Assembly (NCBI GenBank): GCA_023430885.1
Contig: JAEYYH010000015.1
Location: 3,743-67,742, forward strand
Length of the DNA: 64,000 bases
DNA from: Bacillota bacterium
GTDB lineage: Bacteria; Bacillota_I; Bacilli_A; RF39; UBA660
Reading direction: 5' to 3'
Shown here: positions 1 through 64,000 of the stretch, in pieces
Layout: every line of letters starts with the position of its first letter
Numbering within the stretch: the stretch's first letter is position 1
Translations under genes and position numbers: made by a program
The notes under the pieces: generated by a model
What the model saw: the letters and a program-made list of their open reading frames with translations, nothing else
What the model was told of the DNA's origin: nothing
Database searches by the model: none

Positions 1-309
1 ACTTCACCATCAAGATTTCTAAGGACAGCTTATTTAAAGAGTTTCACTTATATACCAGAAAAAGATGATGAAGTAATAAATACATGCTTCAATATTATGA
101 AAGGTGTTACAATACCAAAAGGCACGGTTATAACAAAACGAGGAACAAATGATTATACTCAGTATACCGCTTTTATAAATACTGATAGTGGCGATTACTA
201 TTTTAATACTTATTCTAATAATCAAATAACTAAAGTAAATATAAATCAAATTGATAGTGATAATATAATTTCATTAGGAAAAATTAATAAACACATGACA
301 TTTAATTAG
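1..309 (+). CDS. 3' end of a hypothetical protein. The reading frame is open from the window edge; it is Tyr/Thr/Asn-rich and possibly a phage or cell-surface structural protein.
   Basis: Frame 1 has no stop from nt 1 to 309. The track ORF 97..309 is the tail of this longer frame. Confidence 0.4.
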   Translation, partial: TSPSRFLRTAYLKSFTYIPEKDDEVINTCFNIMKGVTIPKGTVITKRGTNDYTQYTAFINTDSGDYYFNTYSNNQITKVNINQIDSDNIISLGKINKHMTFN

Positions 310-429
310 TTAAATAACATAACTATAATCAAAATATCAATTAAAAAGATTGATATTTTTATTATTTATAGACAAATTCAACCAAAAACAATATAATAGA
401 AGATATAGAAAATTTCAGGGGGAATTTTT

Positions 430-1590
430 ATGGATATTAAAAGAAATGTATGTGCAATAATTGATGGACAAGCTGGTAGTTGTGGAAAAGGTAAGGCAAT
501 AGGGCAGTATGCTCTAGAAAAAAACGTTGAAGTGGCTATAGCTAACTGTATGCCTAATGCTGGTCATACATTTAGTAGTAATGGTAAAAAAAGGATATTT
601 AGAAATATACCTGTTTCTTCAGTAAATCTTAATACTAAGTTGTTTTTAGGAGCAGGTTCTGTTATTGATATGGAAGTCTTAGAAAAAGAATATGAAGATA
701 ATAAAGACATTTTAGAAGGTAGAGAAATAATAGTCCATCCTATGGTGCCAATTATTGAGCAAAGACATATTGATAGAGAAAAACAAGAACTAAGATCAGG
801 TTCTACTTTTAAAGGTGGAGGAGCCTGCTTAGCTGAAAAAGTTATGCGTAGCCCAGAACTAAAATTCTTTAAGGAATTTAAAAATATAAAAGCTGATGCA
901 GATTATCATCAAAAGTTAATTGCTAGTTTAAAAGAGGCAAAACATGTTTTAATTGAGGGATCACAAGGATGTGATTTAGATTTAAATCATAGTGGACACT
1001 ATCCATACGTTACTAGTAGACAAATTTCAGTAGCGCAAATGTGTGCTGATTCAGGAATATCTCCAATGCTTCTTAAAGATATTATTATGGTTATAAGACC
1101 TTTTCCAATTAGAATTAGTAATACAACTAATATAGGCAAGAAAATATATAGTGGCGATTATGGGCATTCTGAAGAATTGACTTGGGATCAGATAAATATA
1201 GGTGCTTTTCTTGGAATATATCCTACAATGATTGATGAAGCAATGATTGAAGAGTGGAAAGATTTAGTTAAAGATTATGCTGAATATACAACAGTTACTA
1301 AACAAAAAAGAAGAATATTTGATATAGATATAGAATTACTAAAAAAGAACGTTAATATAAATACTCCAACTAGCATTTATTTAAACTTCTTTCAGCATTT
1401 AGGAACCCAATATGAAAATGTTTCTGGCAAATACGATGGGTACGGAAACATATACATAGACAAATACCAACGAGAATATTTAGCGTGGTTAGAAGGGGAA
1501 TTAGATGTCCCAATAACTATGCTAGGCACAGGTGCAGATTTAAAAGAATATATAGATAGAACACCATATATTAAAAAATTATCAAAATAA
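430..1590 (+). CDS. Adenylosuccinate-synthetase (PurA) family protein, divergent. The P-loop-like motif is GSCGKGK instead of GDEGKGK, so it may be PurZ-like.
   Basis: Motifs alignable to PurA: QAGSCGKGK vs QWGDEGKGK; NAGHT; GSTFKGGG vs GTTGRGIG; EGSQGCDLDLNHSGHYPYVTS vs [20 protein letters not shown]. The SD sequence gggggaa lies upstream. The protein is 386 aa, shorter than bacterial PurA. Confidence 0.7.
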   Translation: MDIKRNVCAIIDGQAGSCGKGKAIGQYALEKNVEVAIANCMPNAGHTFSSNGKKRIFRNIPVSSVNLNTKLFLGAGSVIDMEVLEKEYEDNKDILEGREIIVHPMVPIIEQRHIDREKQELRSGSTFKGGGACLAEKVMRSPELKFFKEFKNIKADADYHQKLIASLKEAKHVLIEGSQGCDLDLNHSGHYPYVTSRQISVAQMCADSGISPMLLKDIIMVIRPFPIRISNTTNIGKKIYSGDYGHSEELTWDQINIGAFLGIYPTMIDEAMIEEWKDLVKDYAEYTTVTKQKRRIFDIDIELLKKNVNINTPTSIYLNFFQHLGTQYENVSGKYDGYGNIYIDKYQREYLAWLEGELDVPITMLGTGADLKEYIDRTPYIKKLSK

Positions 1591-1641
1591 TATCATATAA
1601 ATTTATTTATATGATAGAAAATTAATATTGGAGGCGTTGTA

Positions 1642-2046
1642 ATGAAACAAATATCTAACGAAGATAAACAAGTTGGGATAAAGGAAAAAGCAATTGCTAA
1701 AATAATAACTATTACTTTATTTTCAATAGTTATTGTAGTGATTGTATCTATACTTGTAATTAAGTATTCATATAATAAAATTATTGAAGGGCTTTCTAAA
1801 AACACTTATTATGTTTTAGAAGTAGATGAAAACAATATAGAAAAGATAGTTTCGTTAATACAAGATGAAAAACAAACATATTGTGATTCTTTATATAAGA
1901 TAGAATATTATAATATGTTTCCTGACGGTACCTCTTATTTATTGTATTGTGAAGATGAAGATAATATAAAATTTAGTATTGATAAAGTTGGAACTGATGT
2001 GTTATCAAAATATATATATGATAATGGTACAAGAGGAGTAAGGTAA
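1642..2046 (+). CDS. Small single-pass membrane protein, hypothetical.
   Basis: SD ggagg is 8 nt upstream of the ATG. There is one hydrophobic helix (IITITLFSIVIVVIVSILVI). Confidence 0.5.
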   Translation: MKQISNEDKQVGIKEKAIAKIITITLFSIVIVVIVSILVIKYSYNKIIEGLSKNTYYVLEVDENNIEKIVSLIQDEKQTYCDSLYKIEYYNMFPDGTSYLLYCEDEDNIKFSIDKVGTDVLSKYIYDNGTRGVR

Positions 2047-2260
2047 TTATCATTTAAAAGTAGTTATAAAACATTAATATATCTAATATTAATGTTTTTA
2101 TATAGAATTAATCATATTAAAATGTCGATTTTTCTTTTTTATTTATATGTCATTTATGATATAATTAATTACAGGAAGTGATTTTATGTTAAATAAAATA
2201 ATATATAATCGATGTTGTGAGTATAATTATTAAACATATATTTAATTATAGGAGGAAGTT

Positions 2261-3658
2261 ATGAGATTATATAATACGTTATCAAGAGAAATAGAAGATT
2301 TTAAACCAATTAGTGATAAAGAGGTCACTATGTATACATGTGGTCCTACTGTATATCATTACGCTCATATAGGGAACTTAAGATCATATATATCAGAAGA
2401 TATATTAGAAAAAGCATTAAACTATTTAGGTTACAATGTAAAAAGATGTATGAATATTACGGATGTTGGACATTTAAGTAGTGATTCAGATAGTGGCGAA
2501 GATAAAATGCTTAAGGGTGCTATTAGAGAACATAAAACTGTTTTACAAATAGCTGCTTACTATACTGAAGCTTTTAAAAAAGATTGTCAAAAACTAAATA
2601 TAGCTTGGCCAAAAATTGTGTCTCCAGCTACAGATAACATTGACGAGTATATTAAAATAATAACTGAGTTATTAGAGACTGGTTATGCCTATATTGCAGG
2701 CGGTAATGTTTATTTTGATACGTCAAAATTAAAAGATTATTATGTGCTTACTAATCATAAAGAAGACGAAATGGTAGTAGGTGTAAGAGAAGGTGTTGAG
2801 GAAGACACTAACAAAAGAAACCAAGCAGATTTTGTACTTTGGTTTACAAAATCTAAGTTTGATGATCAAGAACTAAAATGGGAAAGCCCATGGGGATATG
2901 GTTATCCAGGATGGCACATTGAATGTTCTGGTATCTCTTTAAAATATTTAGGCGAATTTTTAGATATACACTGTGGTGGAGTAGATAATATATTTCCACA
3001 TCATACCAACGAGATAGCTCAGTCTGAAAGTTATTTAGGCCATAAATGGTGTAATTACTGGTTTCATGTTGAACATTTAAATGATAATACTGGTAAAATG
3101 AGTAAATCAAAAGGCGATTTTCTTATGGTTTCACTACTTGAAGAAAAGGGTTATAATCCACTAGCATATCGTTTAATGTGTATGCAATCACATTACCGTA
3201 AACAATTATTATTCACTTATGATGCTTTGGATAATGCAACAAATGCATACAATAAATTATTAAGCAAAATAAAAAACTTAAAAGAAAATAAAGAAGGAGA
3301 TATCGAAGGTGTCGATAATTATATCGAAAGTTTTAAGAATTCTCTAGCAGATGACTTAAATACTGCTACTTCGTTAACCATTTTATATGATGTTTTAAAA
3401 AGTGATTTAAATAATAATTCTAAATTATATTTAGTTTCAGAATTTGATAAGGTTCTTTCATTAAATTTATTAAATGATGAAGTTACAGAAATTAATGAGG
3501 ATACTAAAAAGTACATTGAAGAAATGATTGAAAAAAGAAATGCTGCTAAGAAAAATAAAGACTTTGCTCTAGCAGATGAAATAAGGGATGAACTTGCTAG
3601 TAAAAATATATTTATTAAAGATACTAGAGAAGGTACTACTTACGAAATTAAAGAATAA
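2261..3658 (+). CDS. cysS: Cysteine--tRNA ligase.
   Basis: HIGN (HIGH-class) motif, KMSKS motif, length 465 aa, SD aggagg. Confidence 0.95.
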   Translation: MRLYNTLSREIEDFKPISDKEVTMYTCGPTVYHYAHIGNLRSYISEDILEKALNYLGYNVKRCMNITDVGHLSSDSDSGEDKMLKGAIREHKTVLQIAAYYTEAFKKDCQKLNIAWPKIVSPATDNIDEYIKIITELLETGYAYIAGGNVYFDTSKLKDYYVLTNHKEDEMVVGVREGVEEDTNKRNQADFVLWFTKSKFDDQELKWESPWGYGYPGWHIECSGISLKYLGEFLDIHCGGVDNIFPHHTNEIAQSESYLGHKWCNYWFHVEHLNDNTGKMSKSKGDFLMVSLLEEKGYNPLAYRLMCMQSHYRKQLLFTYDALDNATNAYNKLLSKIKNLKENKEGDIEGVDNYIESFKNSLADDLNTATSLTILYDVLKSDLNNNSKLYLVSEFDKVLSLNLLNDEVTEINEDTKKYIEEMIEKRNAAKKNKDFALADEIRDELASKNIFIKDTREGTTYEIKE

Positions 3659-3701
3659 AAAGATAACACTCGATGTTATCTTTTCTATATAGGAGGATTC
3701 C

Positions 3702-4574
3702 ATGGACGGAGTAATTATAGTAGATAAACCAAAAGACTATACAAGTAGAGATGTAGTCAATGTAATAAGTAAAATATATCATACAAAAAAAGTTGGTCAC
3801 ACTGGTACTTTAGACCCTCTAGCGACTGGGGTGCTTGTTATATGTGTAAATAAAGCTACTAAGATAGTAGAGCTACTTACTAGCTACGATAAAGAATACA
3901 TTGCAACATTTAAATTTGGAATATTAACTGATACTTTAGATAGTACTGGAAGCATTTTGAAAGATGAAGAATGTATACTTGAAAAAGAAAGTTTAATTGA
4001 TGCTATGAAAAAAATTGAGGGAACATATATGCAAGAAGTGCCTATATATTCTGCAGTAAGAATAAATGGTAAAAAATTATACGAGTATGCAAGGGAAGGT
4101 TTAGAAGTTGAACTACCAAAACATGAAGTGACGATTTCTAACCTTGAATTATTAGATTTCAATGTAGAAGATAATCATACAATTGCAAAGGTTAAATGTC
4201 ATGTTTCAAAAGGTACCTATATAAGAAGTCTAGGTAATGATATTGCAAGCATTTTAGGAACTAATGCTATTATGACGGATTTAAGAAGAACAAAACAAGG
4301 GACATTTAGCATTGATAATAGCATAGAGTTAAAAGACATAACAGATAATACTAAATTAATTAGTATAAGTGAATGCTTAAATATGTATAAAAAAATTGTA
4401 GTAGATATAAAACTAGAAGAAGATATATTAAATGGAATAATCCTAGATAATATATATAGTGACGATAATATTTTATTTATCGACTCGGATAATAATCCAA
4501 TTGCGTTATATACTATATATGATAAAGATATAAATAAAATAAAACCATGGAAAATGTTTAAAAATAAAGTGTAA
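3702..4574 (+). CDS. truB: tRNA pseudouridine(55) synthase.
   Basis: N-terminal IIVDKPKDYTSRDVVN...GHTGTLDPLATGVLVICVNKATK is the TruB catalytic Asp motif. Confidence 0.9.
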   Translation: MDGVIIVDKPKDYTSRDVVNVISKIYHTKKVGHTGTLDPLATGVLVICVNKATKIVELLTSYDKEYIATFKFGILTDTLDSTGSILKDEECILEKESLIDAMKKIEGTYMQEVPIYSAVRINGKKLYEYAREGLEVELPKHEVTISNLELLDFNVEDNHTIAKVKCHVSKGTYIRSLGNDIASILGTNAIMTDLRRTKQGTFSIDNSIELKDITDNTKLISISECLNMYKKIVVDIKLEEDILNGIILDNIYSDDNILFIDSDNNPIALYTIYDKDINKIKPWKMFKNKV

Positions 4575-4576
4575 AA

Positions 4577-4606
4577 GAAGTTGCTAATTACTGGCAACTT
4601 CTTTTA
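4577..4606 (+). terminator. Rho-independent terminator after truB.
   Basis: Perfect 8-bp stem gaagttgc/gcaacttc followed by a T-run. Confidence 0.6.
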
Positions 4607-4687
4607 AAAACTCTTTTACATTTATTAAAAGTATGGTATAATTTATTATAGATAAAATAGAGTAAAAGGGAATTGAAGGTGCTGCTT

Positions 4688-6973
4688 ATGCAAAATAAAC
4701 CTATATACTTATGGCCATTTATTGTAGTATATAGAATTGTAATAATGATTCTAAAGCTCCCATTAGCTATAATACATTACTTTTTAATGGGATTCTTTTT
4801 TTCAATATATACATTAATAGAAATATTTGTTGATATGGGAATATTTATTTCTTTTGTTTGGTGGAAATTTATTAAATATTTATTCTTAGGAATATCTTTG
4901 CCTATTGTATTAATAGGAAGAACATTAAAGCACACTAAAGATACTGCTATTAATGAAGAAGCTATTATTCCAAAACATGTAAAAGAGACTTCTAAGAATA
5001 AGTTTCCTAAACCAGTAAAAGCAATAGCCGCCGCTGCAGCTACTGCAGGTGTACTTAATGCTGGACCATTACCAGCAAAGGAAATGAGTAAAGCTGAGAT
5101 TGGAAAAGTTGATAAAGAACTTGAAAAATTAAAAAAAGAAAATGAAAAAGAAGCTGCAATTCATCAAAAGAAAATGGATGAACTTCATAAAAAAGAAGAA
5201 ATTAAAGCTGCTAAAGAAAAAATAAAATTAGATAAAATAACAAAGAAAAAAGAGGCTGAAGAATTAGCTAGACAAAAACAAGATGCTGAAAATCAAATAA
5301 AAGAACAGCAAATGCTTATGAGAGAAGAAAAACGTAAGCAAGAAGCTGCGGTAGCATTTGAGAAGAAAAAACTGGAAGAGTCCATAGTTAAAGAAAAGAA
5401 AGAAAAGCCAAAAAGCTTAGCCCAAACAAAAAAAGAACAAGCAAAAGCTGAAAAAATAAGATTAAAACAAGAAAAAATACAACATAAAAAAGAATTATTA
5501 GCAGAGCGAAAAAAATTCAAAGAGAAAAATACATATGTTAATGATAAAGTTGTTATTGAGAAGAAAAATCTTGGTGACTATATTAACTCTGGATTAGAGC
5601 AATTAATTAAAGTTCCTAAGATGTTTAAAGAGAAAGTTAAAAACAGTTTCTCTAATTCAGCATTTGTAAAGAATAGACGTAATGTTGAAGATATGCATCG
5701 TGAAGCATTGCTTATCGACTTTACAGGCGATGATGCCAAAAAGAGCGATAAAAAAATTGTTTATGAATATGTTGGAAAGAATGTTGAAGGAAAATTAGTA
5801 AAGGCATATTTTGAAGCTTTTTCTAAAGTTGAAGTTCACTCATTCTTACTTAGTGAAGGTTTTGAAGTATATAGTATAAAGACCAGTCCTTTGATTCAGT
5901 TCTTGCATGGAGCAAAACAATCTAGATCTGTTAGATTTAAAAATAAAGATTTAATATTTTTCTTAACTCAATTATCAACTTATATAAAAGCAGGTATACC
6001 ACTTGTTGAATCACTTAGAATACTAAGTAGACAGTTTCCTCAAAAGGGATATCAAAAAGTATTTAGGTCTATGATTTATGAGTTGACGATGGGGGATAAC
6101 TTTAGCGTAGCTTTAGAGAAGCAAGGTAATGCTTATCCAAAATTACTTGTAAACATGGTAAAGACTTCAGAAATGACTGGAGAACTTCCAGAAACACTTG
6201 ATGATATGCAAATATATTTTGCAGAAGCAGAAAAAACAAAAAAACAAATGATTACAGCACTTACTTATCCAACGATTGTATTTGTGCTTGCAATTGCTGC
6301 TATTACCTTCATCATGATATATATAGTTCCACAGTTTGCTGGAATATATGCTGATATGGATAATGCTAAATTGCCAGGCATAACAGTAGCAATCATGAAT
6401 GTCAGTGATTTCTTAAAGAATTATTGGATATATTTAATTGCGGTAGTATTTGGCGTTATATTTATATTTGGCTATTTATATCGTAATGTTAAATTATTTA
6501 GAACATTAATTCAGTGGTTTTTAATGAAATTACCAGTTATAGGGGATGTAATGATATATAATGAAGTTACGATGTTTACTAAAACATTTGCTTCTTTATT
6601 AAAACATAATGTATTCATTACTGATACAATGGAAATTTTGAATAAGATTACGAATAATGAAATTTGGAAAATGATTATTTTAGACACAATTACAAACCTA
6701 GCGAAAGGTGAGAAAATATCTCTTGCTTTCCAAGATCACTGGGCTGTACCAATTCCAGCTTACGAAATGATTGTTACTGGCGAAAGAACTGGTCAGTTAC
6801 CTGAAATGATGCAAAAAGTATCAGATTATTATCAAGAACTTCATAAGAATGCAGTAGGGAGAATTAAAGCATTTATTGAACCAATACTTATTTTATTTCT
6901 TACCGGAGCAGTAGGTGTTATTGTTCTTTCAATAGTAATACCAATGTTTGATATGTATTCACAATTAAGTTAG
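4688..6973 (+). CDS. pilC: Type IV pilus assembly platform protein (PilC/GspF family) with a long N-terminal extension of TM helices plus a Lys/Glu-rich helical region.
   Basis: The C-terminal ~400 aa contain two GspF-type domains (FLTQLSTYIKAGIPLVESLRIL...; LAFQDHWAVP...). The ATG at 4688 has the SD gaaggtg; the track TTG at 4673 is less likely. The N-terminal 360 aa are extra relative to typical PilC. Confidence 0.8.
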   Translation: MQNKPIYLWPFIVVYRIVIMILKLPLAIIHYFLMGFFFSIYTLIEIFVDMGIFISFVWWKFIKYLFLGISLPIVLIGRTLKHTKDTAINEEAIIPKHVKETSKNKFPKPVKAIAAAAATAGVLNAGPLPAKEMSKAEIGKVDKELEKLKKENEKEAAIHQKKMDELHKKEEIKAAKEKIKLDKITKKKEAEELARQKQDAENQIKEQQMLMREEKRKQEAAVAFEKKKLEESIVKEKKEKPKSLAQTKKEQAKAEKIRLKQEKIQHKKELLAERKKFKEKNTYVNDKVVIEKKNLGDYINSGLEQLIKVPKMFKEKVKNSFSNSAFVKNRRNVEDMHREALLIDFTGDDAKKSDKKIVYEYVGKNVEGKLVKAYFEAFSKVEVHSFLLSEGFEVYSIKTSPLIQFLHGAKQSRSVRFKNKDLIFFLTQLSTYIKAGIPLVESLRILSRQFPQKGYQKVFRSMIYELTMGDNFSVALEKQGNAYPKLLVNMVKTSEMTGELPETLDDMQIYFAEAEKTKKQMITALTYPTIVFVLAIAAITFIMIYIVPQFAGIYADMDNAKLPGITVAIMNVSDFLKNYWIYLIAVVFGVIFIFGYLYRNVKLFRTLIQWFLMKLPVIGDVMIYNEVTMFTKTFASLLKHNVFITDTMEILNKITNNEIWKMIILDTITNLAKGEKISLAFQDHWAVPIPAYEMIVTGERTGQLPEMMQKVSDYYQELHKNAVGRIKAFIEPILILFLTGAVGVIVLSIVIPMFDMYSQLS

Positions 6974-6992
6974 TCTTAGCAAGGGGGTATTT

Positions 6993-7757
6993 ATGGATTT
7001 GTATTATACAATAGTTATGTTTGTATTTGGAACCATCTTTGGTTCCTTTTACAACGTAGTAGGCGATAGATTACCGGATGGTAAGTCAATAATTAAGCCA
7101 GGAAGTCATTGTCCAAAATGTGGGCATATGCTTAAACCAATTGAGTTGGTGCCAATTTTCTCTTTTATAATTCAAGGTGGAAAGTGTAAAAAGTGTAAAT
7201 GCAAAGTTCCAATCTTTCATCCATTATATGAAATATTTGTTGGATTGTTATTTATGTTTTGCTATCTTTCATTTGGATTTAGTGCTAATTTAGTAGTAGC
7301 ATTAACATTTGCATCAATGCTTGCTATACTTATAGTAAGCGATTATTACTACATGATAATACCAGATGAGGTACTTGTAGTGTTTGGGGTTTTACTTGTT
7401 ATTGAAACGGCAATATTTCAAGGACCTATGGTACTATTAACTTCAATTTTAAATGGATTAATAGCTTTTGGATGTATGTTTGGATTAAAAAAATTTGGTG
7501 ATCTATTATTTAAAACTGATTCTATGGGTGGTGGCGATATTAAGTTACTATTCTTCTTTGGATTTGTTTTGGGCTGGGAGATGGCAATATTTGCTATATT
7601 CCTTGGATCATTAATTGGGTTGCCAGTTTCTTTAATAATATTAAAAACAAAAAAAACAAATATTATACCATTTGGACCATTTTTATCAATAGGCGCACTT
7701 ATTATAATGCTAACGCATTTTGATATTACAAAATTATTAAGTATATTACTTCAGTAA
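6993..7757 (+). CDS. pilD: Prepilin peptidase (A24 family).
   Basis: N-terminal zinc-ribbon CPKCGH...CKKCKC, multiple TM helices, GGGDIKLL motif. Confidence 0.85.
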   Translation: MDLYYTIVMFVFGTIFGSFYNVVGDRLPDGKSIIKPGSHCPKCGHMLKPIELVPIFSFIIQGGKCKKCKCKVPIFHPLYEIFVGLLFMFCYLSFGFSANLVVALTFASMLAILIVSDYYYMIIPDEVLVVFGVLLVIETAIFQGPMVLLTSILNGLIAFGCMFGLKKFGDLLFKTDSMGGGDIKLLFFFGFVLGWEMAIFAIFLGSLIGLPVSLIILKTKKTNIIPFGPFLSIGALIIMLTHFDITKLLSILLQ

Positions 7758-7761
7758 TATG

Positions 7762-8907
7762 CTTTTTTTTTGTATGATAATTTGTCAAATCAATTGCAAC
7801 AGTTAGTTAAATACTCATTAAAAGATTCATTTGGTGTCTTGTAGTTTATACATTTTCTAGGTCTATCATTAAGAAGTGTAAGTGTGTCTTGCTCTTCTTT
7901 TTCATTTGTTTTAGATAAATCCATTTGCTTTGGATAAAATTCTCTTAATAATCCGTTTGAATTTTCATTTGTTCCTTTTTGCCATGCACAATATGGATCT
8001 GCAAAATACATATTTGTATTGAGTTCTTCTTCTATACGTTTCCAACCTGCAAATTCTTTTCCTCTGTCACATGTTATTGTTTTAATAGCTTGTTGTGGGA
8101 ATTCTTTTAATAATTCAATTATTGCATTGGTAACAGTTTCTTCTTTTCTGTCTGGTATCCATTTAATTAAATATAACCTAGATTTTCTTTCTGCTAACGA
8201 TACAAAACAATATTTACTTTTTAAAGTATAATTATCGATTTTTCCTGAAACTACAGTATCTGCTTCCCAATGTCCAAACGTATTTCTTTTGTATACTTCT
8301 CTAGGACGTTTTTTTATTGTTTTACCTAAATTAAATCTTCCTCTTGTCTCTGTTGGTCTTTTGAATTTTCCTCTTCGTCTTAAATGTTCTATATTTGTTT
8401 TAGGAATATATCCTAAGTGAATCCATCTATAAATAGTAGATAAAGAAGGGAAAATATTTGGTTTATCAGAGGCATTTCTATTTACTATTTGATCTGGTGA
8501 CCAATGCAACTCTATTTTGTTTTTTATATAATTTATTGATTGTTTATTTGTACTTAATGGTCTATGACAATTAATTCTTCTTTCCTTATATTTTTTATTT
8601 GCAATAACTGGAGAATATCCAACTACTGAATAGTTTATTGATTTTTTATAAGAATTTCTTTTCAGTTCTCTAGAAATTGTAGAAACATTTCTATCAAGAA
8701 TTTTTGCCATTTCTCTTAAAGACATATTCATTTGCTTAAATTTACTTATACAAGCACGTTCTTCTATGGTAAGATGTATATAGTTCATATTATTACTCCT
8801 TAATGTTTGATTAGACACCAACATTATAACATGAGTAATATATGAACTTTTTTGTTTGTAATTATCAAGTGTTGCACTTGTTATTATAAATTATCGTATA
8901 AAAAAAG
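7762..8907 (-). mobile_element. IS30-family insertion sequence (~1.15 kb) inserted in the pilD-pilB intergenic region.
   Basis: Imperfect terminal inverted repeats of about 38-40 bp: 7762-7801 ctttttttttgtatgataatttgtcaaatcaattgcaaca vs the reverse complement of 8870-8907 ctttttttatacgataatttataataacaagtgcaaca. A single transposase ORF lies inside. There is a possible 3-bp direct repeat ATG at both junctions. Confidence 0.8.
7790..8824 (-). CDS. IS30-family DDE transposase.
   Basis: N-terminal HTH (LREMAKILDRNVSTISRELKRN) and a DDE core typical of IS30 (HWEADTV...DRGKEF...). Length 344 aa. Confidence 0.9.
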   Translation of the reverse strand: MLVSNQTLRSNNMNYIHLTIEERACISKFKQMNMSLREMAKILDRNVSTISRELKRNSYKKSINYSVVGYSPVIANKKYKERRINCHRPLSTNKQSINYIKNKIELHWSPDQIVNRNASDKPNIFPSLSTIYRWIHLGYIPKTNIEHLRRRGKFKRPTETRGRFNLGKTIKKRPREVYKRNTFGHWEADTVVSGKIDNYTLKSKYCFVSLAERKSRLYLIKWIPDRKEETVTNAIIELLKEFPQQAIKTITCDRGKEFAGWKRIEEELNTNMYFADPYCAWQKGTNENSNGLLREFYPKQMDLSKTNEKEEQDTLTLLNDRPRKCINYKTPNESFNEYLTNCCN

Positions 8908-8925
8908 ATGATATTTATTATCATC

Positions 8926-10572
8926 TTATAAATTAGTTATTTCTGGTATACCTGATGTAGAATTATTTGTTACTACATTATTTGCTTCTACTACACCAGG
9001 ATTTAATGTTTCTGGTGTAACTATACCAGCAGTAGGAACACCACTGATAACATCAGTAACCGGTTGCACAGGCTGCGTTCCATAGTTAACTGTATTTGGA
9101 ATTGCTTCTGCAACATAAGGATTTACTGGTGCTACTTGGGCAACTGGTGCCTCATAAGCTATTGGAGCTTCAGTAGGTACTACAGAAGGAATAACTGTAT
9201 TAGCAACTAATGGGATATTATTGTTAATATCGTTTGTATTATCAAAAGTAGTAGCTAAATTGTTACCTGTAATTTCTGAAATACCAGCAGTAGCAGGGGC
9301 CGGAATTTGTTCGCCACTATTTTCTGCGTTTGCAATTTCAGTGAATTCAAGAGCTTTCTTAAGATCTAATTCACCAGCTAATTTATCATCATCTTCAAGT
9401 TCTATTAATTTAAGTACTTCTTCAAATGTAGAATGTCCTTCGATAACTTTTTCAAGTCCATCTTGTAACAATGTTATAACATCAGAACCATATACAAGAC
9501 CACGAAGTTTTTCTTTTGGCATACCGCTTGATAAAGCATCACGAATATCTTGATTTATAACAAGAACTTCATGAATAGCTATACGACCAGTATAACCGTT
9601 GCCACACTCTTCGCACCCTACAGCAGAATATATTTCATTAACTTGTTTATTTAAAACTTTCCTGAATAATCTTTGTTCATATTCATTTGTTTTTCTTAAC
9701 GCTTTACATTTTGGACATAATCTACGAGCTAATTTTTGTGAAATTATTCCAGTTAATGCACTAGATAAAAGGTAGCGTTCAACTTCCATATCTAGTAAAC
9801 GTTCAATTGTATTAAGTGAATTGTTGGTGTGGATTGTAGATAATACTAAGTGACCTGTAATAGAAGCACGAACTGCTATTTTGGCCGTCTCAGTATCACG
9901 AATTTCTCCTATCATTATTATGTTAGGATCCTGACGTAAAATAGAACGTAGGGCAGTGGCAAAATTAAGTCCAATTTCACTATTAACTTGAACTTGGTTT
10001 ATACCTTCAATGTCCATTTCTATTGGGTCTTCAACAGTTATAAGATTAGTGTCCTCTTTATTTAATCTTTGAAGTATTGAGTATACTGTAGTAGATTTAC
10101 CACTACCAGTAGCTCCGGTAACTAATATGATACCGTTTGGAACACCAATCATATATAATACTTTATTAAAATTTGTAGCACTGAAATCTAATTGTTCTAG
10201 TCCATTTAAACTTTTTGTATAGTCAAGAATACGAATAACGATCTTCTCACCATTACTAACGGGTAGAACAGATACACGAAGATCTAAGTCCATGTCCTGA
10301 AGAGTAGCTTTGATAGCACCATCTTGAGGCAATCTAGACTCAGTTATGTTCATCCCTGCTATTATTTTAATACGAGTAGTTAAGTTCTTTTTAACTGCAT
10401 TAGGTATTTCAGCATAGTCTTGTAATGCTCCATCTATACGAATCCTTGCCTTCATGTATTTTTCTAATGGGTCGAAGTGAATATCACTCGCACCTCTCTT
10501 AGATGCATCAACAAGTATTTCATTAACGATTTCAACTATCGGCATCTTTTCAAAATCAAATGTTTTTAACAC
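8926..10572 (-). CDS. pilB: Type IV pilus/T2SS assembly ATPase (GspE/PilB/PilT family) with a ~150-aa Pro/Val/Thr-rich low-complexity C-terminal tail.
   Basis: Walker A GATGSGKSTT, Asp box, His box, tetracysteine motif CPKC...CEEC. There is no N1 domain; the tail PAPATAGISEITGNN...TNL is unusual. Confidence 0.9.
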   Translation of the reverse strand: MLKTFDFEKMPIVEIVNEILVDASKRGASDIHFDPLEKYMKARIRIDGALQDYAEIPNAVKKNLTTRIKIIAGMNITESRLPQDGAIKATLQDMDLDLRVSVLPVSNGEKIVIRILDYTKSLNGLEQLDFSATNFNKVLYMIGVPNGIILVTGATGSGKSTTVYSILQRLNKEDTNLITVEDPIEMDIEGINQVQVNSEIGLNFATALRSILRQDPNIIMIGEIRDTETAKIAVRASITGHLVLSTIHTNNSLNTIERLLDMEVERYLLSSALTGIISQKLARRLCPKCKALRKTNEYEQRLFRKVLNKQVNEIYSAVGCEECGNGYTGRIAIHEVLVINQDIRDALSSGMPKEKLRGLVYGSDVITLLQDGLEKVIEGHSTFEEVLKLIELEDDDKLAGELDLKKALEFTEIANAENSGEQIPAPATAGISEITGNNLATTFDNTNDINNNIPLVANTVIPSVVPTEAPIAYEAPVAQVAPVNPYVAEAIPNTVNYGTQPVQPVTDVISGVPTAGIVTPETLNPGVVEANNVVTNNSTSGIPEITNL

Positions 10573-10669
10573 TAAAATTCATCCCCTTTTTAAACTTTTG
10601 GACTAGCATTTATCCTGAATATATTATATAATATATTTAAAGTAAAAACAATAAGGAAGGACGACTTTT

Positions 10670-11641
10670 ATGAAAAAATTAGGTAAAAAGGGGTTTATGC
10701 TAACAGAAACTTTAATTGTTTCCACCATGCTTATAACAATACTAATAATACTATATGTACAATTTAAAAATGTTACTAGAAGTTTTTATGCAAGTTTTAC
10801 TTATAATACAGTTGGGAGTAGTTATAATTTATATAATGCTAAATTATATATAGAGCAGTCTGATTATAGCTTAATTGCAGAAAAATTAAAAACAAATACA
10901 TATATTGATTTGACCGATTGTCCTGGATCATATTTCACTAGTACTGACTACTGTGAAACATTATTTACTAAACTTGGTGTTACAAAAATAATAATGACTA
11001 ATGAAAATTTACATAGTTTAATTGAAGATAATGATTTTGACGGTGATTTTAATGACTTTTTAAATAGTATAGATTATGAATCGACTGACGGTTATCGCCT
11101 AATTGGATCGTTTAAAGATGGTACTTATGCAAGTATAAGAATATTAAATGGTGACAAATTTAATTTTGTTATATCCAATGCCTGCACAGCTACAAAGGAA
11201 GTTGCTTATAGAATAAATCATATAGTTATTCCTGAATCCAGTGCTACAGAAGGTTATAATTTAGCTGAGGATACAGTAGGAAAATCAGCTTGTGGTTCTA
11301 ATATAGTAGTTACAAATTATGCAATAACAAGTAATAGTTGCTATTATTTAACAAAAGTAAGTCCATCTAATACAATTGATTTAGGAATAGATGAAGATGC
11401 AAACAAGGCTACTATATATTATAGTAAATATGCATCTAATTTAACTATTAATCATTATAAAGTTGGTACTACGCAAGTTCTCTCTGATCCTACTATAGTA
11501 AGTAGTTTCTGTGGAAATGAGATATTAGTTGAACAATATAAAAAAAATATTGCCGGATATAATTATGACAGTGTAGAGCAAGAAACAGTAACGATGACTA
11601 GTACAGATACAACAGTTAATCTATACTATAAAGAGGTGTAA
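10670..11641 (+). CDS. Type IV pilin-like protein (class III signal peptide), large (323 aa).
   Basis: KKG|FMLTETLIVSTMLITILIIL has Gly at -1 and Glu at +5, with a hydrophobic N-terminal helix. Good SD. Confidence 0.7.
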   Translation: MKKLGKKGFMLTETLIVSTMLITILIILYVQFKNVTRSFYASFTYNTVGSSYNLYNAKLYIEQSDYSLIAEKLKTNTYIDLTDCPGSYFTSTDYCETLFTKLGVTKIIMTNENLHSLIEDNDFDGDFNDFLNSIDYESTDGYRLIGSFKDGTYASIRILNGDKFNFVISNACTATKEVAYRINHIVIPESSATEGYNLAEDTVGKSACGSNIVVTNYAITSNSCYYLTKVSPSNTIDLGIDEDANKATIYYSKYASNLTINHYKVGTTQVLSDPTIVSSFCGNEILVEQYKKNIAGYNYDSVEQETVTMTSTDTTVNLYYKEV

Positions 11642-11645
11642 TAAG

Positions 11646-13256
11646 ATGAATAAAAAAGGTTTTACAACAGTTGAATTGTTAGTTTCTTTTACTCTTGTTT
11701 CTATAATAGTATTTTTCTTATTTGAAATAATTTTTGTTTTAAAAGATTTATATGTTTCATCTGGTATAAAGACAAAATTACTTACAAAGCAAGCTGTAAT
11801 ATCTGAAATGATTAATGACGATTTTACTTCGTTAACTTTAGTATATGCTGATAAATGTGCTTCATCAGATGCTAATGCTGACAAAGAAGTATGTATTAAC
11901 TTTGCCTTTCAAGATATTACTAAGCAATTAGTAGTAGATAGAGAAAACGGGACTATTACTTGGGGAAACATAACAACTGCTTTAATAAGTGGTAGTGAGT
12001 TTGGAAATATAAAAATAAATAAGGAAACTTTAGTTCATGCTGAAGATACCGAGACGTTAAATGGTATTCTTACTATAAATATTCCAATTTACCATAAGAT
12101 TATCGAAGGGGAGGATTTTGGAATAAATATTAATTATCAATATAATAGTAATTCTGTATCTCTTGCTAATATCAATGTCAGTGACATAGTAGATGCTGAA
12201 AAAAAAGTTTATTTAATACTTGATGAGGATATTAAATTTCAAAATGTTGATTATATCGATCCTGGTTACTTCGTTGTTGATACAACAACAGGTCAAGTAA
12301 TAACAGATGCAACTGAACTTTCTAATTTAGTTAAGATAACTGGTGAGGTTGGTAATGAGCTAGGAGAAACTTATTATTTAACTTACACAATATATGATAT
12401 GAATAACGGTATAATGAGTCAGGCTACAAGAAGTGTTACAGTCCTTGCTTCAGAATATACTTATCAGATGACGGGGGATATTAAAACTCTTAATATTCCA
12501 ATTGCTGGTACTTATAAAATTGAAACATGGGGTGCATCAGGTGGCGGAACAACTATTATGAAAGGCCGTGGCGGATACACTTCTGGAACTTTTAAATTTA
12601 GTACGTTAGATACGCTATATATAGCAGTAGGCGGAGAAGGCACTACTGGTATTAGTAATACTGCTGCTGTTGGTGGTTATAATGGTGGCGGTGATTCCGG
12701 AGTTAGTACTTCTGATTATGCATCATCTGGCGGTGGCGCTAGCGATGTTAGATTAAACTCAAATTCACTTTCATCAAGAATAATCGTTGCCGGTGGTGGA
12801 GGCGGTGGTGGCTCACGAAATGACTCTACTGCTACATGTAATGGCGGTGCTGGCGGCGGAGCAACTGCCGGTATTGGAACATGTTCTGCTGAAAGTTATA
12901 TTGGTGGTGCAGGAACACCAACTGCTGGTGGTGCAGCAGCTACATATAATACAAACATAATTACGTCACCAACTTCTGGAAAAATTGGTATAGGAGGAAA
13001 TGGCGCAAGTTATCAAAACGTTACTGTAACCTCATCAGCCGGTGGTGGTGGCGGTGGTTACTACGGTGGCGGCGGTGGTTCACGTTTTGGAGGCGGGGGC
13101 GGTGGCTCAAGTTTCTGCGATTCATTAGCTGCAACTACGTGTGATACATTAGCACTGGGAACAGATAGTTTTCCAACCATTGACGGAAGAAATTATGAAA
13201 CGGGTCATATTGGTAATGGCTATGTTAAAATAACATTAATAAGTATGGCATCATAA
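11646..13256 (+). CDS. Type IV pilin-like protein with a C-terminal glycine-rich low-complexity domain (536 aa).
   Basis: NKKG|FTTVELLVSFTLVSIIVFF prepilin motif (E+5). The C-terminal third contains GGGGGGGS, GGGGGGYYGGGGGSRFGGGGGGS runs and a locally elevated GC content. Confidence 0.65.
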   Translation: MNKKGFTTVELLVSFTLVSIIVFFLFEIIFVLKDLYVSSGIKTKLLTKQAVISEMINDDFTSLTLVYADKCASSDANADKEVCINFAFQDITKQLVVDRENGTITWGNITTALISGSEFGNIKINKETLVHAEDTETLNGILTINIPIYHKIIEGEDFGININYQYNSNSVSLANINVSDIVDAEKKVYLILDEDIKFQNVDYIDPGYFVVDTTTGQVITDATELSNLVKITGEVGNELGETYYLTYTIYDMNNGIMSQATRSVTVLASEYTYQMTGDIKTLNIPIAGTYKIETWGASGGGTTIMKGRGGYTSGTFKFSTLDTLYIAVGGEGTTGISNTAAVGGYNGGGDSGVSTSDYASSGGGASDVRLNSNSLSSRIIVAGGGGGGGSRNDSTATCNGGAGGGATAGIGTCSAESYIGGAGTPTAGGAAATYNTNIITSPTSGKIGIGGNGASYQNVTVTSSAGGGGGGYYGGGGGSRFGGGGGGSSFCDSLAATTCDTLALGTDSFPTIDGRNYETGHIGNGYVKITLISMAS

Positions 13257-13276
13257 AAAGATATGAGGTAGTTACA

Positions 13277-13918
13277 ATGATTAAAAAAATCGAAAAATAT
13301 ACACTGCCTCTAGGTATGGTAGGAGTAATTGCATATTTAACGCACACTGTTTTAGGAAGAATACTTTGGAGTGAATATAATCCTATAACAACAGATATTA
13401 GTTCACTTACTGCCGCAGGGGCACCTAATAGGGAATTACTTCTAGTTTTTACTTATATTTATGGCATTTCAATGATACTTTTTATTACGGGTTTATTAAT
13501 CAAATCATTTAGAAAATATCACTCTAGTGTAAAAATAGGTTATATTATAATGATAATTATGCAAATTGTCTCTTTTATTGGATATAGCCTTTTTCCATTA
13601 TCAGGTGATAAAACGGTTATGAACTTTCAAAATATTTTACATATTATAGTTACAGTAATAGTAGTATTTACAACTATTATATCTGGATATTTTTTAGCTT
13701 TTGGATATATAAAACAAGAAAAAAAACCAATATTAGGAAAATTCATATTAGTTATGGCTATTATAATTACAATAGCTGGCATGACAAATCCAATTTGTAT
13801 TAATATGAAACTTAATATACTTGGTCTTACTGAAAGACTTGTAATCTATTCATTACAATTAATGCTTTTTATAATATCGGCTTATTATACATTTAGTAAA
13901 CAAGAAAAAATAGATTAA
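13277..13918 (+). CDS. Polytopic integral membrane protein, hypothetical.
   Basis: About 6 predicted TM helices. SD gaggtag upstream. Confidence 0.5.
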   Translation: MIKKIEKYTLPLGMVGVIAYLTHTVLGRILWSEYNPITTDISSLTAAGAPNRELLLVFTYIYGISMILFITGLLIKSFRKYHSSVKIGYIIMIIMQIVSFIGYSLFPLSGDKTVMNFQNILHIIVTVIVVFTTIISGYFLAFGYIKQEKKPILGKFILVMAIIITIAGMTNPICINMKLNILGLTERLVIYSLQLMLFIISAYYTFSKQEKID

Positions 13919-13927
13919 TTTAATAAT

Positions 13928-14884
13928 CTATAAAATAAGCAAATATATTATAAGTCCTGATAATAATGCATGAATTATTCTAGCAATAAAATAAGGTAAA
14001 TACCTTATTTTTTTTTCGCTTAAAATACTCATTACCTGCATATGACAACTAAAACCTCCAAAAGATATAATCATAGTAGTTAAAATTATTTTAGTATTTA
14101 TACTTATATTTAATTCACTAATAAAACTAAGACCTTGTGTCATTTCAAATAATCCGTTAACAATACTTTTTATTAATGGGGTAAAACTCATTATATTGTT
14201 AATAATAGTAGTGATAATTAGAAAGAAAGTTATTACACCTAAAATAAGTAATAAAGTATTTATGCTATCTATTAATGTTTTAGTAAGAACTTTTCCAAAT
14301 TTTTCACTTTTTATTCTTTTATTATTCATATTTAAAATAGCTTTTTTTAGAGAAAATGAATTATCTTTAGTAGTAGGATGATAATTTCTAACACATATGC
14401 CAATAATAATATTACTAATATAATGGGCTATTAATATAAGTAATCCGATTTTATAATTGCTTAAAAAACTGACTCCAACAGTTCCAAGAATAAATAACGG
14501 ATTAGAAAAATGTGTAAACATAAGTAATTTTTCTGCTTCTTCTAAGTCAATCATATTTTTATCAAGTAATTCATTTATATATTTAGCATTACTAGGAATT
14601 CCAGAAATAATGCTCATAATAAAAACAAAGGAAGAGTTACCACTCATTCTAAATAGTATTGCCATAACTGGTTTAAATATTTCACTTACAAATTCTACAA
14701 AACCATAGTTTATCAGCAAACTAGATATAACAAAAAATGGAAATAAAGAAGGAAAAAGGTTATTCTTCCAAATGTCAAGTGAAAGTGTAACTGAATCAAG
14801 TATAGATGAAGAATTTACTAGTATTTGTGATACAATAAATAGTAGAGTGCCTATGATTAAGATACTTTTGATTATTTTTCTCAT
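13928..14884 (-). CDS. ylbJ: Sporulation integral membrane protein YlbJ-like (nucleoside-recognition-domain membrane protein).
   Basis: Polytopic membrane protein divergently adjacent to a ylbL/sepM-like gene, as in the Bacillus ylbJ-ylbL arrangement. Confidence 0.5.
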   Translation of the reverse strand: MRKIIKSILIIGTLLFIVSQILVNSSSILDSVTLSLDIWKNNLFPSLFPFFVISSLLINYGFVEFVSEIFKPVMAILFRMSGNSSFVFIMSIISGIPSNAKYINELLDKNMIDLEEAEKLLMFTHFSNPLFILGTVGVSFLSNYKIGLLILIAHYISNIIIGICVRNYHPTTKDNSFSLKKAILNMNNKRIKSEKFGKVLTKTLIDSINTLLLILGVITFFLIITTIINNIMSFTPLIKSIVNGLFEMTQGLSFISELNISINTKIILTTMIISFGGFSCHMQVMSILSEKKIRYLPYFIARIIHALLSGLIIYLLIL

Positions 14885-14916
14885 TTGATCACCATATTCT
14901 ATATAAAGGAGAATTT

Positions 14917-15930
14917 ATGATTAATAAAATATATGTGAATTTAAAAAAATATTTCAAAGAAAACTGGAAGTATTTATTAATATTTATTATTACGGTATTT
15001 ATTTGTACTTACAAATTGCCGTTTTATATTGATTCAACAGGTGGACTAATTGACACTTCCAAAAGAGTTTCAATAGAAGGCGCCAAAAAAGTAGAAGGTA
15101 GCTTTAATATGGCTTACGTTAATGAAGTTCAGGCTACTATTCCCTTATGGTTTATCAGTTTACTTAATGATAATTGGGATGTTGTAAAAGAAGAAGAAAT
15201 TACTTACGGTGACATGACTGTAGATGAAGTGATTGAGTATGGAAGAATTTCTATGCGTGAGGGTGCTAAAGATGCTGTTGAGATAGCATATAAGAAAGCT
15301 GGCTTAGAAGTAACTGAATCAAATAGGAAAACAGCTGTTATATATCGAAATGAAGAAGCTGATACTGATTTAAAAATAGGAGACACTATTAATAGTATTA
15401 ATGGAAATAAAATGACTGATTTTGATAGTTTAACAAATTATTTAACAAAGTTTAAAGTTGGAGATAAGTTAACTATAGAAGTTACTAATAATAGTAAAAA
15501 ATATACAAGATATGCTAAAATGATTGATATTGACGGGCAGCCAAGAATAGGAATTATTTTACTTGAAACTAGAGATATAGATACTGATCCAGAATGTACT
15601 CTATCATATAAGGCATCAGAATCAGGATCTTCTGGTGGTTTAATGACAACTCTTACTATATATAATTATTTAATTGATAAAGATATAACCGGTGGCAAGA
15701 AAATAGCAGGGACAGGTACTATAGAAAAAGACGGGACTATAGGAGAAATTGCAGGCATTAAATATAAGTTAGCTGGAGCAGTTAAAAAAAAGGCAGAAAT
15801 ATTTTTGGTGCCAGCAGGTGAAAACTATGATGAAGCTGTTAAACTTAAAAAAGAAAAAAATTATGATATTAAAATAGTATCGATAAGTACTTTTGATGAA
15901 GCAGTTGAATATTTAGAAAGCAATATGTAA
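14917..15930 (+). CDS. ylbL: PDZ-domain Lon-like S16 peptidase (YlbL/SepM family).
   Basis: N-terminal TM, PDZ-like middle region, C-terminal Lon-protease-like motif SGSSGGLMTTL and KIAGTGTI...GEIAGIKYKLAGA. Confidence 0.7.
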   Translation: MINKIYVNLKKYFKENWKYLLIFIITVFICTYKLPFYIDSTGGLIDTSKRVSIEGAKKVEGSFNMAYVNEVQATIPLWFISLLNDNWDVVKEEEITYGDMTVDEVIEYGRISMREGAKDAVEIAYKKAGLEVTESNRKTAVIYRNEEADTDLKIGDTINSINGNKMTDFDSLTNYLTKFKVGDKLTIEVTNNSKKYTRYAKMIDIDGQPRIGIILLETRDIDTDPECTLSYKASESGSSGGLMTTLTIYNYLIDKDITGGKKIAGTGTIEKDGTIGEIAGIKYKLAGAVKKKAEIFLVPAGENYDEAVKLKKEKNYDIKIVSISTFDEAVEYLESNM

Positions 15931-16025
15931 TAAAACTATATAATATACTAGTAAAAAAGGCTATAAATGTAATAATTTGTAGTCTTTTTTGTCAAAAAAT
16001 GTTAAAATATATTAAGGTGATTTAA

Positions 16026-18569
16026 ATGAAACGTAATGAAGTAGACATAAATAAAGTTTCGCCGATGATGCGTCAGTACATCGAGGTAAAAGATGCTAAT
16101 CCAGACATAATTGTTATGTTTAGAATTGGTGATTTTTATGAGATGTTTTTTGAGGATGCAATAAATGTATCTAGAGAATTGGAACTAACTTTAACTGGTA
16201 AAAATTGTGGTTTAGATGAAAGAGTTCCTATGTGTGGTGTTCCTCATCATGCAGTTAATATATATTTGGAAAAATTAATTGAAAAAGGTTATAAAGTAGG
16301 TATATGTGAACAAATGGAAGATCCTAGATTTACTAAAGGTCTTTTAAAAAGAGATTTAACTAGAATAGTAAGTGTAGGAACTGTTATAAGTAATGACAGT
16401 TTAAATGAAAAAGATAATAATTATATAGGTAGTATAGTAGATTTTAATCATGTTTATATTCTAGCATATACAGATATTTCAACAGGTGATATGTATGTAA
16501 GTATGGTAGAACATAATGTATCAAAACTTGTTAGTGAAATAATAAGTACTAACATTAAAGAAATTATTATGACTAGTAAAGTTGATGTTAGTGTTAATGC
16601 CCTTCTTAAAAATCAATTTAAAATAACAACAACTATTACTGATGAAGTAGAAAGTAATAAAGATTATGATTATATATATGAAGATGTTGGTGATGTAAGA
16701 TATGTCGAAGCAATTAAACATTTACTAACATATATAACTAATACACAAAAACGCAACTTATCACATCTTCAAAAAGTAATTATTAAAGATAATAAAGATT
16801 ATTTAAAGATGGATATTCATACTAAAAGAAATCTTGAACTTACAGAAACACTTAGATTAAAAGACCGTAATTATTCATTGATATGGCTTTTAGATAAAAC
16901 AAAAACAGCTATGGGTAGCCGTATGCTAAAGAATATGATTGAAAATCCACTTGTTAATAAGTCTGAGATTGAAAGAAGATATGACACTGTTGAAGTTTTA
17001 TTAAAAGAATTTATACTAAAAGAAGATCTGCAAAATCTTTTATACGAAGTATATGACTTAGAAAGATTATCTGGTCGTATAGCTTTTGGAAGTGCTAATG
17101 CTAGAGATTTACTACAACTTAAAACTTCTTTAGGTGTACTTCCTAAAATAAGTGAAATACTAAAGCAAATTAATTTTCATAAAGAAATAGTACCAATAAC
17201 AGAATTACACGCGCTACTTGAAGAAAGTATTTATGAAAATCCACCAATATCTTTAAAAGAAGGATATTTAATAAAAGAAAAGTATAATTCTGAACTTGAT
17301 GAACTTAAGGATTTAAGAAAAGGCGGCAAAGATTTTGTTGCCAGATTTGAAACTGAAGAAAAAGAAAGAACAGGTATTAAGAATTTAAAGATTGGATATA
17401 ATAAAGTTTTTGGATATTTTATTGAAGTATCAAAAGGCAGTACTAACCTAGTTAAAGAAGAATATGGCTATGAAAGAAGACAAACACTTTCAAATTGTGA
17501 GCGATATATAAGTCCAATACTAAAAGAAAAAGAAGCATTAATACTTAACGCTGAGGAAAAAATAATTGATTTAGAATATGAATTATTTTCAGGTATTAGA
17601 GAACAAATAAAAAATTATATTCCTAAACTTCAAGAAATATCTAAAGTAATAAGTGAAATTGATGTTATGCAGTCTTTTGCAACTGTAACAGAAGCTAATA
17701 ACTATGTAAGACCAGTTTTATCAGATGATAGAATTGTTAATGTTACTGATGGTAGACATCCTGTGGTTGAAAAAGTAACTGGCGGAGAATTTGTTCCTAA
17801 TGATATTATTATGGATAAGAGTACAAATATTCTACTAATAACTGGTCCAAATATGGCTGGTAAAAGTACTTATATGCGTCAAATGGCTATTACTGTTATA
17901 ATGGCTCAAATAGGATGTTTTGTGCCTGCTAAAGAGGCTATTTTACCTATTTTTGATCAGATATTTACAAGAATAGGTGCAAGTGATGATTTAGTAAGTG
18001 GTGAATCTACATTCATGGTTGAAATGTTAGAAGCTAACAATGCTATTACTAATGCTACAGAAAATAGTTTGATTTTGTTTGACGAGTTAGGTCGCGGAAC
18101 AGCTACATTCGATGGTATGAGTTTAGCTCAAGCTATAATTGAGTATATAAGTGAGAATATTAAAGCAAAGACACTATTTTCAACACATTATCATGAACTT
18201 ACCGATTTAGAGGATAATTTAAAAGGACTTAAGAATATTCATGTTAGTGCCTATGAAGAAAATGGCAACATTACATTCCTTCATAAGATAAAAGATGGTA
18301 GCGTTGATAAGAGTTATGGTATTTATGTAGCAAGACTTGCTAAAATGCCAAAATCTTTAATTGAAAGAGCTAATCAAATATTAAAAGTTTATGAAGACAA
18401 AGAAATAAAAAGAGATATTAAAGTTCAAGAATCTCTTCCACTTGATGATTTAATAAATATCAAAAGTGAAGTAGAAGAAGAACTAGAAAAAGTTAATGTA
18501 ATGGATATTACTCCACTTGATGCATTAAACATATTATATAAATTAAAAGAAAAAATAAATAATAAGTAA
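16026..18569 (+). CDS. mutS: DNA mismatch repair protein MutS.
   Basis: N-terminal TPMMRQY...GDFYE, Walker A GPNMAGKSTYMRQ, DELGRGT, 847 aa. Confidence 0.9.
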   Translation: MKRNEVDINKVSPMMRQYIEVKDANPDIIVMFRIGDFYEMFFEDAINVSRELELTLTGKNCGLDERVPMCGVPHHAVNIYLEKLIEKGYKVGICEQMEDPRFTKGLLKRDLTRIVSVGTVISNDSLNEKDNNYIGSIVDFNHVYILAYTDISTGDMYVSMVEHNVSKLVSEIISTNIKEIIMTSKVDVSVNALLKNQFKITTTITDEVESNKDYDYIYEDVGDVRYVEAIKHLLTYITNTQKRNLSHLQKVIIKDNKDYLKMDIHTKRNLELTETLRLKDRNYSLIWLLDKTKTAMGSRMLKNMIENPLVNKSEIERRYDTVEVLLKEFILKEDLQNLLYEVYDLERLSGRIAFGSANARDLLQLKTSLGVLPKISEILKQINFHKEIVPITELHALLEESIYENPPISLKEGYLIKEKYNSELDELKDLRKGGKDFVARFETEEKERTGIKNLKIGYNKVFGYFIEVSKGSTNLVKEEYGYERRQTLSNCERYISPILKEKEALILNAEEKIIDLEYELFSGIREQIKNYIPKLQEISKVISEIDVMQSFATVTEANNYVRPVLSDDRIVNVTDGRHPVVEKVTGGEFVPNDIIMDKSTNILLITGPNMAGKSTYMRQMAITVIMAQIGCFVPAKEAILPIFDQIFTRIGASDDLVSGESTFMVEMLEANNAITNATENSLILFDELGRGTATFDGMSLAQAIIEYISENIKAKTLFSTHYHELTDLEDNLKGLKNIHVSAYEENGNITFLHKIKDGSVDKSYGIYVARLAKMPKSLIERANQILKVYEDKEIKRDIKVQESLPLDDLINIKSEVEEELEKVNVMDITPLDALNILYKLKEKINNK

Positions 18570-18581
18570 GGAGATGAGTAT

Positions 18582-20450
18582 ATGGATATAGTCCAAATTA
18601 AAAACCCTAAATTTATTAAACATATGAAGAGAAAAGAATTAGAGAGATTAGGAACTGATATAAGAGAGTTTCTAGTAGATAATGTTTCTAAAACAGGCGG
18701 TCATTTATCATCTAATTTAGGTATTGTTGATTTAACAATAGCAATTCATAAGGTTTTTGATAGTCCAAAAGATAAAATTATTTTTGATGTTGGGCATCAA
18801 GCATATACTCATAAAATACTTACAGGTAGAGCTGGCGATTTTAAAAATTTAAGACAGTATGGTGGTTTATCAGGTTTCCAAAAAAGGTCTGAATCTATTC
18901 ATGATTGTTATGAAGCTGGACACTCTTCAACAAGTTTAAGTGCAGCTTTAGGTTTTGCCATTGCTCGTGATTTAGATAAAAAGAAATATAATGTAATAGC
19001 AGTAATTGGTGATGGTTCAATTGGTAACGGTCTTGCCTATGAAGCTTTAAATCATATAGGAAGTCTAGATACCAAACTAATTGTTATATTAAATGATAAT
19101 GAGATGAGTATTTCTAGAAATGTAGGGGCTTTACATAACAGTCTAGACAGGATACGAAGTAATTATAAATATAATCGTGCTAAAAACGAAACAAAGAGTA
19201 TATTACAGAAGACACCTCTTATAGGCAATGGTCTATATAAAGGTGTAGGGCTTATAAAAGAGTCTATCAAAAAGATATATATGAAAGAAGGTTATCTTTT
19301 TGAAGAATTTGGCTTTAATTATTATGGGCCAATAAACGGACATGACTACGATGAAATGCAATTATATTTAGAAATGGCAAAAAGAGAAAATAGACCTGTT
19401 CTCTTGCATGTCATAACCGAAAAAGGAAAAGGTTATAAGTTTGCTGAAGAAGATACTGAAGGAAAATGGCATGGTATAGGCAAGTTTGACAAAGAAACTG
19501 GTACTGTAGTTAGCGTAGATGATAATAAAATTAGCTGGAGTGAAACAATATCAAAACAACTTATTGACTTAGCAGAATTAGATGAAGATGTAGTTGTTAT
19601 CACACCTGCTATGGCAAACGGATCAAAATTAAATAAATTTAAAGAAGAATTTCCTAAAAGATTTATTGATGTAGGCATAGCCGAAGAACATGGGTTAGTT
19701 ATGGCTAATTCAATGGCACTATGTGGTAAAAAACCATTTATTTCTATCTATTCAACTTTTATGCAAAGAGGTTATGACCAGATACAACAAGATATTGCTA
19801 GAATGAATGGTAATGTAGTAATTGGTATTGATAGAGCAGGTATTGTAGGAGAAGATGGAGAAACCCATCAAGGTATCTATGATGTGTCATTATTATCGCA
19901 TATTCCGAATATGGTTATAATGGCTCCAAAGGACAGTATTGAAAGCGGTAATATGCTTTATACAGCCTTTAATTCTAATAAACCATGTGCGATAAGATAT
20001 TCTAGAAACAGAATTGAATATAAAGAATCTGAATATCGTAAGATTGCTATAGGATCATGGGATGAATTAAAAAAAGGACTTGATGGAACTATAATTAGTT
20101 ATGGTGATTTTGTAAATAATGCTTTAGAAATAAGTAAAGAATTATTTAGACATAAACACAGCATTGGTGTTGTAAATGCAAGGTTTATAAAACCATTTGA
20201 TACATCAGTATTTGATAGTTTACTTGCTAAAGGAAAACCAATCTTTGTTTATGAAGAAGTAGCAGCAATCGGCTCTTTAGGGGAAAGACTATGTGCTTAT
20301 GCATCAAATAAAGGCTATAATGTTCCAATATATACATTTGGCATAAATGATAAATTTATAAGACAAGGCAAATGTGATATAATAATAAAGAAATTAGAAT
20401 TAGATGTAGAGTCAATGATTGAAAGAATAAGAAATATTTTAGGAGGTTAG
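18582..20450 (+). CDS. dxs: 1-deoxy-D-xylulose-5-phosphate synthase.
   Basis: GGHLSSNLG, DVGHQAY, GDGS...G (TPP-binding) motifs, 622 aa. Confidence 0.95.
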   Translation: MDIVQIKNPKFIKHMKRKELERLGTDIREFLVDNVSKTGGHLSSNLGIVDLTIAIHKVFDSPKDKIIFDVGHQAYTHKILTGRAGDFKNLRQYGGLSGFQKRSESIHDCYEAGHSSTSLSAALGFAIARDLDKKKYNVIAVIGDGSIGNGLAYEALNHIGSLDTKLIVILNDNEMSISRNVGALHNSLDRIRSNYKYNRAKNETKSILQKTPLIGNGLYKGVGLIKESIKKIYMKEGYLFEEFGFNYYGPINGHDYDEMQLYLEMAKRENRPVLLHVITEKGKGYKFAEEDTEGKWHGIGKFDKETGTVVSVDDNKISWSETISKQLIDLAELDEDVVVITPAMANGSKLNKFKEEFPKRFIDVGIAEEHGLVMANSMALCGKKPFISIYSTFMQRGYDQIQQDIARMNGNVVIGIDRAGIVGEDGETHQGIYDVSLLSHIPNMVIMAPKDSIESGNMLYTAFNSNKPCAIRYSRNRIEYKESEYRKIAIGSWDELKKGLDGTIISYGDFVNNALEISKELFRHKHSIGVVNARFIKPFDTSVFDSLLAKGKPIFVYEEVAAIGSLGERLCAYASNKGYNVPIYTFGINDKFIRQGKCDIIIKKLELDVESMIERIRNILGG

Positions 20451-20451
20451 T

Positions 20452-20838
20452 ATGGATCTGTTAAAAAAAGAAAACTGGTGGGTTTGGTTAATCCTTACTA
20501 TTTTTACAGGTAGTACAAGTACATTACTACTAGGAGCATTAATAGGTTGCTTTAAAAAAGATGCTTGGTATGCTGACTGGAAAAATTGGGCGCTAGGATT
20601 TTTACTTTTCATAATTCCTGGACTTGTCATGATAAGTGTTTTTATTATTCAAATGACATGCGAAGTGGCATTTAAATTAGAGGTTCCAGGTAGTGAACTA
20701 TATTTATCACCATATGCTTGGATATTATGTTTAATAATTCCAGTAATTGGGTGGATTTGTTTTAGTGTTATGATGTTTTATCTAACTTTATGGAACATAA
20801 TAATGCTTAAGTATGGTAAGGCTGAAAGATACATATAA
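20452..20838 (+). CDS. Small polytopic membrane protein, hypothetical.
   Basis: Three to four hydrophobic helices; overlaps the dxs stop by 1 nt (coupled). Confidence 0.45.
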   Translation: MDLLKKENWWVWLILTIFTGSTSTLLLGALIGCFKKDAWYADWKNWALGFLLFIIPGLVMISVFIIQMTCEVAFKLEVPGSELYLSPYAWILCLIIPVIGWICFSVMMFYLTLWNIIMLKYGKAERYI

Positions 20839-20932
20839 TAATAAACTGCTAACTATATAAAAGTTAGCTGTTTTGTTTTTAAAATTATTCTAATTATTTA
20901 TTTTATATGTTATAATGAATTAGGTGATTGAA

Positions 20933-21334
20933 GTGGAACAACTGAATAGAAGTGAATTAAGAAAAATTATAATGACAGCTTTATATCAAATAAATGTTTA
21001 TGATGCTAACAAAATGAATTATAATGTCGATGATGTAATCAAGGAAAACTTGGAAATAGAAAATGAATTTGTTAAAGAAGTAGTGCATGGTGTTCTTGAA
21101 AATAAAACTGCTATAGATGAGAAAGCTAACGAATACTTAAGTGGTTGGAAGATTACTAGATTGGGTAATACAGACCAAGCGATACTTAGAATGGGTATAT
21201 ATGAATTATTATATACAAAGACACCTGAAGTAGTTGCTATAAATGAAGCTATTGAACTGGCTAAAGCTTACAGTGATGACGATGTTAGAAAAATGATTAA
21301 TGGAGTGTTAGACAAAATTTATCATAATAAATAG
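20933..21334 (+). CDS. nusB: Transcription antitermination factor NusB.
   Basis: ALYQ...[21 protein letters not shown]...[10 protein letters not shown] are NusB motifs. The likely GTG start at 20933 has the SD aggtga 5 nt upstream; the track start at 20924 overlaps the SD. Confidence 0.85.
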
Positions 21335-21342
21335 GTGATAAT

Positions 21343-22689
21343 ATGAATAATGATGTAAATAAATATTTAACAGTCAGTGCTTTAACTGGTTATTTAAAAT
21401 ATAAATTTGATACAGATGAACATTTAAAGTGCGTCTTTTTAAAGGGAGAAATATCTAACTTTAAGAGTCATACTGCTGGTCATTTGTATTTTTCTATTAA
21501 AGATGAAAAAAGTAAAATAAATGCTATTATGTTTGGGGCTAGTGCTAAAAAATTAAACTTTACTCCTATGGATGGAACCAAGGTATTATTAGTAGGTAGA
21601 GTTAGTGTATATGAAGCAACTGGTAACTATCAAATATATGTTGATGGTATGATGGAAGATGGTGTTGGTAATCTTTATGTGGCATATGAAAAGTTAAAAG
21701 CTGATTTAGCTAAAGAAGGGCTTTTTGATGAAAAACATAAAAAAGCTATACCAAGATTTCCTAAACGGGTTGGTGTTATAACAGCTTCTACTGGGGCAGC
21801 TATAAGAGATATAATATCTACTATCGAAAGAAGATACCCAGTATGCGAAATAATTCTTTTTCCTAGTTTAGTGCAGGGAGATAATGCCGCGCCAGATATA
21901 GTTAAAAATATAAAAAGAGCTGAAAACTATGACTTAGATGTTTTGATTGTAGGTCGCGGTGGTGGATCAATAGAAGACTTATGGGCTTTTAACGAAGAAA
22001 TAGTGGCAAGAGCAATATATAACTGCTCTATACCTACAATAAGTGCTGTAGGGCATGAAGTTGACTTTACAATAGCAGACTTTGTTGCAGACCATAGAGC
22101 TCCTACACCAACAGGGGCAGCAGAAATAGCAGTACCTAATATTATAGAAGTTCAAAGCACTTTAAATAGCTTGAGCATTCGTTTAAAAGAAAATATAGTT
22201 AAAAAAATTAATTACAATAAATTATTACTTGATAGTTATAAGAATTCGTTTATAATTAAAAATCCAGTTATAATGTATGAAAATAAAAAGATATTGTTAG
22301 ATCAATATCAAGAAAAAATTTATTTTTTATTAAATCATAAATTAGAGTTAAGGAAAAATAGTTTAACACATTTACTTGAAAAAATAAGGTATGTAAGTCC
22401 AAAAGAAATTTGCATTAATAAAAGAAAAGATTTAATTATCGTAGATACACAATTAAATAATTTAATTAATTATAAGTTAGAAAATACCAAAAAATTAATG
22501 GCGCATTTGATTGACAAACTTGAATTAGTAAGTCCGCTAAATGTACTTAAAAGAGGATACACAATTACTTATAAAAATAATAAACCAGTTAATACTATAA
22601 AAGATATCAAAGTAAATGATAATTTGAATTTGAAACTACATAATGGTAATGCCTTAGTAGAAGTAAAAGAAGTTATGGAGGAAAAATAA
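21343..22689 (+). CDS. xseA: Exodeoxyribonuclease VII large subunit.
   Basis: OB-fold N-terminus (LKGEISNFKSHTAGHLYFSIKD), catalytic region RGGGSIEDLWAFN, 448 aa. Confidence 0.9.
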   Translation: MNNDVNKYLTVSALTGYLKYKFDTDEHLKCVFLKGEISNFKSHTAGHLYFSIKDEKSKINAIMFGASAKKLNFTPMDGTKVLLVGRVSVYEATGNYQIYVDGMMEDGVGNLYVAYEKLKADLAKEGLFDEKHKKAIPRFPKRVGVITASTGAAIRDIISTIERRYPVCEIILFPSLVQGDNAAPDIVKNIKRAENYDLDVLIVGRGGGSIEDLWAFNEEIVARAIYNCSIPTISAVGHEVDFTIADFVADHRAPTPTGAAEIAVPNIIEVQSTLNSLSIRLKENIVKKINYNKLLLDSYKNSFIIKNPVIMYENKKILLDQYQEKIYFLLNHKLELRKNSLTHLLEKIRYVSPKEICINKRKDLIIVDTQLNNLINYKLENTKKLMAHLIDKLELVSPLNVLKRGYTITYKNNKPVNTIKDIKVNDNLNLKLHNGNALVEVKEVMEEK

Positions 22690-22899
22690 ATGAAATTTGA
22701 AGAAAAAATGGCAAAAGTAGAAACAATAATTAACGAACTAGAAAAAGATGAAATCAACTTAGATGATTCAATTAGCAAATATACAGAAGCTATGAAGCTT
22801 ATTAAAGAGTGTGATGAATCTTTAAAAAAAGCTGAAGAAAAGATTAGTAAAATAGTTGCTGAAGATGGAACTTTAAAAAGTTTTGAAATAACTGAATAA
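22690..22899 (+). CDS. xseB: Exodeoxyribonuclease VII small subunit.
   Basis: 69-aa helical protein immediately downstream of and coupled to xseA (ATGA overlap). FEEKMAKVETIINELE motif. Confidence 0.85.
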   Translation: MKFEEKMAKVETIINELEKDEINLDDSISKYTEAMKLIKECDESLKKAEEKISKIVAEDGTLKSFEITE

Positions 22900-23217
22900 T
22901 GTAAAATGTGTAAAGTAACAAGAAATTTTATAATAAGTATTGAAAAATGAAAAAGATATAGTATAATTATATATGTAAACGAGATATGCCCAACATTCTT
23001 GTTTAAGTAATTTATATAATTTAAAAAAGTAATAATAATTATAATACTATGCATTTAGATAAAATCCAATCTATCTGTCTTTAAAATGCAACCCAAATAG
23101 TATAGTGTAATTTTAATAAAATATTTATGACGGATTTTCATGTTCAGTAGAACTTTATATATTCTTGTTTTCTCACGTATTCTTTGTAGTTTTTTTGATT
23201 TTTATAATAGTATATTA

Positions 23218-23244
23218 GAGCGCCATAAGTTGGCGCTTTTTTTG
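23218..23244 (+). terminator. Rho-independent terminator.
   Basis: gagcgcca taagt tggcgc followed by 7 T. Confidence 0.7.
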
Positions 23245-23323
23245 TTTTCATGGTAATGGCTCGACTAATTTTGACTCATTTGAACATACTAATAATGTAG
23301 TCTGTATTTAAGGAGTTGAGTTT

Positions 23324-24307
23324 ATGTTTTTTAAAAAACTAGCGAAACCCGTACTTCTTCTTTCACTATTAGTTAGTATTCCAACAAACACTTATGCTTA
23401 TTCAGACTATCTCGCAGTAGGTGGAGACACAATAGGTATTACAATTAACACCGAAGGTATATTAGTGGTAGGAACATACATGGTAGGTGGTAATTTACTT
23501 GCTTCTGACTCAGATATCAAAATTGGCGACGTTATTGTTTCTAGTAATAAAAGCAATATAACTACTATTGAAGATTTTATGAATACTATTGATAGTAAAA
23601 CTTGCGAAAAATTAGATGTTAAATATAAGAGAGACAATAAGACCTATAGTACTACATTAAAATTAGCTATTGATGAAAACACTTGTAAAACTGGTCTTTA
23701 TGTTAAAGACAGTATTACTGGTATAGGTACACTTACGTTTATAGATCCTAATACTAAAATATTTGGTGCATTAGGTCATGAAATATTAGAACAATCTACT
23801 GGTAAAATAGTGGATACCGAAAGTGGTACTATATTTGATTCTGAAGTTATAAATGTAGAAAAAAGTACTAATGGTACACCTGGTGAAAAGAATGCCAGGT
23901 ATTATAGTTCACAGGTAGATGGAACTATATATGAAAATACTACCAAAGGTATATTTGGTTATTACTCTAGTAACATAGATAGTAGTAATTTGTATAAAGT
24001 TGCAAAAGTGCAAAATATTAAAAAAGGTGAAGCAAAAATACTGACAGTTTTATCCGGTACTGAAATTAAAGAATATAGTATAAATATTACCAAGATTAAT
24101 AATAATGGAGATACTAAAAATTTAGTGTTTGAAATAACAGATACTGATCTTTTAGAAAAAACTGGTGGCATAGTGCAAGGAATGAGTGGCTCTCCAATTA
24201 TTCAAGGTGACTACATAATTGGAGCAGTAACACACGTGGTGGTTGAAAATCCTACAAAAGGGTACGGAATATTCATAACTAATATGTTGGAGGAAGCAGA
24301 AAATTAA
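23324..24307 (+). CDS. spoIVB: Stage IV sporulation protein B (SpoIVB peptidase, S55).
   Basis: Signal sequence, PDZ region (GDVIVS), S55 catalytic region GALGHEI...GMSGSPI. A CATACTA -10-like element at 23285-23291 is consistent with a forespore sigma F/G promoter. Confidence 0.85.
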   Translation: MFFKKLAKPVLLLSLLVSIPTNTYAYSDYLAVGGDTIGITINTEGILVVGTYMVGGNLLASDSDIKIGDVIVSSNKSNITTIEDFMNTIDSKTCEKLDVKYKRDNKTYSTTLKLAIDENTCKTGLYVKDSITGIGTLTFIDPNTKIFGALGHEILEQSTGKIVDTESGTIFDSEVINVEKSTNGTPGEKNARYYSSQVDGTIYENTTKGIFGYYSSNIDSSNLYKVAKVQNIKKGEAKILTVLSGTEIKEYSINITKINNNGDTKNLVFEITDTDLLEKTGGIVQGMSGSPIIQGDYIIGAVTHVVVENPTKGYGIFITNMLEEAEN

Positions 24308-24498
24308 GAGACTTAAAGTCTCTTTTTATTTCAAAATAATTAATCATATAGAGTTTACTACTAAACAATAATATAAAATAATTTAGTTTTTATAAATAAT
24401 ATATAAAAATAAATGCAAACTAATATAGAGATTATTATTTAAAAAATGATAATACAATATGTATGACAAATTATTATATAAAAGAAAGGAGTAACAAT

Positions 24499-25053
24499 AT
24501 GAAAAGAAACAACAACAAAATATTTATCATATTTGCATTAGCTATAGCTGTTACAGTGATGTCAGTTGGTTATGCAGCGTTAGCTAATCAATTAACTATT
24601 ACCGGAACATCAGGTACAGGAAATGCTTCATGGAATATATCGTTCTTGTCAATAACAAAAAATGCAACCTTATCTACAGCTAGTGCTACTGAAGTTAGTG
24701 CACCAACTGCATCCGGCTTAGCAGCTACATTTGATGTAACTGTTTCAGAACCTGGTGCTACAATCGTGTATGATATAATTGTTCAAAATACTGGTACTAT
24801 AGATGCAACACTTTCAGCTATTACAGGACTATTAGAAATAAATCAAGCAGAACCAACTGCTATCACTTATACTTTTAATAGATTAAATCCCATAACTGAT
24901 GAAATATTAAGTGATACTGGCGATTTATTACATGGAACAACTAATAAGTTTAGATTAACTATCACTTGGCCATCTACCTCAACAAGTGTTCCAACTGGGA
25001 CGACTTCCAAATCTGGAACAATTTATTTAGATTACGTTCAAAAAACATCTTAG
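24499..25053 (+). CDS. Secreted Thr/Ser/Ala-rich protein with a TasA/camelysin-like (SipW-cognate-type) N-terminal signal. Putative fibre or matrix protein.
   Basis: MKRNNNKIFIIFALAIAVTVMSVGYAALANQLTITGTS resembles the GGGT[FW]AAF signal-peptide junction of TasA/CalY. The SD aaaggag precedes the ATG at 24499 (track start 24463 is unlikely). Confidence 0.45.
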   Translation: MKRNNNKIFIIFALAIAVTVMSVGYAALANQLTITGTSGTGNASWNISFLSITKNATLSTASATEVSAPTASGLAATFDVTVSEPGATIVYDIIVQNTGTIDATLSAITGLLEINQAEPTAITYTFNRLNPITDEILSDTGDLLHGTTNKFRLTITWPSTSTSVPTGTTSKSGTIYLDYVQKTS

Positions 25054-25100
25054 TAAATGAAGAATATAGTTATTCTTACATTCGTGAATAGGGTGATTAT

Positions 25101-25940
25101 ATGAGAAGATTAAAGAAAAGAAAAAAGAATAACTTTACTTATATGATAGCACTATACATAATAATGCTTGTTACAATAAGTACTGCTTATTCTTTTTTAA
25201 ATACTGATTTATCATTAAAAGGAAAAGCCGGCTTTTCTAAAAGTGCTTCTTACAATTATAGCTATAAGTATGTATTGGATAATAAGTGGGGAAATTATAC
25301 ATATCAAATATCTTCAACAATTACATATTTAGGACAAAATGATATAACTAGTTGGAAGGCATATGTATATGTTCCAGTAGCAAGCATAGTGAATGGCTGC
25401 TACAATGCTTTGTCCTGTACTATAAATGGTAATATTATGACTGTAACAAGTCCTACAAATTATAATCATAATTTGTCTACAAACTCAACTTTAGTTTTTT
25501 CTTTTCAATTAACTACTAATACTCCAACATATTTTGAGGAATATAGGATAATAGGAATGAGTTTTTATTCTGGTGCTATCACAGATGATCCTAATCCGGA
25601 CACCAGTCTTGATTTTGTAAGCAACACATTAAGTATAACTGGCGGATGGAATAAAGTTACAACTTATAAGTATGTGGTAACTAATAATTCTTCTACTAAG
25701 AGTCTTGCAAAATGGTCCATTGATATAACATTCCCAAAGAACTCAACAGTAACAGCTTTTTGGGGCGGAACATACACTTATGACAAAAAAACAGGAATAA
25801 TAATTGTTTCTAATCCATCATGGCCATTAACATTAGCTCCTGGGCAAACTGAGGTAGTTGAATTTTATGTAGATACCGGTTTAGCAACGGGATATATGCC
25901 TAGAGTAGGGACATTTACAGCAACAATAATATATGGTTAA
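25101..25940 (+). CDS. Secreted or anchored protein with a similar TasA-like signal junction (TAYSFLNTDLSLKG).
   Basis: N-terminal basic region plus a hydrophobic helix then AYSFLNTD. Good SD. Confidence 0.4.
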   Translation: MRRLKKRKKNNFTYMIALYIIMLVTISTAYSFLNTDLSLKGKAGFSKSASYNYSYKYVLDNKWGNYTYQISSTITYLGQNDITSWKAYVYVPVASIVNGCYNALSCTINGNIMTVTSPTNYNHNLSTNSTLVFSFQLTTNTPTYFEEYRIIGMSFYSGAITDDPNPDTSLDFVSNTLSITGGWNKVTTYKYVVTNNSSTKSLAKWSIDITFPKNSTVTAFWGGTYTYDKKTGIIIVSNPSWPLTLAPGQTEVVEFYVDTGLATGYMPRVGTFTATIIYG

Positions 25941-26161
25941 TATAAGGGGTATATTATGAAATTTGATTTTAAAAAAACTATTCTTTATTTATTATTTATG
26001 TCATATTTAATATTTTATAGTGTTTTTAGCAACGATATTTTATCTAATAAATTTGTAAACTTAATAAATCTGTCATTTTAATTATATTTTTTGTATTTGC
26101 TTTCTTTATTATTAAAACTTTTAAACAAAGAATCAAACAAGAAACTAACAAAATACAAACT

Positions 26162-27133
26162 GTGTTTATTATTATAACAATTTATCTTATGATATATTTT
26201 TCTCTGGGATTAATAACAGGATATGGGCGTAGTATATATAATCACTCTTTATTTGGCTATATTCAAAATATTTGGATCTATATATTTCCTATAATATGTA
26301 TTGAGTATTTAATGTATATCTTTATAAAGAATAATAATAATAAATGGTTTTATATTTTAAATATATTAGTATTTTCCTTATATGATATTCCAATATACAC
26401 TTTTATTAAATCTGGATATACTTTAGAAGAATTATTTACCCATAGTTGTTCAATTATACTACCAGCTCTAGCAAGTAATGCTATTTTAATTTATTTAACA
26501 AAAACAAGCGGTTATAAAAGTACACTAACTTACTTAATTCCCCAAAAATTATTTATGATATTTTTGCCATTACTACCAAATTTAGATTGGTATTATACTG
26601 CAATAGCAGGTACAATGCTTCCGTTTATTACATATATTTCTATAAAAGTTATTCAAGATAAAGTTACTAATCAAGTTTCCAGAAAAAATCTGACACATCT
26701 AAATAGTGTAAGGTATATACCAGTAATTTTGATGGTAACATCATCCTTTCTATTTATAACAGGCGTATTTAAGTATGAACCAATAGCTATTTTATCTAAT
26801 AGTATGCATCCTTTATATAATAGAGGAGATGTTATAATTATAGAAAAAATGGGCATAAATGATCTTAATAATCTTAATGAACAAGATATAATTGAGTATA
26901 ATTTAAATGGTATTTTTATAGCGCACCGTATAGTAAGTGTTGAAAAACATAATGATGGCACTGTTTTATATACTACAAAAGGAGATAATAATAACACAAT
27001 TGATAAAGAAAAAGTTTCTCCTAGTCAGATAAAAGGTGTTGTAAGATTTACAGTTTCAAAAATTGGTTATCCATCAGTATGGTTAAGTGAATTATTTAGT
27101 AAAAAGAATGTAACAATAGAAACTGGAAATTAA
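26162..27133 (+). CDS. sipW: SipW-type (Ser/His, archaeal/ER-type) signal peptidase I fused to an N-terminal ~210-aa polytopic membrane domain.
   Basis: SNSMHPLYNRGDVIIIEK (catalytic Ser box) and IFIAHRIVSV (His box). The upstream frame is open for about 600 nt with about 6 TM helices. The start is uncertain (GTG at 26162; no clear SD). Confidence 0.65.
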   Translation: MFIIITIYLMIYFSLGLITGYGRSIYNHSLFGYIQNIWIYIFPIICIEYLMYIFIKNNNNKWFYILNILVFSLYDIPIYTFIKSGYTLEELFTHSCSIILPALASNAILIYLTKTSGYKSTLTYLIPQKLFMIFLPLLPNLDWYYTAIAGTMLPFITYISIKVIQDKVTNQVSRKNLTHLNSVRYIPVILMVTSSFLFITGVFKYEPIAILSNSMHPLYNRGDVIIIEKMGINDLNNLNEQDIIEYNLNGIFIAHRIVSVEKHNDGTVLYTTKGDNNNTIDKEKVSPSQIKGVVRFTVSKIGYPSVWLSELFSKKNVTIETGN

Positions 27134-27152
27134 GAAAGTAAGGAGATGACAT

Positions 27153-28223
27153 ATGCAGAATTGTACTAATTACCAAAGAAAAAACGTATTAAGATTAGGT
27201 GTTCGTTTAACTCTAGGTTTTGTTTTAATTGCTGCCATAATCGTCTCCTTACTACAAATTACTCTAGCTATAATATATACAAACAAACAAACTGATAAAA
27301 TTTTATATACTTATAATATTAATCAAAAAGCAGATTATAGTGTAGAATTATATGACAATAATTTTGTTGATACAACTACCATGGAATCTGGCAAAGTATA
27401 TATTTCAGATTTAGTTAAACAAGTTAATTTTAAATTTTTATATACGTATTCGGGAACAACCAATAATGACTTCAAATATAATTATAATGTAGTTGGAAAG
27501 CTTATTGGTCAAAGCAATGCTAATGAAACCACTGAAACAGTATGGGAAAAATCATATACTTTAGTAGAGGAAGTTACAGAAACAAAGAAACAAACTTCCA
27601 GTTTTGCAATCGATATTCCTCTTGCACTAGATTATTCTTTATATGCAAATGAAGTATCCGAATTTAAAAAAAATTTTGGAATGATACTTTCGACAAAATT
27701 ACAAATTACAATGACAGTTAATGTTTTAAGTAGTTACAATGAAAAAGAAATTAGTAATACTCAAAAAATAATTATGTATATACCTATTGGGTTACAAGCT
27801 TTTTCTATAACAAGTGATTATAAAGAAAATACTGTAGATTATATTTATGATGTCGGTAGTCGTCTGAAGTTTTACAATGATTCTAATTTTATAATGGGAA
27901 CAATCGAATTTATTATTTCTTTTTTCTTTTTTGTATATTTATTCAAACTAATATTTAATATAAAATGTAAAAACAAATATTCTAAAAGATTAGATCAAAT
28001 CTTGAAAACTTATGGTAGTATAATCGTAGAGGTTTTGAACCCAGTTAAGGAAGAAAAATATGAAATAATTGAAGTGAAAAACTTTGATGAAATGATTGAC
28101 TTAGAAGAAGAACTTCGAATACCAATTACATTTAATGAAGTTATACCAACAAGATATGGCGTATTTACTTTGTTACATAATAATACTATTTATAAATATA
28201 GTTTAAAAAATAAGGATTTATAA
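27153..28223 (+). CDS. Bitopic membrane protein, hypothetical (large extracytoplasmic domain between two TM helices).
   Basis: SD aaggaga. N-terminal TM LGFVLIAAIIVSLLQITLAII and a second TM IEFIISFFFFVYLFKLIF. Confidence 0.5.
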   Translation: MQNCTNYQRKNVLRLGVRLTLGFVLIAAIIVSLLQITLAIIYTNKQTDKILYTYNINQKADYSVELYDNNFVDTTTMESGKVYISDLVKQVNFKFLYTYSGTTNNDFKYNYNVVGKLIGQSNANETTETVWEKSYTLVEEVTETKKQTSSFAIDIPLALDYSLYANEVSEFKKNFGMILSTKLQITMTVNVLSSYNEKEISNTQKIIMYIPIGLQAFSITSDYKENTVDYIYDVGSRLKFYNDSNFIMGTIEFIISFFFFVYLFKLIFNIKCKNKYSKRLDQILKTYGSIIVEVLNPVKEEKYEIIEVKNFDEMIDLEEELRIPITFNEVIPTRYGVFTLLHNNTIYKYSLKNKDL

Positions 28224-28350
28224 TTACATTTATTGAATTTTACATATCTATTATCTTTTTTGTAAAGTAAAAGACATTTGTCTTTTTTTTTGATATAATA
28301 AAGTTATAAAATAAGGAAGGTAAATGAATTACATTTAAGAGGTAAATATT

Positions 28351-28932
28351 ATGAAAATTCCATTAAGATTTCAGATAACAGAATTTGATTGTGGTACATT
28401 AGCACTTCAAAATGCTATAAGTTTTTTATATGAAAGAGAGACTATTCCAGCTGATCTTATTAGAGCAGTATCAACGTATACTTTAGATTGCTATGGCGAA
28501 GATGGTAAATTAGGAGATGGTGGTACTAGTAAAGAAGCTATGAATTTAATGACTACTTGGATAGAGGGGTATGCTAAAAGAAATTTATTTGACATTCACT
28601 GTGAGAGATATACTGATAAAGATGTTACTTTAAGTTTAATAAGAATATGTTTATTTAAAAACGGTGTCGTTTTAATAAGAACTTATCAAGTTGGTGAACA
28701 CTATGCTATTGTAACGCATATAGATGATGAGTATGTTTATATATGGGATTCATATTATTTAGATGAAGACTATTATGACCCTGATAATAAAGTTACAATA
28801 ATATTTGATAAACCTTTTGATTACAATCGTAAAGTAGCATTAGATAGATTTGTATCAGAAATTAAAAAAGATTTCGCATTAGGACCAATAGAAAATAGAG
28901 AATGTGTTCTATTTAGTAGAAAACAATTTTAG
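28351..28932 (+). CDS. Papain-fold cysteine peptidase-like protein (C39-like domain), hypothetical.
   Basis: FDCGTLALQNA (Cys), later GEHYAIVTHIDDE (His/Asp), typical spacing for C39-like peptidase domains. This is an inference from motifs only. Confidence 0.35.
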   Translation: MKIPLRFQITEFDCGTLALQNAISFLYERETIPADLIRAVSTYTLDCYGEDGKLGDGGTSKEAMNLMTTWIEGYAKRNLFDIHCERYTDKDVTLSLIRICLFKNGVVLIRTYQVGEHYAIVTHIDDEYVYIWDSYYLDEDYYDPDNKVTIIFDKPFDYNRKVALDRFVSEIKKDFALGPIENRECVLFSRKQF

Positions 28933-28946
28933 GAGATTATAAGAGT

Positions 28947-29780
28947 ATGGAAATATTAGACGGTAAAAAAGTTAGTCAAGAAAAAAGACAATATTATAAA
29001 GAAAAAATTAAGGATTTAGAAAGTAGACCTAGTCTAATAGTTCTAACAGTTAATCCTGGCGAAGCGAGTAGCATTTATATAAATCAAAAAGAAAAAGCTT
29101 GTGGGGAACTGGGAATTGATTTTAAGAAGCAAGTTTTTTTGGAAACTGTTTCCCAAGATGAAATAATAGATATTATTCATAAATTAAATTTAGATGATAG
29201 TATTGATGGTATCCTTTTACAACTACCTATACCTTCTCATTTAAATGCCCGTGATATTATAAATGAAATAGATCCTTCAAAGGATGTAGATGGATTAACT
29301 GATGCAAATGCTGGTGGGCTAATTCATAATCAAGATGTTTTAAAGCCATGTACAGCTCTTGGCGTTATAGATTTATTAGATGCCTATAACATAGATTTAG
29401 CTGGTAAAAATGTGTTATTAGTTGGGCGAAGTGATCTTGTAGGCAAACCTTTAATACCTTTGTTCTTAAATAGAGATTCAACAGTTACTATAGCACATAG
29501 TAAAAGTGATAATCTTAAAAAACTTGCTTTGCTTGCAGACATAATTGTAGTAGCAACGGGTAAACCCGGCTTGATTACTGATGATATGGTTAAACAAGGA
29601 GCGGTTGTAGTAGATGTTGGAATTAACAGAATAGATGGTAAAATCGTTGGTGATGTTGATTTTGATACAGTAAAAGACAAAACATCTTATATTACACCTG
29701 TACCAGGTGGTGTAGGACCGATGACTATTGTTTCACTTATTAGAAATGTATATTTTGCGCATTTAAATAGAAAAAAATAA
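28947..29780 (+). CDS. folD: Bifunctional methylenetetrahydrofolate dehydrogenase/cyclohydrolase.
   Basis: ILDGKK...SSIYINQKEKAC, VGRSDLVGKPL, PVPGGVGPMTIVSL. Confidence 0.9.
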   Translation: MEILDGKKVSQEKRQYYKEKIKDLESRPSLIVLTVNPGEASSIYINQKEKACGELGIDFKKQVFLETVSQDEIIDIIHKLNLDDSIDGILLQLPIPSHLNARDIINEIDPSKDVDGLTDANAGGLIHNQDVLKPCTALGVIDLLDAYNIDLAGKNVLLVGRSDLVGKPLIPLFLNRDSTVTIAHSKSDNLKKLALLADIIVVATGKPGLITDDMVKQGAVVVDVGINRIDGKIVGDVDFDTVKDKTSYITPVPGGVGPMTIVSLIRNVYFAHLNRKK

Positions 29781-29839
29781 GTAAATTAATAAAAGAGACA
29801 ATATGTCTCTTTTTTTGATATAATATATATGGTGATTGT

Positions 29840-30337
29840 ATGAACGTATATTTAAAAAAACTTAGTACTGATATAGGTGATTTAGAGTACATGATGTATC
29901 AAGAAATTCCCCAATCTGAAAATGGTGCAATTAATAATTTAAAAGGTGCAACTTTGATAGATTATTATATTTTAATAAAAAAACGTATTTCGGAAGAATT
30001 TGCAAAACTTGATGAGCGAAACACACCTCGAATTACTTATATAATGTATGTTAATGATTATCCAGTTGGGGAAATTATGGTAAGGCCAGTATTAAATGAT
30101 TATTGGGAGACTTTTTCAGGTAATATAGGTTATAAAATAAGACCATCAGAAAGAAATAAGGGTTATGGTAATATAATATTAAAATTAGCACTTGAAGAGT
30201 GTAAAAAGCTTCATATGCATGAAGTATATTTACAGTGTCTTAAGAATAATATTTATTCAAGTAATGTTATATTAAAAAACAATGGCAAATTAATTAATGA
30301 GGATATATATACACTTTATTATAAGATAGAATTATAA
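29840..30337 (+). CDS. GNAT family N-acetyltransferase.
   Basis: IRPSERNKGYGNIILKLALEECKKL is an acetyl-CoA-binding motif. Confidence 0.7.
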   Translation: MNVYLKKLSTDIGDLEYMMYQEIPQSENGAINNLKGATLIDYYILIKKRISEEFAKLDERNTPRITYIMYVNDYPVGEIMVRPVLNDYWETFSGNIGYKIRPSERNKGYGNIILKLALEECKKLHMHEVYLQCLKNNIYSSNVILKNNGKLINEDIYTLYYKIEL

Positions 30338-30388
30338 TAAACAAATTATCCAAATCCAAATTATAAATAACATAGAAAAGGTGATAGT

Positions 30389-31033
30389 ATGGCATCAGCA
30401 ATAATACATATTTGTGTTGCAAAAAAATTAAATGAAAAATTACAAAAAAGTGAAAAAAACTTTTATTTAGGTTCGATTGCTCCTGATTTAACCAAACAAG
30501 TAGGGTTACCTAAAACATTTTCTCATTTTTTAGAAGGAACTTTGAAAGAAGATGTTCCTAATATAGAAGCATTTATAAATCTATATAGAAAAGACTTACA
30601 TAAAGACTTCGAACTAGGTTATTTAGTACACTTATATACAGATAAGTTATGGTTCAATGGTTTTTTAGATAAATTAGTATTAAATAATAGTATCAAATTA
30701 ATTGATGGAACTATTATTAAGATTAAACCAGAAGAAGTAAAAGACATAATATATAATGATTATACTAGTCTAAATATTGATTTAATTGATTATTATGATT
30801 TAGATTTATCATTATTTTATGAAGAGTTTGATTATCCTAAGAGCACTATAAAAGAAATACCAATGGATAAAATAAATCTTATAGTAGAGAAAATGGGAAT
30901 TATTATAGAAAATTCTAAAAAAGAAAAAAATTATGTATTTGATATAAATTCAGTTGTTGACTTTATAACAAGTTCAACTGAAGAAATATATAGTTATTTA
31001 ATAGAAAATAATTTAGTTAGGAGTGACGTATGA
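30389..31033 (+). CDS. Hypothetical protein, possibly a zinc-dependent phospholipase-C-like fold.
   Basis: Spaced His/Asp residues (HICVAKK, SIAPDL, HFLE, VHLYTD). Weak. Confidence 0.3.
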   Translation: MASAIIHICVAKKLNEKLQKSEKNFYLGSIAPDLTKQVGLPKTFSHFLEGTLKEDVPNIEAFINLYRKDLHKDFELGYLVHLYTDKLWFNGFLDKLVLNNSIKLIDGTIIKIKPEEVKDIIYNDYTSLNIDLIDYYDLDLSLFYEEFDYPKSTIKEIPMDKINLIVEKMGIIIENSKKEKNYVFDINSVVDFITSSTEEIYSYLIENNLVRSDV

Positions 31034-31755
31034 AAAAAAGTCCTATAATAGGTATAGTTAGTAGATTTGATATAGATAAAATGCTTATGAATATGACAAA
31101 AATAACTGAAATAGGCGAATCGTATTTTAAAGTAATAAATAAATATGGTGGAATACCAATTGGCATACTGCCTGTCCAAGATATCTTTTTTACTGATTTA
31201 ACGCAAAAAAACGTGCCAAAACTTACTTCTTTTGAAAAGGATAAATTAATAGAAGTAATAAAATTATGTGATGGTATATTACTTCCAGGTGGCAGTAGAT
31301 GGTATGAATATGAAGAATTTATATGTGAATATGCGCATGAGCATGATATTCCAGTATTAGGCATTTGCCAAGGTATGCAGATAATGGGCTATTTAGATAG
31401 AAAAGTAAATGAAGATGAGGATGAAGAAAAAAAAGCATATAGAAATGATACTAAACTAGATCATCATGCTTTAGGAGTAAAATATGTCCATAAAGTATCT
31501 ATCGAACCAGGAACTAAGTTATTTGAGATACTAGGAACAACCGAATTATCAGTTAATAGTAGACATAATTATAATATTGGAATAGCCAAAAATTTAAAAA
31601 TGACCGCTATAAGCGAGGATGGAATTATTGAGGCTGTAGAAGACCCTAATTCTAGATTTTATTTAGGTGTTCAGTGGCATCCTGAACTTATGGATGAATA
31701 CGATGTAAAACAAGGAAATATTATAAAAGAATTCATAAATTCCTGCAAATATTAA
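31030..31755 (+). CDS. Class I glutamine amidotransferase-like hydrolase (C26, gamma-glutamyl-GABA hydrolase family).
   Basis: GICQGMQI (catalytic Cys), QWHPE. Confidence 0.75.
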   Translation: MKKSPIIGIVSRFDIDKMLMNMTKITEIGESYFKVINKYGGIPIGILPVQDIFFTDLTQKNVPKLTSFEKDKLIEVIKLCDGILLPGGSRWYEYEEFICEYAHEHDIPVLGICQGMQIMGYLDRKVNEDEDEEKKAYRNDTKLDHHALGVKYVHKVSIEPGTKLFEILGTTELSVNSRHNYNIGIAKNLKMTAISEDGIIEAVEDPNSRFYLGVQWHPELMDEYDVKQGNIIKEFINSCKY

Positions 31756-31884
31756 ATGTGTAGATTTCGTGAATATAACTTTGACATTGCATTATAGTAA
31801 TGATATAATTTATTTATAGCAATATGTATTAAAAAATATTATTTTATTGTTATTGTATCTATTTAACACAAATGTTTTTTCAGT

Positions 31885-31912
31885 TTGACAAAGTTGATTT
31901 TTGTGCTATAAT
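31885..31912 (+). promoter_or_regulatory. Sigma-A-type promoter for the Cys-repeat protein gene.
   Basis: TTGACA (31885-31890), 16-nt spacer, then TGcTATAAT extended -10 (31904-31912). A second TTGACA-17-TATAAT lies at 31781-31809. Confidence 0.55.
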
Positions 31913-31939
31913 AATGGCACTTAAAGGGGGAGAGTTTAT

Positions 31940-33778
31940 ATGTATAATGAAAAAAATGATGGGTTTTCTGTAAGAGACATTTTTATCCAACTATTATTCA
32001 TAATTTTATTTGTGTTTATTTTAGTTTGGTTATTTCCAACTAAAGCTAGTGTAAATAATCAATTTGCTGATTTAAACAATAGATTAGATGCTCTAACTAG
32101 TGGGATATTTAATGATAACTTACAAACAATGAAAGATGCTGCAGTAAGTTACTATACTACTGAAAGATTACCAGCAAATATTAATGATGTTAAATCAATG
32201 ACATTAAAAGAAATGTTAGCTGAAAAATTATTAGTGGAATTTACTGATGCAAATGGTAATTCATGTAGTTTAACAGATTCATATGTAGAAGTAGTTAAAC
32301 TTGAAGATGAATATCAAATGAAAATTAATTTATCATGTACTGATAATGATGCTTATATAATCGTTCATTTAGGTTGCTACGATTATTGTGATGCTTCAGG
32401 TGTATGTGAAAAAGAAGAAACAACAACAATAACAACAAATAATCCAACAACTCCAATTATACCAACAACAAAAACTTGTACTTATGAGTATAAGTTAGTA
32501 ACTAATGGTCAATGGGGTAATTATGGTTCATGGACTGGCTGGTCTAAAGATAAGGTTACTACAACCGACTATAGACAGGTAGAAATGAAGAAAGAGCAAG
32601 TTATTACTGGTACAAAGCAAGTTCAAACTGGTACTAAAGTAGAAACAATAAATGCATATTCAAGCACAACTACTTACTGTCCAAGTGGATATTCAAAAAA
32701 TAGTGCTGGTACTAAATGTGTTAGAACATCTTCAGCATACTACAAGGCTAAATGTCCAGATGGATATACATTAAGTAATGGTGTATGTTATGGTACTAAC
32801 GTTTCAACAGTAAGTGTTGATCCAGTATGTCCAAGTGGATACACAAGAAGTGGTACTACATGTTATAAGACTGGTACTAGCCAAGTAACAATGACACCAA
32901 GTTGTCCAAGTGGATACTCATTAAGTGGAAATTACTGTTATAAAACAGGTTCTTCTACTGTAACAATGACACCAAGTTGTCCAAGTGGATATAAATTAAG
33001 TGGCAACAATTGTTATAAAACTGTTACTTCAGGAGGAACAACTACTTATACTAGAGGTGCTTATGTAACAACAAAAACAGGTACTTCAGTTCCTTCAAAT
33101 AGTAGTTCTTACTATTATGAAACTGTATCATCTGATTACGTATATGATTGTTCAAGTACATGTGCTATGAGAACTGTTTATACATATAAAGTATATAAAG
33201 CTGTTGCTACTACTAGTGGTGGTGGAACAACAACATTAACAACTTCTGCATCATGTGCTACAAATTATTCATTAAGTAATGGTGTATGTTATAAGACTGT
33301 TGATGCAAGTGATAAAACAGCTGCATCATGTGCTACTAACTATGTATTAAGTAATGGTGTATGTTACAAAACTACAACAACAACTGATACTAAGAGCGCT
33401 ACATGTCCAACAGGATATTCATTAAGCGGTCAAAGATGTTATAAATCAAATTCATCAACTGTTACATTAACACCAAGTTGTCCAACAGGATATACATTAA
33501 GTGGTGAAAGATGTTATGGTACTGTATCTAGTACAACTAGTTTATTAACATCAACTTCATATTCATGTCCAAGTGGTTATACATTAAGTGGTTCTACTTG
33601 TTCAAAAACTGTTCCAGTTTTTGGAGTAGAAAATGTTTATGAAACTGTTACATACTATAGATACAAAGAAAGAGAATATATTTCAGGTACTGTAAAAACT
33701 GTATGGAGTAAATCTGACAACGATACTACTTTAATTAATCAAGGTTATTCTTTAACTGGAAATAAGAAATGTAGTTAA
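31940..33778 (+). CDS. Membrane-anchored cysteine-repeat protein (tandem CxxGYxLSGxxCY repeats), hypothetical surface protein.
   Basis: N-terminal TM anchor, a Thr-rich linker, then at least 8 copies of S/T-C-P/A-S/T-G/N-Y-x-L-S-G/N-x-x-C-Y-K-T. Two copies are near-identical at the DNA level (32888-32962 vs 32963-33037). Confidence 0.7.
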   Translation: MYNEKNDGFSVRDIFIQLLFIILFVFILVWLFPTKASVNNQFADLNNRLDALTSGIFNDNLQTMKDAAVSYYTTERLPANINDVKSMTLKEMLAEKLLVEFTDANGNSCSLTDSYVEVVKLEDEYQMKINLSCTDNDAYIIVHLGCYDYCDASGVCEKEETTTITTNNPTTPIIPTTKTCTYEYKLVTNGQWGNYGSWTGWSKDKVTTTDYRQVEMKKEQVITGTKQVQTGTKVETINAYSSTTTYCPSGYSKNSAGTKCVRTSSAYYKAKCPDGYTLSNGVCYGTNVSTVSVDPVCPSGYTRSGTTCYKTGTSQVTMTPSCPSGYSLSGNYCYKTGSSTVTMTPSCPSGYKLSGNNCYKTVTSGGTTTYTRGAYVTTKTGTSVPSNSSSYYYETVSSDYVYDCSSTCAMRTVYTYKVYKAVATTSGGGTTTLTTSASCATNYSLSNGVCYKTVDASDKTAASCATNYVLSNGVCYKTTTTTDTKSATCPTGYSLSGQRCYKSNSSTVTLTPSCPTGYTLSGERCYGTVSSTTSLLTSTSYSCPSGYTLSGSTCSKTVPVFGVENVYETVTYYRYKEREYISGTVKTVWSKSDNDTTLINQGYSLTGNKKCS

Positions 33779-33882
33779 TAGAAAAGTATAGTTGCGTACC
33801 TTGGGTTCGCAACTATATTGCTTATATAAATAAAGAATATATTTATTTGTTAATTTTTATAATTATCAAAGGAGGAATTTAA

Positions 33883-35187
33883 ATGAGTATTAAAAGATTT
33901 TGGGATTGTAAGATAGATGAGCCAAATCAAGATTTAGTCTATAGATATATTGATGAAAATGATCAAGTTCAAACAGGTAGAGAACCTTTAAAGGTTTTAG
34001 GTCAAAAAAATCCACGATTAGATGCTATTGTAGAAGGTGTTAAACAAACAGTGGCAGAAATAGCTGAAATGAAAAAAGCTAAAGCTGGAGAAAACCAAGT
34101 AGTGGAAGAAGAAAATTTTGTTAAAAAATATGAACCTATTGTTATTCCAGATGATGCTGAAGCAGAAACTGATTTAGAAGAAGATAAAAAATTAGAAGGC
34201 GAAGAAATCGCTGATGAACAAGATAAACAAGAAGCTACTTACGAAGAAGTAGAACCTTCTAAAAAGAAAAAATGGTTAAAAAGAGCTGGTTATACGGCTT
34301 TAGTTGCTATTGTAGTTATTGCAATTGCTGCAGGTGTTAGATCTTGTAGTAAAAATGATAAAGTAGAAACTCCAGTAGCACCAACAACATCTACAGAAAC
34401 AACAATTGATGATTTAAAAGCAGATTCTAGATATACAAAAATAACTGAATCAATGCTAGTAGGTACTACAGAAGATTTTATCAAAGAACTTGCAGATCAT
34501 GGCATTACAGTTACAGCATCAGATGCTTTAACTTATGTAACAATGGCAAATATTACACATATTCAGGAAACAAATCCAGAATTACTTGCAACAGTATTAG
34601 ATGGTATGGATTCAGTTGAAACTATAAGTAAAACTGGACATATTATTGGACAAATTGTTACTAATGAAATTACAACAAAAGATGATACTGTTGATTGGAC
34701 AATTGCTTTCATGGATGAAACTGATAGAAAAATAGCTGCTCATGGTGCAACATACATAGTTGAAGGCGCTAAAAAGATAGCTGCTGATGAAACATTAAAA
34801 GAAGAAGAAAAAATTGCACAAATTCAAGCTTTAGTCGAAAATAAATTTGTAGCCCCTAATTTTGATAAAACAGTAGGTTATGAATTTAATGATGGAAGCA
34901 AAATTACCCTTTCTCAAGAAGAAGGCGCTGACTTCATTTCTGATGCAATTATTACAAGTATTCTTATGGGTGATAATACTCTTAAGAACTATATAAATGC
35001 AGAAAATACATACAAAGATAATAAAGATACAACATGGGTTACAACCACATCATATGGTGAAGTATCAGCAGATTTAAAAGCAATTTCAGAAAATACTGAT
35101 AATGTTTCAAATTTGATGAGAATTATTGAAGGATGTCAAACATTAGATTCTAATGAAGCATCTATTTCAGAAAGCAAATCTAAATAA
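33883..35187 (+). CDS. Acidic bitopic membrane protein, hypothetical (about 130 aa N-terminal, one TM helix, about 270 aa C-terminal domain).
   Basis: SD aaaggagg. TM ALVAIVVIAIAAGV. Confidence 0.5.
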   Translation: MSIKRFWDCKIDEPNQDLVYRYIDENDQVQTGREPLKVLGQKNPRLDAIVEGVKQTVAEIAEMKKAKAGENQVVEEENFVKKYEPIVIPDDAEAETDLEEDKKLEGEEIADEQDKQEATYEEVEPSKKKKWLKRAGYTALVAIVVIAIAAGVRSCSKNDKVETPVAPTTSTETTIDDLKADSRYTKITESMLVGTTEDFIKELADHGITVTASDALTYVTMANITHIQETNPELLATVLDGMDSVETISKTGHIIGQIVTNEITTKDDTVDWTIAFMDETDRKIAAHGATYIVEGAKKIAADETLKEEEKIAQIQALVENKFVAPNFDKTVGYEFNDGSKITLSQEEGADFISDAIITSILMGDNTLKNYINAENTYKDNKDTTWVTTTSYGEVSADLKAISENTDNVSNLMRIIEGCQTLDSNEASISESKSK

Positions 35188-35309
35188 ATATAAATTAAAA
35201 TCCTTTTATGGTAAAATATATCCATAGAAGGATTTTTTATATTATAATGATATAAGTCTTGACTCTCCCCTTAGGGGAAATAGTATAGTTAATTTAGGAG
35301 GTGATTTTC

Positions 35310-36107
35310 ATGTATAGAATTGGTGAATTTTCAGTTCTTTCAAAGACAACAATTAAAACTTTAAGATATTATGAAAAAGAAAAATTGTTAATACCGTCTT
35401 ATGTTGATAATAATAACGGTTATAGATTTTATGAAACTACGCAGTTGCTAGAACTAAGTAAAATTATTTCACTTAGACAAATAGGTATGACAATTGATAA
35501 TATTAAAGAAGTTTTAAATGGGGGAGATATAAAAAAAATATTAACTTTAAAAAAAGAAGAATTAGAATCAGAAATATCAATTTTTGAAGATCAACTCTCT
35601 AGAATTAATTATTTATTGGAGGGAAAAGAAATGAAATACGAAATAGTTATAAAAGACTTGCCAGATTATGTAATTTACTATAAGGAAGGAATAATAAAAA
35701 AGTATGAAGATATAACGAATTTTATTTTATCTTCTGCAGATGAATGCCGTATACTAAATCCAAATATAAAATGTATTTCACCAGATTATTGTTATGTTAA
35801 TTATCTTGATGGGGAATATAAAGAAAGTGATATTCATATCATATATGCTGAGGCTGTAACATCACCAGGGAAAGATGGTAATGGTATTAAATTTAAGAAA
35901 TTAGAGCCAGTAAAGGCAGTATGTATATATCATAAAGGAGATTATAGTAAACTAGGCGCAGCATATGCATTTGGAGTAAAATGGGTGCAAGAAAACAATT
36001 ATGAAATAGTAGATAATATTAGGGAAAGATATATTGATGGTATGTGGAATAAAGATAATATTGAAGATTGGTTAACTGAAATTCAAATACCAGTCAGAAA
36101 AAAATAA
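35310..36107 (+). CDS. MerR-family transcriptional regulator with a GyrI-like effector-binding domain (BmrR-like).
   Basis: MYRIGEFSVLSKTTIKTLRYYEKEKLL (MerR HTH). SD aggagg precedes the ATG at 35310. Confidence 0.8.
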   Translation: MYRIGEFSVLSKTTIKTLRYYEKEKLLIPSYVDNNNGYRFYETTQLLELSKIISLRQIGMTIDNIKEVLNGGDIKKILTLKKEELESEISIFEDQLSRINYLLEGKEMKYEIVIKDLPDYVIYYKEGIIKKYEDITNFILSSADECRILNPNIKCISPDYCYVNYLDGEYKESDIHIIYAEAVTSPGKDGNGIKFKKLEPVKAVCIYHKGDYSKLGAAYAFGVKWVQENNYEIVDNIRERYIDGMWNKDNIEDWLTEIQIPVRKK

Positions 36108-36135
36108 AAAGTAGATTACTCTACTTTTTTATTTT
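36107..36135. terminator. Bidirectional terminator between the merR-like gene and glmS.
   Basis: A-run, aagtagattactctactt hairpin, then T-run. Confidence 0.6.
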
Positions 36136-37946
36136 TATTCAACGGTAACTGATTTAGCAAGATTTTTTGGTTTGTCTATATCACATTTACGATATTTTGC
36201 AATTTCGTAAGAAATTAACTGTAATGGAACTACTGTTAATACAGCTTGAATTAATTTATTTGTTCTTGGAATAATAACCTTTTGATCATAAAAATTATCG
36301 TTAACATCTAAATCTTCAGTAATTATTAAAGTAACATTAGCACCACGTGCTTTGCATTCTTTAATGTTGCTAATTGTTTTTTCAGCTATTTTTGCCTCTG
36401 TTACAATAGCAATAACTGGTGTACCTTTATCTATTAAAGATATAGTACCATGCTTTAGTTCTCCAGCAGGATAACACTGAGAGTTGATATAAGATATCTC
36501 TTTAAGTTTTAACGATCCTTCCATAGCTAGAGCGTAATCAACATTTCTTCCTATAAAGAATACATCATTATGTTTATATAATTTCTTAGCAATATTTTTA
36601 TAATCTTCATGTTCATTTAATACAGATTGAATATTTGTTGGCAATTTTCTAATACAAGATATAGCTTCATTTGCTTCCTTATCACTCATTGAACCATTAT
36701 TAACAGCCATATTTATAGCAATTAAGGATAGCATAGTAACTTGAGCACTGTAAGCCTTTGTAGTGGCAACAGCTATCTCAGTACCAGCTTTTGTATATAA
36801 GACCATATCGGCATTCCTAGAAATTGTACTTCCAACTACGTTGATAATACCAAGGGTATCAGCACCAGCTTCTTTAGCAACTTTTAACGCAGCTAAAGTA
36901 TCTGCTGTCTCTCCTGATTGAGAAACTACAATTACTAAAACTTTGTTATTTAAAAATAATCTTTTATAACGATATTCACTTGCTACTTCAATATTAGTTG
37001 GAATATTTGCAAATTCTTCAATTATACTTTTCCCAACCATACCAGCATGCATTGCACTACCACAAGCGACAATATCTATTCGCTCATATTTACTGAAATT
37101 TGGCATGTTTTCTTTTAAACTCTGTACACCATTTTCTATATAAGGTAGGGCAGTAGCTTTAATTATTTCAGGTTCTTCAAATATTTCTTTAAGCATGTAA
37201 TGTTCATAACCGTTTTTATCAATTACATTACTACTTCCTTCAAAAATTTTAATATCTTTTTTAATAATATCAGCATTTCTATCGTATACAACAACTCTAT
37301 CATTACTCATTTTGGCAAATTCACCATCATCAAGAATAATATATTTATTTGTATATTTTAATATTGCAGGAACATCACTAGCAATATAATTTTCTTTATC
37401 ACCAATTGCAATAATTAGTGGACTATCTTTTTTAACCGCATATAAATGATGAAGATGATCATCACAAATAATTCCTAAAGCATATGCTCCAATTGCTCTT
37501 TCTTTAAAAATAGCAATAGTTTGTTCCATACTACCTGTTTCTTTATAAATATGATCAAGTAGGGCACACGCTACTTCTGTATCAGTAGAAGATTTAAAAG
37601 TATAACCTTCTTCAGTTAAATCCTTTTTTATATCCATATAATTTTCAATAATTCCATTATGAACTATTGAAATTTTGCCTACTTTATGAGGATGACTATT
37701 AATATAGTTAGGTTCCCCATGAGTAGCCCATCTAGTATGTCCTATACCTAAATTTGACTCTGTTTTTATATTTAATTTGTTCTTTAAGTTCGCAATTTTG
37801 CCTTTTTCTTTTTCTATTTCAAGTTTATCATTTTTAACAAAGGCAATTCCTGCTGAATCATAACCTCTATATTCTAGTCTTTCAAGACCGTCTATAATAA
37901 CTTGTAGGCATCTTTTATCGCCTACATAACCAATAATACCACACAT
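36135..37946 (-). CDS. glmS: Glutamine--fructose-6-phosphate aminotransferase.
   Basis: MCGIIGYVG N-terminal nucleophile, two SIS domains, 603 aa. Confidence 0.95.
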   Translation of the reverse strand: MCGIIGYVGDKRCLQVIIDGLERLEYRGYDSAGIAFVKNDKLEIEKEKGKIANLKNKLNIKTESNLGIGHTRWATHGEPNYINSHPHKVGKISIVHNGIIENYMDIKKDLTEEGYTFKSSTDTEVACALLDHIYKETGSMEQTIAIFKERAIGAYALGIICDDHLHHLYAVKKDSPLIIAIGDKENYIASDVPAILKYTNKYIILDDGEFAKMSNDRVVVYDRNADIIKKDIKIFEGSSNVIDKNGYEHYMLKEIFEEPEIIKATALPYIENGVQSLKENMPNFSKYERIDIVACGSAMHAGMVGKSIIEEFANIPTNIEVASEYRYKRLFLNNKVLVIVVSQSGETADTLAALKVAKEAGADTLGIINVVGSTISRNADMVLYTKAGTEIAVATTKAYSAQVTMLSLIAINMAVNNGSMSDKEANEAISCIRKLPTNIQSVLNEHEDYKNIAKKLYKHNDVFFIGRNVDYALAMEGSLKLKEISYINSQCYPAGELKHGTISLIDKGTPVIAIVTEAKIAEKTISNIKECKARGANVTLIITEDLDVNDNFYDQKVIIPRTNKLIQAVLTVVPLQLISYEIAKYRKCDIDKPKNLAKSVTVE

Positions 37947-37959
37947 TTTTACTTCCTCC

Positions 37960-38135
37960 TGTGCATTTTTTGCATAATAAAAATATATGTGTGATATATT
38001 TTTTGTCGTAATATTGATTTTACTATTTGTAATATATCTTTCGAATACACTTCCGTAGTAGCATCCGCTGATTACCTTATAATATAAGTTCGATAACTAC
38101 TATCCTCGTCAGCCCTTAGGCCCATGCGCTAATTA
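37960..38135 (-). ncRNA. glmS ribozyme: glmS ribozyme (GlcN6P-responsive self-cleaving riboswitch) in the glmS leader.
   Basis: The minus-strand RNA reads ...uuA|GCGCAUGGGCCUAAGGGCU GACGAGGAUAGUAGUUAUCGAACUUAUAUUAUAAGGUAAUCAGCGGAUGCUACUACGG.... This matches the conserved P2/P2.1 core GACGAGGAUGGAGGUUAUCGAA...GGCGGAUGCCUCC with compensatory changes (GUAGUAG/CUACUAC). Confidence 0.7.
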
Positions 38136-38174
38136 AAATGTTTCAGTTCTATCCTCCTATGAACATAATAACTT

Positions 38175-38215
38175 TACTACATTATATTCGAAAAGTTCTA
38201 TTTTTGTCAACTAAA
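38175..38215 (-). promoter_or_regulatory. Sigma-A promoter of glmS.
   Basis: On the minus strand, TTGACA (38205-38210), 18-nt spacer, TATAAT (38181-38186). Confidence 0.6.
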
Positions 38216-38327
38216 CGCGCCAAATATTTTTTTGCTAGACATAATAAATAATTAAATATAACACAGAAAAAAGTGGCTTATATTAAGTTTTTAAATGCCA
38301 ATTGAAATATTATAAACAAAATTTTAT

Positions 38328-38705
38328 TTACTCATTATTTAATATTTTGTCTATCTCTTTTTGCATTTTTTCTAGTGTTTTTTTTATTAAATCAATATCA
38401 TTTTGTGTGAAATCATTTCCATTGTCTTCCGTATTATTTTCACTATTATATAGTGGTGGATTATGCATATATGGGTCACCTTGTTGCTTGTAATTCTTTC
38501 CATTCACATTTATCGTATTACCAGTTATTCTTTCTTCTATTACTTGCTGCTGTGTTGCATTTGCCTCTAATACTTGTCCTACCAGCATTAACCAGTTTCC
38601 TACAGAATTTTGTTCATTTGCTGTTAAATCATCAATAAGGGCAAAACCTATTATAACTGCGGATAGTGTAAATGATTTAGGGTCAATACTTGGCGGAAAT
38701 CTCAT
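38328..38705 (-). CDS. Hypothetical protein (125 aa; N-terminal hydrophobic segment SAVIIGFALIDDLTANEQNSVGNWLMLVGQVL).
   Basis: SD gaggtga upstream. No confident family assignment. Confidence 0.45.
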   Translation of the reverse strand: MRFPPSIDPKSFTLSAVIIGFALIDDLTANEQNSVGNWLMLVGQVLEANATQQQVIEERITGNTINVNGKNYKQQGDPYMHNPPLYNSENNTEDNGNDFTQNDIDLIKKTLEKMQKEIDKILNNE

Positions 38706-38837
38706 AATTTCACCTCACTAAAGTATATGTATTTATTAAATATATGCGTTTAATATAAATGCTTTTTACAGTATAATTATTTATTATATTGAACTGTTTA
38801 GTAGTATTATTATAAATAATTATGTTGCAATGGTTTT

Positions 38838-38861
38838 ATATCTTACAAATAAGTAAGATAT
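38838..38861. promoter_or_regulatory. Inverted repeat atatCTTACAAataagTAAGatat upstream of the response-regulator gene. Candidate RR-binding site.
   Basis: Perfect 9-bp arms. The same TTGTAAG half-site occurs upstream of the bceA-like gene (40854-40860). Confidence 0.35.
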
Positions 38862-38903
38862 AAAGGTTTATTTTATAGTATAATATATGAAGAGGTGAGT
38901 TCT

Positions 38904-39593
38904 ATGAAAAAAATACTAATAATTGAAGATGATGAAACAATAAAAATAGGTTTAAAATACTATTTAGAGCAGGAATCTTTTGATGTTCTTTTAGCAGGTT
39001 CTGGTGAAGAAGCTATTACAAAAATTAAAAATAATTTGGATATTGAAATAATATTATTAGATATTAATTTGCCAGATAAAAGTGGATTTGATTTATTTAA
39101 AGATATAAAGAAATTAAAAGATTTTCCTATTATTTTTTTAACAGCTAATGATTTAGAAATGTCTATAGTTATGGGTATAGATATGGGTGCAGATGATTAT
39201 ATAACTAAACCATTTAAAGCTAGAGAACTTATATCTAGGATAAATAGTGTTTTAAGAAGAACAAGTAGTAGCGATAATTCAAGTATAATAAATTTAGGCG
39301 ATGTTTCTATCGATATGAAGCAAGCTAAAGTATTTAAAGATAGTAATGATGTTATGCTTACAGCTTTGGAATATAAAATATTACTAGCACTAGCTCTAAA
39401 TCCTAATACGGTATTCACCCGCGAAAAAATATTAGCTGATATTTGGGATGTTAATGAAGAGTACGTAAACGATAATACTCTTACCGTATATATAAAAAGA
39501 ATAAGAGAAAAAATAGAAGATGATCCATCTAACCCTAAAATAATTGTTACGGTACGTGGTATTGGCTATAAAATAGGTGATATAAATGTTTAG
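38904..39593 (+). CDS. OmpR-family response regulator (BceR/VanR-like).
   Basis: Receiver domain (ILIIEDDE...DINLPDKSG, with Asp) plus a winged-helix C-terminus. SD gaggtga precedes the ATG at 38904. Confidence 0.85.
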   Translation: MKKILIIEDDETIKIGLKYYLEQESFDVLLAGSGEEAITKIKNNLDIEIILLDINLPDKSGFDLFKDIKKLKDFPIIFLTANDLEMSIVMGIDMGADDYITKPFKARELISRINSVLRRTSSSDNSSIINLGDVSIDMKQAKVFKDSNDVMLTALEYKILLALALNPNTVFTREKILADIWDVNEEYVNDNTLTVYIKRIREKIEDDPSNPKIIVTVRGIGYKIGDINV

Positions 39594-40812
39594 AAATAAT
39601 GAAGTTACAAAAGTTATCACTATTGAAGTTGTTATTGGAGTAATTGGTATTTTAATAATGTGTATAATCAATAATTGTATGTATGTTAATTATAAACATG
39701 AATTAATAAAAAATAATGCTTATATTATAAATAGAATTATAGAAAATAATCCAGATTTAGAAGATGAAATTATAAGTAGTTTAACTAATCAAAATATTAC
39801 ATATTCTCAAAGTACTGCTATTCTTAAAAAGTACGGTCTTACTGATTTAGAGAATATTGATTATATTAACAATAATACTCATCTAAGAAATAAAACAATG
39901 TTTGTTAATTTAAGCTATGTTTTTATTTTAATATTTTTTATGTTTACTATATTTTGTCTATTTATAAAAAGAACTTATAAAAAAATAAATGATTTATCTA
40001 AATATACTAACAATATATTAAATAATAGGTACACTATGGATATTAGAGAATACGAAGAAGGAGATATAAGTAATTTAAAAAATGACTTATATAAAATGAC
40101 AATTAAATTAAAAGAACAAAGCGAAATTTCTTTAAAAGATAAAAAGTATCTTGAAGATACTTTATCTGACATATCTCATCAGCTTAAAACACCACTTACG
40201 AGCATGTATGTTATAAATGAACTTATGTATGATGATAATATTGAAAAGGTTACAAAAAGAGAACTTCTTCTAAAAAATAGGAACCAGTTAGAGAGAATTG
40301 AATGGTTGGTATCAAGTCTACTTAAGATGTCTCGTTTAGATAGTGGCAGCGAGGTTTTAAGAAGACAAAGTACTGAACTTAATAAAATAGTTGAAAAAGC
40401 AATAGAACCGCTTAGAATACCGTTAGAACTTAAAAATATCAATCTTTCTATAAATTGTGATTGTAAAATAAAAGCAAAATTAGACTTGAACTGGACATCA
40501 GAAGCACTTATAAATATTATTAAGAATGCTTGTGAGCATACTCCCGAAGGAGGAAAAATCACAATTCAGTGTACTGAAAATCCTATATATGTAGGTATAA
40601 CTATATCAGATACAGGTTGCGGAATAAGCAGTGTCGATAAACCACATATATTTGAAAGATTTTATAAAGGGAAAAATAATAAAGAAAGTATTGGAATTGG
40701 TCTTAATATGGCAAAAAAGATTGTTGATATGCAATCAGGCGATATTGCTGTAAAGTCTGAGGAAGGAAATGGTACTATCTTTGAAATAAAGTTTTACAAA
40801 AATGTGATATAA
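39586..40812 (+). CDS. Sensor histidine kinase, intramembrane-sensing BceS-like (two TM helices, short loop).
   Basis: H-box ISHQLKTPLTS and an ATPase domain with N, G1 and G2 boxes (DTGCGI, GIGLNMAKKI). Overlaps the RR stop (coupled). Confidence 0.85.
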   Translation: MFRNNEVTKVITIEVVIGVIGILIMCIINNCMYVNYKHELIKNNAYIINRIIENNPDLEDEIISSLTNQNITYSQSTAILKKYGLTDLENIDYINNNTHLRNKTMFVNLSYVFILIFFMFTIFCLFIKRTYKKINDLSKYTNNILNNRYTMDIREYEEGDISNLKNDLYKMTIKLKEQSEISLKDKKYLEDTLSDISHQLKTPLTSMYVINELMYDDNIEKVTKRELLLKNRNQLERIEWLVSSLLKMSRLDSGSEVLRRQSTELNKIVEKAIEPLRIPLELKNINLSINCDCKIKAKLDLNWTSEALINIIKNACEHTPEGGKITIQCTENPIYVGITISDTGCGISSVDKPHIFERFYKGKNNKESIGIGLNMAKKIVDMQSGDIAVKSEEGNGTIFEIKFYKNVI

Positions 40813-40813
40813 T

Positions 40814-40839
40814 TAACACTAGAGAAAACTAGTGTTTTT
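40814..40839 (+). terminator. Terminator after the histidine kinase gene.
   Basis: aacactag agaaaa ctagtgtt followed by a T-run. Confidence 0.6.
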
Positions 40840-40920
40840 CTTTTATGACTTAATTGTAAGTATTTTAGTCATTTTATAGTCATTTTATGGTTATATAATG
40901 GTATTGTTTAGGAGGAAGAT

Positions 40921-41602
40921 TATGGAAATTTTAAGAGTAGAGAATTTAAAAAAGACATATGGCAAAGGTGAAACTTTAGTTAAAGCTTTAGATGGTGTAA
41001 GCTTTAAAATTGATAAAGGGGAATTTGTTGCGATTGTCGGAGCAAGTGGTTCTGGTAAAAGTACATTACTACATTTACTTGGTGGTGTAGACAGACCAAC
41101 TAGTGGTAAAATCATTATTGATGGGGAAGATGTATATAGTTTAAACGAAACTAATTTAGCTATATTCCGCCGCCGTCAAGTTGGACTTATTTATCAGTTT
41201 TATAATTTAATACCAATACTTAATGTTACTGAAAATATAACATTACCTATTTTATTAGATGGTAAAACACCTGATGAAGAGTATCTAAGAGAATTAATTG
41301 AAACATTAGGGCTTGAAAAAAGAATAAAACATTTACCTAATGAATTATCAGGAGGTCAACAACAAAGAGTATCTATTGGTAGAGCTCTAATGAATAGACC
41401 AGCTTTAGTTCTTGCTGATGAGCCTACAGGAAATCTAGATAGTAAATCAAGTAAGGATATAATTGAATTACTAAAACTATCTAATCAAAAATATAAACAA
41501 ACAATTATTATGATTACACACGATCATAATTTAGCGTTAAATGCTGACCGTATAATTACTATCGATGATGGTAAAATTATAAGCGATGAAAAGGTAAAAT
41601 AA
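40921..41602 (+). CDS. ABC transporter ATP-binding protein (BceA/MacB-type).
   Basis: Walker A GASGSGKST, signature LSGGQQQR, Walker B LVLADEPTGNLD. SD ggagg precedes the ATG at 40921 (track start 40898 rejected). Confidence 0.9.
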
Positions 41603-41603
41603 A

Positions 41604-44198
41604 ATGAACATTCTAAATAAACTTACAATTAAGCATTTAACAATGAATAAAAAAAGAACAATAGTTTCGATTGTTGGTATTGTTCTATCAACTGCTTTAA
41701 TGGTTGGTATAGGTTTACTTCTATCAACTTTTAGAGAATTAATGATCGATGATATAATTCAGTATAAAGGTGATTATCATGCCTCAATAGTAGATGTTGC
41801 CACTGATAAAGTAAGTGTTATAGAAAATAACAGTAATGTAGATAGTTTATACTATAGACAGTATATGGGATATTCTTTAATAACTAATGAAAATTATGAG
41901 TATACATATAAGCCATATTACAAATTATATGGAGCATCTGCTACTTATTTTGATACACTACAATTATTAGACGGAAGGCTTCCAGAAAATTCAAGTGAAA
42001 TTGTAATATCAAAACATATTGAAACTGAAGGCGGTATTAAACTAAAAATTGGTGATACTATTACTTTAAATTTAGGTGATAGGTATCTTGCTGGCGAAAA
42101 GTTAGACAAACCGGAATTTACTGAAGGTGAAACTTTAGGAGAAACCACTTCAAAAACTTATAAAATAGTAGGAATTGTATCTAGAGATTTACAAGAAGTT
42201 TATTCTTCTCCAGGATACAGTATTTTTACTAAACTAGATAGTAATTGTGATAATGGTTTAACAGTTTTTGTTAAATACAATAAACCTGCTAATTCATATA
42301 AAATATCTGCTTCTATAGCTTCATCACTTGGTTTTAAGTCAATTGATGCAGAAGGTGAAAATTATGATGAAATAAGTTATAATGATAGTCTACTTTCTAT
42401 GTATGGAGCATCTAAATATGATAATATGATGGGCGGCATGATTGGAATGTTATCTATCATGTTAGGGCTTGTTTCAATAGCATGCATTATAGTTATATAT
42501 AATTCATTTGCTATATCTGTAATGGAAAGAAAGAAACAATTTGGTTTATTTTCAAGTATAGGCGCTACTAAAAAGCAAATAAGAAAAACAGTTTTATTTG
42601 AAGCAGTAGTAGTTAGTATTATAGGTATACCTCTTGGTATAGCAAGTGCATACTTAGGTATAGGCGTTGTTGTTCTTATAATGAATAATTTATTAGGCGA
42701 TATGTTAAATGGAATATCAATACATTTATGTACATATCCTACATTTATAATTGCACCTATATTATTTATGATTGTAACAATATTTATAAGTGCTTTCTTA
42801 CCTGCTAAAAAAGCAAGTAAAATATCACCAATAGAAGCTATAAGACTTAATGATGATATTAAAATAAAAGGTAAAAAAGTTAAAGCACCAAAATGGATTA
42901 ATAAAATGTTTGGTGTTGAAGGAACAATTGCTTATAAGAATATGAAACGTAATAAGAAGAAATATCGTATTACAGTAGCATCTTTATTTATAAGTATTGT
43001 ACTATTTATATCTTTCTCAGGTTATATGACATATACTTTAGCTGGTACTACTAGTTATTTAAATGTACCTGAATTTGATATAGAGGTAGAGTATTCTAAT
43101 GGCGTTAGTAGTGATATTATTAATAACATTAAAAATAATGAAGATGTAAAAGATAGTATTAGTTACAAAATGTTAAATATGCAAACTACTACAGATTTAA
43201 GTACTATGTATACTGATAAATATAATGATTTTATAAAATCAAAAAATATTGAACTAGGAAACAGTATAAATGTTATTGTACTTGATGATGATTCTTATAA
43301 TGCGTATTTAAAAAATATTGGCAAAAAAGAAGCAAAACCAATTATATATAATAAATATAGTGGAATAGTTTATAGTACAAATAGTCGTAAAGGCTATACA
43401 TATAACAGATTTGATACTAATAAACTTGGTGATATAAACATATCAAGAGAAGTTTATGATGAAGAAAAATCTTCTGAAGAAAAACAAGACTATGTATATA
43501 AAAATGAAACTGTTGATACATTAAGCGATTACTATGTTACAACAGAAAATTTCTTAAGTGTGGAAATTCTTGCTGCTGATACAACACCAATAGTTATATT
43601 AAATAATGATCAAGCAAAAAATTATGGAATTGAAGATACTCATAATATCTTAATTATTAAATCACCAAGTTATAAGAACGTTGATAAGGTTATAAACGAT
43701 TATATTGATGGTGACAAGATAAAAGATACAGATTATTTCAATTACATGAACATAGCTGAGCAAATGAAAATGATGAAAAATTTAATTCTTGTTATAAAAA
43801 TATTGATTTATGGCTTTATAACTTTAGTTACATTAATTGGTGTAACTAGTGTATTTAATACTATAAACACAAGTATAGCTCTTCGTAGAAAAGAATTTGC
43901 TGTACTTCGTAGTATTGGTCTTACTCCAAAAGGATTTAATAAAACACTTCGTTTTGAAAGCTTATTCTTTGGATTAAAATCACTTCTATATGGGCTTCCT
44001 GTATCATTTGGTATTTTATATCTAATGTACTTATCTATGAATAATATAGTTGAACTTGGTCATATATTAATCCCATGGGGAAGTGTCATAATAGCAGTAT
44101 TAGGTGTATTTGCGGTAATTGGATTATCTATGATATACGCTACAAAGAGAATAAAAAACGAGAATATTCTTGATGCTATAAGAGAAGAAAATATATAA
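41604..44198 (+). CDS. ABC transporter permease, FtsX-like, BceB-type (10 TM helices with a large extracellular domain).
   Basis: 864 aa with FtsX-fold TM bundles at both ends and a long hydrophilic region between TM7 and TM8. Start coupled to the ATPase stop. Confidence 0.85.
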   Translation: MNILNKLTIKHLTMNKKRTIVSIVGIVLSTALMVGIGLLLSTFRELMIDDIIQYKGDYHASIVDVATDKVSVIENNSNVDSLYYRQYMGYSLITNENYEYTYKPYYKLYGASATYFDTLQLLDGRLPENSSEIVISKHIETEGGIKLKIGDTITLNLGDRYLAGEKLDKPEFTEGETLGETTSKTYKIVGIVSRDLQEVYSSPGYSIFTKLDSNCDNGLTVFVKYNKPANSYKISASIASSLGFKSIDAEGENYDEISYNDSLLSMYGASKYDNMMGGMIGMLSIMLGLVSIACIIVIYNSFAISVMERKKQFGLFSSIGATKKQIRKTVLFEAVVVSIIGIPLGIASAYLGIGVVVLIMNNLLGDMLNGISIHLCTYPTFIIAPILFMIVTIFISAFLPAKKASKISPIEAIRLNDDIKIKGKKVKAPKWINKMFGVEGTIAYKNMKRNKKKYRITVASLFISIVLFISFSGYMTYTLAGTTSYLNVPEFDIEVEYSNGVSSDIINNIKNNEDVKDSISYKMLNMQTTTDLSTMYTDKYNDFIKSKNIELGNSINVIVLDDDSYNAYLKNIGKKEAKPIIYNKYSGIVYSTNSRKGYTYNRFDTNKLGDINISREVYDEEKSSEEKQDYVYKNETVDTLSDYYVTTENFLSVEILAADTTPIVILNNDQAKNYGIEDTHNILIIKSPSYKNVDKVINDYIDGDKIKDTDYFNYMNIAEQMKMMKNLILVIKILIYGFITLVTLIGVTSVFNTINTSIALRRKEFAVLRSIGLTPKGFNKTLRFESLFFGLKSLLYGLPVSFGILYLMYLSMNNIVELGHILIPWGSVIIAVLGVFAVIGLSMIYATKRIKNENILDAIREENI

Positions 44199-44299
44199 AG
44201 CAAAAAAAGAATAGTTTTCTATTCTTTTTTTATTTTTAAAAGGTTAAATAGTTAGACATAATGTTTTAACTAATATGTTATAATTAGTAAGGTGATAAA

Positions 44300-45133
44300 A
44301 TGATAGAATTATTAAAGTATTTAATTTTGGGAATAATACAAGGAATAACTGAACCTATTCCCGTATCCAGCAGTGGTCATATATTAATATTTAAAAAAAT
44401 TATAGAAAACATAACTAATCAAACAAGTACAATTGATTTTGAAACATTTGCTATATTGACAAATTTTGGTAGTCTAATAGCTATTTTGATCATCTTTAGA
44501 AAAGATATAATTAGACTAATAAAATCTTTCTTTATGTATTTATTTAATAAAGAAAGACAATTAGAAAGTAAAAGTGATTTTGATTATTGTTTAAAGATAG
44601 TTCTTGCAACAATACCTGCAGGGCTTATAGGTATCATTGTTACTAAATTAGGTTTGCTTTATAAGCTTGAAGAAAATATGAAATTTTTAGGTCTTATGCT
44701 TGTTATCACATCTTTATTCTTATATTTAATAAAAGATTTCAAAGGTGTTAAAAATGATAAAAGATTAAGTTTTAAAGATGCCATAATTATAGGTATATAT
44801 CAAATGATAGCTTTAATTCCAGGTATAAGTCGTAGCGGCGCTACTATTGTAGGAGGAATGTTTAGAGGATTAAAAAGAGAAACTGCTTTTACTTTCTCAT
44901 TTATGCTTTATATTCCAATTTCGCTCGCAACTATGGTTTTAGGAATTAAAAACTTGACCGAAATATCTATTTCGTCAACCGAATGGTTATATTATATAAT
45001 AGGTGTTTTTATGGCTTTTATATTTACTTTTGTTACAACAAAGTGGTATGGAAAAATAGTTAAAGAGGGAAAACTTATTTATTTTTCAATCTACTGTTTA
45101 ATTGTAGGTCTATTAGTTATGATATTTTTATAG
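44300..45133 (+). CDS. uppP: Undecaprenyl-diphosphate phosphatase (BacA/UppP).
   Basis: GIIQGITEPIPVSSSGH and PGISRSGATIVGG motifs. Confidence 0.9.
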   Translation: MIELLKYLILGIIQGITEPIPVSSSGHILIFKKIIENITNQTSTIDFETFAILTNFGSLIAILIIFRKDIIRLIKSFFMYLFNKERQLESKSDFDYCLKIVLATIPAGLIGIIVTKLGLLYKLEENMKFLGLMLVITSLFLYLIKDFKGVKNDKRLSFKDAIIIGIYQMIALIPGISRSGATIVGGMFRGLKRETAFTFSFMLYIPISLATMVLGIKNLTEISISSTEWLYYIIGVFMAFIFTFVTTKWYGKIVKEGKLIYFSIYCLIVGLLVMIFL

Positions 45134-45229
45134 GGAGACTATAGCTAGTCTCTTTTTTTGTCTCTTGACATAGATAGACATATAATCCCTTTTTTAAAGC
45201 ATATAATTATGGTATAATCGATATAGGAT

Positions 45230-46321
45230 GTGAGAAACGTGAAAGTTATTATTAGTGCAGGAGGAACTGGGGGACATATTTATCCAGCTCTAGCAATTAT
45301 AAACAAGATTAAAGAAATTGAACCAAAAAGTGAATTTTTATATATTGGGACACATAATCGCATGGAAAAAGATATTGTTCCAAACAATAATATTCCTTAT
45401 AAAGCTATTGAAGTATATGGATTTAATAGTAAAAATGTGATTAAAAATATTAACGTAGTTAGACTCTTACTTAAGGCAGAGAAAACTAGTGAAAAAATCA
45501 TTAAAGATTTTAATCCTGACATAGTTATTGGGGTAGGGGGTTATGTAACTACTCCAGTTATTAAAGCTGCTAAAAAGTTAGGTTATCCTACAATGATTCA
45601 TGAGCAAAATAGTATACCTGGTAAGGCTAATAAATTTTTAACTAAATATGCTGACATGGTAGCTGTTTCTTTTGCATCATCTGCTAAATATTTTCCTAAA
45701 GATAAAGTTGTTATTACGGGTAATCCTTGTAGTGAGAATGCTTTAAAGGTAAAAGCATGTGATAAAAAAGAATTTGCACTTGATCCAAATAAAAAACTAG
45801 TTTTAATTGTGATGGGATCTCTTGGTTCTTCTAAAATGAATGAGTTTTTTGTTAGCACTATGGATAAATTTAAAAACAAAGATTATGAAATAGTTTTTGT
45901 AACTGGTAAAGATAGTTATGAAGAAATAAAACAAAATATATTTCCTAGTAATGTTAAAGTTCTTCCATATATAGAAAATATGACAAGACTATTAAAGAAA
46001 ACAGATGTTATAGTATCACGTGCTGGTGCATCAACCTTAAGTGAGATAATAGCACTTCAGATACCATCAATTTTAATACCTAGTCCCTATGTGCCAAATA
46101 ATCATCAGTACAAGAATGCTCTTGATTTAGTAAATAATGATGCTTGTATTTTAATTGAAGAAAAAGAATTAAATAGTGACTTGTTAATTAAATCTATTGA
46201 TAGTATAATTACTGATAGAAAAAAAATTAATGACATGAAAGAAAATCTTAAGAAGTTAGATACAGGTAGTAGTGCTACTATCATATATGAAAACATCAAG
46301 AAGTTAGTAAGTAGGAAATAA
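45230..46321 (+). CDS. murG: Undecaprenyldiphospho-muramoylpentapeptide beta-N-acetylglucosaminyltransferase.
   Basis: GGTGGHIYPALA at the N-terminus, C-terminal UDP-GlcNAc binding region. GTG start at 45230 or 45239. Confidence 0.9.
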   Translation: MRNVKVIISAGGTGGHIYPALAIINKIKEIEPKSEFLYIGTHNRMEKDIVPNNNIPYKAIEVYGFNSKNVIKNINVVRLLLKAEKTSEKIIKDFNPDIVIGVGGYVTTPVIKAAKKLGYPTMIHEQNSIPGKANKFLTKYADMVAVSFASSAKYFPKDKVVITGNPCSENALKVKACDKKEFALDPNKKLVLIVMGSLGSSKMNEFFVSTMDKFKNKDYEIVFVTGKDSYEEIKQNIFPSNVKVLPYIENMTRLLKKTDVIVSRAGASTLSEIIALQIPSILIPSPYVPNNHQYKNALDLVNNDACILIEEKELNSDLLIKSIDSIITDRKKINDMKENLKKLDTGSSATIIYENIKKLVSRK

Positions 46322-46322
46322 A

Positions 46323-47216
46323 ATGAATATAGATGAAATTAAAAAATTAAAACTAGGCAAGTTAATAGAAAATGTCGATTTAAAAAAATATACTACATAT
46401 AAAATAGGGGGAATTGCTAAGTTATTAGTTATTCCAGATAATGTAGATTGTTTAATAAAACTATTAAAGTATATTGAAGCAAATAAAATTAAGCATAAGG
46501 TTTTAGGTTTTGGTTCCAATGTCATTTTTAGTGATAAAGAGTATGATGGAATCCTAATAAAACTAGATGAATTTAATGATTTAGATATTAATGGAACAAC
46601 TGTTGTTGTTGGTGCTGGCTATAGCATGATTAAGCTTTCTTTAGCAGTAGCTAGACAAGGATTAGCCGGACTAGAATTTGCAAGTGGTATACCAGGTACT
46701 GTTGGTGGTGCTGTGTATATGAATGCCGGAGCTTATGGCAGTGATATGGGGTATATAGTTAAGTCTATTAAAGTTTTAACTCCAGACAATAAAGTTATTG
46801 TTATGGAAAATAAGGAACTTAATTATCATTATAGAACATCATTTTTAAAACAAAATCCTGATTATATATGTTTAGAGGCTACTCTAAAATTACGTAATGG
46901 TGATAGAGATGCCATACTAGAGGTTATTAGAGATAGAAAAAAAAGAAGATTAGACACGCAGCCTCTTGAATCTCCAAGTGCTGGATCAGTATTTAGAAAT
47001 CCACCTGATGATTCAGCATGGCGTTTAATCGAAGGTATTGGATATAAAGGAAAAAAAGTTGGTGGTGCTATGGTAAGTACTAAACATGCTAACTTTATTA
47101 TTAACGCTGGCAATGCTAGTGGTGATGACATAAAGCAACTCATCTTAGAAATACAAAAGAAAGTTAAAAGTAAATACGGTATTGATTTAAAAGTTGAACA
47201 AGAATTTGTAGAATAA
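46323..47216 (+). CDS. murB: UDP-N-acetylenolpyruvoylglucosamine reductase.
   Basis: FAD-binding GGxAxxL region (YKIGGIAKLLV), catalytic SAGSVFRNP. Confidence 0.9.
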   Translation: MNIDEIKKLKLGKLIENVDLKKYTTYKIGGIAKLLVIPDNVDCLIKLLKYIEANKIKHKVLGFGSNVIFSDKEYDGILIKLDEFNDLDINGTTVVVGAGYSMIKLSLAVARQGLAGLEFASGIPGTVGGAVYMNAGAYGSDMGYIVKSIKVLTPDNKVIVMENKELNYHYRTSFLKQNPDYICLEATLKLRNGDRDAILEVIRDRKKRRLDTQPLESPSAGSVFRNPPDDSAWRLIEGIGYKGKKVGGAMVSTKHANFIINAGNASGDDIKQLILEIQKKVKSKYGIDLKVEQEFVE

Positions 47217-47226
47217 TGGTGATATT

Positions 47227-47994
47227 ATGGCTAAAAAAGGGGTTACAAAAACAAATTCCAGTATAAATAGTACTTCTAAACCTAAAACAAAATATAAAAC
47301 AGAAAAAAAAGTAGTATATAAAAAAGTTAAGAAAAAAAGATTTAAATTAAAAACACATACTATTTTAATAGCTCTACTATTTTTATATTTGTTTGGTTAT
47401 TTAATATACTATATAATAAATAAACCAATTTCTAATATTTATATTAGTGGTAATACTTATTATAGTGACTGGGATATAATTGAAATGGCTGGTTTATCTG
47501 ACTATCCAGCATCACTACTTAATCCAGGCGGCACCATTGCTAAAAGATTAGAAAGTGATATTTTAATAGGAAATGTTACGGTTAAAAAGAAATTTTTTAC
47601 TAGAGTATATATTAATATAGAAGAAAACAAACCTTTATTTTATGATAATAGTATAGGTAAAACGGTTTTCGCAGATAAACAAACAAGTATTGATAAATAT
47701 GATACGCCAGTATTAATTAATGAATCTACGGATGATATTTATAATAAGCTTATTAAAAATATGAATGAAATAAATATCGATGTATTTAGAAAAATATCAG
47801 AAATTAAGTATGATCCTGACGAAGTTGATAAAGAAAGAATCCTTTTTACAATGACAGATGGTAATTATGTTTATGTGACAATGCTTAAATTTGATTTGAT
47901 AAATGATTATAACGATATAGTAAAAGAGTTTGATAATAAAAAAGGAATTTTATATCTTAATTCTGGTGGGTATTTTAAAATTGTGGAAAATTAG
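47227..47994 (+). CDS. ftsQ: Cell division protein FtsQ/DivIB-like.
   Basis: Basic N-terminus, single TM, POTRA-like region (ISNIYISGNTYYS). Position between murB and ftsA. Confidence 0.7.
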   Translation: MAKKGVTKTNSSINSTSKPKTKYKTEKKVVYKKVKKKRFKLKTHTILIALLFLYLFGYLIYYIINKPISNIYISGNTYYSDWDIIEMAGLSDYPASLLNPGGTIAKRLESDILIGNVTVKKKFFTRVYINIEENKPLFYDNSIGKTVFADKQTSIDKYDTPVLINESTDDIYNKLIKNMNEINIDVFRKISEIKYDPDEVDKERILFTMTDGNYVYVTMLKFDLINDYNDIVKEFDNKKGILYLNSGGYFKIVEN

Positions 47995-48070
47995 TTCTTT
48001 TAGAACTTTTTTTTCTTTTTCTCTTTTACTTTTAACAAATTTATAGTATAATTGTTTTAGATTATAGGAG

Positions 48071-49327
48071 ATGATATTGTTGAAGAACATATTTACAAGT
48101 ATCGATATCGGGTCTGATAATGTAAAAGTTGTTGTTTGTGAACTTCATAATAACAAGTTGAACTTATTAGCCGCATCTTCTGTAACTTCAAAGGGAATAA
48201 AAAGAGGAATAATAGTTAATGCTGAAGAAACTGCCGAATCTATCAAAAAAGTTTTTGAAGAAGTTGAGTCTATGCTTGGTATCAAAATCAAGAAAGTTAT
48301 TGCTTCAATACCTAGTTATTTTGCGGAGTTTTCCTTTATTAAGGGAAGCGTAAACGTTATAAATGAACAGCATATAGTTGGTAGTGAAGAAATAGTTGAT
48401 GTTCTTGGTGCAGCCATGGATAGTAGACTTACAGCAGAAAAAGAAATGATTACCATTATTCCAATTGATTTTAAATTGGATGAGACAGAAGGAATTTCTA
48501 ATCCGCTTGGTCACACTGGACAAAACCTTAGTACAAGAGCTATAATGGTAACAACGCCTAAGAAGAACATTTATTCTGTAGTGAGTGTTTTAGAAAGTAT
48601 TGGAGTAGATATTGTTGATATCATGATTAATGGTATAGGTAATATTCATTCATTCAAAAATAGAGATATTAGTAATATGGTCGGTGCAATAGTTGATATT
48701 GGTTCTGAAACTACTACAGTATCTTTATATAATAAAGCAGTTATAGTTAAAAATTCTATTATTGGTGTTGGTGGCAAGGTATTAGACAACGATCTAGTAT
48801 ATTCTTATAAGGTAAGTAAAAATGAAGCAAGAAAAATTAAAGAAACTTTTGCTTTGGCTTATAAGAAATACGCGAGTGTTAGTGATTTCTACGAAGCAAA
48901 GAATGAGCTAAACGAAGATATAAAAATAAATCAGTATGAAGTTTCTGAAATTGTTAATTCAAGATTAAATGATATCTTAGAATTAGTTAGTAAAGAAATA
49001 AGCAGTTTGTCAAATAGAGATTTAGATTATATAATATTTACAGGTGGAGTTAGTGAAATGGCACACTTTAATTATTTAATTGAAGAAAAATTTGGTAAGA
49101 AAGCTGCCGTAGGTAGTATTAGAATTATAGGAGTTAGAAATAACATATATTCTGCTGCCGTAGGTAATATAATTTATTTTATAAGTAAATTAAAATTAAA
49201 AGGTAAAAATTACTCGATGGTAAGTACAAAAGATAGCGAAGATTTATCATCTGTGAAGAAAAATAACGCTAATATTTCAAGTGATTCAATGCTTGGTAAA
49301 GTTGTTGGTTACTTTTTTGGCGAATAA
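48071..49327 (+). CDS. ftsA: Cell division protein FtsA.
   Basis: SIDIGSDNVKVVV (actin-fold phosphate 1), DIGSETTTVS (phosphate 2), FTGG. The true start may be TTG at 48077 or 48080 because SD aggag abuts the ATG at 48071. Confidence 0.85.
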   Translation: MILLKNIFTSIDIGSDNVKVVVCELHNNKLNLLAASSVTSKGIKRGIIVNAEETAESIKKVFEEVESMLGIKIKKVIASIPSYFAEFSFIKGSVNVINEQHIVGSEEIVDVLGAAMDSRLTAEKEMITIIPIDFKLDETEGISNPLGHTGQNLSTRAIMVTTPKKNIYSVVSVLESIGVDIVDIMINGIGNIHSFKNRDISNMVGAIVDIGSETTTVSLYNKAVIVKNSIIGVGGKVLDNDLVYSYKVSKNEARKIKETFALAYKKYASVSDFYEAKNELNEDIKINQYEVSEIVNSRLNDILELVSKEISSLSNRDLDYIIFTGGVSEMAHFNYLIEEKFGKKAAVGSIRIIGVRNNIYSAAVGNIIYFISKLKLKGKNYSMVSTKDSEDLSSVKKNNANISSDSMLGKVVGYFFGE

Positions 49328-49339
49328 GGAGGACAATTT

Positions 49340-50434
49340 ATGTTTGGTTTAGAAATGGATCAATTAGCAAAAATAAAAGTTATTGGTGTTGGTGGCGGTG
49401 GTAATAATGCCGTTAACCGTATGATTGAATCTGGTGTACAAGGTGTCGAATTTATAGTAGTTAATACTGATTTACAAGTTCTAAATAATTCAAAAGCTGA
49501 GAATAAAATTCAAATAGGAATAAAACTTACAAATGGTTTAGGAGCTGGAGCTAATCCAGATATTGGTAGAGAAGCTGCCCTTGAATCAAAAGGTGAGATT
49601 GAAAAAGCCCTTGAAGGTGCTGACATGGTATTTGTTACATGTGGTATGGGTGGTGGAACTGGTACTGGAGCTGCTCCAGTAATAGCTGACATTGCACAAC
49701 AACTTGGAGCTCTTACTGTAGGTATTGTTACTAAGCCATTCTCTTTCGAAGGAAGAAAAAGAATGACACATGCTCAAGCTGGTTTAGATGAATTAAAGAA
49801 ACATGTAGATACATTAATTGTTATACCAAACGATAAATTAAGAGAAATAATCGATAAAACAACACCATTATTAGAATCATTTAAAGAAGTTGATAACGTT
49901 CTTCGCAGAGGCGTACAATCAATTTCTGATTTAATCGCAGTTGCTGGGTTAATCAACCTTGACTTTGCGGACGTTAAAACAGTTATGGAAAAAAGAGGTA
50001 ACGCTCTTATTGGTATAGGTATTGGAGTAGGAGAAGGAAGAGCTACTGAGGCTGCTAAACAAGCAGTATCTAGTCCACTTCTTGAAACTAGTATAAATGG
50101 TGCAACTGATGCTATTATTAACGTTACAGGTGGAGCTAATTTAACTTTATTTGAGGTTGAAGAAGCTGCTGAAGTTATAAGAACATCTAGTGGTACTGAT
50201 ATCAATACAATTTTTGGAGCTGTTATTAATGAAAATTTAAATGATGAAATAATTGTAACTGTAATTGCGACTGGTTTTGAAGATGCAGAAAAAAATGCTA
50301 AATTAGCAGCTGTAAATGCACAATCAGCAGCTAGCAGTCATGCTAAAATTGAGACATTAACTGAAGATGATGTAACAGGTGATGATGACGACGATGGTTA
50401 TATTTTTTCAAGCTTAAGAAAAAGAGGATTTTAA
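49340..50434 (+). CDS. ftsZ: Cell division protein FtsZ.
   Basis: [10 protein letters not shown] and [13 protein letters not shown] tubulin signature. Confidence 0.95.
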
Positions 50435-50440
50435 TACTTA

Positions 50441-50470
50441 AAACGACACTATATACGGTGTCGTTTTTTT
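50441..50470 (+). terminator. Terminator after ftsZ.
   Basis: acgacac tatatac ggtgtcgt followed by a T-run. Confidence 0.6.
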
Positions 50471-50489
50471 ATAATATAGATGGTGATAT

Positions 50490-51288
50490 TATGAAAGTAT
50501 ATATAGATTTAGTATTAATACTTAATTTTCTTATAGATTTGGTTGTTTTAATTACTACTTCGTATGTACTTAAACGAAATATTAAGAGTATTAGGCTTGT
50601 ATTAGGCGCTTTAGTAGGATCATTAACAACACTATTTCTTTTCATTAAACTTAGCTCAGTAACATTGTTTTTATTAAAAGTAGTAATAAGTATTTTAATG
50701 ACTATTACTACTTTTTCATATCGAAATATAAAATACACTTTAAAAAATATTAGTTATTTATATATAGTAAGTATTATTTTAGGAGGATTTATATATTTTT
50801 TAAATATTCAATTCTCTTATAAAAATATTGGTTTTGTTTTTAGGAGATATGGTCTTAGTATTAACTATATATTTATTCTTCTTTTTTCACCTATAATATT
50901 ATATTTATATTCTAAACAAGTAAAAGAATTAAAAAATAACTTTTCTAATTATTATAAAGTAGACATACATTTAAATAATTATATTATCAAGGTTAATGCT
51001 TTTTTAGATACAGGTAATAAACTTGTTGATCCTTATTTAAAAAGACCAGTTATTATTTTAAATAGAAAAAAGATAATATATGATATTAATGAATTTCAAA
51101 TGGTTTTGGTGCCTTATAAGACTATAACTGAGTCTAAGGTATTAGATTGTATTATTGCCTCTAAAGTTGTTATAAAGGGCATTGGAAGTAAAAATAATGT
51201 ACTTGTAGGGCTTATGGACGATAACTTGAAAATAAATGGTGTAGATTTAATATTAAATACAAAATTACTGGAGGAAATAAATGTTTAA
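50490..51288 (+). CDS. spoIIGA: Sigma-E processing peptidase SpoIIGA.
   Basis: MKVYIDLVLILNFLIDLVVL, a typical SpoIIGA N-terminus. Membrane domain plus C-terminal aspartic protease region (FLDTGN). Immediately upstream of sigE. Confidence 0.8.
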
Positions 51289-51973
51289 AAAATTAATAGA
51301 TTTTATAGTAAGTATTTTTAATGATGAAGTAAATATATTCTTTATAGGTTCAGCTGATAAATTACCTGAACCACTAACTAAAGAAGATGAAGTAAAGTAT
51401 GTAGAATTATCTATGCTAGGAGATGAATCAGCAAGGAAAAAACTTATTGAACATAACTTAAGACTAGTTGTATTCTTATCAAAAAAATATGAAAATACTG
51501 GTGTTGATTTAGAAGATTTAGTAAGTATAGGAACAATAGGATTAATAAAAGGTGTCAATACTTATAAACTTGATAAAAATATTAAACTTGCTACTTATGC
51601 ATCAAGATGTATTGATAATGAAATACTAATGTTTTTAAGAAAAAATAAAAAAAGAAAAACAGAGATAAGTTTTGAAGATAGTTTAAGTTATGATAGTGAA
51701 GGTAATGAACTACATTTAGAAGATATACTTGGTACTGAAGATGATGTAGTTACTAAATGTATTGAGGATTCAGATGATAAAAAACTTTTGTATAAAGTTA
51801 TAACTAACTTAAATGATCGTGATAGACAAATAATGATTTTAAGATATGGACTATATAATAAAGAAGAAATGACTCAAAAGGATGTCGCAAGTTTACTTGG
51901 TATTAGTCAATCTTATATATCAAGAATAGAAAAGAAGGTAATTAAGAAACTTAAAATATTATCTAAAATTTAA
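51281..51973 (+). CDS. sigE: RNA polymerase sporulation sigma factor E (pro-sigma-E).
   Basis: N-terminal pro-sequence, region 2 (LRLVVFLSKKY...DLVSIGTIGLIKGVNTY), region 4 (QKDVASLLGISQSYISRIE). Confidence 0.9.
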   Translation: MFKKLIDFIVSIFNDEVNIFFIGSADKLPEPLTKEDEVKYVELSMLGDESARKKLIEHNLRLVVFLSKKYENTGVDLEDLVSIGTIGLIKGVNTYKLDKNIKLATYASRCIDNEILMFLRKNKKRKTEISFEDSLSYDSEGNELHLEDILGTEDDVVTKCIEDSDDKKLLYKVITNLNDRDRQIMILRYGLYNKEEMTQKDVASLLGISQSYISRIEKKVIKKLKILSKI

Positions 51974-52023
51974 TTTTTTTCCTTATTGTGTTATAATTGT
52001 TATAGATCATAAGGAGGTACATT

Positions 52024-52944
52024 ATGAAAGAAAACAGTAGTAAAAATATTAAGATTGCCTTTTTCTTAAACCTATGTTTTTCTATCTTTGAATTAATTGG
52101 AGGAATATTTACTAATAGTATTTCGATTATTTCTGATTCAGTTCATGATTTTGGAGATTGTATATCGATTGGTATATCATATTTTTTTGAAAAAAAATCT
52201 AAAAGAAAACCCGATAACAAATATACTTATGGGTATTTAAGATATTCATTAATGGGAGCTTTAATTACTTCTTTTGTATTATTACTAGGGTCTACATTAG
52301 TCTTATATAATGCTATTCCTAGGCTATTTAATCCTGAAGATGTAAATTATAACGGCATGCTTATATTTGCGTTATTTGGGGTTGCTATTAATGGATATGC
52401 AGCATATAAAACATCAAAGGGCCATGGAAAAAATGAAAGAGCAGTTAGTTTACATATGCTTGAAGATGTTTTAGGATGGATAGCCGTATTAATAGGTAGT
52501 TTAATTATGAAAATATTTGATATTTCCATAATTGACCCCCTTTTATCAATAGGCATAAGCATTTATATACTATATAATGTTTACCAAAATATCAGAAGTA
52601 TTGTAGTTGTATTAATGGAGAAAATTCCAGATGATATTGATGTTAGAGAACTTAAAAAACATTTAAAAAGTGAGTACACAAAAATAATAGATATTCATCA
52701 TATTCACATATGGACTATAGATGGCATTAATAACTATATAACGATGCATTTAGTAATTGATGGTAATACAGAAGTTCAAGACATAATTGATTTAAAGTGT
52801 TCAATAAAAAATGAACTTAGTCATGAAAATATTAAACACGTTACTATTGAAATTGAATATGCTAATGAAAAATGTACTGATAAGTCATGTAATGTTGAAA
52901 GCACTGAACCTCATGCACACGACCACCACCATCATCATTTATAA
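52024..52944 (+). CDS. czcD: Cation diffusion facilitator family transporter (CzcD-like Zn/Co/Cd efflux) with a His-rich C-terminal tail.
   Basis: Six TM helices with HD motifs (SVHDFGD, HMLEDVLGW), C-terminal HAHDHHHHHL. Confidence 0.8.
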   Translation: MKENSSKNIKIAFFLNLCFSIFELIGGIFTNSISIISDSVHDFGDCISIGISYFFEKKSKRKPDNKYTYGYLRYSLMGALITSFVLLLGSTLVLYNAIPRLFNPEDVNYNGMLIFALFGVAINGYAAYKTSKGHGKNERAVSLHMLEDVLGWIAVLIGSLIMKIFDISIIDPLLSIGISIYILYNVYQNIRSIVVVLMEKIPDDIDVRELKKHLKSEYTKIIDIHHIHIWTIDGINNYITMHLVIDGNTEVQDIIDLKCSIKNELSHENIKHVTIEIEYANEKCTDKSCNVESTEPHAHDHHHHHL

Positions 52945-53015
52945 TTAGTTATTTCTTAAAAGAGTTATAAACTCTTTTTTTATGCTATAATATTTTTGTA
53001 GGGTAGGGAATTTTT

Positions 53016-55517
53016 ATGAAAATAATAAATGATTTAGTAGTAAAATCTTTAAAAGAAAACAAAACAAGAACAATAACAACAATAATTGGAACAACATTAG
53101 CCTTTACTTTAATGTTTTTGATAGCTTTTGGAATAAGCAGTTTAAGAAAAAGTTTTTTAAATCAAATTATTGCAAGCGCAGGGTCATATCACTACGAAAT
53201 ATCAGATGTAAAAGATACACAAAGCAAACTGATTACAGAAAACAATGATATAAAAAGTTATATTGCTTTTAATAGAGAAACCATAAAAGATGATCTCTCA
53301 AATAAATACTATTTTCTGGCAAGTTATAAAGCTGATTATGAAGATAATATAACTCTATATAAAGGTAGTTATCCTAAAGACGAGGAAGTTATAATATCTA
53401 GATTCATATATGATTCATGGAGTATTAATATTGGTGATTACATTAATTCTTATAAAGTAGTTGGAATATATAATGACTGCAAACTAATTAACTTTAGAAC
53501 TGAAAAAAATTACTATTATGGTGCGAAATTAAACTATATAATTACTAATTATACTGAATCAGAGTATAGTTCTTATTCTATAACTTATAAAAATGTAGTT
53601 GGTTCTCATAGAAAAGTGAATACATTAGCAAGACAACTAGGATTTAATAGATTACTAGGTAGTGGTGGTGTAGTTACATATGAAAATATAAAATATAACG
53701 ATCAATTATTAGAATTATATGGTGAGTATGCCGAAAGTGGCGCTGGAGCAATGTTTAAATTAATTTTAATTATTACACTTTCTGTAATTTCACTAGTAAC
53801 ATTTTTTATTCTAACTAATTCGTTTAGTATATCTGTTAAAGAAAGAATAAAGCAATTTGGTATATTATCTAGTATTGGTACAACAAGAAAACAAATAGTA
53901 ATTATGGTGTTATTAGAAGGATTATATATAGGCATTATTTCTATAATCATTGCTTTAGTATTAAGTATTTTACTTTTAATGCAAGTACTTGGTATAACTA
54001 ATTATTTACTTCAGCATATAATTTCAAGCAAATATTTAATAAGTATATATTTGCCTTATCTATTTATTGCACTTGGTTATGGGATGTTAACTCTCTTTCT
54101 AGCTGTACTTTCACCAGCTAGAAAAATAAGTAGAGTTTCTCCTATAGAATCTATTCAGGGAAATACTACTTTTAATTCTAGAAAAAGAAGATTCAAAAGC
54201 AATAGTAAGATAGCAAAAATATTTAAAATAGAAGGAATACTTGCCTCTAAAAATACTAAAAGGAATGCTTCAAAATATAAAGTAATAATAATTACAATAA
54301 GTATTAGTATATTACTATATCTATTCTTTACGGCTATAATTAATTTAAATAAAGAAAATATAGAATCTACATTTGAACAAGAAAAATATGACTTTTCTAT
54401 TTCAGGGGTAAATGAAAATGATATTTCTTTATTTAGAAGTGTTAAAGGGATTGGCGATATTGATATAGTTAAAAACATTTTTGTATCATATAAAAAACCA
54501 GACGATAATAAATACTATTCATTAGAGAATAATACATCGTTCGATACAGCATATACTGATAAAATAGAAAACACAGTTATATATCAAGTAACAGAAGATG
54601 AATTTAATTCTTATATAAAAGAGTACAACTTAAATAAAAATTATCCAATTATAATTAACAATAAAAGTTTATATGATGATGATTTTAAAGTTATAGGAGC
54701 TGAACCAATTTATAAAAATGAGGGCAAGTTTAATATTAATTTTTGTAACTATGAATATATTTTAGATAGTGATACCAAAGTTTCTTCAAGTAAAATAACT
54801 AATTGTTATTTAGAGTATGAAGATGTTAATTTAATTAATGATGGTTGGAAACAAATAGGCGAGTCAAGTAATAATGGTGCCATAATTGTAACAAAAGAAA
54901 TGTTTGATAAAATACTAGATGGTTGTACGAATGAAATATGTCTTAATTATAAGAAAAATCCTACTGTTTCAATATATATAAACGCTGATGACGATATTTA
55001 TGACATTGATGAGCGTTTACAAACTATTGTTGATAATATGAATGGTAGTGATGTTAACTATAATAGTCCTGCTGTTTATTATCTTAATGCTAAAATGATG
55101 ATTATAGCATTAAAATTCATAATTTATGTTATTCTTACTTTAATAATTTTGATATGTATAACATTTATGATTAATACTATAGCTAGTAGTTTAATGCTTA
55201 GAAAGAATGAATTTGCCGTTTTAAAATCAATTGGTATGACAAATAAATCAGTTAAAAAAATGGTTTTTTTAGAAAGTATTGGCGTTGGTTTTAAAGCACT
55301 GATTTTAGGAATTATATTATCTTATGCCAGTATATATTTATTCTTTGCGGCCATAAACTCCAACACAAATGATCCAATAAAATATGATTATCCTATTAAG
55401 GAAACGTTTTATATGGCTATCGTTATTGTTATATTTAATGTTATAATATATATGTATATGATGAATAGAATTAATAAAGATAATATTATTGATGATATAA
55501 GAAATACAAACATATAG
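53016..55517 (+). CDS. FtsX-like ABC permease of BceB type, orphan (no adjacent ATPase).
   Basis: 833 aa with the same architecture as 41604..44198. The upstream gene is czcD and the downstream gene is unrelated. Confidence 0.7.
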   Translation: MKIINDLVVKSLKENKTRTITTIIGTTLAFTLMFLIAFGISSLRKSFLNQIIASAGSYHYEISDVKDTQSKLITENNDIKSYIAFNRETIKDDLSNKYYFLASYKADYEDNITLYKGSYPKDEEVIISRFIYDSWSINIGDYINSYKVVGIYNDCKLINFRTEKNYYYGAKLNYIITNYTESEYSSYSITYKNVVGSHRKVNTLARQLGFNRLLGSGGVVTYENIKYNDQLLELYGEYAESGAGAMFKLILIITLSVISLVTFFILTNSFSISVKERIKQFGILSSIGTTRKQIVIMVLLEGLYIGIISIIIALVLSILLLMQVLGITNYLLQHIISSKYLISIYLPYLFIALGYGMLTLFLAVLSPARKISRVSPIESIQGNTTFNSRKRRFKSNSKIAKIFKIEGILASKNTKRNASKYKVIIITISISILLYLFFTAIINLNKENIESTFEQEKYDFSISGVNENDISLFRSVKGIGDIDIVKNIFVSYKKPDDNKYYSLENNTSFDTAYTDKIENTVIYQVTEDEFNSYIKEYNLNKNYPIIINNKSLYDDDFKVIGAEPIYKNEGKFNINFCNYEYILDSDTKVSSSKITNCYLEYEDVNLINDGWKQIGESSNNGAIIVTKEMFDKILDGCTNEICLNYKKNPTVSIYINADDDIYDIDERLQTIVDNMNGSDVNYNSPAVYYLNAKMMIIALKFIIYVILTLIILICITFMINTIASSLMLRKNEFAVLKSIGMTNKSVKKMVFLESIGVGFKALILGIILSYASIYLFFAAINSNTNDPIKYDYPIKETFYMAIVIVIFNVIIYMYMMNRINKDNIIDDIRNTNI

Positions 55518-55530
55518 AAGTGAGGTTTTT

Positions 55531-56328
55531 ATGAAAATATGTTCTAAATGTAATAAAGAAGTAACACCAGGGCAGTTATATTGTCCTAGATGTGGATTTT
55601 CTTTAATCAAAAACAAATATGGGGAAAGAGTAGGGATAGGTGGTACTGCTTCTAAAATAGTTACTCCAGAAACAACTCAAAAAATTAACGAAGCTAATAT
55701 GGAACATGGTAATAACGGAATTCAACCAAGAATAAATTTATGGGGAAATAATACTAATAATAAAAACACTTCCTCAGCAGCTATTATTGTAATTATATTT
55801 ATTATTTCTACATGCATACCTTTACTATTAACAGTTTTCTCGAGTGTGAAAACAACTAGTAATTCAATTGATATCACTTCAAAATATAATTTAGATAGTA
55901 CTGTAAATCAAGTAACTGGATTAGCAGATGATAATTTAAATGTTCGTAAGTACTACGCTGAAAACGGCACTATAACTTTAGATGTTATTGCAGATGTTAC
56001 TGGTTTAGAAAAAGAAGATTTAACTAATGCTTGGTGTAGCTGGATAGCAAGTTACAATACTGAAGCTAATGCTGTACTATGCACTATTACTGCACATAGT
56101 GATTTAGGCAACTCTGTTGATGCTATAAACTCTTTAGAAGATTTATCTAACAGTATTGATGAAGCTTATTATGACAATGTTAATTATGATACTTTAACTA
56201 GTATTTATGATACTTTAAATAACTTATATTATTTAAGTCGTAATTCTTATGATACTTATAGTGATTATGAAGAGAAGTATAATACTTTAAATAATAATTT
56301 AAATACTTATATTAATAATTTAGAATAA
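55531..56328 (+). CDS. Zinc-ribbon membrane protein, hypothetical.
   Basis: N-terminal CSKC...CPRCG zinc ribbon, one TM helix (AAIIVIIFIISTCIPLLLTVF), Asn/Tyr-rich extracytoplasmic domain. Confidence 0.5.
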   Translation: MKICSKCNKEVTPGQLYCPRCGFSLIKNKYGERVGIGGTASKIVTPETTQKINEANMEHGNNGIQPRINLWGNNTNNKNTSSAAIIVIIFIISTCIPLLLTVFSSVKTTSNSIDITSKYNLDSTVNQVTGLADDNLNVRKYYAENGTITLDVIADVTGLEKEDLTNAWCSWIASYNTEANAVLCTITAHSDLGNSVDAINSLEDLSNSIDEAYYDNVNYDTLTSIYDTLNNLYYLSRNSYDTYSDYEEKYNTLNNNLNTYINNLE

Positions 56329-56430
56329 ACCTTTATAAGGTTTTTTTCTTGCTTAAATATTAATAAATGTTATAATATAATTTAATAGCAAGAATTTGCG
56401 AAATATAGCATAAGAAGCAAGGTGAGAAAT

Positions 56431-57264
56431 ATGCAAGATATAGGTAGACTCCTTAAAAAAGAAATCGAAGCAAATAGGCTTGTTGAATTTGATTTTATAA
56501 GAAGTTATGTAGAAAATTACATTAAAATTAATAAACTAAAACGTTATTATAAAGATTTAATTCCTAGCGTACCACCAGAATTATTAAAAGCTAATTTAAT
56601 AAGTGCTTATAATGCTAAAACAAAAAATCTTCATATAGATGATGATAGACTAACTGATTCAATTATTAAAACAACTTATTTAAAAGATAAGAATGCATAT
56701 TGTACTAGTGATCTGATTTTTATATATTCTATTTATTTAAGCTATATAACTCATGAACTTGCTCATATAAAACAAAATAAATTAGTTCATTCTTTTAGCT
56801 ATTCTCCGCAAGTACAACTATTAAAAGATGCTTTCACTGTTCATGACAAATACTATGAATTTTATTTAAGCAATCACAATGATTTTATAAGTGAACATAA
56901 TGCCAATATGGAAGCAATATTTGAAGTACTTGATTTATTAAATTATACTAATATGTTAGAAGATAAAGATTTACTTAATCAGTATAATAGTTTTATGTGT
57001 AATTTAATAACAAAACCTTATCAAGCTGTAGAAAATTTTATGATATGTCCTGCAAGCACATTTTATAGTAATTTTAAAGAAAAAGATCGTTTTTATACTT
57101 TGGATAAAGAAATGAGTAAAAATAATTTTACAAGAATACTTTATGGAATGCCTTTTGATAGAAAACTATTTAGTAAATTAGTCCAAGTACGTGATAAAGA
57201 AATAGAAGTGCCTAATGTAAAAAAACTGATTTTAAGAAGTGGTGAATATGGGAAAACTATCTAA
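56431..57264 (+). CDS. HExxH-motif protein, putative metallopeptidase-like (ImmA/IrrE-like?).
   Basis: ITHELAHIKQN. The start at 56431 has the SD aaggtga. Overlaps the next gene. Confidence 0.35.
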   Translation: MQDIGRLLKKEIEANRLVEFDFIRSYVENYIKINKLKRYYKDLIPSVPPELLKANLISAYNAKTKNLHIDDDRLTDSIIKTTYLKDKNAYCTSDLIFIYSIYLSYITHELAHIKQNKLVHSFSYSPQVQLLKDAFTVHDKYYEFYLSNHNDFISEHNANMEAIFEVLDLLNYTNMLEDKDLLNQYNSFMCNLITKPYQAVENFMICPASTFYSNFKEKDRFYTLDKEMSKNNFTRILYGMPFDRKLFSKLVQVRDKEIEVPNVKKLILRSGEYGKTI

Positions 57265-57847
57265 TACTATTACAATGCTCCAGTTATTAAATACTGGTAA
57301 AAAATATACAGTAGACGAATTATCTAAAATATTAGAAGTAACACCACGTATGATTAGAAGTTATAAAGAAGAATTAGATAAAGCTGGCATATATATTGAT
57401 ACTATAATGGGGCCATATGGTGGCTATGTACTTAATCAAAGTATCAGAATGCCAGTTAGAAAATTTCGAAAGAAAGACGTTGATTTATTAAATAGAGTTA
57501 GTTCCAAACTAAATGATGAACAGTTAAAAAATGACTTATATATTCTTACTGATAAAGTAAGAGGAGTATTTAAAGGCTCTAAAGAAGAAGCTAAAGAATT
57601 AGATATTCATGAAGTAAGTGATAAGTATAATGCTTTAACTAGAGCTATAAAAGAAAAAAGAAAAGTTAAGATAACATATTATTCTTATAATAAAGGTGAA
57701 AATGTTAGAATAATTGATCCTATAGAGTTATTTTTATTTAGTGATGGATGGTATGTTGCAGCATACTGTGAACTTAGACAAGATATACGTCATTTTGAAC
57801 TTAAAAGAATTAGAGAGTTTGAACTTTTAAAAGAAAATTATGAGTAG
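57248..57847 (+). CDS. HTH plus WYL-domain transcriptional regulator.
   Basis: N-terminal wHTH (TVDELSKILEVTPRMIRSYKEEL), C-terminal WYL-like motif SDGWYVAAYCELRQDIRHFELKRI. Confidence 0.65.
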   Translation: MGKLSNTITMLQLLNTGKKYTVDELSKILEVTPRMIRSYKEELDKAGIYIDTIMGPYGGYVLNQSIRMPVRKFRKKDVDLLNRVSSKLNDEQLKNDLYILTDKVRGVFKGSKEEAKELDIHEVSDKYNALTRAIKEKRKVKITYYSYNKGENVRIIDPIELFLFSDGWYVAAYCELRQDIRHFELKRIREFELLKENYE

Positions 57848-57899
57848 ACCATATAATTCCTACTTAAGTAGTATTATTTACTTTAGGAGGAATTTTTAT

Positions 57900-58841
57900 A
57901 TGGAAAAGATAATGCAAGAAAATTTTGATTTATTAAAGAAAAGAATAATAGATACTCATGAAGTTAGTGATTTAAAAGGAATTAAAGATAAAATTAAAAG
58001 TATTAAAGGTAATACTATTTGTGTTGGTGCAGGAGGATCTAATGTTGTTGCAAATTATGCATCTAAAGTTATTTCTAAATTAAATGGTAATTTAGTTTTG
58101 TGTATGATGCCAAGAGATTTAGAGCACATTAATTTAGCTAACTTTGATAATGTTTTAATAGCAAGTTATAGTGGTAAAGGTAAAGCAGTTGATTTAGCCT
58201 TAAATAATAAATTAAACAAATATTTATTATCCAATAATGATATTAAATACGACGGAGTAACTAATATTACTTATAATAACACTATAGAAAAAGAGAATAG
58301 TTTTATTTCTCTAGCGGCTACTTTGATGCCTATGTCAATTCTTTTAAAAACATATATGGGTTTAAGAGACCCACATTATATAAGTATAATAGAGGAAATG
58401 TTTGATAAAGTTAAAGTTAATATTAAGTGGAACGACATATATGAAATAATAGGTGGTATAGAAAATAGTACCGTTATTAAGTACTTAGAAAGCACTATGG
58501 TAGAATCAGGTATTGCAGTACCAGTAGTTCATGATAAATATGATTTTTGTCATGGAAGAAGTACACTTTCATACAAAAATAATAATGGGTTAATATATTT
58601 AGATAATCGTAATAAAGAAATTGATAAATTAATACTTAGTGAGGCTAAAAAATATTATACTGAGGTAATAGCTTTAAATGGTTATTATCCTAGTCCAGAT
58701 GAGTTAACTGATGAATTTTATATGACTTTACAAGCTATGTATTTAACTAAAAAAATGGCCGAAAACAAGGGCGAAGACCTAACTGGTGTAGATCATAGTC
58801 CACTTGTTTATAAATTATATAATTTTAAGGGAACAATGTGA
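57900..58841 (+). CDS. SIS-domain-like protein (phosphosugar-binding fold), hypothetical.
   Basis: TICVGAGGSNVVANYA and LIASYSGKGKAVDLAL resemble the SIS GxGxS...SxSGxT motifs. SD aggagg is 9 nt before the ATG at 57900. Confidence 0.4.
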   Translation: MEKIMQENFDLLKKRIIDTHEVSDLKGIKDKIKSIKGNTICVGAGGSNVVANYASKVISKLNGNLVLCMMPRDLEHINLANFDNVLIASYSGKGKAVDLALNNKLNKYLLSNNDIKYDGVTNITYNNTIEKENSFISLAATLMPMSILLKTYMGLRDPHYISIIEEMFDKVKVNIKWNDIYEIIGGIENSTVIKYLESTMVESGIAVPVVHDKYDFCHGRSTLSYKNNNGLIYLDNRNKEIDKLILSEAKKYYTEVIALNGYYPSPDELTDEFYMTLQAMYLTKKMAENKGEDLTGVDHSPLVYKLYNFKGTM

Positions 58842-58848
58842 GGTAATT

Positions 58849-59424
58849 ATGAAAGAAATAGTATTTGTAACCGGCAATACTGGTAAAAGAAAATCCGCTG
58901 AAAAACATCTTAAAAATACTGTAGTAACTTGTCTTGATTTTAATTTTATTGAACCTGATATAAATGATATTGAATATATTGCTAAAGAAAAAGTGCTAGA
59001 TGCTTATAAAAACGTTAATAAGCCCTGTATAGCGTTAGATGCAGGCTTTTACATACCAAATTACCCTAATAATCCAAACTTCCCAGGAGCATTCCCTAAA
59101 AGAGAAATATTAGATACTATTGGAGTTGTAGGATTACTAGAAAATATGAAAGATGTTACTGATAGGAATTGTTATTTTAAAGAATGCCTAGCATATTATG
59201 ATGGAGAAAATATAAAATACTTTTATGGTATAAGTAAAGGAAGATTAAGTACGGAAATAAAAGGAAATGACAGTGCCAAAAAATGGTCAGAATTATGGTA
59301 TGTATTCATTCCTGATAACAATAATAAAACTCTAGCTGAAATGACTGATGAAGAAAGACAAAATAGAAATGATTTAAGTACATCGGCTATTGAAGAGTTT
59401 GGCAAATGGTATAATGAAATATAG
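58849..59424 (+). CDS. Ham1/ITPase-family non-canonical NTP pyrophosphatase-like protein.
   Basis: IVFVTGNTGK (cf. ITPA IVFVTGNAKK), FPGAFPK, C-terminal FIPD...TLAEMTDEERQNRN (cf. TYAEM..EKNAVSHR). Confidence 0.65.
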   Translation: MKEIVFVTGNTGKRKSAEKHLKNTVVTCLDFNFIEPDINDIEYIAKEKVLDAYKNVNKPCIALDAGFYIPNYPNNPNFPGAFPKREILDTIGVVGLLENMKDVTDRNCYFKECLAYYDGENIKYFYGISKGRLSTEIKGNDSAKKWSELWYVFIPDNNNKTLAEMTDEERQNRNDLSTSAIEEFGKWYNEI

Positions 59425-59469
59425 GTTTTAAAGAAAGATAAAATTAATAACTAAAAAAGGATTTTAAGA

Positions 59470-59502
59470 TAATTACAAGTTGTTTATATAACAACTTTTT
59501 TT
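59470..59502 (+). terminator. Terminator after the Ham1-like gene.
   Basis: aagttgtt tatat aacaactt followed by tttttt. Confidence 0.6.
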
Positions 59503-59503
59503 C

Positions 59504-59531
59504 TTGAAAAAATATTTATATATGGTATAAT
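59504..59531 (+). promoter_or_regulatory. Sigma-A promoter for the CYTH-rSAM-lysR operon.
   Basis: TTGAAA (59504-59509), 16-nt spacer, TGgTATAAT (59523-59531). Confidence 0.55.
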
Positions 59532-59564
59532 AACACGCATAGGCGCATAAAGGGGGAATAATGT

Positions 59565-60407
59565 ATGGCAAAGCAAATGGAAAATGAAGTAAAAGTACTT
59601 AATTTAGATGTAGACAAAGCTATAGCAGATATTGAAAAAAATAATGGTGTACTCCTAAAAGACTGTATTCAAAAGATATATACATATGATTTAGGAACAA
59701 TTAGTGGAAGATTTGATGATCTTTTAAGACAATTTAAACCTAATAACTTTGAAGTTATGAAATCTAAATTTAAGTTATTATTTTTTGAAATAGATAATTT
59801 ATTAACTGATGAAATGAAACAAAAACTAATGGATAATTATAATCACAATTATCTAAATTTAATCTTAGATACTGCAAGTGATAATGTAGAATTAGAACAA
59901 TTAGTTAATAATCAAACTATTTTAGATATAGCACATAGTTTTGGTATTAATCCTAATAAATGGATAAGACTTAGAGAAACTGATAATTTAACTACAGTAG
60001 CTACAAAAAATATTTTAGAAAAGAAAGTTGAAGAAGAAATGCAACCAGTTTTAGAAGCTGAAATAGATGTTGTTTCAATATTAGAAGCAAATGAATTTTT
60101 AGAGCAACTAGGTTTTGCATATCGTAATTATCAAGAAAAAAGAAGAATTACTTACTTTGTTAATAATATAAAAGTTGACATAGATTTTTGGCCATTAATT
60201 CCTCCATATATGGAAATTGAAAGTACTGATGAAAAAATTAAAGAAACAATAGATCTTTTAAACTTAGGAGATTATGAGATAGTTTCATGTAATACTGAAG
60301 AAGTATATAAGAAATATGATATAAATATTTATGATTATAGAGAGTTGAGATTAGATGAAAAAAGTAAATGTAAACAAAGTATGTTGGAACATAACAGAAA
60401 AATGTAA
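59565..60407 (+). CDS. CYTH-domain (triphosphate tunnel metalloenzyme / class IV adenylyl-cyclase-like) protein.
   Basis: N-terminal ExExK motif (MENEVKV) and C-terminal YMEIES strand. 280 aa. SD aggggga. Confidence 0.5.
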   Translation: MAKQMENEVKVLNLDVDKAIADIEKNNGVLLKDCIQKIYTYDLGTISGRFDDLLRQFKPNNFEVMKSKFKLLFFEIDNLLTDEMKQKLMDNYNHNYLNLILDTASDNVELEQLVNNQTILDIAHSFGINPNKWIRLRETDNLTTVATKNILEKKVEEEMQPVLEAEIDVVSILEANEFLEQLGFAYRNYQEKRRITYFVNNIKVDIDFWPLIPPYMEIESTDEKIKETIDLLNLGDYEIVSCNTEEVYKKYDINIYDYRELRLDEKSKCKQSMLEHNRKM

Positions 60408-61128
60408 TCGTAATTGCAAACACTGTTTTAGATTTAGAAATAGTGAAGAGCTTTCATTTGAAGACAATATGAAAATATTAAATATTTTGAAAGCAAGTGG
60501 AACTAAATCAATTACTTGGACTGGTGGAGAAGCAACATTATACTCCAATATAGAAATGCTTATTGATAAATCTCATAAAATGGGAATTAACAATAACTTA
60601 ATTACTAATGGTAGTACTTTAACCACAAGCATATTTAAAGAAAAATTTAGTAATTTAGATAGTATAACTTTTTCTTTGGATTTCTTGTCAGATGAAGATA
60701 ATATTAAATTTGGCAGGGGCGATAATTATTATAGTCATTTAAAAGAAATGATTACTTATATAAATAAAGAATTTCCTAATATAAAAATTAAAATAAATAC
60801 AGTTATTTTAAGAGATAATAAAGGAATGCTAATCGATATTTATAATGAAATAAAAAATTTCAAATTATCTAAATGGAAGTTAATTAAGTTTGTTAGTTTT
60901 AGAGGAACAGCTTATAAAAATAAAGATAGGTATGCAACAACAACTGATGAATTCAGAAGAAGAATTGATGATGTAATAAAACTTCATGATGATAGTTTTG
61001 AAATTGAAGCAGTATCTACATTCAACTTAGAAGAAAATCACGTCATGATTAAACCAAATGGTGATTTAGTTAAGACAGTTCAAGGTATAGATAACCTATT
61101 ATTTAATATACTAAAAGAAGGTGAATAA
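60355..61128 (+). CDS. Short radical-SAM enzyme of the viperin/MoaA-like subgroup (pVip-like).
   Basis: WNITEKCNRNCKHCF (CxxxCxxC), ITWTGGEATL, NLITNGSTL, ITFSLDFLSDEDNIKFGRG, KIKINTVILRDN and KWKLIKF match the viperin motifs CNYKCGFCFH / FSGGEPFL / SIVSNGS / ISCDSF..GRG / KINSVINRFN / RWKVFQ. There is only one Fe-S Cys triad. 257 aa. Overlaps the upstream gene by 53 nt. Confidence 0.6.
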   Translation: MKKVNVNKVCWNITEKCNRNCKHCFRFRNSEELSFEDNMKILNILKASGTKSITWTGGEATLYSNIEMLIDKSHKMGINNNLITNGSTLTTSIFKEKFSNLDSITFSLDFLSDEDNIKFGRGDNYYSHLKEMITYINKEFPNIKIKINTVILRDNKGMLIDIYNEIKNFKLSKWKLIKFVSFRGTAYKNKDRYATTTDEFRRRIDDVIKLHDDSFEIEAVSTFNLEENHVMIKPNGDLVKTVQGIDNLLFNILKEGE

Positions 61129-62035
61129 TATGATAGAATACAAAGATGGCATTAATCTAAATTTATATCGTGTATTTTATTATGTAGCTAAAGAAGGTAG
61201 TATATCTGCAGCTGCTAAAAAAATATACGTATCACAACCTGCTATTTCTAAGTCTTTAAAGAAATTAGAGGAAATGCTTAATGTAGATTTATTTTATCGT
61301 ACGCTTACAGGAGTTCAGTTAACAGAATTTGGTGAGACATTACTTTTCTATGTAGAAAATGCATACAATAGTGTTTTAACTGCAGAAAGAACTCTAGTTG
61401 AAAGTAAAGCATTAGAAAGAGGTAAGATTTCTATTGGTGTGCCTTCACATATTGGATCATTTTTCTTATTTGAATATATAGAACAATTTAAAAAAGATTA
61501 CCCAAATATTCAAATAAAAATAGTGAGTAGATCTACTAATGAAATGTTAGAACAACTTGAATCTCATGAAATAGATTTCATGATAGATTCTTCACCAATA
61601 AGTACAAAATATAATAATATTATTATTCAGAAACTAGTTTCATTTCCAACTTCATTTATAACTAAAAAAGAATATGGTAGTGAGACAAAATCTTTAAAAG
61701 AATTTGAAAAAGAACCATTTATATTACCCGTTAATCGTAGTAGCAGAAGAAGAGAACTGGAAGCGCTTCTTTCAGCTAACAATATTGAGTTGAAAAACGT
61801 TATTGAGATAGAAACTACTGAAATGGCTATTTCAGCTGCTAAAAAAGGTTTTGGTATATGTGTTGTAGCAGAAGAATCTGTAAAAACAGAGCTTGAATTA
61901 AAACAATTATATAAAATAAAAACAAAGGAAAAATTACCTGATTTAGAGATAAACTTAGTTTATATTGAAAACTTTTTACCTCCGGCTCCACGTAAATTTA
62001 TTGAAATGTTTTTAGGACAAAAAGACTTAAAATAA
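61121..62035 (+). CDS. LysR-family transcriptional regulator.
   Basis: N-terminal HTH LNLYRVFYYVAKEGSISAAAKKIYVSQPAISKSLKKLE. Overlaps the rSAM stop by 8 nt. Confidence 0.85.
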   Translation: MNNMIEYKDGINLNLYRVFYYVAKEGSISAAAKKIYVSQPAISKSLKKLEEMLNVDLFYRTLTGVQLTEFGETLLFYVENAYNSVLTAERTLVESKALERGKISIGVPSHIGSFFLFEYIEQFKKDYPNIQIKIVSRSTNEMLEQLESHEIDFMIDSSPISTKYNNIIIQKLVSFPTSFITKKEYGSETKSLKEFEKEPFILPVNRSSRRRELEALLSANNIELKNVIEIETTEMAISAAKKGFGICVVAEESVKTELELKQLYKIKTKEKLPDLEINLVYIENFLPPAPRKFIEMFLGQKDLK

Positions 62036-62204
62036 GTCTTTTTTTATAACTTGTAGTTATAGCACGGATAATTAATTATTCATCTTTTTTATTTTAGTTA
62101 TAGCCCATATATATAATTAGTATTAGTCATATTAATATATACCTGTTACAATATTTATTACATTTACTAGTGTTATTCTAGTAGAAATAGAGGTATACAA
62201 GAAT

Positions 62205-62462
62205 ATGAAAGAACTAAACAGGATGCGTAATATAGCTAAAATAGTGTTTAATGATAACTTAATAACTTTTGCATTAGAAAACGAGCTAGATAGTAAATAT
62301 TATAGAACTAGTATAGTCGTAAAAGAAAATAATTTGGAACAATTAAAAAGATTTATTGCAGATTGCGATGTACTTATTTCAAAACCTGTAACATTTAAAA
62401 TATATACAAAAAGTAATCTCACTGAACTAAGCTTTAATAAAGTACTAATTGATAATAATTAG
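62205..62462 (+). CDS. Small hypothetical protein (85 aa).
   Basis: ORF with SD gaggta. No family assignment. Confidence 0.35.
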   Translation: MKELNRMRNIAKIVFNDNLITFALENELDSKYYRTSIVVKENNLEQLKRFIADCDVLISKPVTFKIYTKSNLTELSFNKVLIDNN

Positions 62463-62507
62463 TCTTTTTTTATGATATAATATAATAAAAGTAAGCGAGG
62501 TGGATTA

Positions 62508-64000
62508 TGAAAATAGTAAGGGGTTTGCTAAAGATAGTTTTTAGCCGTGCAGTAATATTTACTGTATCTATATTACTCCAAATTTTTATCATTTTTGGGA
62601 TTTTTTATTTCTTTAATGAATATATTACATATTTCTATTTACTTTTTGTTGTATTAGGTTTTTCAATTATTGTTGACATTCTTAATAACGAATCTAATCC
62701 AATGTTTAAACTTGCTTGGGTTATACCAATATTACTTATTCCAGTCTTTGGGATTCTTATATATATAATTTTTAATAATCAAGTCATTCCTAAGAGAGTT
62801 GGTAAAATTCTTGAAAATAGTAAGAAGAAAACTAAGAGTTATTTAGAACAAGATCATAAAGTCTATGAAGAAATATATAATGACGATAGACATGTGGCTA
62901 ACTTAGTAAGATATATGAATAATTATGGTTATTACCCCATATACAAAAACACTGATGTTAAATATTTTAGTTCAGGCGAAGAAATGTATCCGAATTTGAT
63001 AAAAGAGCTTAAGAAAGCTAAAGAATTTATTTTTATGGAATATTTTATTGTTGCTCATGGTAGATTTTGGTACACTGTTCTTGAAATATTAAAGGAAAAA
63101 GTAAAAGAAGGCGTCGAAGTATATTTTATGTATGATGGCATGTGTTCTATGAGTTTACTTGCCCATAATTATCCTGAAACACTAGCTTCATATGGTATCA
63201 AATGTAAAATGTTTAATAAAGTAGTCCCAGTTCTATCAACTCATCAAAACAATAGAGATCATCGTAAAATAACAGTTATTGATGGTAAAGTTGCTTTCAC
63301 CGGTGGCATTAATATTGCAGATGAGTATATCAATGAGATAGATAGATTTGGTTATTGGAAAGATAGTGCTATAATGCTTAAAGGGGCAGCCACTAATAGC
63401 TTTACAATTATGTTTTTGTCTATGTGGAATGTTACAGAAAAGCGTAGTGTAAATTATGAAAAATATATAAGAAATTATAAAATAGATGGTGCTACTGGTT
63501 ATGTAATGCCATATGGTGATAGTCCACTTGATAGGTATGAAATAGGTAAAGATATTTATTTGGATTTAATTAATACTTCTACAAAATATTTGCATATTAA
63601 GACGCCTTATTTAATACTTGATTATGAAGTTTTATCAGCCCTTAAATATGCTTCAAAAAGGGGAGTAGAGACAATCATAATTATGCCTTCTATCCCAGAT
63701 AAATGGTATACTTATATATTAGCTAGAAGCTTTTATGGGGAACTACTAGAAGCCGGAGTTAAAATATATGAGTACTCTAATGGCTTTGTTCATGCTAAAG
63801 AATTTATTAGTGATGGTTTAGAAGCAGTGGTAGGTTCCATTAATCTAGATTATAGGAGTTTATATTTGCATTTTGAGTGTGCTGCCTATATGTATAAATG
63901 TAAAGAAATTAAAAATATTGAAAAAGATTTTGAAGAGACTTTAACTAAATGTAATGAAGTTACTAAAGAAGCAAATAAAAAATATAACATATTTAAAAAA
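62508..64000 (+). CDS. cls: Cardiolipin synthase (phospholipase D family), 3'-truncated by the window end.
   Basis: Two N-terminal TM helices. First HKD motif HRKITVIDGKVAFTGGINIADEY; the second PLD half begins before the window end. Confidence 0.85.

Follow-up and report, generated by a model that had tools for sequence, protein, structure and literature searches.

The open reading frame at positions 430–1590 of a 64-kb stretch of bacterial DNA (the whole of which we call the window) encodes what we regard, with moderate confidence, as an active and probably dimeric PurZ-type short-form ligase that is chromosomally native in an uncultured gut bacterium, a low-GC, spore-forming member of the Bacilli. 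By analogy with PurA and with the phage enzyme PurZ, which initiates the making of the unusual DNA base 2-aminoadenine, it most likely uses ATP to ligate aspartate onto a guanine nucleotide. The observations behind this reading concern the fold of the protein, the retention of its catalytic residues, a set of PurZ-specific substitutions, its position in a tree, its chromosomal context, the distribution of its family, and the operon partners of its relatives; from these and the known systems we infer what the substrate and phosphate donor are, what the partners do, and where the product goes.

Gene and Local Signals

The initial annotation had described the product as a divergent PurA homologue in which GDEGKGK is replaced by GSCGKGK, and the translation confirms both the replacement (residues 16–22) and the accompanying landmarks, namely NAGHT, the GGG loop (STFKGGGA, residues 124–131), and EGSQG...HYPYVTS (residues 176–196). 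Its estimate that the protein is about 45 residues shorter than bacterial PurA also holds, the lengths being 386 residues for the window protein and 432 for Escherichia coli PurA (b4177), a difference of 46. The features to which we refer below are the following:

1–309, + strand: 3′-terminal part of a gene of the choloylglycine hydrolase family (CBAH), a neighbor outside the feature under study (PF02275, E = 2e-22)
369–397, + strand: promoter-like site, TAGACA-17 nt-TATAAT, 33 nt 5′ of the start codon
418–423, + strand: ribosome-binding site GGGGGA, 6 nt 5′ of the ATG at 430, read from the sequence
430–1590, + strand: coding sequence of the PurZ-like short-form ligase of the adenylosuccinate synthetase (AdSS) fold, 386 residues (PF00709, E = 2e-34)
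475–495, + strand: P-loop G16-S17-C18-G19-K20-G21-K22, with Ser17 in the place of the PurA catalytic Asp13
556–570, + strand: NAGHT motif, residues 43–47, with N43 and H46 corresponding to PurA N38 and the catalytic acid H41 (family-invariant)
1114–1185, + strand: extended PurZ-type loop I229–W252, which follows the PIRI strand and ends in ELTW
1288–1314, + strand: TTVTKQKRR segment, with T287 = PurZ T262/PurA G298, T290 = PurA T301, Q292 = PurA R303, and R294 = PurA R305
1381–1398, + strand: LNFFQH segment, base pocket for the nucleoside triphosphate, with F320 = PurZ F295/PurA K331, Q322 = S-2L Q308/PurA D333, and H323 = PurZ Y298
1642–2046, + strand: gene encoding a predicted membrane protein of 134 residues, preceded by a GGAGG ribosome-binding site of its own, 3′ of the ligase gene
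2261–3658: cysS, 3′ of the ligase gene

The promoter-like site agrees with 11 of 12 consensus positions, is the top site within positions 1–2400, and sits in the 120-nt gap between the CBAH and ligase genes; as shuffled sequences give as many sites in the region, its role as a promoter is suggestive. Searches with Rfam found no riboswitch or leader 5′ of the ligase gene, nor 5′ of operons from 17 related loci. The gene for the 134-residue membrane protein is possibly cotranscribed with the ligase gene, there being no terminator-like site between the two coding sequences; it is not enriched beside ligase homologues, and its product has no match in Pfam, NCBIfam, PHROG, or PADLOC. The ligase gene itself has a GC content of 0.31 and a GC3 of 0.17, like cysS and truB, and because these values match those of its neighbors we take it to be native to the chromosome.

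Active Site

With E. coli PurA, to which it is about 25% identical, the window protein shares both superfamily and chemistry, and the E. coli residues K16, N38, H41, T129, R143, Q224, T239, T301, and R305 are all kept and family-invariant. Five others are changed: D13 to S17, G298 to T287, R303 to Q292, K331 to F320, and D333 to Q322. Judged from the aligned sequences, these are exactly the positions that separate PurZ from PurA. In PurA, K331 and D333 are guanine-specific, and R303 touches the 2′-OH and the aspartate. Serine occupies the Asp13 position in 100% of 147 phage PurZ proteins, against aspartate in 99% of PurA (PMC12884076). In PurZ, S14 and T262 make room for dGMP's 2-amino group, F295 and Y298 stack against and hold the adenine of ATP, and the S14D substitution abolishes selectivity (bioRxiv 2025.10.22.683976); in the S-2L enzyme, S23, T273, and Q308 touch the substrates (PMC8342488). 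Among the 120 best homologues of the window protein, 113 have serine at the P-loop position and 5 have aspartate. Within the family, T287, T290, and R294 do not vary, and position 292 is variable (K/Q/M/R). An ATP-type base pocket is present: Phe320 is family-invariant, Gln322 stands where S-2L has Q308, the guanine-specifying Asp333 is gone, and His323 is a conservative though not identical replacement for Tyr298 (His in 7, Tyr in 3, and Gln in 2 family members).

The loop between I229 and W252 spans 22 residues, as compared with 15 in phiVC8 PurZ and 13 in E. coli PurA, and the window W252 aligns with phiVC8 W252, which is the top differentially conserved PurZ residue (bioRxiv 2025.10.22.683976). 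The PurZ-type loop that excludes a contact with the 2′-OH appears, on alignment, to be retained. The aromatic residue of phiVC8 F12, which lies beside the 2-amino group, is absent, its place being taken by Ala15, an alanine shared by 11 of 12 family representatives. Across 19 family members at 52–88% identity, 66 columns are invariant. At the level of sequence, the proposal that this is a short, divergent PurZ-like homologue is supported and extended by Ser17, Thr287, Phe320, Gln322, the loss of Arg303, and the PurZ-type loop with Trp252.

Profiles, Fold, and Phylogeny

In profile searches, the protein scores 200.3 bits against the NCBIfam PurZ model NF038379 (cutoff 300), 196.2 bits against the archaeal PurA model NF003295 (cutoff 368), and 140.9 bits against TIGR00184 (cutoff 395.55), in each case below the cutoff, and its PurZ score is no better than its archaeal PurA score (200 vs 196 bits); it also matches phrog_1211 (E = 3e-56). 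An AlphaFold2 (AF2) model has a pLDDT of 88, and a Foldseek search with it returned 5k7x, 6fm1, and 7odx as the best PDB folds, with 6fm1, 6tnh, and 7odx at E values of about 1e-25 to 1e-23. The fold search does not separate archaeal PurA from PurZ, the TM-scores being equal.

The tree was built by neighbor joining, a distance-based method, from 152 sequences picked by similarity to the query, with 200 bootstraps and three Asp-type outgroups. The Ser-type proteins are split from E. coli PurA, Pyrococcus horikoshii PurA, and the sequence P0232 in 200/200 replicates, so that, with the method and the three outgroups noted, the protein appears to lie inside the Ser-type PurZ radiation and outside cellular PurA. 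The window protein, phiVC8 PurZ, and S-2L PurZ group without PurZ0 in 145/200 (again neighbor joining with few outgroups), and the window family forms a clade of its own in 200/200, distinct from characterized PurZ. Its sister clade (170/200) holds phage-borne genes located in replication and nucleotide modules (L089, L108).

The protein can be set beside several characterized relatives. With phage PurZ, the N6-succino-2-amino-2′-deoxyadenylate synthase of phiVC8 (6FM1/6TNH) and S-2L (7ODX), it has the short-form AdSS fold in common (TM-scores of 0.75–0.76 normalized to the query and 0.83–0.84 normalized to the target). Like phage PurZ, it has Ser for Asp13, Thr for Gly298, and Phe with Gln/Asn for Lys331/Asp333, has lost the Arg303 contact, carries the extended loop ending in ELTW, and appears to fall on the same side of the PurZ/PurZ0 split (145/200, neighbor joining). 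Unlike phage PurZ, to which it is just 29–35% identical, it reads GSCGKGK rather than GSTGKG(L), has Ala15 for Phe12 and His323 for Tyr298, belongs to a separate clade (200/200), and is chromosomal, with no DatZ, MazZ, or DpoZ recognized by eye. The GTP-using PurZ0 of Gordonia phage Archimedes (7VF6), 28.5% identical to the window protein, shares the P-loop Ser, the Thr at the position equivalent to 262, and the short form, but keeps the guanine-specifying D305 together with Met303, where the window protein has Gln322 and Phe320, and it branches outside the clade of the window protein and PurZ (145/200). Archaeal PurA of P. horikoshii (5K7X/2D7U) is the best PDB match both by sequence (E = 7e-36) and by fold, is of a similar length class, and likewise is without the insertions of bacterial PurA; it differs in having GDEGKGS, Gly246, Arg251, and Asp281, which are IMP-/GTP-type residues, and in having no PurZ loop, the alignment breaking at residue 230.

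Family Distribution and Operon Partners

The family is large, conserved, and previously undescribed, and its members come from uncultured low-GC Bacilli of the gut, at least 165 species in all. In 37 of the 67 assessable loci a gene for a Ppx/GppA-like phosphohydrolase lies directly 5′ of the ligase gene, on the same strand and 20–31 nt away, whereas in a sister subfamily of 361-residue proteins a Nudix hydrolase gene stands 6–17 nt 5′ in 9/9 loci. The Ppx/GppA-like partner still has the two Glu residues and the Arg that are catalytic in its family, and its family is about as large as that of the ligase (1278 vs 1225 proteins); it matches GppA only remotely (E = 1.7e-5; 29.6 bits in Pfam), and the best PDB match of its profile is a guanosine pentaphosphate phosphohydrolase. 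Apart from these two partners, neighborhood clustering found only lineage-restricted neighbors (ABC transporters, UvdE, and a serine recombinase). Neither the ligase nor the Ppx-like partner matched a defense system in PADLOC.

That two unrelated nucleotide phosphohydrolases share one position suggests a ligase dependent on a monophosphate in short supply (e.g., dGMP) and not on abundant IMP. The arrangement recalls phage MazZ-PurZ: as in the MazZ-PurZ, DUF550-PurZ, and DutZ-PurZ0 modules of phages, a (d)NTP phosphohydrolase gene lies tightly beside the ligase gene in relatives of the window protein, and the recruitment of differing phosphohydrolase folds by different phage lineages has been termed "functional convergence" (PMC12884076). 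In contrast to the phage modules, those of this family are cellular, and the partner is Ppx/GppA-like or Nudix rather than MazG or DUF550; in the literature we found no report of ASKHA Ppx/GppA-like or Nudix partners of PurZ. The window copy is solitary, with no Ppx-like or Nudix partner gene within the 64 kb. Locus L104 had been considered as a partner-bearing locus of the window species and was rejected, being from a different species (61% identity).

L062 and L082 are divergent paralogues from a single metagenome-assembled genome (MAG), the ligase gene is split into two reading frames at loci L021 and L026, and a small subgroup has the degenerate motifs GDCGKGK and NADHT. A tblastn search with E. 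coli PurA and PurB of the window and 87 related cellular loci (1.36 Mb, about 1% of the genome space, reaching roughly 10 kb to either side of the homologues) found PurZ-like genes only and no purB.

Proposed Mechanism and Alternative Functions

In the mechanism we favor, ATP and not GTP would phosphorylate O6 of a 2-amino-6-oxopurine nucleotide, most likely dGMP and possibly GMP, with His46 serving as the acid while the P-loop, together with Lys20, grips the phosphates. L-Aspartate, bound by Thr290 and Arg294, would then displace the phosphate to give N6-succino-2-amino-(deoxy)adenylate, which the adenylosuccinate lyase of the cell could turn into a 2-aminoadenine (Z) nucleotide. The monophosphate is probably supplied, in many relatives, by the 5′ co-oriented phosphohydrolase (Ppx/GppA-like in the window family or, for the sister subfamily, Nudix), which would take the role of MazZ. 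Against this explanation we count the PurZ profile score below the cutoff, the blindness of the fold search to archaeal PurA versus PurZ, the missing partner of the window copy, the fact that no DatZ-, MazZ-, or DpoZ-like gene was recognized nearby by eye, and the toxicity of Z nucleotide production in E. coli (PMC8342488).

Less likely, in our view, is that the protein is the housekeeping AdSS, which joins IMP and aspartate to give adenylosuccinate, in an archaeal-like short form in which Ser has replaced the catalytic Asp and ATP has replaced GTP, within gut Bacilli with reduced, salvage-dependent genomes. The gene is chromosomal, of native composition, and has its own promoter-like site; the family is widespread and well conserved across its at least 165 species; every naming source says adenylosuccinate synthase; the residues that bind phosphate, ribose 5′-phosphate, and aspartate are all kept; and P. 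horikoshii PurA is the best PDB match on both counts. Nor was a canonical purA found in the window or in the 1.36 Mb of related loci, but absence from about 1% of the genome space proves nothing. The active site argues the other way, as Asp13 is called essential and is 99% conserved in PurA (PMC12884076), Ser in its place gives PurZ its guanine selectivity (bioRxiv 2025.10.22.683976), Thr287 accompanies Ser17 as it does in PurZ, and Arg303, invariant in PurA, is variable in the family. For a user of abundant IMP, close operon pairing with a Ppx/GppA-like or Nudix gene would also be unexpected, and one MAG has the two divergent paralogues noted above.

Rather improbable, in our estimate, is a neofunctionalized PurZ-type ligase that acts on another guanine-type nucleotide and whose product is not bound for DNA. 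Candidate substrates would be ribo-GMP, 8-oxo-dGMP, XMP, or an alarmone-derived 5′-monophosphate such as pGpp, and the role might lie in nucleotide-pool control, signaling, or a metabolite pathway. Enzymes of both partner families are known to remove 5′ phosphates from (p)ppGpp, with ppGpp as the product of GppA and pGpp as that of the Nudix enzyme NahA, and MutT-type Nudix enzymes make 8-oxo-dGMP. This background would fit such a ligase, as would the guanosine pentaphosphate phosphohydrolase that best matches the partner profile, the residues Ala15 and His323, unlike those of characterized PurZ, and the fact that among the window reading frames, inspected by eye, no DatZ- or DpoZ-type gene was recognized that would commit the product to DNA. 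The argument is nonetheless speculation from the names of the partner families, with a remote match to GppA; no riboswitch or regulator ties the locus to the stringent response in Rfam, and the loop that excludes the 2′-OH contact appears to be kept.

The favored ligase could also be taken a step further, to a complete cellular Z pathway in gut Bacilli, in which the phosphohydrolase would deliver dGMP, the ligase with PurB and kinases would carry it to dZTP, and 2-aminoadenine would enter chromosomal DNA or a defined nucleotide pool. We think this extension improbable enough to be offered as a conjecture.

Chromosomal Context and the Phage Question

The initial annotation had placed the gene at the edge of phage-like DNA, likening the partial reading frame at 1–309 to a phage structural or receptor-binding protein. 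That frame is indeed rich in Thr, Asn, and Tyr, but it encodes the C-terminus of a choloylglycine hydrolase, the gene for which is complete, at 326 residues, in locus L006. The locus does adjoin the housekeeping gene cysS, as had been stated, and the window is ordinary Firmicute chromosome, with cysS, truB, mutS, ftsZ, and sporulation genes. A PHROG scan matched none of the gene's neighbors and nothing in the 4 kb 5′ of the window, and the mazZ, datZ, dpoZ, and phage structural genes for which the annotation had advised looking upstream were not recognized among the window reading frames (mazZ-, datZ-, and dpoZ-like genes were sought by eye throughout the 64 kb and by Pfam for a few frames). 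The mobile gene closest by, for an IS30-like transposase, lies 6 kb downstream.

It is very improbable that this is a phage or prophage PurZ belonging to a Z-genome cluster at the edge of an integrated phage. The PurZ-like signature residues, the phrog_1211 match, and the phage-borne genes in the sister clade would suit that origin, but CBAH, cysS, and truB flank the gene, the PHROG scan is blank on the 5′ side, no integrase or phage structural genes lie near, and the composition (GC and GC3) is native. Scans of viral contigs with the protein and with the family alignment gave a best relative only 37% identical, the best match among GenBank phages is 34.6% identical, and other family members occupy differing chromosomal contexts. 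A phage or prophage origin at the window locus is refuted, barring att sites and bracketing phage genes on longer contigs.

Least credible of all is the alternative, raised at the outset, of an inactive and decaying PurA paralogue, for although the catalytic Asp is lost and the split genes and degenerate subgroup described above could be read as decay, the 66 invariant columns include all remaining catalytic residues, the reading frame is intact with a ribosome-binding site, and the AF2 model is confident (pLDDT 88).

Implications

Natural dZ-DNA has been reported in phages only, according to a 2026 paper (PMC13128860), and the non-phage relatives in a PurZ phylogeny were four archaeal proteins only (PMC12884076). 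A chromosomal clade that combines the PurZ signature with dedicated partners raises the question of whether any cells make 2-aminoadenine nucleotides, of where phage PurZ originated, and of whether the name "adenylosuccinate synthetase" has been wrongly given to thousands of annotated genes in gut MAGs. Should the protein prove to be an ordinary AdSS after all, the supposedly essential Asp13 and the specificity for GTP would be shown to be dispensable. If instead the cellular Z pathway were true, the Z base would have its first natural source outside viruses, and the family would be either a possible cellular reservoir that gave rise to phage PurZ or a phage gene that has been domesticated. 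On the reading that we favor, cells as well as phages may run PurZ chemistry.

Active-site residues and enzyme class

The gene of interest, its signals and the ORF preceding it lie as follows:

1-309: partial ORF, the C-terminal end of a choloylglycine-hydrolase-family protein (PF02275, E=2e-22)
369-397, + strand: promoter-like TAGACA-17-TATAAT, within the 120 nt that separate the CDS from the preceding gene
6 nt before the ATG at 430, + strand: ribosome-binding site GGGGGA, read from the sequence
430-1590, + strand: PurZ-like CDS, 386 aa, ATG start (PF00709, Pfam Adenylsucc_synt, E=2e-34)

The Pfam match and a length 46 aa below that of E. coli PurA confirm the product as the divergent, shortened PurA homologue of the initial annotation; residues 16-22 are GSCGKGK in place of the GDEGKGK of PurA, and the NAGHT, STFKGGGA loop and EGSQG...HYPYVTS motifs are all present. 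The curated models do not claim it, the NCBIfam scores being 200 bits for PurZ, the phage 2-aminoadenine (Z) pathway ligase (cut-off 300), 196 for archaeal PurA (368) and 141 for bacterial PurA (395.55). Among solved structures, P. horikoshii PurA (E=7e-36) and phiVC8 PurZ (E=3e-35) match its sequence equally well, and the two also tie in a fold search with the AF2 model (pLDDT 88).

The residue map, which uses E. coli literature numbering for PurA positions, is more decisive between PurZ and PurA than HMM scores or fold. Since K16, N38, H41, T129, R143, Q224, T239, T301 and R305 are all kept and invariant across the family, the enzyme looks active and dimeric; a dead PurA paralogue is effectively excluded at this locus, the catalytic residues other than Asp13 being retained. 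The substitutions relative to E. coli PurA (D13->S17, G298->T287, R303->Q292, K331->F320 and D333->Q322, the Q292 position varying within the family) fall at the positions by which the literature separates PurZ from PurA: the P-loop Ser occurs in 100% of 147 phage PurZ and Asp13 is 99% conserved in PurA (PMC12884076), and S-2L PurZ contacts its substrates through S23, T273 and Q308, with loss of the Arg303-to-2'-OH contact (PMC8342488). A further likeness to PurZ is an extended loop ending ELTW252, absent from both the P. horikoshii and the E. coli PurA, whereas two differences from characterised PurZ are left, namely Ala15 (PurZ Phe12) and His323 (PurZ Tyr298).

Chromosomal surroundings

The window is a normal stretch of chromosome from a spore-forming Firmicute with 28% GC. 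A second contig with an identical PurZ-like gene reaches 3.7 kb farther upstream and adds only a complete 326-aa choloylglycine-hydrolase-family protein, a Big_14 protein and two unannotated ORFs, with zero matches in a PHROG scan of the ORFs in this extension. On the downstream side a small membrane protein comes first, followed by cysS, truB and a type IV pilus-like cluster that an IS30-like transposase interrupts; farther along are mutS, dxs, xseA, spoIVB, glmS with its ribozyme, murG, murB, ftsA, ftsZ, spoIIGA and a sigE-like sigma factor. The GC of the gene (0.31) and its GC3 (0.17) are like those of cysS and truB. With a PF02275 ORF upstream, no PHROG matches, housekeeping neighbours and native composition, the supposed edge of phage-like DNA is not borne out, and a prophage PurZ at this locus is effectively excluded. 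The pilus-like cluster is laid out as follows:

4673-13256: type IV pilus/competence-like cluster
4673-6973: pilC-like T2SSF protein with a ~400-aa Lys/Glu-rich N-terminal extension
6993-7757: prepilin peptidase
7790-8824, inserted on the opposite strand: IS30-like transposase
8926-10572, - strand: pilB-like ATPase
11646-13256: pseudopilin-like protein with an ALK/LTK glycine-rich domain (PF12810, E=1e-37)

A SpoIVB peptidase (23324-24307), SpoIIGA (50458-51288) and an adjoining sigE-like sigma factor (51281-51973) in the window point to a probable endospore former, even though its relatives carry Bacilli or Tenericutes MAG labels. The sole Rfam match at gathering threshold in the whole window is a glmS ribozyme/riboswitch (RF00234, 60 bits, 37983-38141, - strand) upstream of glmS (36135-37946, - strand), with no T-box detected before cysS. 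The PurZ-like gene is separated by 57 kb from that of a Ham1/RdgB-family non-canonical purine NTP pyrophosphatase (58804-59424, + strand, PF01725 E=2e-20), whose neighbours are a radical SAM gene (60355-61128) and unannotated ORFs.

Distribution and phylogeny of the family

The window protein has 1225 homologues at E<=1e-5, of which the best 120 share 45-95% identity with it, occur in two length forms (385 aa, and 455 aa with a ~70-aa insertion) and carry Ser (113/120) or Asp (5/120) at the Asp13 position. At least 165 species carry the gene (one genome per species searched); the best 80 loci all come from gut MAGs of uncultured organisms, which have 23-33% GC and bear the labels Bacilli, Tenericutes, Bacillales or Clostridia; Ca. 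Onthousia, Ca. Ventrenecus and a single closed chromosome of 1.52 Mb are among them. Context varies by species yet is cellular: mgtE, metK/murE/ddl, parAB and recD2/comF are examples of the neighbours. No family member was found on IMG/VR contigs, the nearest viral relative being 37% identical, and the closest GenBank phage match is Bacillus phage vB_BpsS-140 (34.6% identity).

Several members depart from this pattern. Five proteins 56-57% identical to the window protein (P0055, P0057, P0060, P0064 and P0069) have the P-loop Asp restored (GDCGKGK), and in the two inspected further, P0055 and P0060, NAGHT becomes NADHT and TTVTK becomes IIPH(D/S)G; this joint change at the Ser and Thr positions suggests further functional change or decay. 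One MAG (CALVKA01) holds two divergent paralogues, a 361-aa Nudix-linked form and a 455-aa form (loci L062 2807-3874 and L082 10001-11371), and in two MAGs the gene is broken into two ORFs (L021 10001-11173, L026 9992-10844), where the break could be a frameshift or an error of assembly, or could mark a pseudogene. A full-length OLE RNA (RF01071, 368 bits, L041 8700-9284, - strand) accompanies the PurZ-like gene of one gut Bacilli MAG at a distance of ~4 kb.

When 1.84 billion cluster representatives were searched exhaustively, 183 proteins matched at E<=1e-30, and nearly all of the best 150 have the P-loop Ser. In a neighbour-joining tree of 152 sequences (200 bootstraps), which is distance-based, biased in sampling toward the query and limited to three Asp-type outgroups, one of them partial and rebuilt from an alignment, the Ser-type proteins split from E. 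coli PurA, P. horikoshii PurA and one archaeal-type representative in 200/200 replicates. The window protein clusters with phiVC8 and S-2L PurZ, to the exclusion of the GTP-using variant PurZ0, in 145/200, and its own family is recovered in 200/200. The sister group of that family (170/200) includes phage-borne genes, at loci L089 and L108, embedded in replication and nucleotide-metabolism modules.

Phosphohydrolase partners and proposed function

Clustering of ORFs around the best 80 loci revealed two partners. Of 67 assessable loci, 37, spanning both length forms, have a co-oriented 298-aa Ppx/GppA-like gene 20-31 nt upstream of the ligase gene; the product of this partner is a remote yet full-length family member (PF02541 E=6e-7; TIGR03706 E=1e-10 to 9e-16; H. 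pylori GppA 6pc0 E=1.7e-5) that keeps the catalytic Glu, Glu and Arg, adjacent copies are 66-99% identical to one another, and the 1278 members of the partner's family are comparable in number to those of the ligase family. In a 361-aa sister subfamily, likewise chromosomal, a 143-aa Nudix hydrolase gene lies 6-17 nt upstream (9/9 loci). Neither partner occurs in the 64-kb window, so the PurZ-like gene here stands alone.

In one sub-lineage (at least five loci: L104 2552-3514; L105-L107 181-1143; L019 474-1433) the Ppx-like/PurZ-like pair is immediately preceded by the gene of a UvdE-family UV-damage endonuclease and is thereby linked to DNA repair. Nucleotide-sanitising genes (Nudix, NT5C-like 5'-nucleotidase, dUTPase_2 and an HD+CYTH protein) lie within 5 kb of some members (L100 5700-6746 and 14422-14907; L007 6462-8860), with no statistical enrichment in the ORF clustering.

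Two unrelated nucleotide phosphohydrolases at the same position beside the relatives' ligase parallel the phage MazZ-, DUF550- or DutZ-PurZ pairs, which argues that the substrate would be a scarce monophosphate rather than IMP, which is abundant. These partners and the signature residues jointly make ATP-dependent PurZ chemistry on a guanine nucleotide, putatively dGMP and possibly GMP, the best-supported mechanism, to which we would give roughly even chances. The main rival, a Ser/ATP-variant housekeeping AdSS of salvage-dependent reduced genomes that would use IMP, appears rather unlikely. The finding of no purA or purB in 1.36 Mb sampled (~10 kb each side of homologues) is uninformative, as too little of each genome is covered. 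Use of another guanine-type substrate is a third reading, which we consider unlikely and favour slightly less than a housekeeping role; GppA and Nudix enzymes act on (p)ppGpp and oxidised dGTP, activities that point to candidate substrates for it.

Natural dZ-DNA is stated to occur only in phages (PMC13128860), and outside phages only four PurZ relatives, all archaeal, are mentioned (PMC12884076); in the literature searched, neither this bacterial PurZ-like clade nor its pairing with Ppx/GppA-like and Nudix genes is described. The window protein is PurZ-like by signature and likely mechanism, the initial proposal of such an enzyme being upheld at the sequence level by the residue signature and by tree position with the Ser-type proteins, yet it stands outside curated PurZ because it falls below the HMM cut-off, is non-viral, has no recognised Z-cluster partners among the window ORFs examined and belongs to a distinct clade.

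Follow-up and report, generated by a model that had tools for sequence, protein, structure and literature searches.

The locus between positions 4688 and 13256 of the window (the whole 64-kb stretch of DNA analysed) carries the genes of a type IV pilus with several unusual protein features, which raises the question of whether it encodes a new kind of filament or a variant of a known one. Since a conserved locus is found, with domains grafted onto its pilins and clade-specific extensions on its motor proteins, it is regarded here as a variant of a known machine. It probably encodes the machinery of a core-only type IV filament (T4F) in uncultured low-G+C gut-associated Bacilli, a filament carrying variable binding modules.

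Organization of the locus

All five genes and the insertion sequence were located where the original prediction had placed them, and none of the features described there is an artefact. pilC and pilD lie on one strand and pilB on the opposite strand, followed by the genes for pilin 1 and pilin 2. Pfam and NCBIfam gave the T2SSF, A24, T2SSE, and IS30 assignments, and the domain boundaries were set by sequence alignments with PDB entries. These identities, together with the conserved prepilin motifs, agree with the predicted set of PilC, PilD, PilB, and two pilins with class III signals. PilD (6993..7757, plus strand) is a prepilin peptidase/N-methyltransferase (Pfam A24_N_bact, E = 5e-30; Peptidase_A24, E = 2e-14), and its translation shows a GGGD motif and a CxxC...CxxC motif.

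In the loci examined, the 10 kb flanking each side contain no pilM, pilN, pilO, or pilT, and no further pilins were found near the locus; in a six-frame translation of the 64 kb, only pilins 1 and 2 resemble prepilins and have a complete hydrophobic stretch at the N-terminus. Therefore, the locus looks like that of a core-only T4F. The block comprising pilC-pilD, pilB, pilin1-pilin2, and ylbJ is complete in eight loci (L001, L002, L004, L006, L007, L010, L011, and L015) and partial, at contig ends, in five (L003, L008, L009, L014, and L056). It holds in every related locus that spans it, and mutS adjoins the locus in all relatives.

An IS30-family insertion sequence (7772..8867, minus strand; transposase ORF 7790-8824) lies between the convergent pilD and pilB. 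Its transposase scores 282.6 bits with the NCBIfam model transpos_IS30 (cut-off 80); the ends of the element are uncertain by a few bases, and it has short, imperfect terminal repeats. No related locus contains the element (L002, L004, L006, L007, L010, L011, and L015 all lack it), and L002 shows the empty site. It is a strain-specific intergenic insertion and is irrelevant to the design of the locus. The AT-rich inverted repeat aagatgatatttattatcatctt (8903..8929, no strand assigned), read directly in the sequence, overlaps the pilB stop codon and is also kept in L002. It is likely to be a terminator shared by the convergent pilD and pilB, and was missed by the terminator scan because of its low G+C content. 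Upstream of pilC, a promoter-like site (4615..4642, plus strand; TTTACA-16-TATAAT with a TG extension) matches 11 of the 12 consensus positions and is the best match in the region; it is a consensus match alone, and promoter-like sites show no enrichment over shuffled sequences.

The ATPase

pilB (8926-10572, minus strand) encodes a PilB/GspE-type extension ATPase, the core of which (9397..10572, minus strand; Pfam T2SSE, E = 2.8e-122) comprises N2 and a CTD with a tetracysteine motif. The matches to the GspE and PilB models begin only at positions 106 and 177, respectively, and residues 8-391 align to residues 199-585 (of 588) of Geobacter metallireducens PilB and to residues 117-496 of Vibrio cholerae EpsE. 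Since both alignments begin only past the N-termini of these proteins, N1 is absent, as had been predicted. The translation contains Walker A (GATGSGKST) as well as Asp, Walker B, and His boxes, and the cysteines C286, C289, C320, and C323 are invariant among the aligned relatives.

The predicted low-complexity tail is likewise real. It occupies aa 393-548 (8926..9396, minus strand), as delimited by composition, and its 156 residues are rich in N, A, V, T, and P and contain two GI[SP]EIT motifs. The tail evolves fast: it ranges from about 40 to 156 aa among relatives, the whole protein varies between 521 and 548 aa even inside one 90%-identity cluster, and its dN/dS (0.32-0.36) marks it as the most relaxed part of the locus. 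These peculiarities of PilB belong to the whole clade and not to this locus.

The platform and its extension

pilC (4688-6973) starts at the ATG at 4688 and encodes 761 aa; its homologues likewise begin with MQNKPIY. The platform core (5753..6973, plus strand) has two T2SSF domains (Pfam T2SSF, E = 1.2e-44, in two stretches) and three TM helices, and the NCBIfam GspF and PilC models are matched over their full length. Residues 356-757 align to residues 18-413 of Myxococcus xanthus PilC; therefore, an extension of about 355 aa is fused ahead of the GspF core, in keeping with the extra N-terminal module originally proposed. That this is a true fusion, and not a separate gene joined by a frameshift, follows from its occurrence in all eight loci containing PilC, from the dN/dS of 0.12-0.21, and from the database homologues, of which 117 of 121 have at least 150 extra N-terminal residues (median extension 283 aa). 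The extension is another whole-clade trait.

Four parts can be distinguished in it: a hydrophobic part (aa 4-80), an Ala-rich linker (about 108-120), a K/E-rich stretch (136-282), and a conserved segment (283-355). The hydrophobic module (aa 1-85; 4688..4942, plus strand), recognized by its Kyte-Doolittle segments and conserved start motif, begins with NKPIYLWPFIxVYR and continues with hydrophobic/aromatic/basic repeats. Across about 40 diverse homologues, the start motif is retained, as are Y[KR]xx[KR]Y..G repeats in varying number; the dN/dS of the module is 0.14-0.21. The linker and the helix-prone region, delimited by composition (aa 86-282; 4943..5533, plus strand), differ in length among relatives (dN/dS 0.12-0.15). 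The K/E-rich stretch has 29% K, 20% E, two Pro/Gly in 147 aa, and a net charge of +14; it shows no heptad signal or periodicity, and its density of i/i+4 salt bridges barely exceeds that of shuffled sequences. A Lys/Glu-rich, helix-prone region therefore does exist, of about 150 aa and not the 200 aa claimed earlier.

The juxta-core segment (aa 283-355; 5534..5752, plus strand) is not of low complexity and is specific to this PilC clade. Five PilCs were aligned, and the invariant columns of the segment are common to every one, even to the L007 form, in which the hydrophobic module is missing. Only 26 matches came from a search of 1.84 billion representatives, and the full-length ones among them (598-827 aa) are PilC-sized; two of the matches, P0188 and P0192, are PilC homologues.

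The two pilins

The G-1/F+1/E+5 motifs of both pilins are invariant or nearly so in alignments of 26 to 63 homologues. Pilin 1 (323 aa) consists of a pilin module and two MucBP-like repeats. The class III signal (MKKLGKKG/FMLTE, the slash marking the predicted cleavage position; G8, F9, and E13 conserved) and the pilin module (aa 1-168; 10670..11173, plus strand) align to orthologues in L007, L008, and L009 that measure 165-174 aa. In the AlphaFold2 (AF2) model, an alpha1 helix (residues 7-44) is followed by an alpha/beta domain. Two MucBP-like beta-grasp repeats occupy aa 169-323 (11174..11641, plus strand) and account for the large size of the protein. The Pfam MucBP match (E = 0.011) is below the cut-off, which the homologue P0142 exceeds (27.8 bits against 23). 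The repeats are modelled with a pLDDT of about 90, and their best Foldseek match is YwfG (E = 7.5e-9), followed by SHIRT and the MUB type-2 repeat (E < 1e-3) and, more weakly, the InlB B-repeat and Spr1345.

Pilin 2 (536 aa) has three parts: a pilin module, an Ig-like domain, and a folded, glycine-rich domain of the ALK/LTK type. Its class III signal (MNKKG/FTTVE) and pilin module occupy aa 1-198 (11646..12239, plus strand), with a helix (residues 8-62) followed by a beta-sheet in the AF2 model. G5, F6, T7, and E10 do not vary among 20 sequences, nor do T7 and E10 among 63; the prepilin signal of the glycine-rich pilin is thus conserved when aligned with homologues. The Ig-like, Big_3-like spacer domain (aa 199-280; 12240..12485, plus strand; Pfam Bact_surface_Ig-like, E = 0.0015) is recorded in most homologues and has weak fold matches to Big_3 (2kpn) and BT2262.

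The C-terminal domain (aa 281-536; 12486..13256, plus strand) is of the ALK/LTK type, TNF-like plus glycine-rich. It matches PF12810 at E = 1e-37 (130.9 bits, cut-off 24.5) over positions 7-243 of the 243-position profile. The AF2 model of pilin 2 has a pLDDT of 90, and 92-98 in the PF12810 domain. The top 21 PDB fold matches are all ALK/LTK GRD/TG domains, with E of about 1e-8. The Foldseek TM-scores of the pilin models are modest (0.2-0.45) because these query models are multi-domain. The poly-Gly tracts are neither disordered nor of low complexity; the Gly runs lie within this folded domain (pLDDT > 92).

The lengths of 323 and 536 aa given earlier are correct. The two proteins are not low-complexity oddities, however, but modular pilins with lineage-specific grafts. 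Orthologous pilins of about 160-200 aa occur in related loci, and stop-to-stop ORFs range from 172 to 351 aa for pilin 1 and from 162 to 552 aa for pilin 2. In L015, the C-terminal module of pilin 1 is a different one and the pilin 2 orthologue is module-free; in L014, the module of pilin 2 differs. Between lineages, the pilin modules stay constant and the C-terminal modules have been swapped, gained, or lost. The large sizes are due to grafts on a conserved two-pilin core, in which both pilins keep Glu5 and either may carry the graft across lineages. Purifying selection acts on all segments of the locus (dN/dS 0.04-0.36).

Nature of the proposed filament

Under the core-only reading, PilD would cleave, and probably N-methylate, the two prepilins, and the N1-less hexameric ATPase of the PilB/GspE type would drive the PilC platform, which would lift the pilins, one of them presumably the major pilin, from the membrane into a surface filament. 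The PilC extension, with its hydrophobic repeat module, charged helix-prone region, and conserved segment, would be cytoplasmic and membrane-tethered; its position and conservation suggest that it may stabilize or position the PilB-PilC complex in a system without PilM/N/O, GspL, or an ATPase N1. The filament would be a carrier for binding modules, lineage-variable domains being grafted on the conserved pilin modules, and its most likely role would be adhesion in the gut, with host or mucus glycans or the surfaces of other cells as targets. The PF12810 module may bind a ligand, by extrapolation from ALK/LTK and from phage proteins that contain it. An adhesin-bearing filament that departs from a canonical T4aP, as originally suggested, is the best reading; nothing points to gliding.

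The Com pilus (ComGA, ComGB, ComC, and ComGC-GG), also of monoderms, is a precedent for a core-only T4F with platform and ATPase (PMC10191384). It is conceivable, but unlikely, that the locus encodes the competence (Com-like) DNA-uptake pilus of this lineage, a core-only monoderm T4F with DNA capture as its main job and the grafted modules as secondary. The composition is that of the Com core (ATPase, platform, peptidase, and pilins), without PilMNO (PMC10191384), with an ATPase that lacks N1 like ComGA, and with no retraction ATPase in the locus; moreover, one source annotates a pilin 1 homologue as ComGC, and mutS is the neighbour throughout. The model scores, however, argue against it: PilB scores 475.6 bits with GspE and 459.9 with PilB versus 260.9 with ComGA (cut-off 300), PilC scores 261 bits with GspF versus 132 with ComGB (cut-off 240), and PilB retains the C-terminal tetracysteine region typical of GspE/PilB. 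Also unlike Com, there are two pilins instead of the five of ComGC-GG, the platform has its 355-aa extension, and the pilin modules are of adhesin type and swapped between lineages. No comEA, comEC, or comFA was noticed among the annotated part of the window ORFs.

More doubtful still is a short endopilus that, like a type II secretion piston, would push or expose proteins through the monoderm wall, its large pilins remaining cell-associated. GspE and GspF do give the best NCBIfam scores for ATPase and platform, pilins are very few, a retraction ATPase is lacking here too, and bulky modules might impede long-fibre packing. On the other hand, the equivalog cut-offs of the GspE, GspF, PilB, and PilC models are all missed, the loci contain no secretin, GspL/M/C, or GspH-K and no conserved candidate substrates, and modular pilins are known to enter true pili (PMC8179133). 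Decay of the locus in this strain, with the IS30 element and the low-complexity expansions of PilC and PilB (the indel-prone PilB tail having the highest dN/dS) as signs of relaxed selection, is highly improbable, because the five ORFs are intact, the element lies between convergent stop codons and disrupts nothing, dN/dS is well below 1 in every segment, and the extensions are conserved clade-wide.

Comparison with known systems

The proposed adhesin-bearing core-only filament shares features with several known systems. PilB, PilC, and PilD have their homologues in the T4aP/T2SS branch, and the short prepilin leaders (5-8 aa) resemble those of the T4aP of Clostridia and other Firmicutes (pilA-pilB-pilC-pilD-pilM-pilN-pilO-pilT). 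In contrast to the latter, PilM/N/O/T are missing from the loci and their 10-kb flanks, PilB lacks N1 and is transcribed divergently from the pilins, and PilC is extended.

Modular pilins are an established means of adhesin display on type IV pili (Raynaud et al. 2021, PMC8179133). In Streptococcus sanguinis, the minor pilins PilB (vWA) and PilC (lectin) likewise combine a class III signal, a small pilin module, and a bulky binding domain (Raynaud et al. 2021; Shahin et al. 2023), and this species, like the present organism, is a monoderm for which direct adhesion is the proposed role. It has two ordinary major and three minor pilins, PilM/N/O, and PilT, whereas two pilins are seen here, each of them modular in this lineage and with other grafted domains (two MucBP-like repeats; Ig plus ALK/LTK-type GRD).

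The two tandem repeats of about 75 aa in pilin 1 resemble the MucBP/MubR repeats of Lactobacillus MUB, Lactococcus YwfG, and the InlB B-repeat, but they sit on a type IV pilin and not on an LPXTG- or S-layer-anchored protein, fall below the Pfam cut-off reached by homologues, and have conserved Cys pairs. Pilin 2 resembles the ALK/LTK TG domain (PDB 7LRZ, 7NX1, 7MZY, and 7NWZ) in its full-length profile match and top fold matches, and its Gly runs form confidently modelled regions outside helices and strands, consistent with a folded glycine-rich core as in ALK/LTK. In contrast to ALK/LTK, this is a bacterial domain joined to a type IV pilin; it is only about 20% identical and lies outside any kinase/EGF context. 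Its closer structural relatives are phage proteins (up to 34% identity). Many phage tail or virion proteins have the PF12810 fold, and the annotations of a few phage proteins with it read tail fibre, tail collar, or virion structural protein. The pilin-PF12810 combination was already catalogued, though not studied, in 2021, in Dataset S1 of Raynaud et al.; Datasets S1 and S2 of that paper (PMC8179133) include the IPR012902-PF12810 architecture and a PF12810-containing PilY1.

Gene content and family membership of the locus

Five type IV filament genes and one insertion sequence make up the locus, in a window with a G+C content of 28-30%. By Pfam/NCBIfam, pilC (4688-6973, + strand, 761 aa) encodes a T2SSF platform protein, pilD (6993-7757, +, 254 aa) an A24 prepilin peptidase, pilB (8926-10572, - strand, 548 aa) a T2SSE ATPase, and 7790-8824 (-, 344 aa) an IS30 transposase. 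Pilin 1 (10670-11641, +, 323 aa) has no match in the whole-protein Pfam/NCBIfam screen of the locus, and pilin 2 (11646-13256, +, 536 aa), which adjoins it, matches PF12810 (ALK_LTK_GRD; E=1e-37). A TTG at 4673, upstream of the pilC ATG, would give PilC 5 aa more; the homologues begin with MQNKPIY.

The domain scores of PilD (A24_N_bact, 103.7 bits; Peptidase_A24, 54 bits), PilB (T2SSE, 408.4 bits) and PilC (T2SSF, 151.7 bits in two stretches) are all above the Pfam gathering scores. The prepilin sites, KKG/FMLTE in pilin 1 and KKG/FTTVE in pilin 2 (slash between Gly and Phe), consist of a short basic leader, Gly/Phe and a Glu at +5, and the G, F and E are invariant or nearly so in alignments of 20, 63 and 26-30 homologues; the class III signal claimed for the Gly-rich pilin is thus kept among its homologues. 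When the 64 kb were translated in six frames, a degenerate prepilin pattern gave five matches, of which only those of pilin 1 and pilin 2 lie near the N-terminus of a long ORF and are followed by a full hydrophobic stretch. With class III pilins, an A24 peptidase, a PilB/GspE-family ATPase and a platform protein with two T2SSF domains, the locus is a member of the type IV filament superfamily.

None of the NCBIfam equivalog cut-offs is reached by PilB or PilC. PilB scores 459.9 bits with the PilB model TIGR02538 (cut-off 675.65; positions 177-560 covered), 475.6 bits with GspE (cut-off 630) and 260.9 bits with ComGA (cut-off 300), and PilC scores 250 and 215 bits with the PilC models (cut-off 700), 260.9 bits with GspF (cut-off 424) and 132.2 bits with ComGB (cut-off 240). 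By sequence, the machine belongs with the PilB/GspE and PilC/GspF branch, not with Com. It is not a type IVa pilus as judged by the N1/MshEN domain and by the PilB and PilC equivalog scores.

No gene for PilM, PilN, PilO or PilT was found in the locus of the window, nor in the 10 kb that flank each side of the eight complete related loci, and the same regions of the window and its relatives hold no further pilin genes. The sole actin-like ATPase among the annotated ORFs of the window is FtsA, adjoining ftsZ. Rfam shows no regulatory RNA near the locus, the only one found being a distant glmS ribozyme.

Synteny and selection

All related loci of sufficient length carry the block pilC-pilD (+), pilB (-), pilin 1-pilin 2 (+), ylbJ (-) ... 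mutS. The full block is found in L001 (the window's own contig, metagenome-assembled and identical to it), L002, L004, L006, L007, L010, L011 and L015; contig ends cut it in L003, L008, L009, L014 and L056. The related contigs are labelled as Bacilli, Mycoplasmatota or Tenericutes MAGs, and several of their isolate names suggest samples from the rumen or from the gut of rabbit, mouse or human. Four contigs that carry this low-G+C, Bacilli-type locus (L012, L014, L018 and L056) bear the MAG label 'uncultured Muribaculaceae', which is probably due to mis-binning; L014 and L056 also carry ylbJ. In L006, a relative of 52% identity, a 1065-aa MucBP-containing surface protein (120-3317) and a 135-aa ORF (3327-3734) precede pilC.

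Among the related loci compared, the IS30 element is found in the window alone. Compared with the empty site in L002 it occupies about 1.1 kb (~7772-8867), lying between the stop codons of the convergent genes pilD and pilB, and disrupts no gene. The IS30-type DDE transposase (NF033563, 282.6 bits vs. a cut-off of 80), its N-terminal HTH (HTH_38) and a length within the ~1-1.2 kb of such elements assign it to the IS30 family; its terminal repeats are short and imperfect. In L006 the corresponding position between pilD and pilB is taken by a 171-aa ORF (6928-7443) with no Pfam match.

The dN/dS ratios (Nei-Gojobori, against two relatives) are 0.04-0.21 in every segment except the PilB tail, where they are 0.32-0.36. 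Therefore all parts of the locus, including the N-terminal extension of PilC, are coding sequence under constraint.

The platform protein and the ATPase

PilC aa 356-757 align to residues 18-413 of Myxococcus xanthus PilC. Because the alignment begins at aa 356, the first 355 aa are extra, in agreement with the N-terminal module of about 360 aa in the original prediction. A hydrophobic module (aa 4-80) and an Ala-rich linker are followed by a K/E-rich stretch at aa 136-282, which has 29% K, 20% E, two Pro/Gly and a net charge of +14, and then by a conserved, non-repetitive segment (aa 283-355). Of the Lys/Glu single alpha-helix of about 200 aa that had been proposed, the K/E-rich, helix-prone character is borne out at aa 136-282, and the designation as a single alpha-helix is unproven, the density of i/i+4 salt bridges being about 1.8 sd above that of shuffled sequences, a marginal excess. 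A coiled coil in this region was rejected, as there is no heptad signal (a/d occupancy 0.35 vs. 0.36 in shuffles).

The extension might have been a separate gene joined by a frameshift. It is, however, part of one ORF in every PilC-containing locus, and at least 150 extra residues (median 283, maximum 495) are present in 117 of 121 sequences. The best 120 database homologues are all long but for a few apparent fragments, and the four short sequences look like fragments. The fusion therefore stands, and the extension is a trait of the clade. Most homologues share a start of the form NKPIYLWPFIxVYR and hydrophobic Y[KR]xx[KR]Y..G repeats in varying number; in the L007 sub-lineage, PilC has an extension without the hydrophobic module and keeps the segment at aa 283-355. 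The N-terminus (window 4688-4942; homologues P0193-P0271) contains one to five or more units of ~16-20 aa, aromatic/basic and hydrophobic, of the form hydrophobic-S-x-x-V-Y-[KR]-x-x-[KR]-Y-x-x-x-G. These repeats could be TM hairpins or in-plane membrane helices. At its junction with the first cytoplasmic domain, the extension must lie in the cytoplasm.

A search of the extension, including the hydrophobic repeat, and of the PilB tail against Pfam and NCBIfam gave no domain, and a match to AuxB (E=2.8e-5, 23 bits, cut-off 300) was put down to composition. When aa 283-360 were searched against 1.84 billion representatives, 26 matches were obtained. Those of full length have the size of PilC, the shorter matches may be fragments, and no protein context other than PilC emerged from this search.

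PilB aa 8-391 align to residues 199-585 of Geobacter metallireducens PilB and 117-496 of EpsE, and the alignments with PDB sequences start at residues 176-199 of known PilBs. As these alignments begin so late, PilB is without an N1 domain, as had been supposed. The Walker A, Asp, Walker B and His boxes and the CxxC...CxxC motif are present. The predicted low-complexity tail of about 150 aa corresponds to aa 393-548, which are rich in N, A, V, T and P and gave no Pfam/NCBIfam domain. It is the most plastic part of the locus, ranging from ~40 to 156 aa across relatives, and the length of PilB differs even inside one 90%-identity cluster. The tail (window 8929-9396, -) contains two copies of a GI[SP]EIT motif (aa 431-436 and 541-546), in the sequences GISEITGNN and, at the C-terminus, GIPEITNL; both copies are kept in L002 and L004, despite the fast evolution of the tail, and may be a short linear interaction motif.

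Modular pilins

Both large pilins are modular pilins in the sense of Raynaud et al. 2021, in which an N-terminal pilin signal and module precede a domain that is not peculiar to type IV pilus biology (PMC8179133). AlphaFold2 gives both a long N-terminal helix.

Pilin 2 consists of a pilin module, a PF16403-like domain and a PF12810 domain, and module-free orthologues exist. Its AlphaFold2 model (63 homologues; mean pLDDT 90) shows, in order, the alpha1 helix (8-62), a beta-sheet pilin module reaching to ~198, an Ig-like domain (~200-280) and a C-terminal domain. The latter, with the Gly runs inside it, is modelled at pLDDT 92-98 and scores 130.9 bits with PF12810, against a gathering threshold of 24.5, over profile positions 7-243 of 243. 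The best 21 Foldseek matches in the PDB are all ALK/LTK glycine-rich/TG domains (E ~1e-8, probability 1.00). Among the top matches in a library of viral structures are phage proteins (up to 34% identity, rmsd ~5 A), and a few matches carry the annotation short tail fibre, tail collar or virion structural protein. The C-terminus is thus assigned to PF12810 ALK_LTK_GRD, with a predicted TNF-like/glycine-rich fold, and the confidence of the model together with the ALK/LTK and phage fold matches suggests that the Gly tracts form the core of a folded binding-type domain and are not disorder. The size and the Gly tracts of this giant pilin are as originally described; it is not a low-complexity oddity.

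In pilin 1, aa 1-168 can be aligned with orthologues from more distant loci that are 165-174 aa long, and aa 169-323 form two beta-grasp repeats in an AlphaFold2 model of pLDDT 85, for which the locus-derived short orthologues were left out of the alignment. With Pfam MucBP (PF06458) these score 16.9 bits (E=0.011), under the gathering threshold of 23 bits, so the MucBP-like label rests on homologues and fold matches: the homologue P0142 (~46% identical) scores 27.8 bits, and three homologues have MucBP in their precomputed annotation. Foldseek ranks Lactococcus YwfG first (E=7.5e-9), with SHIRT domains and the Lactobacillus MUB type-2 repeat behind it at E<1e-3 and InlB B-repeats and the Spr1345 mucin-binding domain among the weaker matches; MucBP NMR structures are matched as well. 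The Foldseek TM-scores of the pilin models are modest because the query models are multi-domain.

Across lineages the pilin modules are constant and the grafts vary. Pilin 1 is an ordinary pilin of ~165-174 aa in L007, L008 and L009; in L015 (4530-6087) it has an unrelated C-terminal domain of ~180 aa with a weak GalBD_like match, and pilin 2 ends directly after its pilin module. Pilin 2 of L014 (8282-10191) has an unrelated, unannotated module of ~230 aa, and in L056 (4516-5618) both pilins are short. The locus is an unusually clear natural record of module swapping, in which two shared pilin scaffolds carry MucBP-like, Ig and ALK/LTK-type glycine-rich, other, or no modules by lineage.

Possible function and composition of the filament

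Type IV filaments are ubiquitous, and the eight-protein Com pilus is the field's minimal model. In the most likely mechanism, the two prepilins would be processed by PilD, an N1-less PilB hexamer would power the PilC platform, the pilins would be polymerised into a surface filament, and this filament would display the grafted modules. The membrane-tethered, charged extension of PilC and its conserved segment might stabilise or position the ATPase-platform complex, a role suggested in view of the absence of PilMNO/GspL and of N1.

Three observations point to adhesion: the kinds of module present (MucBP-like, Ig-like and a TNF-like/polyglycine fold that phage proteins share), the way the modules change from lineage to lineage, and the gut samples from which the related contigs apparently come. 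The concept of adhesion by modular pilins established for PilB and PilC of Streptococcus sanguinis fits the modular pilins of the locus (PMC8179133). Of the specialised filament first envisaged as 'adhesin-tipped or gliding-type', it is adhesion that the modules and their turnover favour; no feature in the locus supports gliding.

The locus is like the Com pilus (PMC10191384) in its core-only gene content and unlike it in sequence affinity. Tentatively, the five genes may be the whole machine, a type IV filament simpler than the Com pilus. It would then possess two pilins instead of five and dispense with the four-protein minor-pilin tip complex, PilMNO and a retraction ATPase, a composition that seems possible, if still doubtful. 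Both filament subunits could carry swappable display modules, so that one subunit may coat the whole fibre with MucBP-like domains, and the PilC extension would replace scaffolding by accessory proteins and by the N1 domain of the ATPase.

The main alternative is that the locus encodes a Com-like competence pilus, with which its composition agrees. The sequence affinities, the number of pilins and the module types do not, and neither ComGA/ComGB equivalogs nor the five pilins ComGC-GG were found in the locus, so that this alternative is considered unlikely. A short secretion-type endopilus is still less probable; judged by GspE/GspF equivalogs, secretin, GspL/M/C and GspG-K, the locus is not a type II secretion system, and secretin and GspL/M/C were not called in any locus examined. 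That the locus is decaying is very unlikely, since its ORFs are intact and under purifying selection.

Type IV filaments have been described before, as have modular pilins and core-only machines. The architecture of a pilin with PF12810, and a PilY1 with PF12810, are already listed among the architectures tabulated by Raynaud et al. 2021, uncharacterised there (PMC8179133), and the literature search for PF12810 in bacteria or on pilins returned these tables alone. The literature searched contains no description of the combination of five-gene synteny in a whole clade of uncultured Bacilli, no more than two pilins, of which either one or both can be modular, a platform with a conserved membrane/charged N-terminal extension, and an N1-less GspE/PilB-type ATPase. 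Were nothing beyond these five genes required, the machine would be the simplest type IV filament of bacteria. Syntenic and under purifying selection clade-wide, such a system would be a simpler natural test case than the Com pilus, and could be used to ask whether a filament can do without a minor-pilin tip complex and accessory membrane proteins. The placing of the ALK/LTK glycine-rich fold on a pilus subunit gives this domain a testable binding context, and for gut ecology the filament is a candidate colonisation factor in lineages known from metagenomes alone.

Other genes in the window

A 386-aa ORF (430-1590, +) lies upstream of cysS, and 1642-2046 (+) was noted with it. Its best NCBIfam match is PurZ (succino-amino-deoxyadenylate synthase; E=3.8e-59, 200 bits, cut-off 300), nearly equalled by the short archaeal-type PurA (196 bits, cut-off 368), and it may simply be a short PurA. 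In L002 (1-1500) its orthologue is followed by a 229-aa HD-domain protein, a pairing that recalls phage PurZ/DatZ clusters.

Three ORFs on the + strand, 27153-28223 (356 aa), 31940-33778 (612 aa) and 33883-35187 (434 aa), have no NCBIfam match at E<=1e-5. The glmS ribozyme/riboswitch (RF00234, 60.2 bits; 37983-38141, -) lies upstream of a 603-aa ORF (36135-37946, -), which by its position is presumably glmS. Duplicated FtsX/MacB-type permeases with weak ADOP-family matches (41604-44198, +, 864 aa; 53016-55517, +, 833 aa) are situated on either side of the murG-ftsA-ftsZ region.

Follow-up and report, generated by a model that had tools for sequence, protein, structure and literature searches.

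We consider it likely that a group of four adjacent genes in the 64,000-nucleotide stretch of DNA analysed here (the window) forms a self-contained extracellular-fibre cassette of the TasA superfamily, in its AbpX branch, and that it works by the mechanism proposed below as a whole. Genes for two secreted proteins (orfA and orfB) are followed by one for a signal peptidase and one for a bitopic membrane protein, all on the + strand, as reported in an initial annotation of this DNA, and our results support its proposal that a module resembling TasA/SipW is dedicated here to processing fibre or matrix proteins. Cassettes of this type were first reported in a January 2026 preprint (bioRxiv 10.64898/2026.01.04.697558, Sleutel et al.). 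In the present genome, the reading frame of the peptidase is interrupted. The features are as follows (↓ marks the predicted cut).

24306..24333, + strand: terminator-like hairpin with T-run after spoIVB (8-bp stem, T-rich tail), the upstream boundary of the cassette transcription unit
24486-24492, + strand: ribosome-binding site aaaggag, upstream of the orfA start
24499-25053, + strand: orfA, 184 aa, first gene of the cassette
24499..24621, + strand: orfA signal-anchor, predicted junction and predicted donor strand (...VMSVGYA↓ALANQLTITGTSGTG), from the motif logo and the AbpX alignment
25101-25940, + strand: orfB, 279 aa, second gene
25956..27133, + strand: polytopic signal peptidase I gene, 392 aa once restored, with a 1-nt deletion in the window
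25956..26668, + strand: N-terminal 8-helix membrane module, residues 1-238 of the restored protein, predicted CAAX-protease/CPBP-like fold
26069..26071, + strand: frameshift site, Pro39 codon shortened from CCT to CT by the loss of a C at 26070
26705..26761, + strand: TM9, residues 251-269, a helix of the AF2 model
26774..27064, + strand: ER/archaeal-type S26 catalytic domain, residues 274-370, from TIGR02228 and the SEC11A/C alignment
26801-26803, + strand: Ser283, catalytic domain
26924-26926, + strand: His324, catalytic domain
26984-26986, + strand: Asp344, catalytic domain
27153-28223, + strand: DUF5305 protein gene, 356 aa, directly 3' of the peptidase gene
28351-28932, + strand: 193-aa ORF 3' of the DUF5305 gene, initially described as C39-like

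The core of the cassette is strictly conserved, as the DUF5305 gene lies directly downstream of the peptidase gene in all 83 related loci. Upstream of the peptidase, 72 of these carry orfA-like genes (1–7 copies), while orfB-like genes are present in 28, and in many loci the orfB position is occupied by orfB-like or other motif-bearing proteins of 270–470 aa. Beyond these components the 83 loci share no further conserved neighbours, be it a regulator gene beside the cassette or anchor or chaperone genes, and a C-terminal LPXTG pattern search found no LPXTG anchor protein in them. The genomic surroundings vary from locus to locus, and most of the host organisms are low-GC Bacilli and Clostridia from the gut that are uncultured. 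The 193-aa ORF, previously counted as a C39-like part of the system, is rejected as a cassette member, for just 3 of the 83 loci have it beside the cassette; the C39-like label rests on a sub-threshold DUF3335 match (E 0.0027, 17.6 bits vs a cut-off of 25).

The interruption of the peptidase frame is seen in a DNA alignment with three independent assemblies (L001, L002 and L003), all of which have one C more than the window at 26070. With the base restored, the protein has 392 aa and differs by 4 residues from the intact 392-aa homologue P0001, which starts with MKFDFKKTILYLL... In the shifted sequence, the upstream frame stops at 26079-26081, so that a micro-ORF of 41 aa (25956-26081) is simulated. 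This –1 frameshift implies that the cassette has either been inactivated recently in this strain or contains a single-base assembly error. The former would make the cassette a recent pseudogene, where no full-length peptidase is produced and the orfA and orfB products are no longer processed into fibres, and we rate this as a serious possibility, if somewhat short of even chances. The deletion sits in a CC dinucleotide and not in a long homopolymer run, the frame is intact in all three assemblies, and the GTG at 26162 is not preceded by a ribosome-binding site. Also, the assembly is not generally error-prone, as among 12,961 aligned bases (12.9 kb, 99.2% identity) no coding indel other than this deletion occurs and the one remaining indel is intergenic. 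However, the 353 codons 3' of the shift are free of any further stop or shift, differ from P0001 by just 4 residues and fit a very recent event and a consensus error equally well, and metagenome pattern scans for the site gave chance matches only.

Judged by profile homology, orfA encodes a putative major fibre subunit that is AbpX-like, of the TasA superfamily. The orfA-family profile matches Pyrodictium abyssi AbpX (hhalign, 89%, E 2.3e-6; 88%, E 3e-6 with a profile of 114 sequences) over 144–151 co-linear columns that take in the signal junction as well as the N-x-G-T-I-[DP]-A and C-terminal strands, and 20 shuffles used as a control scored at most 18 vs 42.8 for the real match. In the AF2 model of orfA (pLDDT 86), a TM helix and a beta-sandwich are accompanied by an N-terminal strand that is disordered; in a Foldseek search the TasA fibre (8aur_A) ranked third as a weak match (best E about 0.01). 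The camelysin/TasA family PF12389 matches 3 of 27 orfA-family members, while orfA itself is below the Pfam Peptidase_M73 threshold, a difference from the Bacillus subtilis tapA-sipW-tasA system. The pI (4.39) is similar in AbpX, but two AbpX hallmarks are missing: the acidic content is about half (7.6% vs 14.9%) and mature position 4, acidic in AbpX, is N in orfA and T/Q in its family, so that calcium-triggered assembly is doubtful for orfA.

The TasA-like signal junctions that had been noted on both secreted proteins (VGYAALANQLTI and TAYSFLNTDLSL) are indeed present. They follow the pattern [GT]-aromatic-A↓A-[FL] and belong to a near-invariant family consensus, M-x-V-G-Y-A↓A-[F/L]-x-x-x-L-x-I-x-G-T, with M at 100%, Y at 99%, L at 97% and G at 92% in 103 distinct orfA-like sequences. 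In orfA, whose junction aligns with that of AbpX (IGLTYA↓QWSETLSLSATIS), cleavage is predicted to follow codon 26 (nt 24576/24577), and in orfB codon 31 (nt 25193/25194; STAYS↓FLNTDLSLKG). A lipobox is absent from both substrates. A conserved amphipathic strand starts directly after the predicted cut site and runs 20 residues into the mature protein. The similarity of orfB to the orfA profile is confined to its N-terminal 41 residues; the signal region is followed by two stretches that match Pfam CBM_2 (E 1.1e-11), and weak PDB sequence matches are also to CBM2 modules. The orfB product is probably a larger, CBM2-like subunit and a putative minor, tip or adhesin subunit of the fibre.

We propose that each protein initially carries an N-terminal signal-anchor, with the conserved junction at its end, and after Sec export would be cut by the dedicated peptidase behind G-Y-A (A-Y-S in orfB). 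Cleavage would free the amphipathic N-terminal beta-strand, which by donor-strand complementation could then fill the beta-sandwich left open in the following subunit, leading to polymerisation. Alternatively, orfA and orfB may be beta-sandwich proteins that remain monomeric, either at the surface or secreted (carbohydrate binders, for instance), and whose unusual signals need a specialised peptidase. The CBM_2 domains of orfB would suit such a role, as would the missing calcium-binding acidic residue in orfA, the weakness of its structural matches to TasA, and the lack of conserved anchor or chaperone genes among the loci. We nevertheless regard it as unlikely, since AbpX, to which orfA is related by profile, has a solved donor-strand fibre structure, several small paralogues plus a large one is what major, minor and tip pilins look like, the strand beyond the predicted cut site is conserved, and the N-terminal strand remains unplaced in the monomer model (residues 31–46, low pLDDT).

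In its catalytic domain, the peptidase is of the ER/archaeal type with a Ser/His/Asp site, as assigned from sequence. It matches TIGR02228 (67.5 bits vs a cut-off of 51.85, E 1.2e-18) and aligns with human SEC11A/C (E 8e-18) through the SxSM, HR and GDNN boxes, in keeping with the earlier identification of a Ser box (SNSMHP) and a His box (IAHRIV); Foldseek retrieves 7p2q/7p2p (E 6e-5). S283, H324, D344 and D350 are invariant in the family, and the proposed cut would be made by the Ser283/His324/Asp344 site. The full-length profile is co-linear with the AbpX-linked peptidase of P. abyssi (380 aa, L084:4876-6018; 98.7%, E 1.8e-16, 316 columns), with GLVVGFG opposite G85..G89 and REMVR opposite E117..R120, whereas the match between the N-domains alone is not significant (E 0.06).

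The initial annotation had the peptidase fused in one frame to a polytopic membrane domain, and the family bears this out: module and peptidase are fused in all 83 loci, no homologue separates them, and the N-domain profile, which matches 1,578 clusters at 50% identity (1,235 at E<=1e-10), yields full-length fusions or fragments in all 150 matches listed. The membrane part is larger than first described, with about 270 aa and 9 predicted helices in place of ~210 aa and ~6. In the AF2 model (pLDDT 85, pTM 0.79), 9 TM helices are accompanied by a short C-terminal helix; TM9, preceded by a positive loop (residues 239–250), is the counterpart of the one helix that anchors ordinary SipW/Sec11-type peptidases at their N-terminus. 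The 8-helix N-domain has no Pfam match, and its modelled fold appears to resemble that of CAAX proteases (CPBP), which appears to be a new observation. Of the 50 Foldseek matches listed for the peptidase model, just two are to polytopic membrane proteins, namely SpdC (6u0o_A, prob 0.99, TM 0.53 by target, 265 columns) and Rce1 (4cad, TM 0.48); as no family member matches PF02517 and a sequence-level link is missing, relatedness to CPBP rests on these TM-scores of about 0.5. Family-invariant residues are G85, N105, E117, F161, Y180, P205, P208 and W212, while R120 is nearly invariant but M in this window.

One may ask whether the module is itself an active intramembrane protease of the CPBP/Rce1 type, which might degrade the released signal peptide or cut a second time, so that the protein would be a fusion of two proteases. 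Apart from the fold matches, this is suggested by the invariant Asn105 and, in TM4, by the invariant E117, which has a nearly invariant Arg at a distance of three residues, reminiscent of CPBP motif 1 (EExxxR). The spacing from E to R is, however, one residue shorter than in that motif, no conserved His exists anywhere in the module, so that both FxxxH and HxxxN/D are absent, PF02517 remains unmatched, and SpdC, the closest structural match, works as a non-catalytic scaffold (10.1101/2020.05.21.109470). We consider catalysis by the module quite improbable; the absence of the His motifs suggests a non-catalytic scaffold that, by analogy with SpdC, most likely docks the conserved, membrane-embedded signal part so that the active site can reach the junction. 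The remaining alternative, a ~323-aa peptidase with ~6 TM helices plus an independent 41-aa hydrophobic micro-protein as initially annotated, can practically be dismissed despite the two separate reading frames in the window and the SD-like aaggggt ahead of 25956, as in every homologue the first 38 codons of the micro-ORF form the start of one continuous 392-aa protein; the micro-ORF is the 5' end of the peptidase gene, set apart by the frameshift, and the SD-like sequence is part of the same gene.

The bitopic protein encoded after the peptidase, also reported earlier, belongs to DUF5305 (PF17231, E 1.9e-13, 50.8 bits vs a cut-off of 29). It has TM helices at 23–41 and 246–264, a predicted extracellular segment between them and a cytoplasmic tail. 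We view this protein, with its two TM helices, as a putative accessory subunit of the signal peptidase, a role already proposed for TafG (PMC11821415) and in the AbpX preprint (bioRxiv 10.64898/2026.01.04.697558).

Among known systems, the abpX loci of P. abyssi and of related bacteria and archaea, described in the same preprint and in Nat Commun 2025 (PMC12518558), are closest. They share small subunits that combine a beta-sandwich and an N-terminal donor strand, one larger minor/tip subunit, DUF5305, a polytopic TIGR02228-type signal peptidase of roughly 380–390 aa (aligned end-to-end for P. abyssi) and the junction ...T/G-Y-A↓x-aromatic/L-x-x-x-L-x-L/I. As a ten-TM SPase I with a DUF5305 accessory protein was already reported there, the peptidase architecture is not novel, contrary to what had been claimed. 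The cassette differs from the abpX loci by the CBM_2 domains of orfB, the lack of an LPXTG anchor and of a conserved regulator (within the searches above), its gut hosts and a model with 9 TM helices plus a short C-terminal one rather than ten.

In the tapA-sipW-tasA operon of B. subtilis, the gene for a dedicated ER/archaeal-type Ser/His signal peptidase also adjoins those for its fibre subunits, with a junction [T/G]-aromatic-A↓A-F that has a bulky P2' residue. SipW is small with one N-terminal anchor helix, whereas here the 8-helix module precedes the anchor, and the peptidase remains below the SipW equivalog cut-off (NF046067, 63 vs 190 bits). The cassette lacks TapA but has DUF5305, which to our knowledge is absent from the Bacillus operon. 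TasA carries an aromatic residue at P2' (PMC10269814) and its fibres form by donor-strand exchange (PMC9674648, PMC10269814).

Haloarchaeal Tafi (pilins TafA/E, TafD, TafG) similarly pairs a dedicated signal peptidase with DUF5305 (TafG), and deletion of TafD blocks pilin processing (PMC11821415, PMC12337348). TafD, however, has four TM helices and an extra C-terminal domain, and Tafi subunits are exported by Tat and represent a different branch of the superfamily. SpdC of Staphylococcus aureus (SagB-SpdC), together with Rce1 the best membrane-protein structural match to the module, scaffolds an extracytoplasmic hydrolase without protease residues, as proposed here for a covalently fused partner that is a peptidase and not a glucosaminidase; sequence homology to either protein is undetectable. 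For the catalytic domain, the closest solved relative comes from the signal peptidase complex of eukaryotes (SEC11A/C with SPCS1-3; PDB 7P2P, 7P2Q), in which additional membrane helices and an accessory protein with a beta-sandwich likewise surround the catalytic subunit, whereas the extra helices are here fused in one chain; the AbpX preprint makes this comparison for DUF5305 as well (bioRxiv 10.64898/2026.01.04.697558).

Five + strand genes lie between spoIVB and folD, and the features of this interval are the following:

23324–24307, + strand: spoIVB (Peptidase_S55), the 5' neighbour of the cassette
24306–24324: terminator-like hairpin, 3' of spoIVB
7 nt upstream of the orfA start codon (ATG, 24499): ribosome-binding site (aaaggag), rated good
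24499–25053, + strand: orfA, 184 aa
25101–25940, + strand: orfB, 279 aa (Pfam CBM_2, E 1e-11)
25956–26081, + strand: 41-codon ORF, the head of the peptidase gene
26162–27133, + strand: 323-codon ORF, whose C-terminal 130 residues match TIGR02228
27153–28223, + strand: DUF5305 protein (PF17231, 50.8 bits vs a cut-off of 29)
28351–28932, + strand: 193-aa ORF, DUF3335/C39-like, below threshold
28947–29780: folD, the 3' neighbour of the cassette

The hairpin behind spoIVB and the ribosome-binding site of orfA indicate that the cassette opens its own transcription unit, at exactly the position (24499) where the initial annotation had placed its start.

Another observation concerns the peptidase gene itself. 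Homologues of the peptidase, both close and distant, have about 380–395 residues, some 70 more than are encoded by the 323-codon ORF of the window. The closest of them, P0001 (392 aa, 98% identity over the 323-aa query), begins with MKFDFKKTILYLLFMSYLIF..., which is the translation of the 41-codon ORF just upstream. When the DNA is aligned with that of three independent assemblies (two ~99% identical to the window, the third clearly more divergent, its peptidase being 80% identical at the protein level), one C of the Pro39 codon proves to be absent at 26070 in the window. Restoring this base yields a 392-aa protein without any other defect, which differs from P0001 at 4 residues and to which the residue numbers below refer. 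The 41-codon ORF, which had been put forward as a possible micro-gene, is thus an artefact of the frameshift and codes for the N-terminus of the peptidase, and “micro-ORF plus truncated peptidase” should be annotated as one frameshifted gene. In 12,961 aligned bases (99.17% identity) there are 105 substitutions and just two indels, the second of which is intergenic (a missing A at window position 31882, compared with position 11928 of the 99%-identical Logan assembly L001). Two explanations fit the allele of the window, an inactivating frameshift of very recent date or an error of one base in the assembly; two metagenome pattern scans for the same allele elsewhere returned nothing, or unrelated chance matches.

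To judge from its sequence, the peptidase is an ER/archaeal-type signal peptidase I (S26B). Residues 189–315 of the 323-aa ORF match TIGR02228 (sigpep_I_arch) with 67.5 bits (cut-off 51.85, E 1.2e-18), and a PDB profile search aligns the catalytic domain with human SEC11A/C (E 8e-18), the SxSM, HR and GDNN boxes being visible. All 42 sequences share S283 (SNSM), H324 (HR), D344 and D350, giving a Ser nucleophile, His rather than Lys as the general base and, in the GDNN box, the conserved Asp. An AlphaFold2 model based on the 42-sequence alignment (pLDDT 85, pTM 0.79) predicts nine membrane helices (5–24, 30–52, 63–88, 99–124, 130–151, 157–185, 187–203, 212–238 and 251–269), followed by a beta-rich S26 domain at 274–370 and a short C-terminal helix. 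Among the Foldseek matches, the human signal peptidase complex (7P2Q and 7P2P, E 6e-5) and SipA, a pilus-associated enzyme of S. pyogenes, rank best. Positive stretches at the N-terminus and at 53–62 and 239–250 would fit an N-in topology with the catalytic domain outside. A Ser/His-type peptidase with a polytopic N-terminal part in one chain, as recognised in the initial annotation, is therefore borne out by the TIGR02228 score and the nine modelled helices. Its SipW-like character needs to be qualified, as the SipW equivalog model NF046067, whose cut-off is 190 bits, gives only 63.3, and the enzyme is a SipW relative, not a SipW orthologue.

The organisation of the locus was compared in 83 loci, comprising three close relatives and 80 GTDB species representatives, mostly gut metagenome-assembled genomes labelled Bacilli, Tenericutes/Mycoplasmatota or Clostridia. 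The peptidase and DUF5305 genes are adjacent in every one of them, 72 carry between one and seven orfA-like genes upstream of this pair, and an orfB-like gene occurs in 28, with other large motif-bearing proteins in further loci. No further conserved neighbours were found among the 83 loci, the flanking genes being variable, and a search for a C-terminal LPXTG pattern picked up no protein in them. The cassette thus consists of at most four conserved gene families, of which only the peptidase and DUF5305 families are present throughout. Tandem arrays of 4–7 orfA-like paralogues precede the peptidase in nine loci from gut metagenome-assembled genomes (L011, L013, L017, L023, L026, L045, L048, L054 and L067), which suggests subunit diversification or variation. 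A peptide-pattern genome scan, whose pattern did not cover the species of the window, gave 49% identity as its best match; with GTDB relatives of the cassette no closer than this, the species seems to be poorly represented.

The 193-aa ORF had been included in the system as a C39-like component. The encoded protein, cytoplasmic by hydropathy, does have a papain/C39-like signature (FDCGTLAL ... GEHYAIV ... D). The DUF3335 match is below threshold (17.6 bits vs a cut-off of 25, E 0.0027), a PDB sequence search gave no match, and the gene follows the cassette in only 3 of the 83 loci, those of the three closest relatives. It can be ruled out as a cassette component and is a bystander.

The sequence family of orfA is small (48 matches, one relative being labelled PilV by JGI), and orfA-like genes are abundant beside the peptidase in other genomes. 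Their N-terminal region is extraordinarily conserved on either side of the predicted cut, with the consensus L(94%)...M(100%)-[A/S]-V-G-Y(99%)-A-A-[F/L]-A-[T/Q]-Q-L(97%)-[T/N]-I-N-G(92%)-T-A(88%)...W(80%). This N-terminal segment is all that orfB and other proteins of 270–470 aa at the same position have in common with the orfA family. The residues at −3 and −1 are small (G-Y-A↓ in orfA and A-Y-S↓ in orfB, with the arrow marking the cut) and fit a predicted type I site. The corresponding junction of TasA reads T-W-A↓A-F-N-D. Position 2 of the predicted mature protein is F in 66% and L in 33% of the family (L in the orfA of the window, F in its orfB), and this bulky P2' residue parallels TasA, where the P2' Phe makes for a poor substrate of ordinary LepB-type enzymes (PMC10269814).

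The proposal that both substrates have TasA-like junctions holds by inspection only. In the Peptidase_M73 family (TasA/camelysin, PF12389), the orfA of the window has no match and 3 of 27 relatives match (best E 3.7e-4), and an NCBIfam search at E≤1 gave no SipW-cognate signal model for orfA or orfB, the presence of TIGR04088 in that library being unconfirmed. A PDB profile search with orfA found only matches with E>0.3, to FimA. The orfA model (pLDDT 86) has a membrane helix, a low-confidence segment at 31–46 and a beta-sandwich, for which Foldseek returned weak, generic beta-sandwich matches, with the TasA fibre (8aur_A) third at E 0.013. Lipoproteins can be excluded, no Cys being present close to the junction. 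A type IV pilin can be excluded as well: the class III signal motif is G↓F-x-x-x-E, the orfA junction is not of this class, and the partner peptidase belongs to S26, not A24.

The membrane part of the peptidase has no Pfam or NCBIfam match, and a PDB profile search with the peptidase recovered the S26 domain only. A profile of the module alone retrieved 1,578 clusters at 50% identity, 1,235 of these at E≤1e-10, and the best 150 matches are all 360–400-aa fusions or fragments. The fusion is therefore old and widespread, and the check proposed in the initial annotation, whether homologues carry it, has a positive outcome. Within the family, G85, N105, E117, F161, Y180, P205, P208 and W212 are invariant and R120, Y77, Y81, G89, Y95 and P170 nearly so; no conserved His was found across the module family. 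Residue 120 (26312–26314) is Met in this strain and in P0001, and Arg in about 90% of the family (E-x-x-R in TM4).

Structural comparison points to a fold for this module. Among the 50 Foldseek matches listed, polytopic membrane proteins are represented solely by SpdC of S. aureus (6U0O chain A; probability 0.99, E 0.046, TM 0.53 by target over 265 columns) and by Rce1, a CAAX protease (4CAD; probability 0.82–0.91, TM 0.48), both with moderate scores. The catalytic motifs of CPBP proteins are EExxxR, FxxxH and HxxxN/D; set against these, the module shows just a conserved [Q/E]-E-x-x-R, in TM4, and no conserved His, and none of 42 members matches PF02517 (CPBP/CAAX-protease, Abi) at E≤0.1. The window and the 83 loci contain no CPBP protein that could serve as a seed for profile-profile comparison, so it is Foldseek that speaks for relatedness to CPBP proteins. 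The model is in moderate agreement with a CPBP-like 8-helix bundle, both ends of which would be inside, ahead of the single anchor helix and the catalytic domain usual for enzymes of the SipW/Sec11 type. A CAAX-protease-like fold leads to a concrete, testable hypothesis, namely that the membrane module is a scaffold rather than an enzyme. SpdC has been described as a non-catalytic scaffold orienting an extracytoplasmic hydrolase, and its authors predict the same role for other bacterial CAAX-protease homologues (10.1101/2020.05.21.109470).

Published mentions of the domain DUF5305 are confined to work on archaeal TasA-like fibres. In the Tafi system, the signal peptidase TafD is needed for pilin processing and has the DUF5305 protein TafG as a partner (PMC11821415, PMC12337348). 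A recent preprint on AbpX, the fibre subunit of Pyrodictium abyssi, describes an AbpX-associated signal peptidase I of bacteria and archaea with ten membrane helices and treats DUF5305 as a putative accessory subunit (bioRxiv 10.64898/2026.01.04.697558). We likewise propose that the DUF5305 protein of the window, with membrane helices at 23–41 and 246–264 that flank a predicted extracellular segment and are followed by a 92-residue cytoplasmic tail, is an accessory subunit of signal peptidase I.

With the AbpX sequence from the supplement of that preprint, hhalign gave 89% probability and E 2.3e-6 for the orfA profile, and 88%, E 3e-6 and a score of 42.8 for a 114-sequence profile, while 20 shuffled controls reached scores of at most 18 and probabilities of 1.1% or less. 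The alignment is co-linear, beginning with the junction (IGLTYA↓QWSETLSLSATIS in AbpX vs MSVGYA↓ALANQLTITGTS in orfA), continuing with ENVGTIPA/QNTGTIDA and extending to the last strands. Pairwise BLASTP between orfA and AbpX was insignificant, so that the relationship is detectable by profiles only. The signal of AbpX, of the Sec/SPase I kind, leads into an amphipathic N-terminal donor strand with an aromatic residue at mature position 2; orfA has the signal and the conserved strand, with L at that position. There are also further differences. AbpX has an acidic, calcium-coordinating residue at mature position 4, where the window's orfA has N and the family T/Q; Asp plus Glu account for 7.6% of mature orfA (family median 11.8%) compared with 14.9% of AbpX; and the pI is 4.39 vs 4.05. 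Given the non-acidic position 4, the low Asp plus Glu content and the differences at position 2, the calcium-clamp mechanism of AbpX is not expected in orfA, which we file within the TasA superfamily as AbpX-like rather than as an orthologue of AbpX.

The gene following abpX in P. abyssi encodes a 380-aa peptidase with hydrophobic segments throughout residues 18–272. The full-length peptidase profile aligns with it at 98.7% probability (E 1.8e-16) over 316 co-linear columns spanning both parts, GLVVGFG facing G85..G89 and REMVR facing E117..R120. The membrane parts compared alone gave E 0.06 and a probability of 0.9%, though the invariant G..G and E..R positions align, and a two-sequence archaeal alignment of this part was too redundant to help. 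The N-domains are likely, if not proven, to be homologous. The window has the AbpX-linked architecture, with a polytopic part of ~270 aa and then an S26 domain in one chain of ~380–390 aa, and this peptidase adjoins AbpX-like subunits and a DUF5305 gene. The architecture is consequently not novel, as had been claimed, having been described bioinformatically in January 2026 (bioRxiv 10.64898/2026.01.04.697558).

The observation on which the initial annotation was based holds for the most part, and its reading as a system for processing fibre or matrix proteins essentially stands. For the bacterial cassette we infer the cleavage site, donor-strand polymerisation, the scaffold role and the accessory role; in the modelled orfA monomer, the N-terminal strand is left unplaced beside a beta-sandwich. 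A further step, which we advance tentatively and consider rather unlikely, is that the peptidase is a single-chain “mini signal-peptidase complex” that, with DUF5305, forms an assembly platform. A pseudo-enzyme of CAAX-protease fold would have been taken on to serve, within the membrane, as the receptor that recognises the invariant signal-anchor of each fibre subunit, and at the base of the growing fibre peptidase and DUF5305 would link removal of the signal directly to insertion of the donor strand. If true, this would account for the sufficiency of four genes and for the lack of any conserved chaperone, usher, sortase or anchor gene. SagB-SpdC would then no longer be the sole case of a CPBP-fold protein putting an extracytoplasmic hydrolase in place: the peptidase would be the second, through gene fusion, and its family numbers >1,200 clusters with a concentration in uncultured gut Bacilli.

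The present analysis contributes the frameshift, a view of how large the family is and in which hosts it occurs, the minimal cassette of four genes and the invariant junction motif, together with a CAAX-protease-like fold, predicted by modelling, of a membrane module in which the protease His motifs would have been lost. Fibres of the TasA superfamily are emerging as a cross-domain route to biofilm matrices, and uncultured low-GC gut Bacilli and Clostridia widely carry this compact form with four genes. With so few gene families, it offers a tractable system for substrate recognition by a dedicated signal peptidase and for the roles of the extra helices and of DUF5305, and the invariant junction motif is a simple handle for finding substrates in genomes.

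Elsewhere in the window, a type IV pilus/T2SS platform protein (4673–6973, + strand; T2SSF, E 1e-44) has the unusual length of 766 aa, ~400 aa of which form an N-terminal extension, and is followed by a prepilin peptidase (6993–7757, + strand; A24_N_bact and Peptidase_A24). These genes point to a second filament system in the organism, unrelated to the cassette. Sporulation genes on the + strand encode SpoIVB (S55, 23324–24307) and SpoIIGA (U4, 50458–51288), the latter directly followed by a sigma-70-family factor (51281–51973) that, judged by its position, is possibly sigma-E; their presence identifies the source as a low-GC (~28%) endospore-former. A complete glmS ribozyme/riboswitch (37983–38141, − strand; Rfam RF00234, 60 bits) lies upstream of a 603-aa ORF (36135–37946, − strand).
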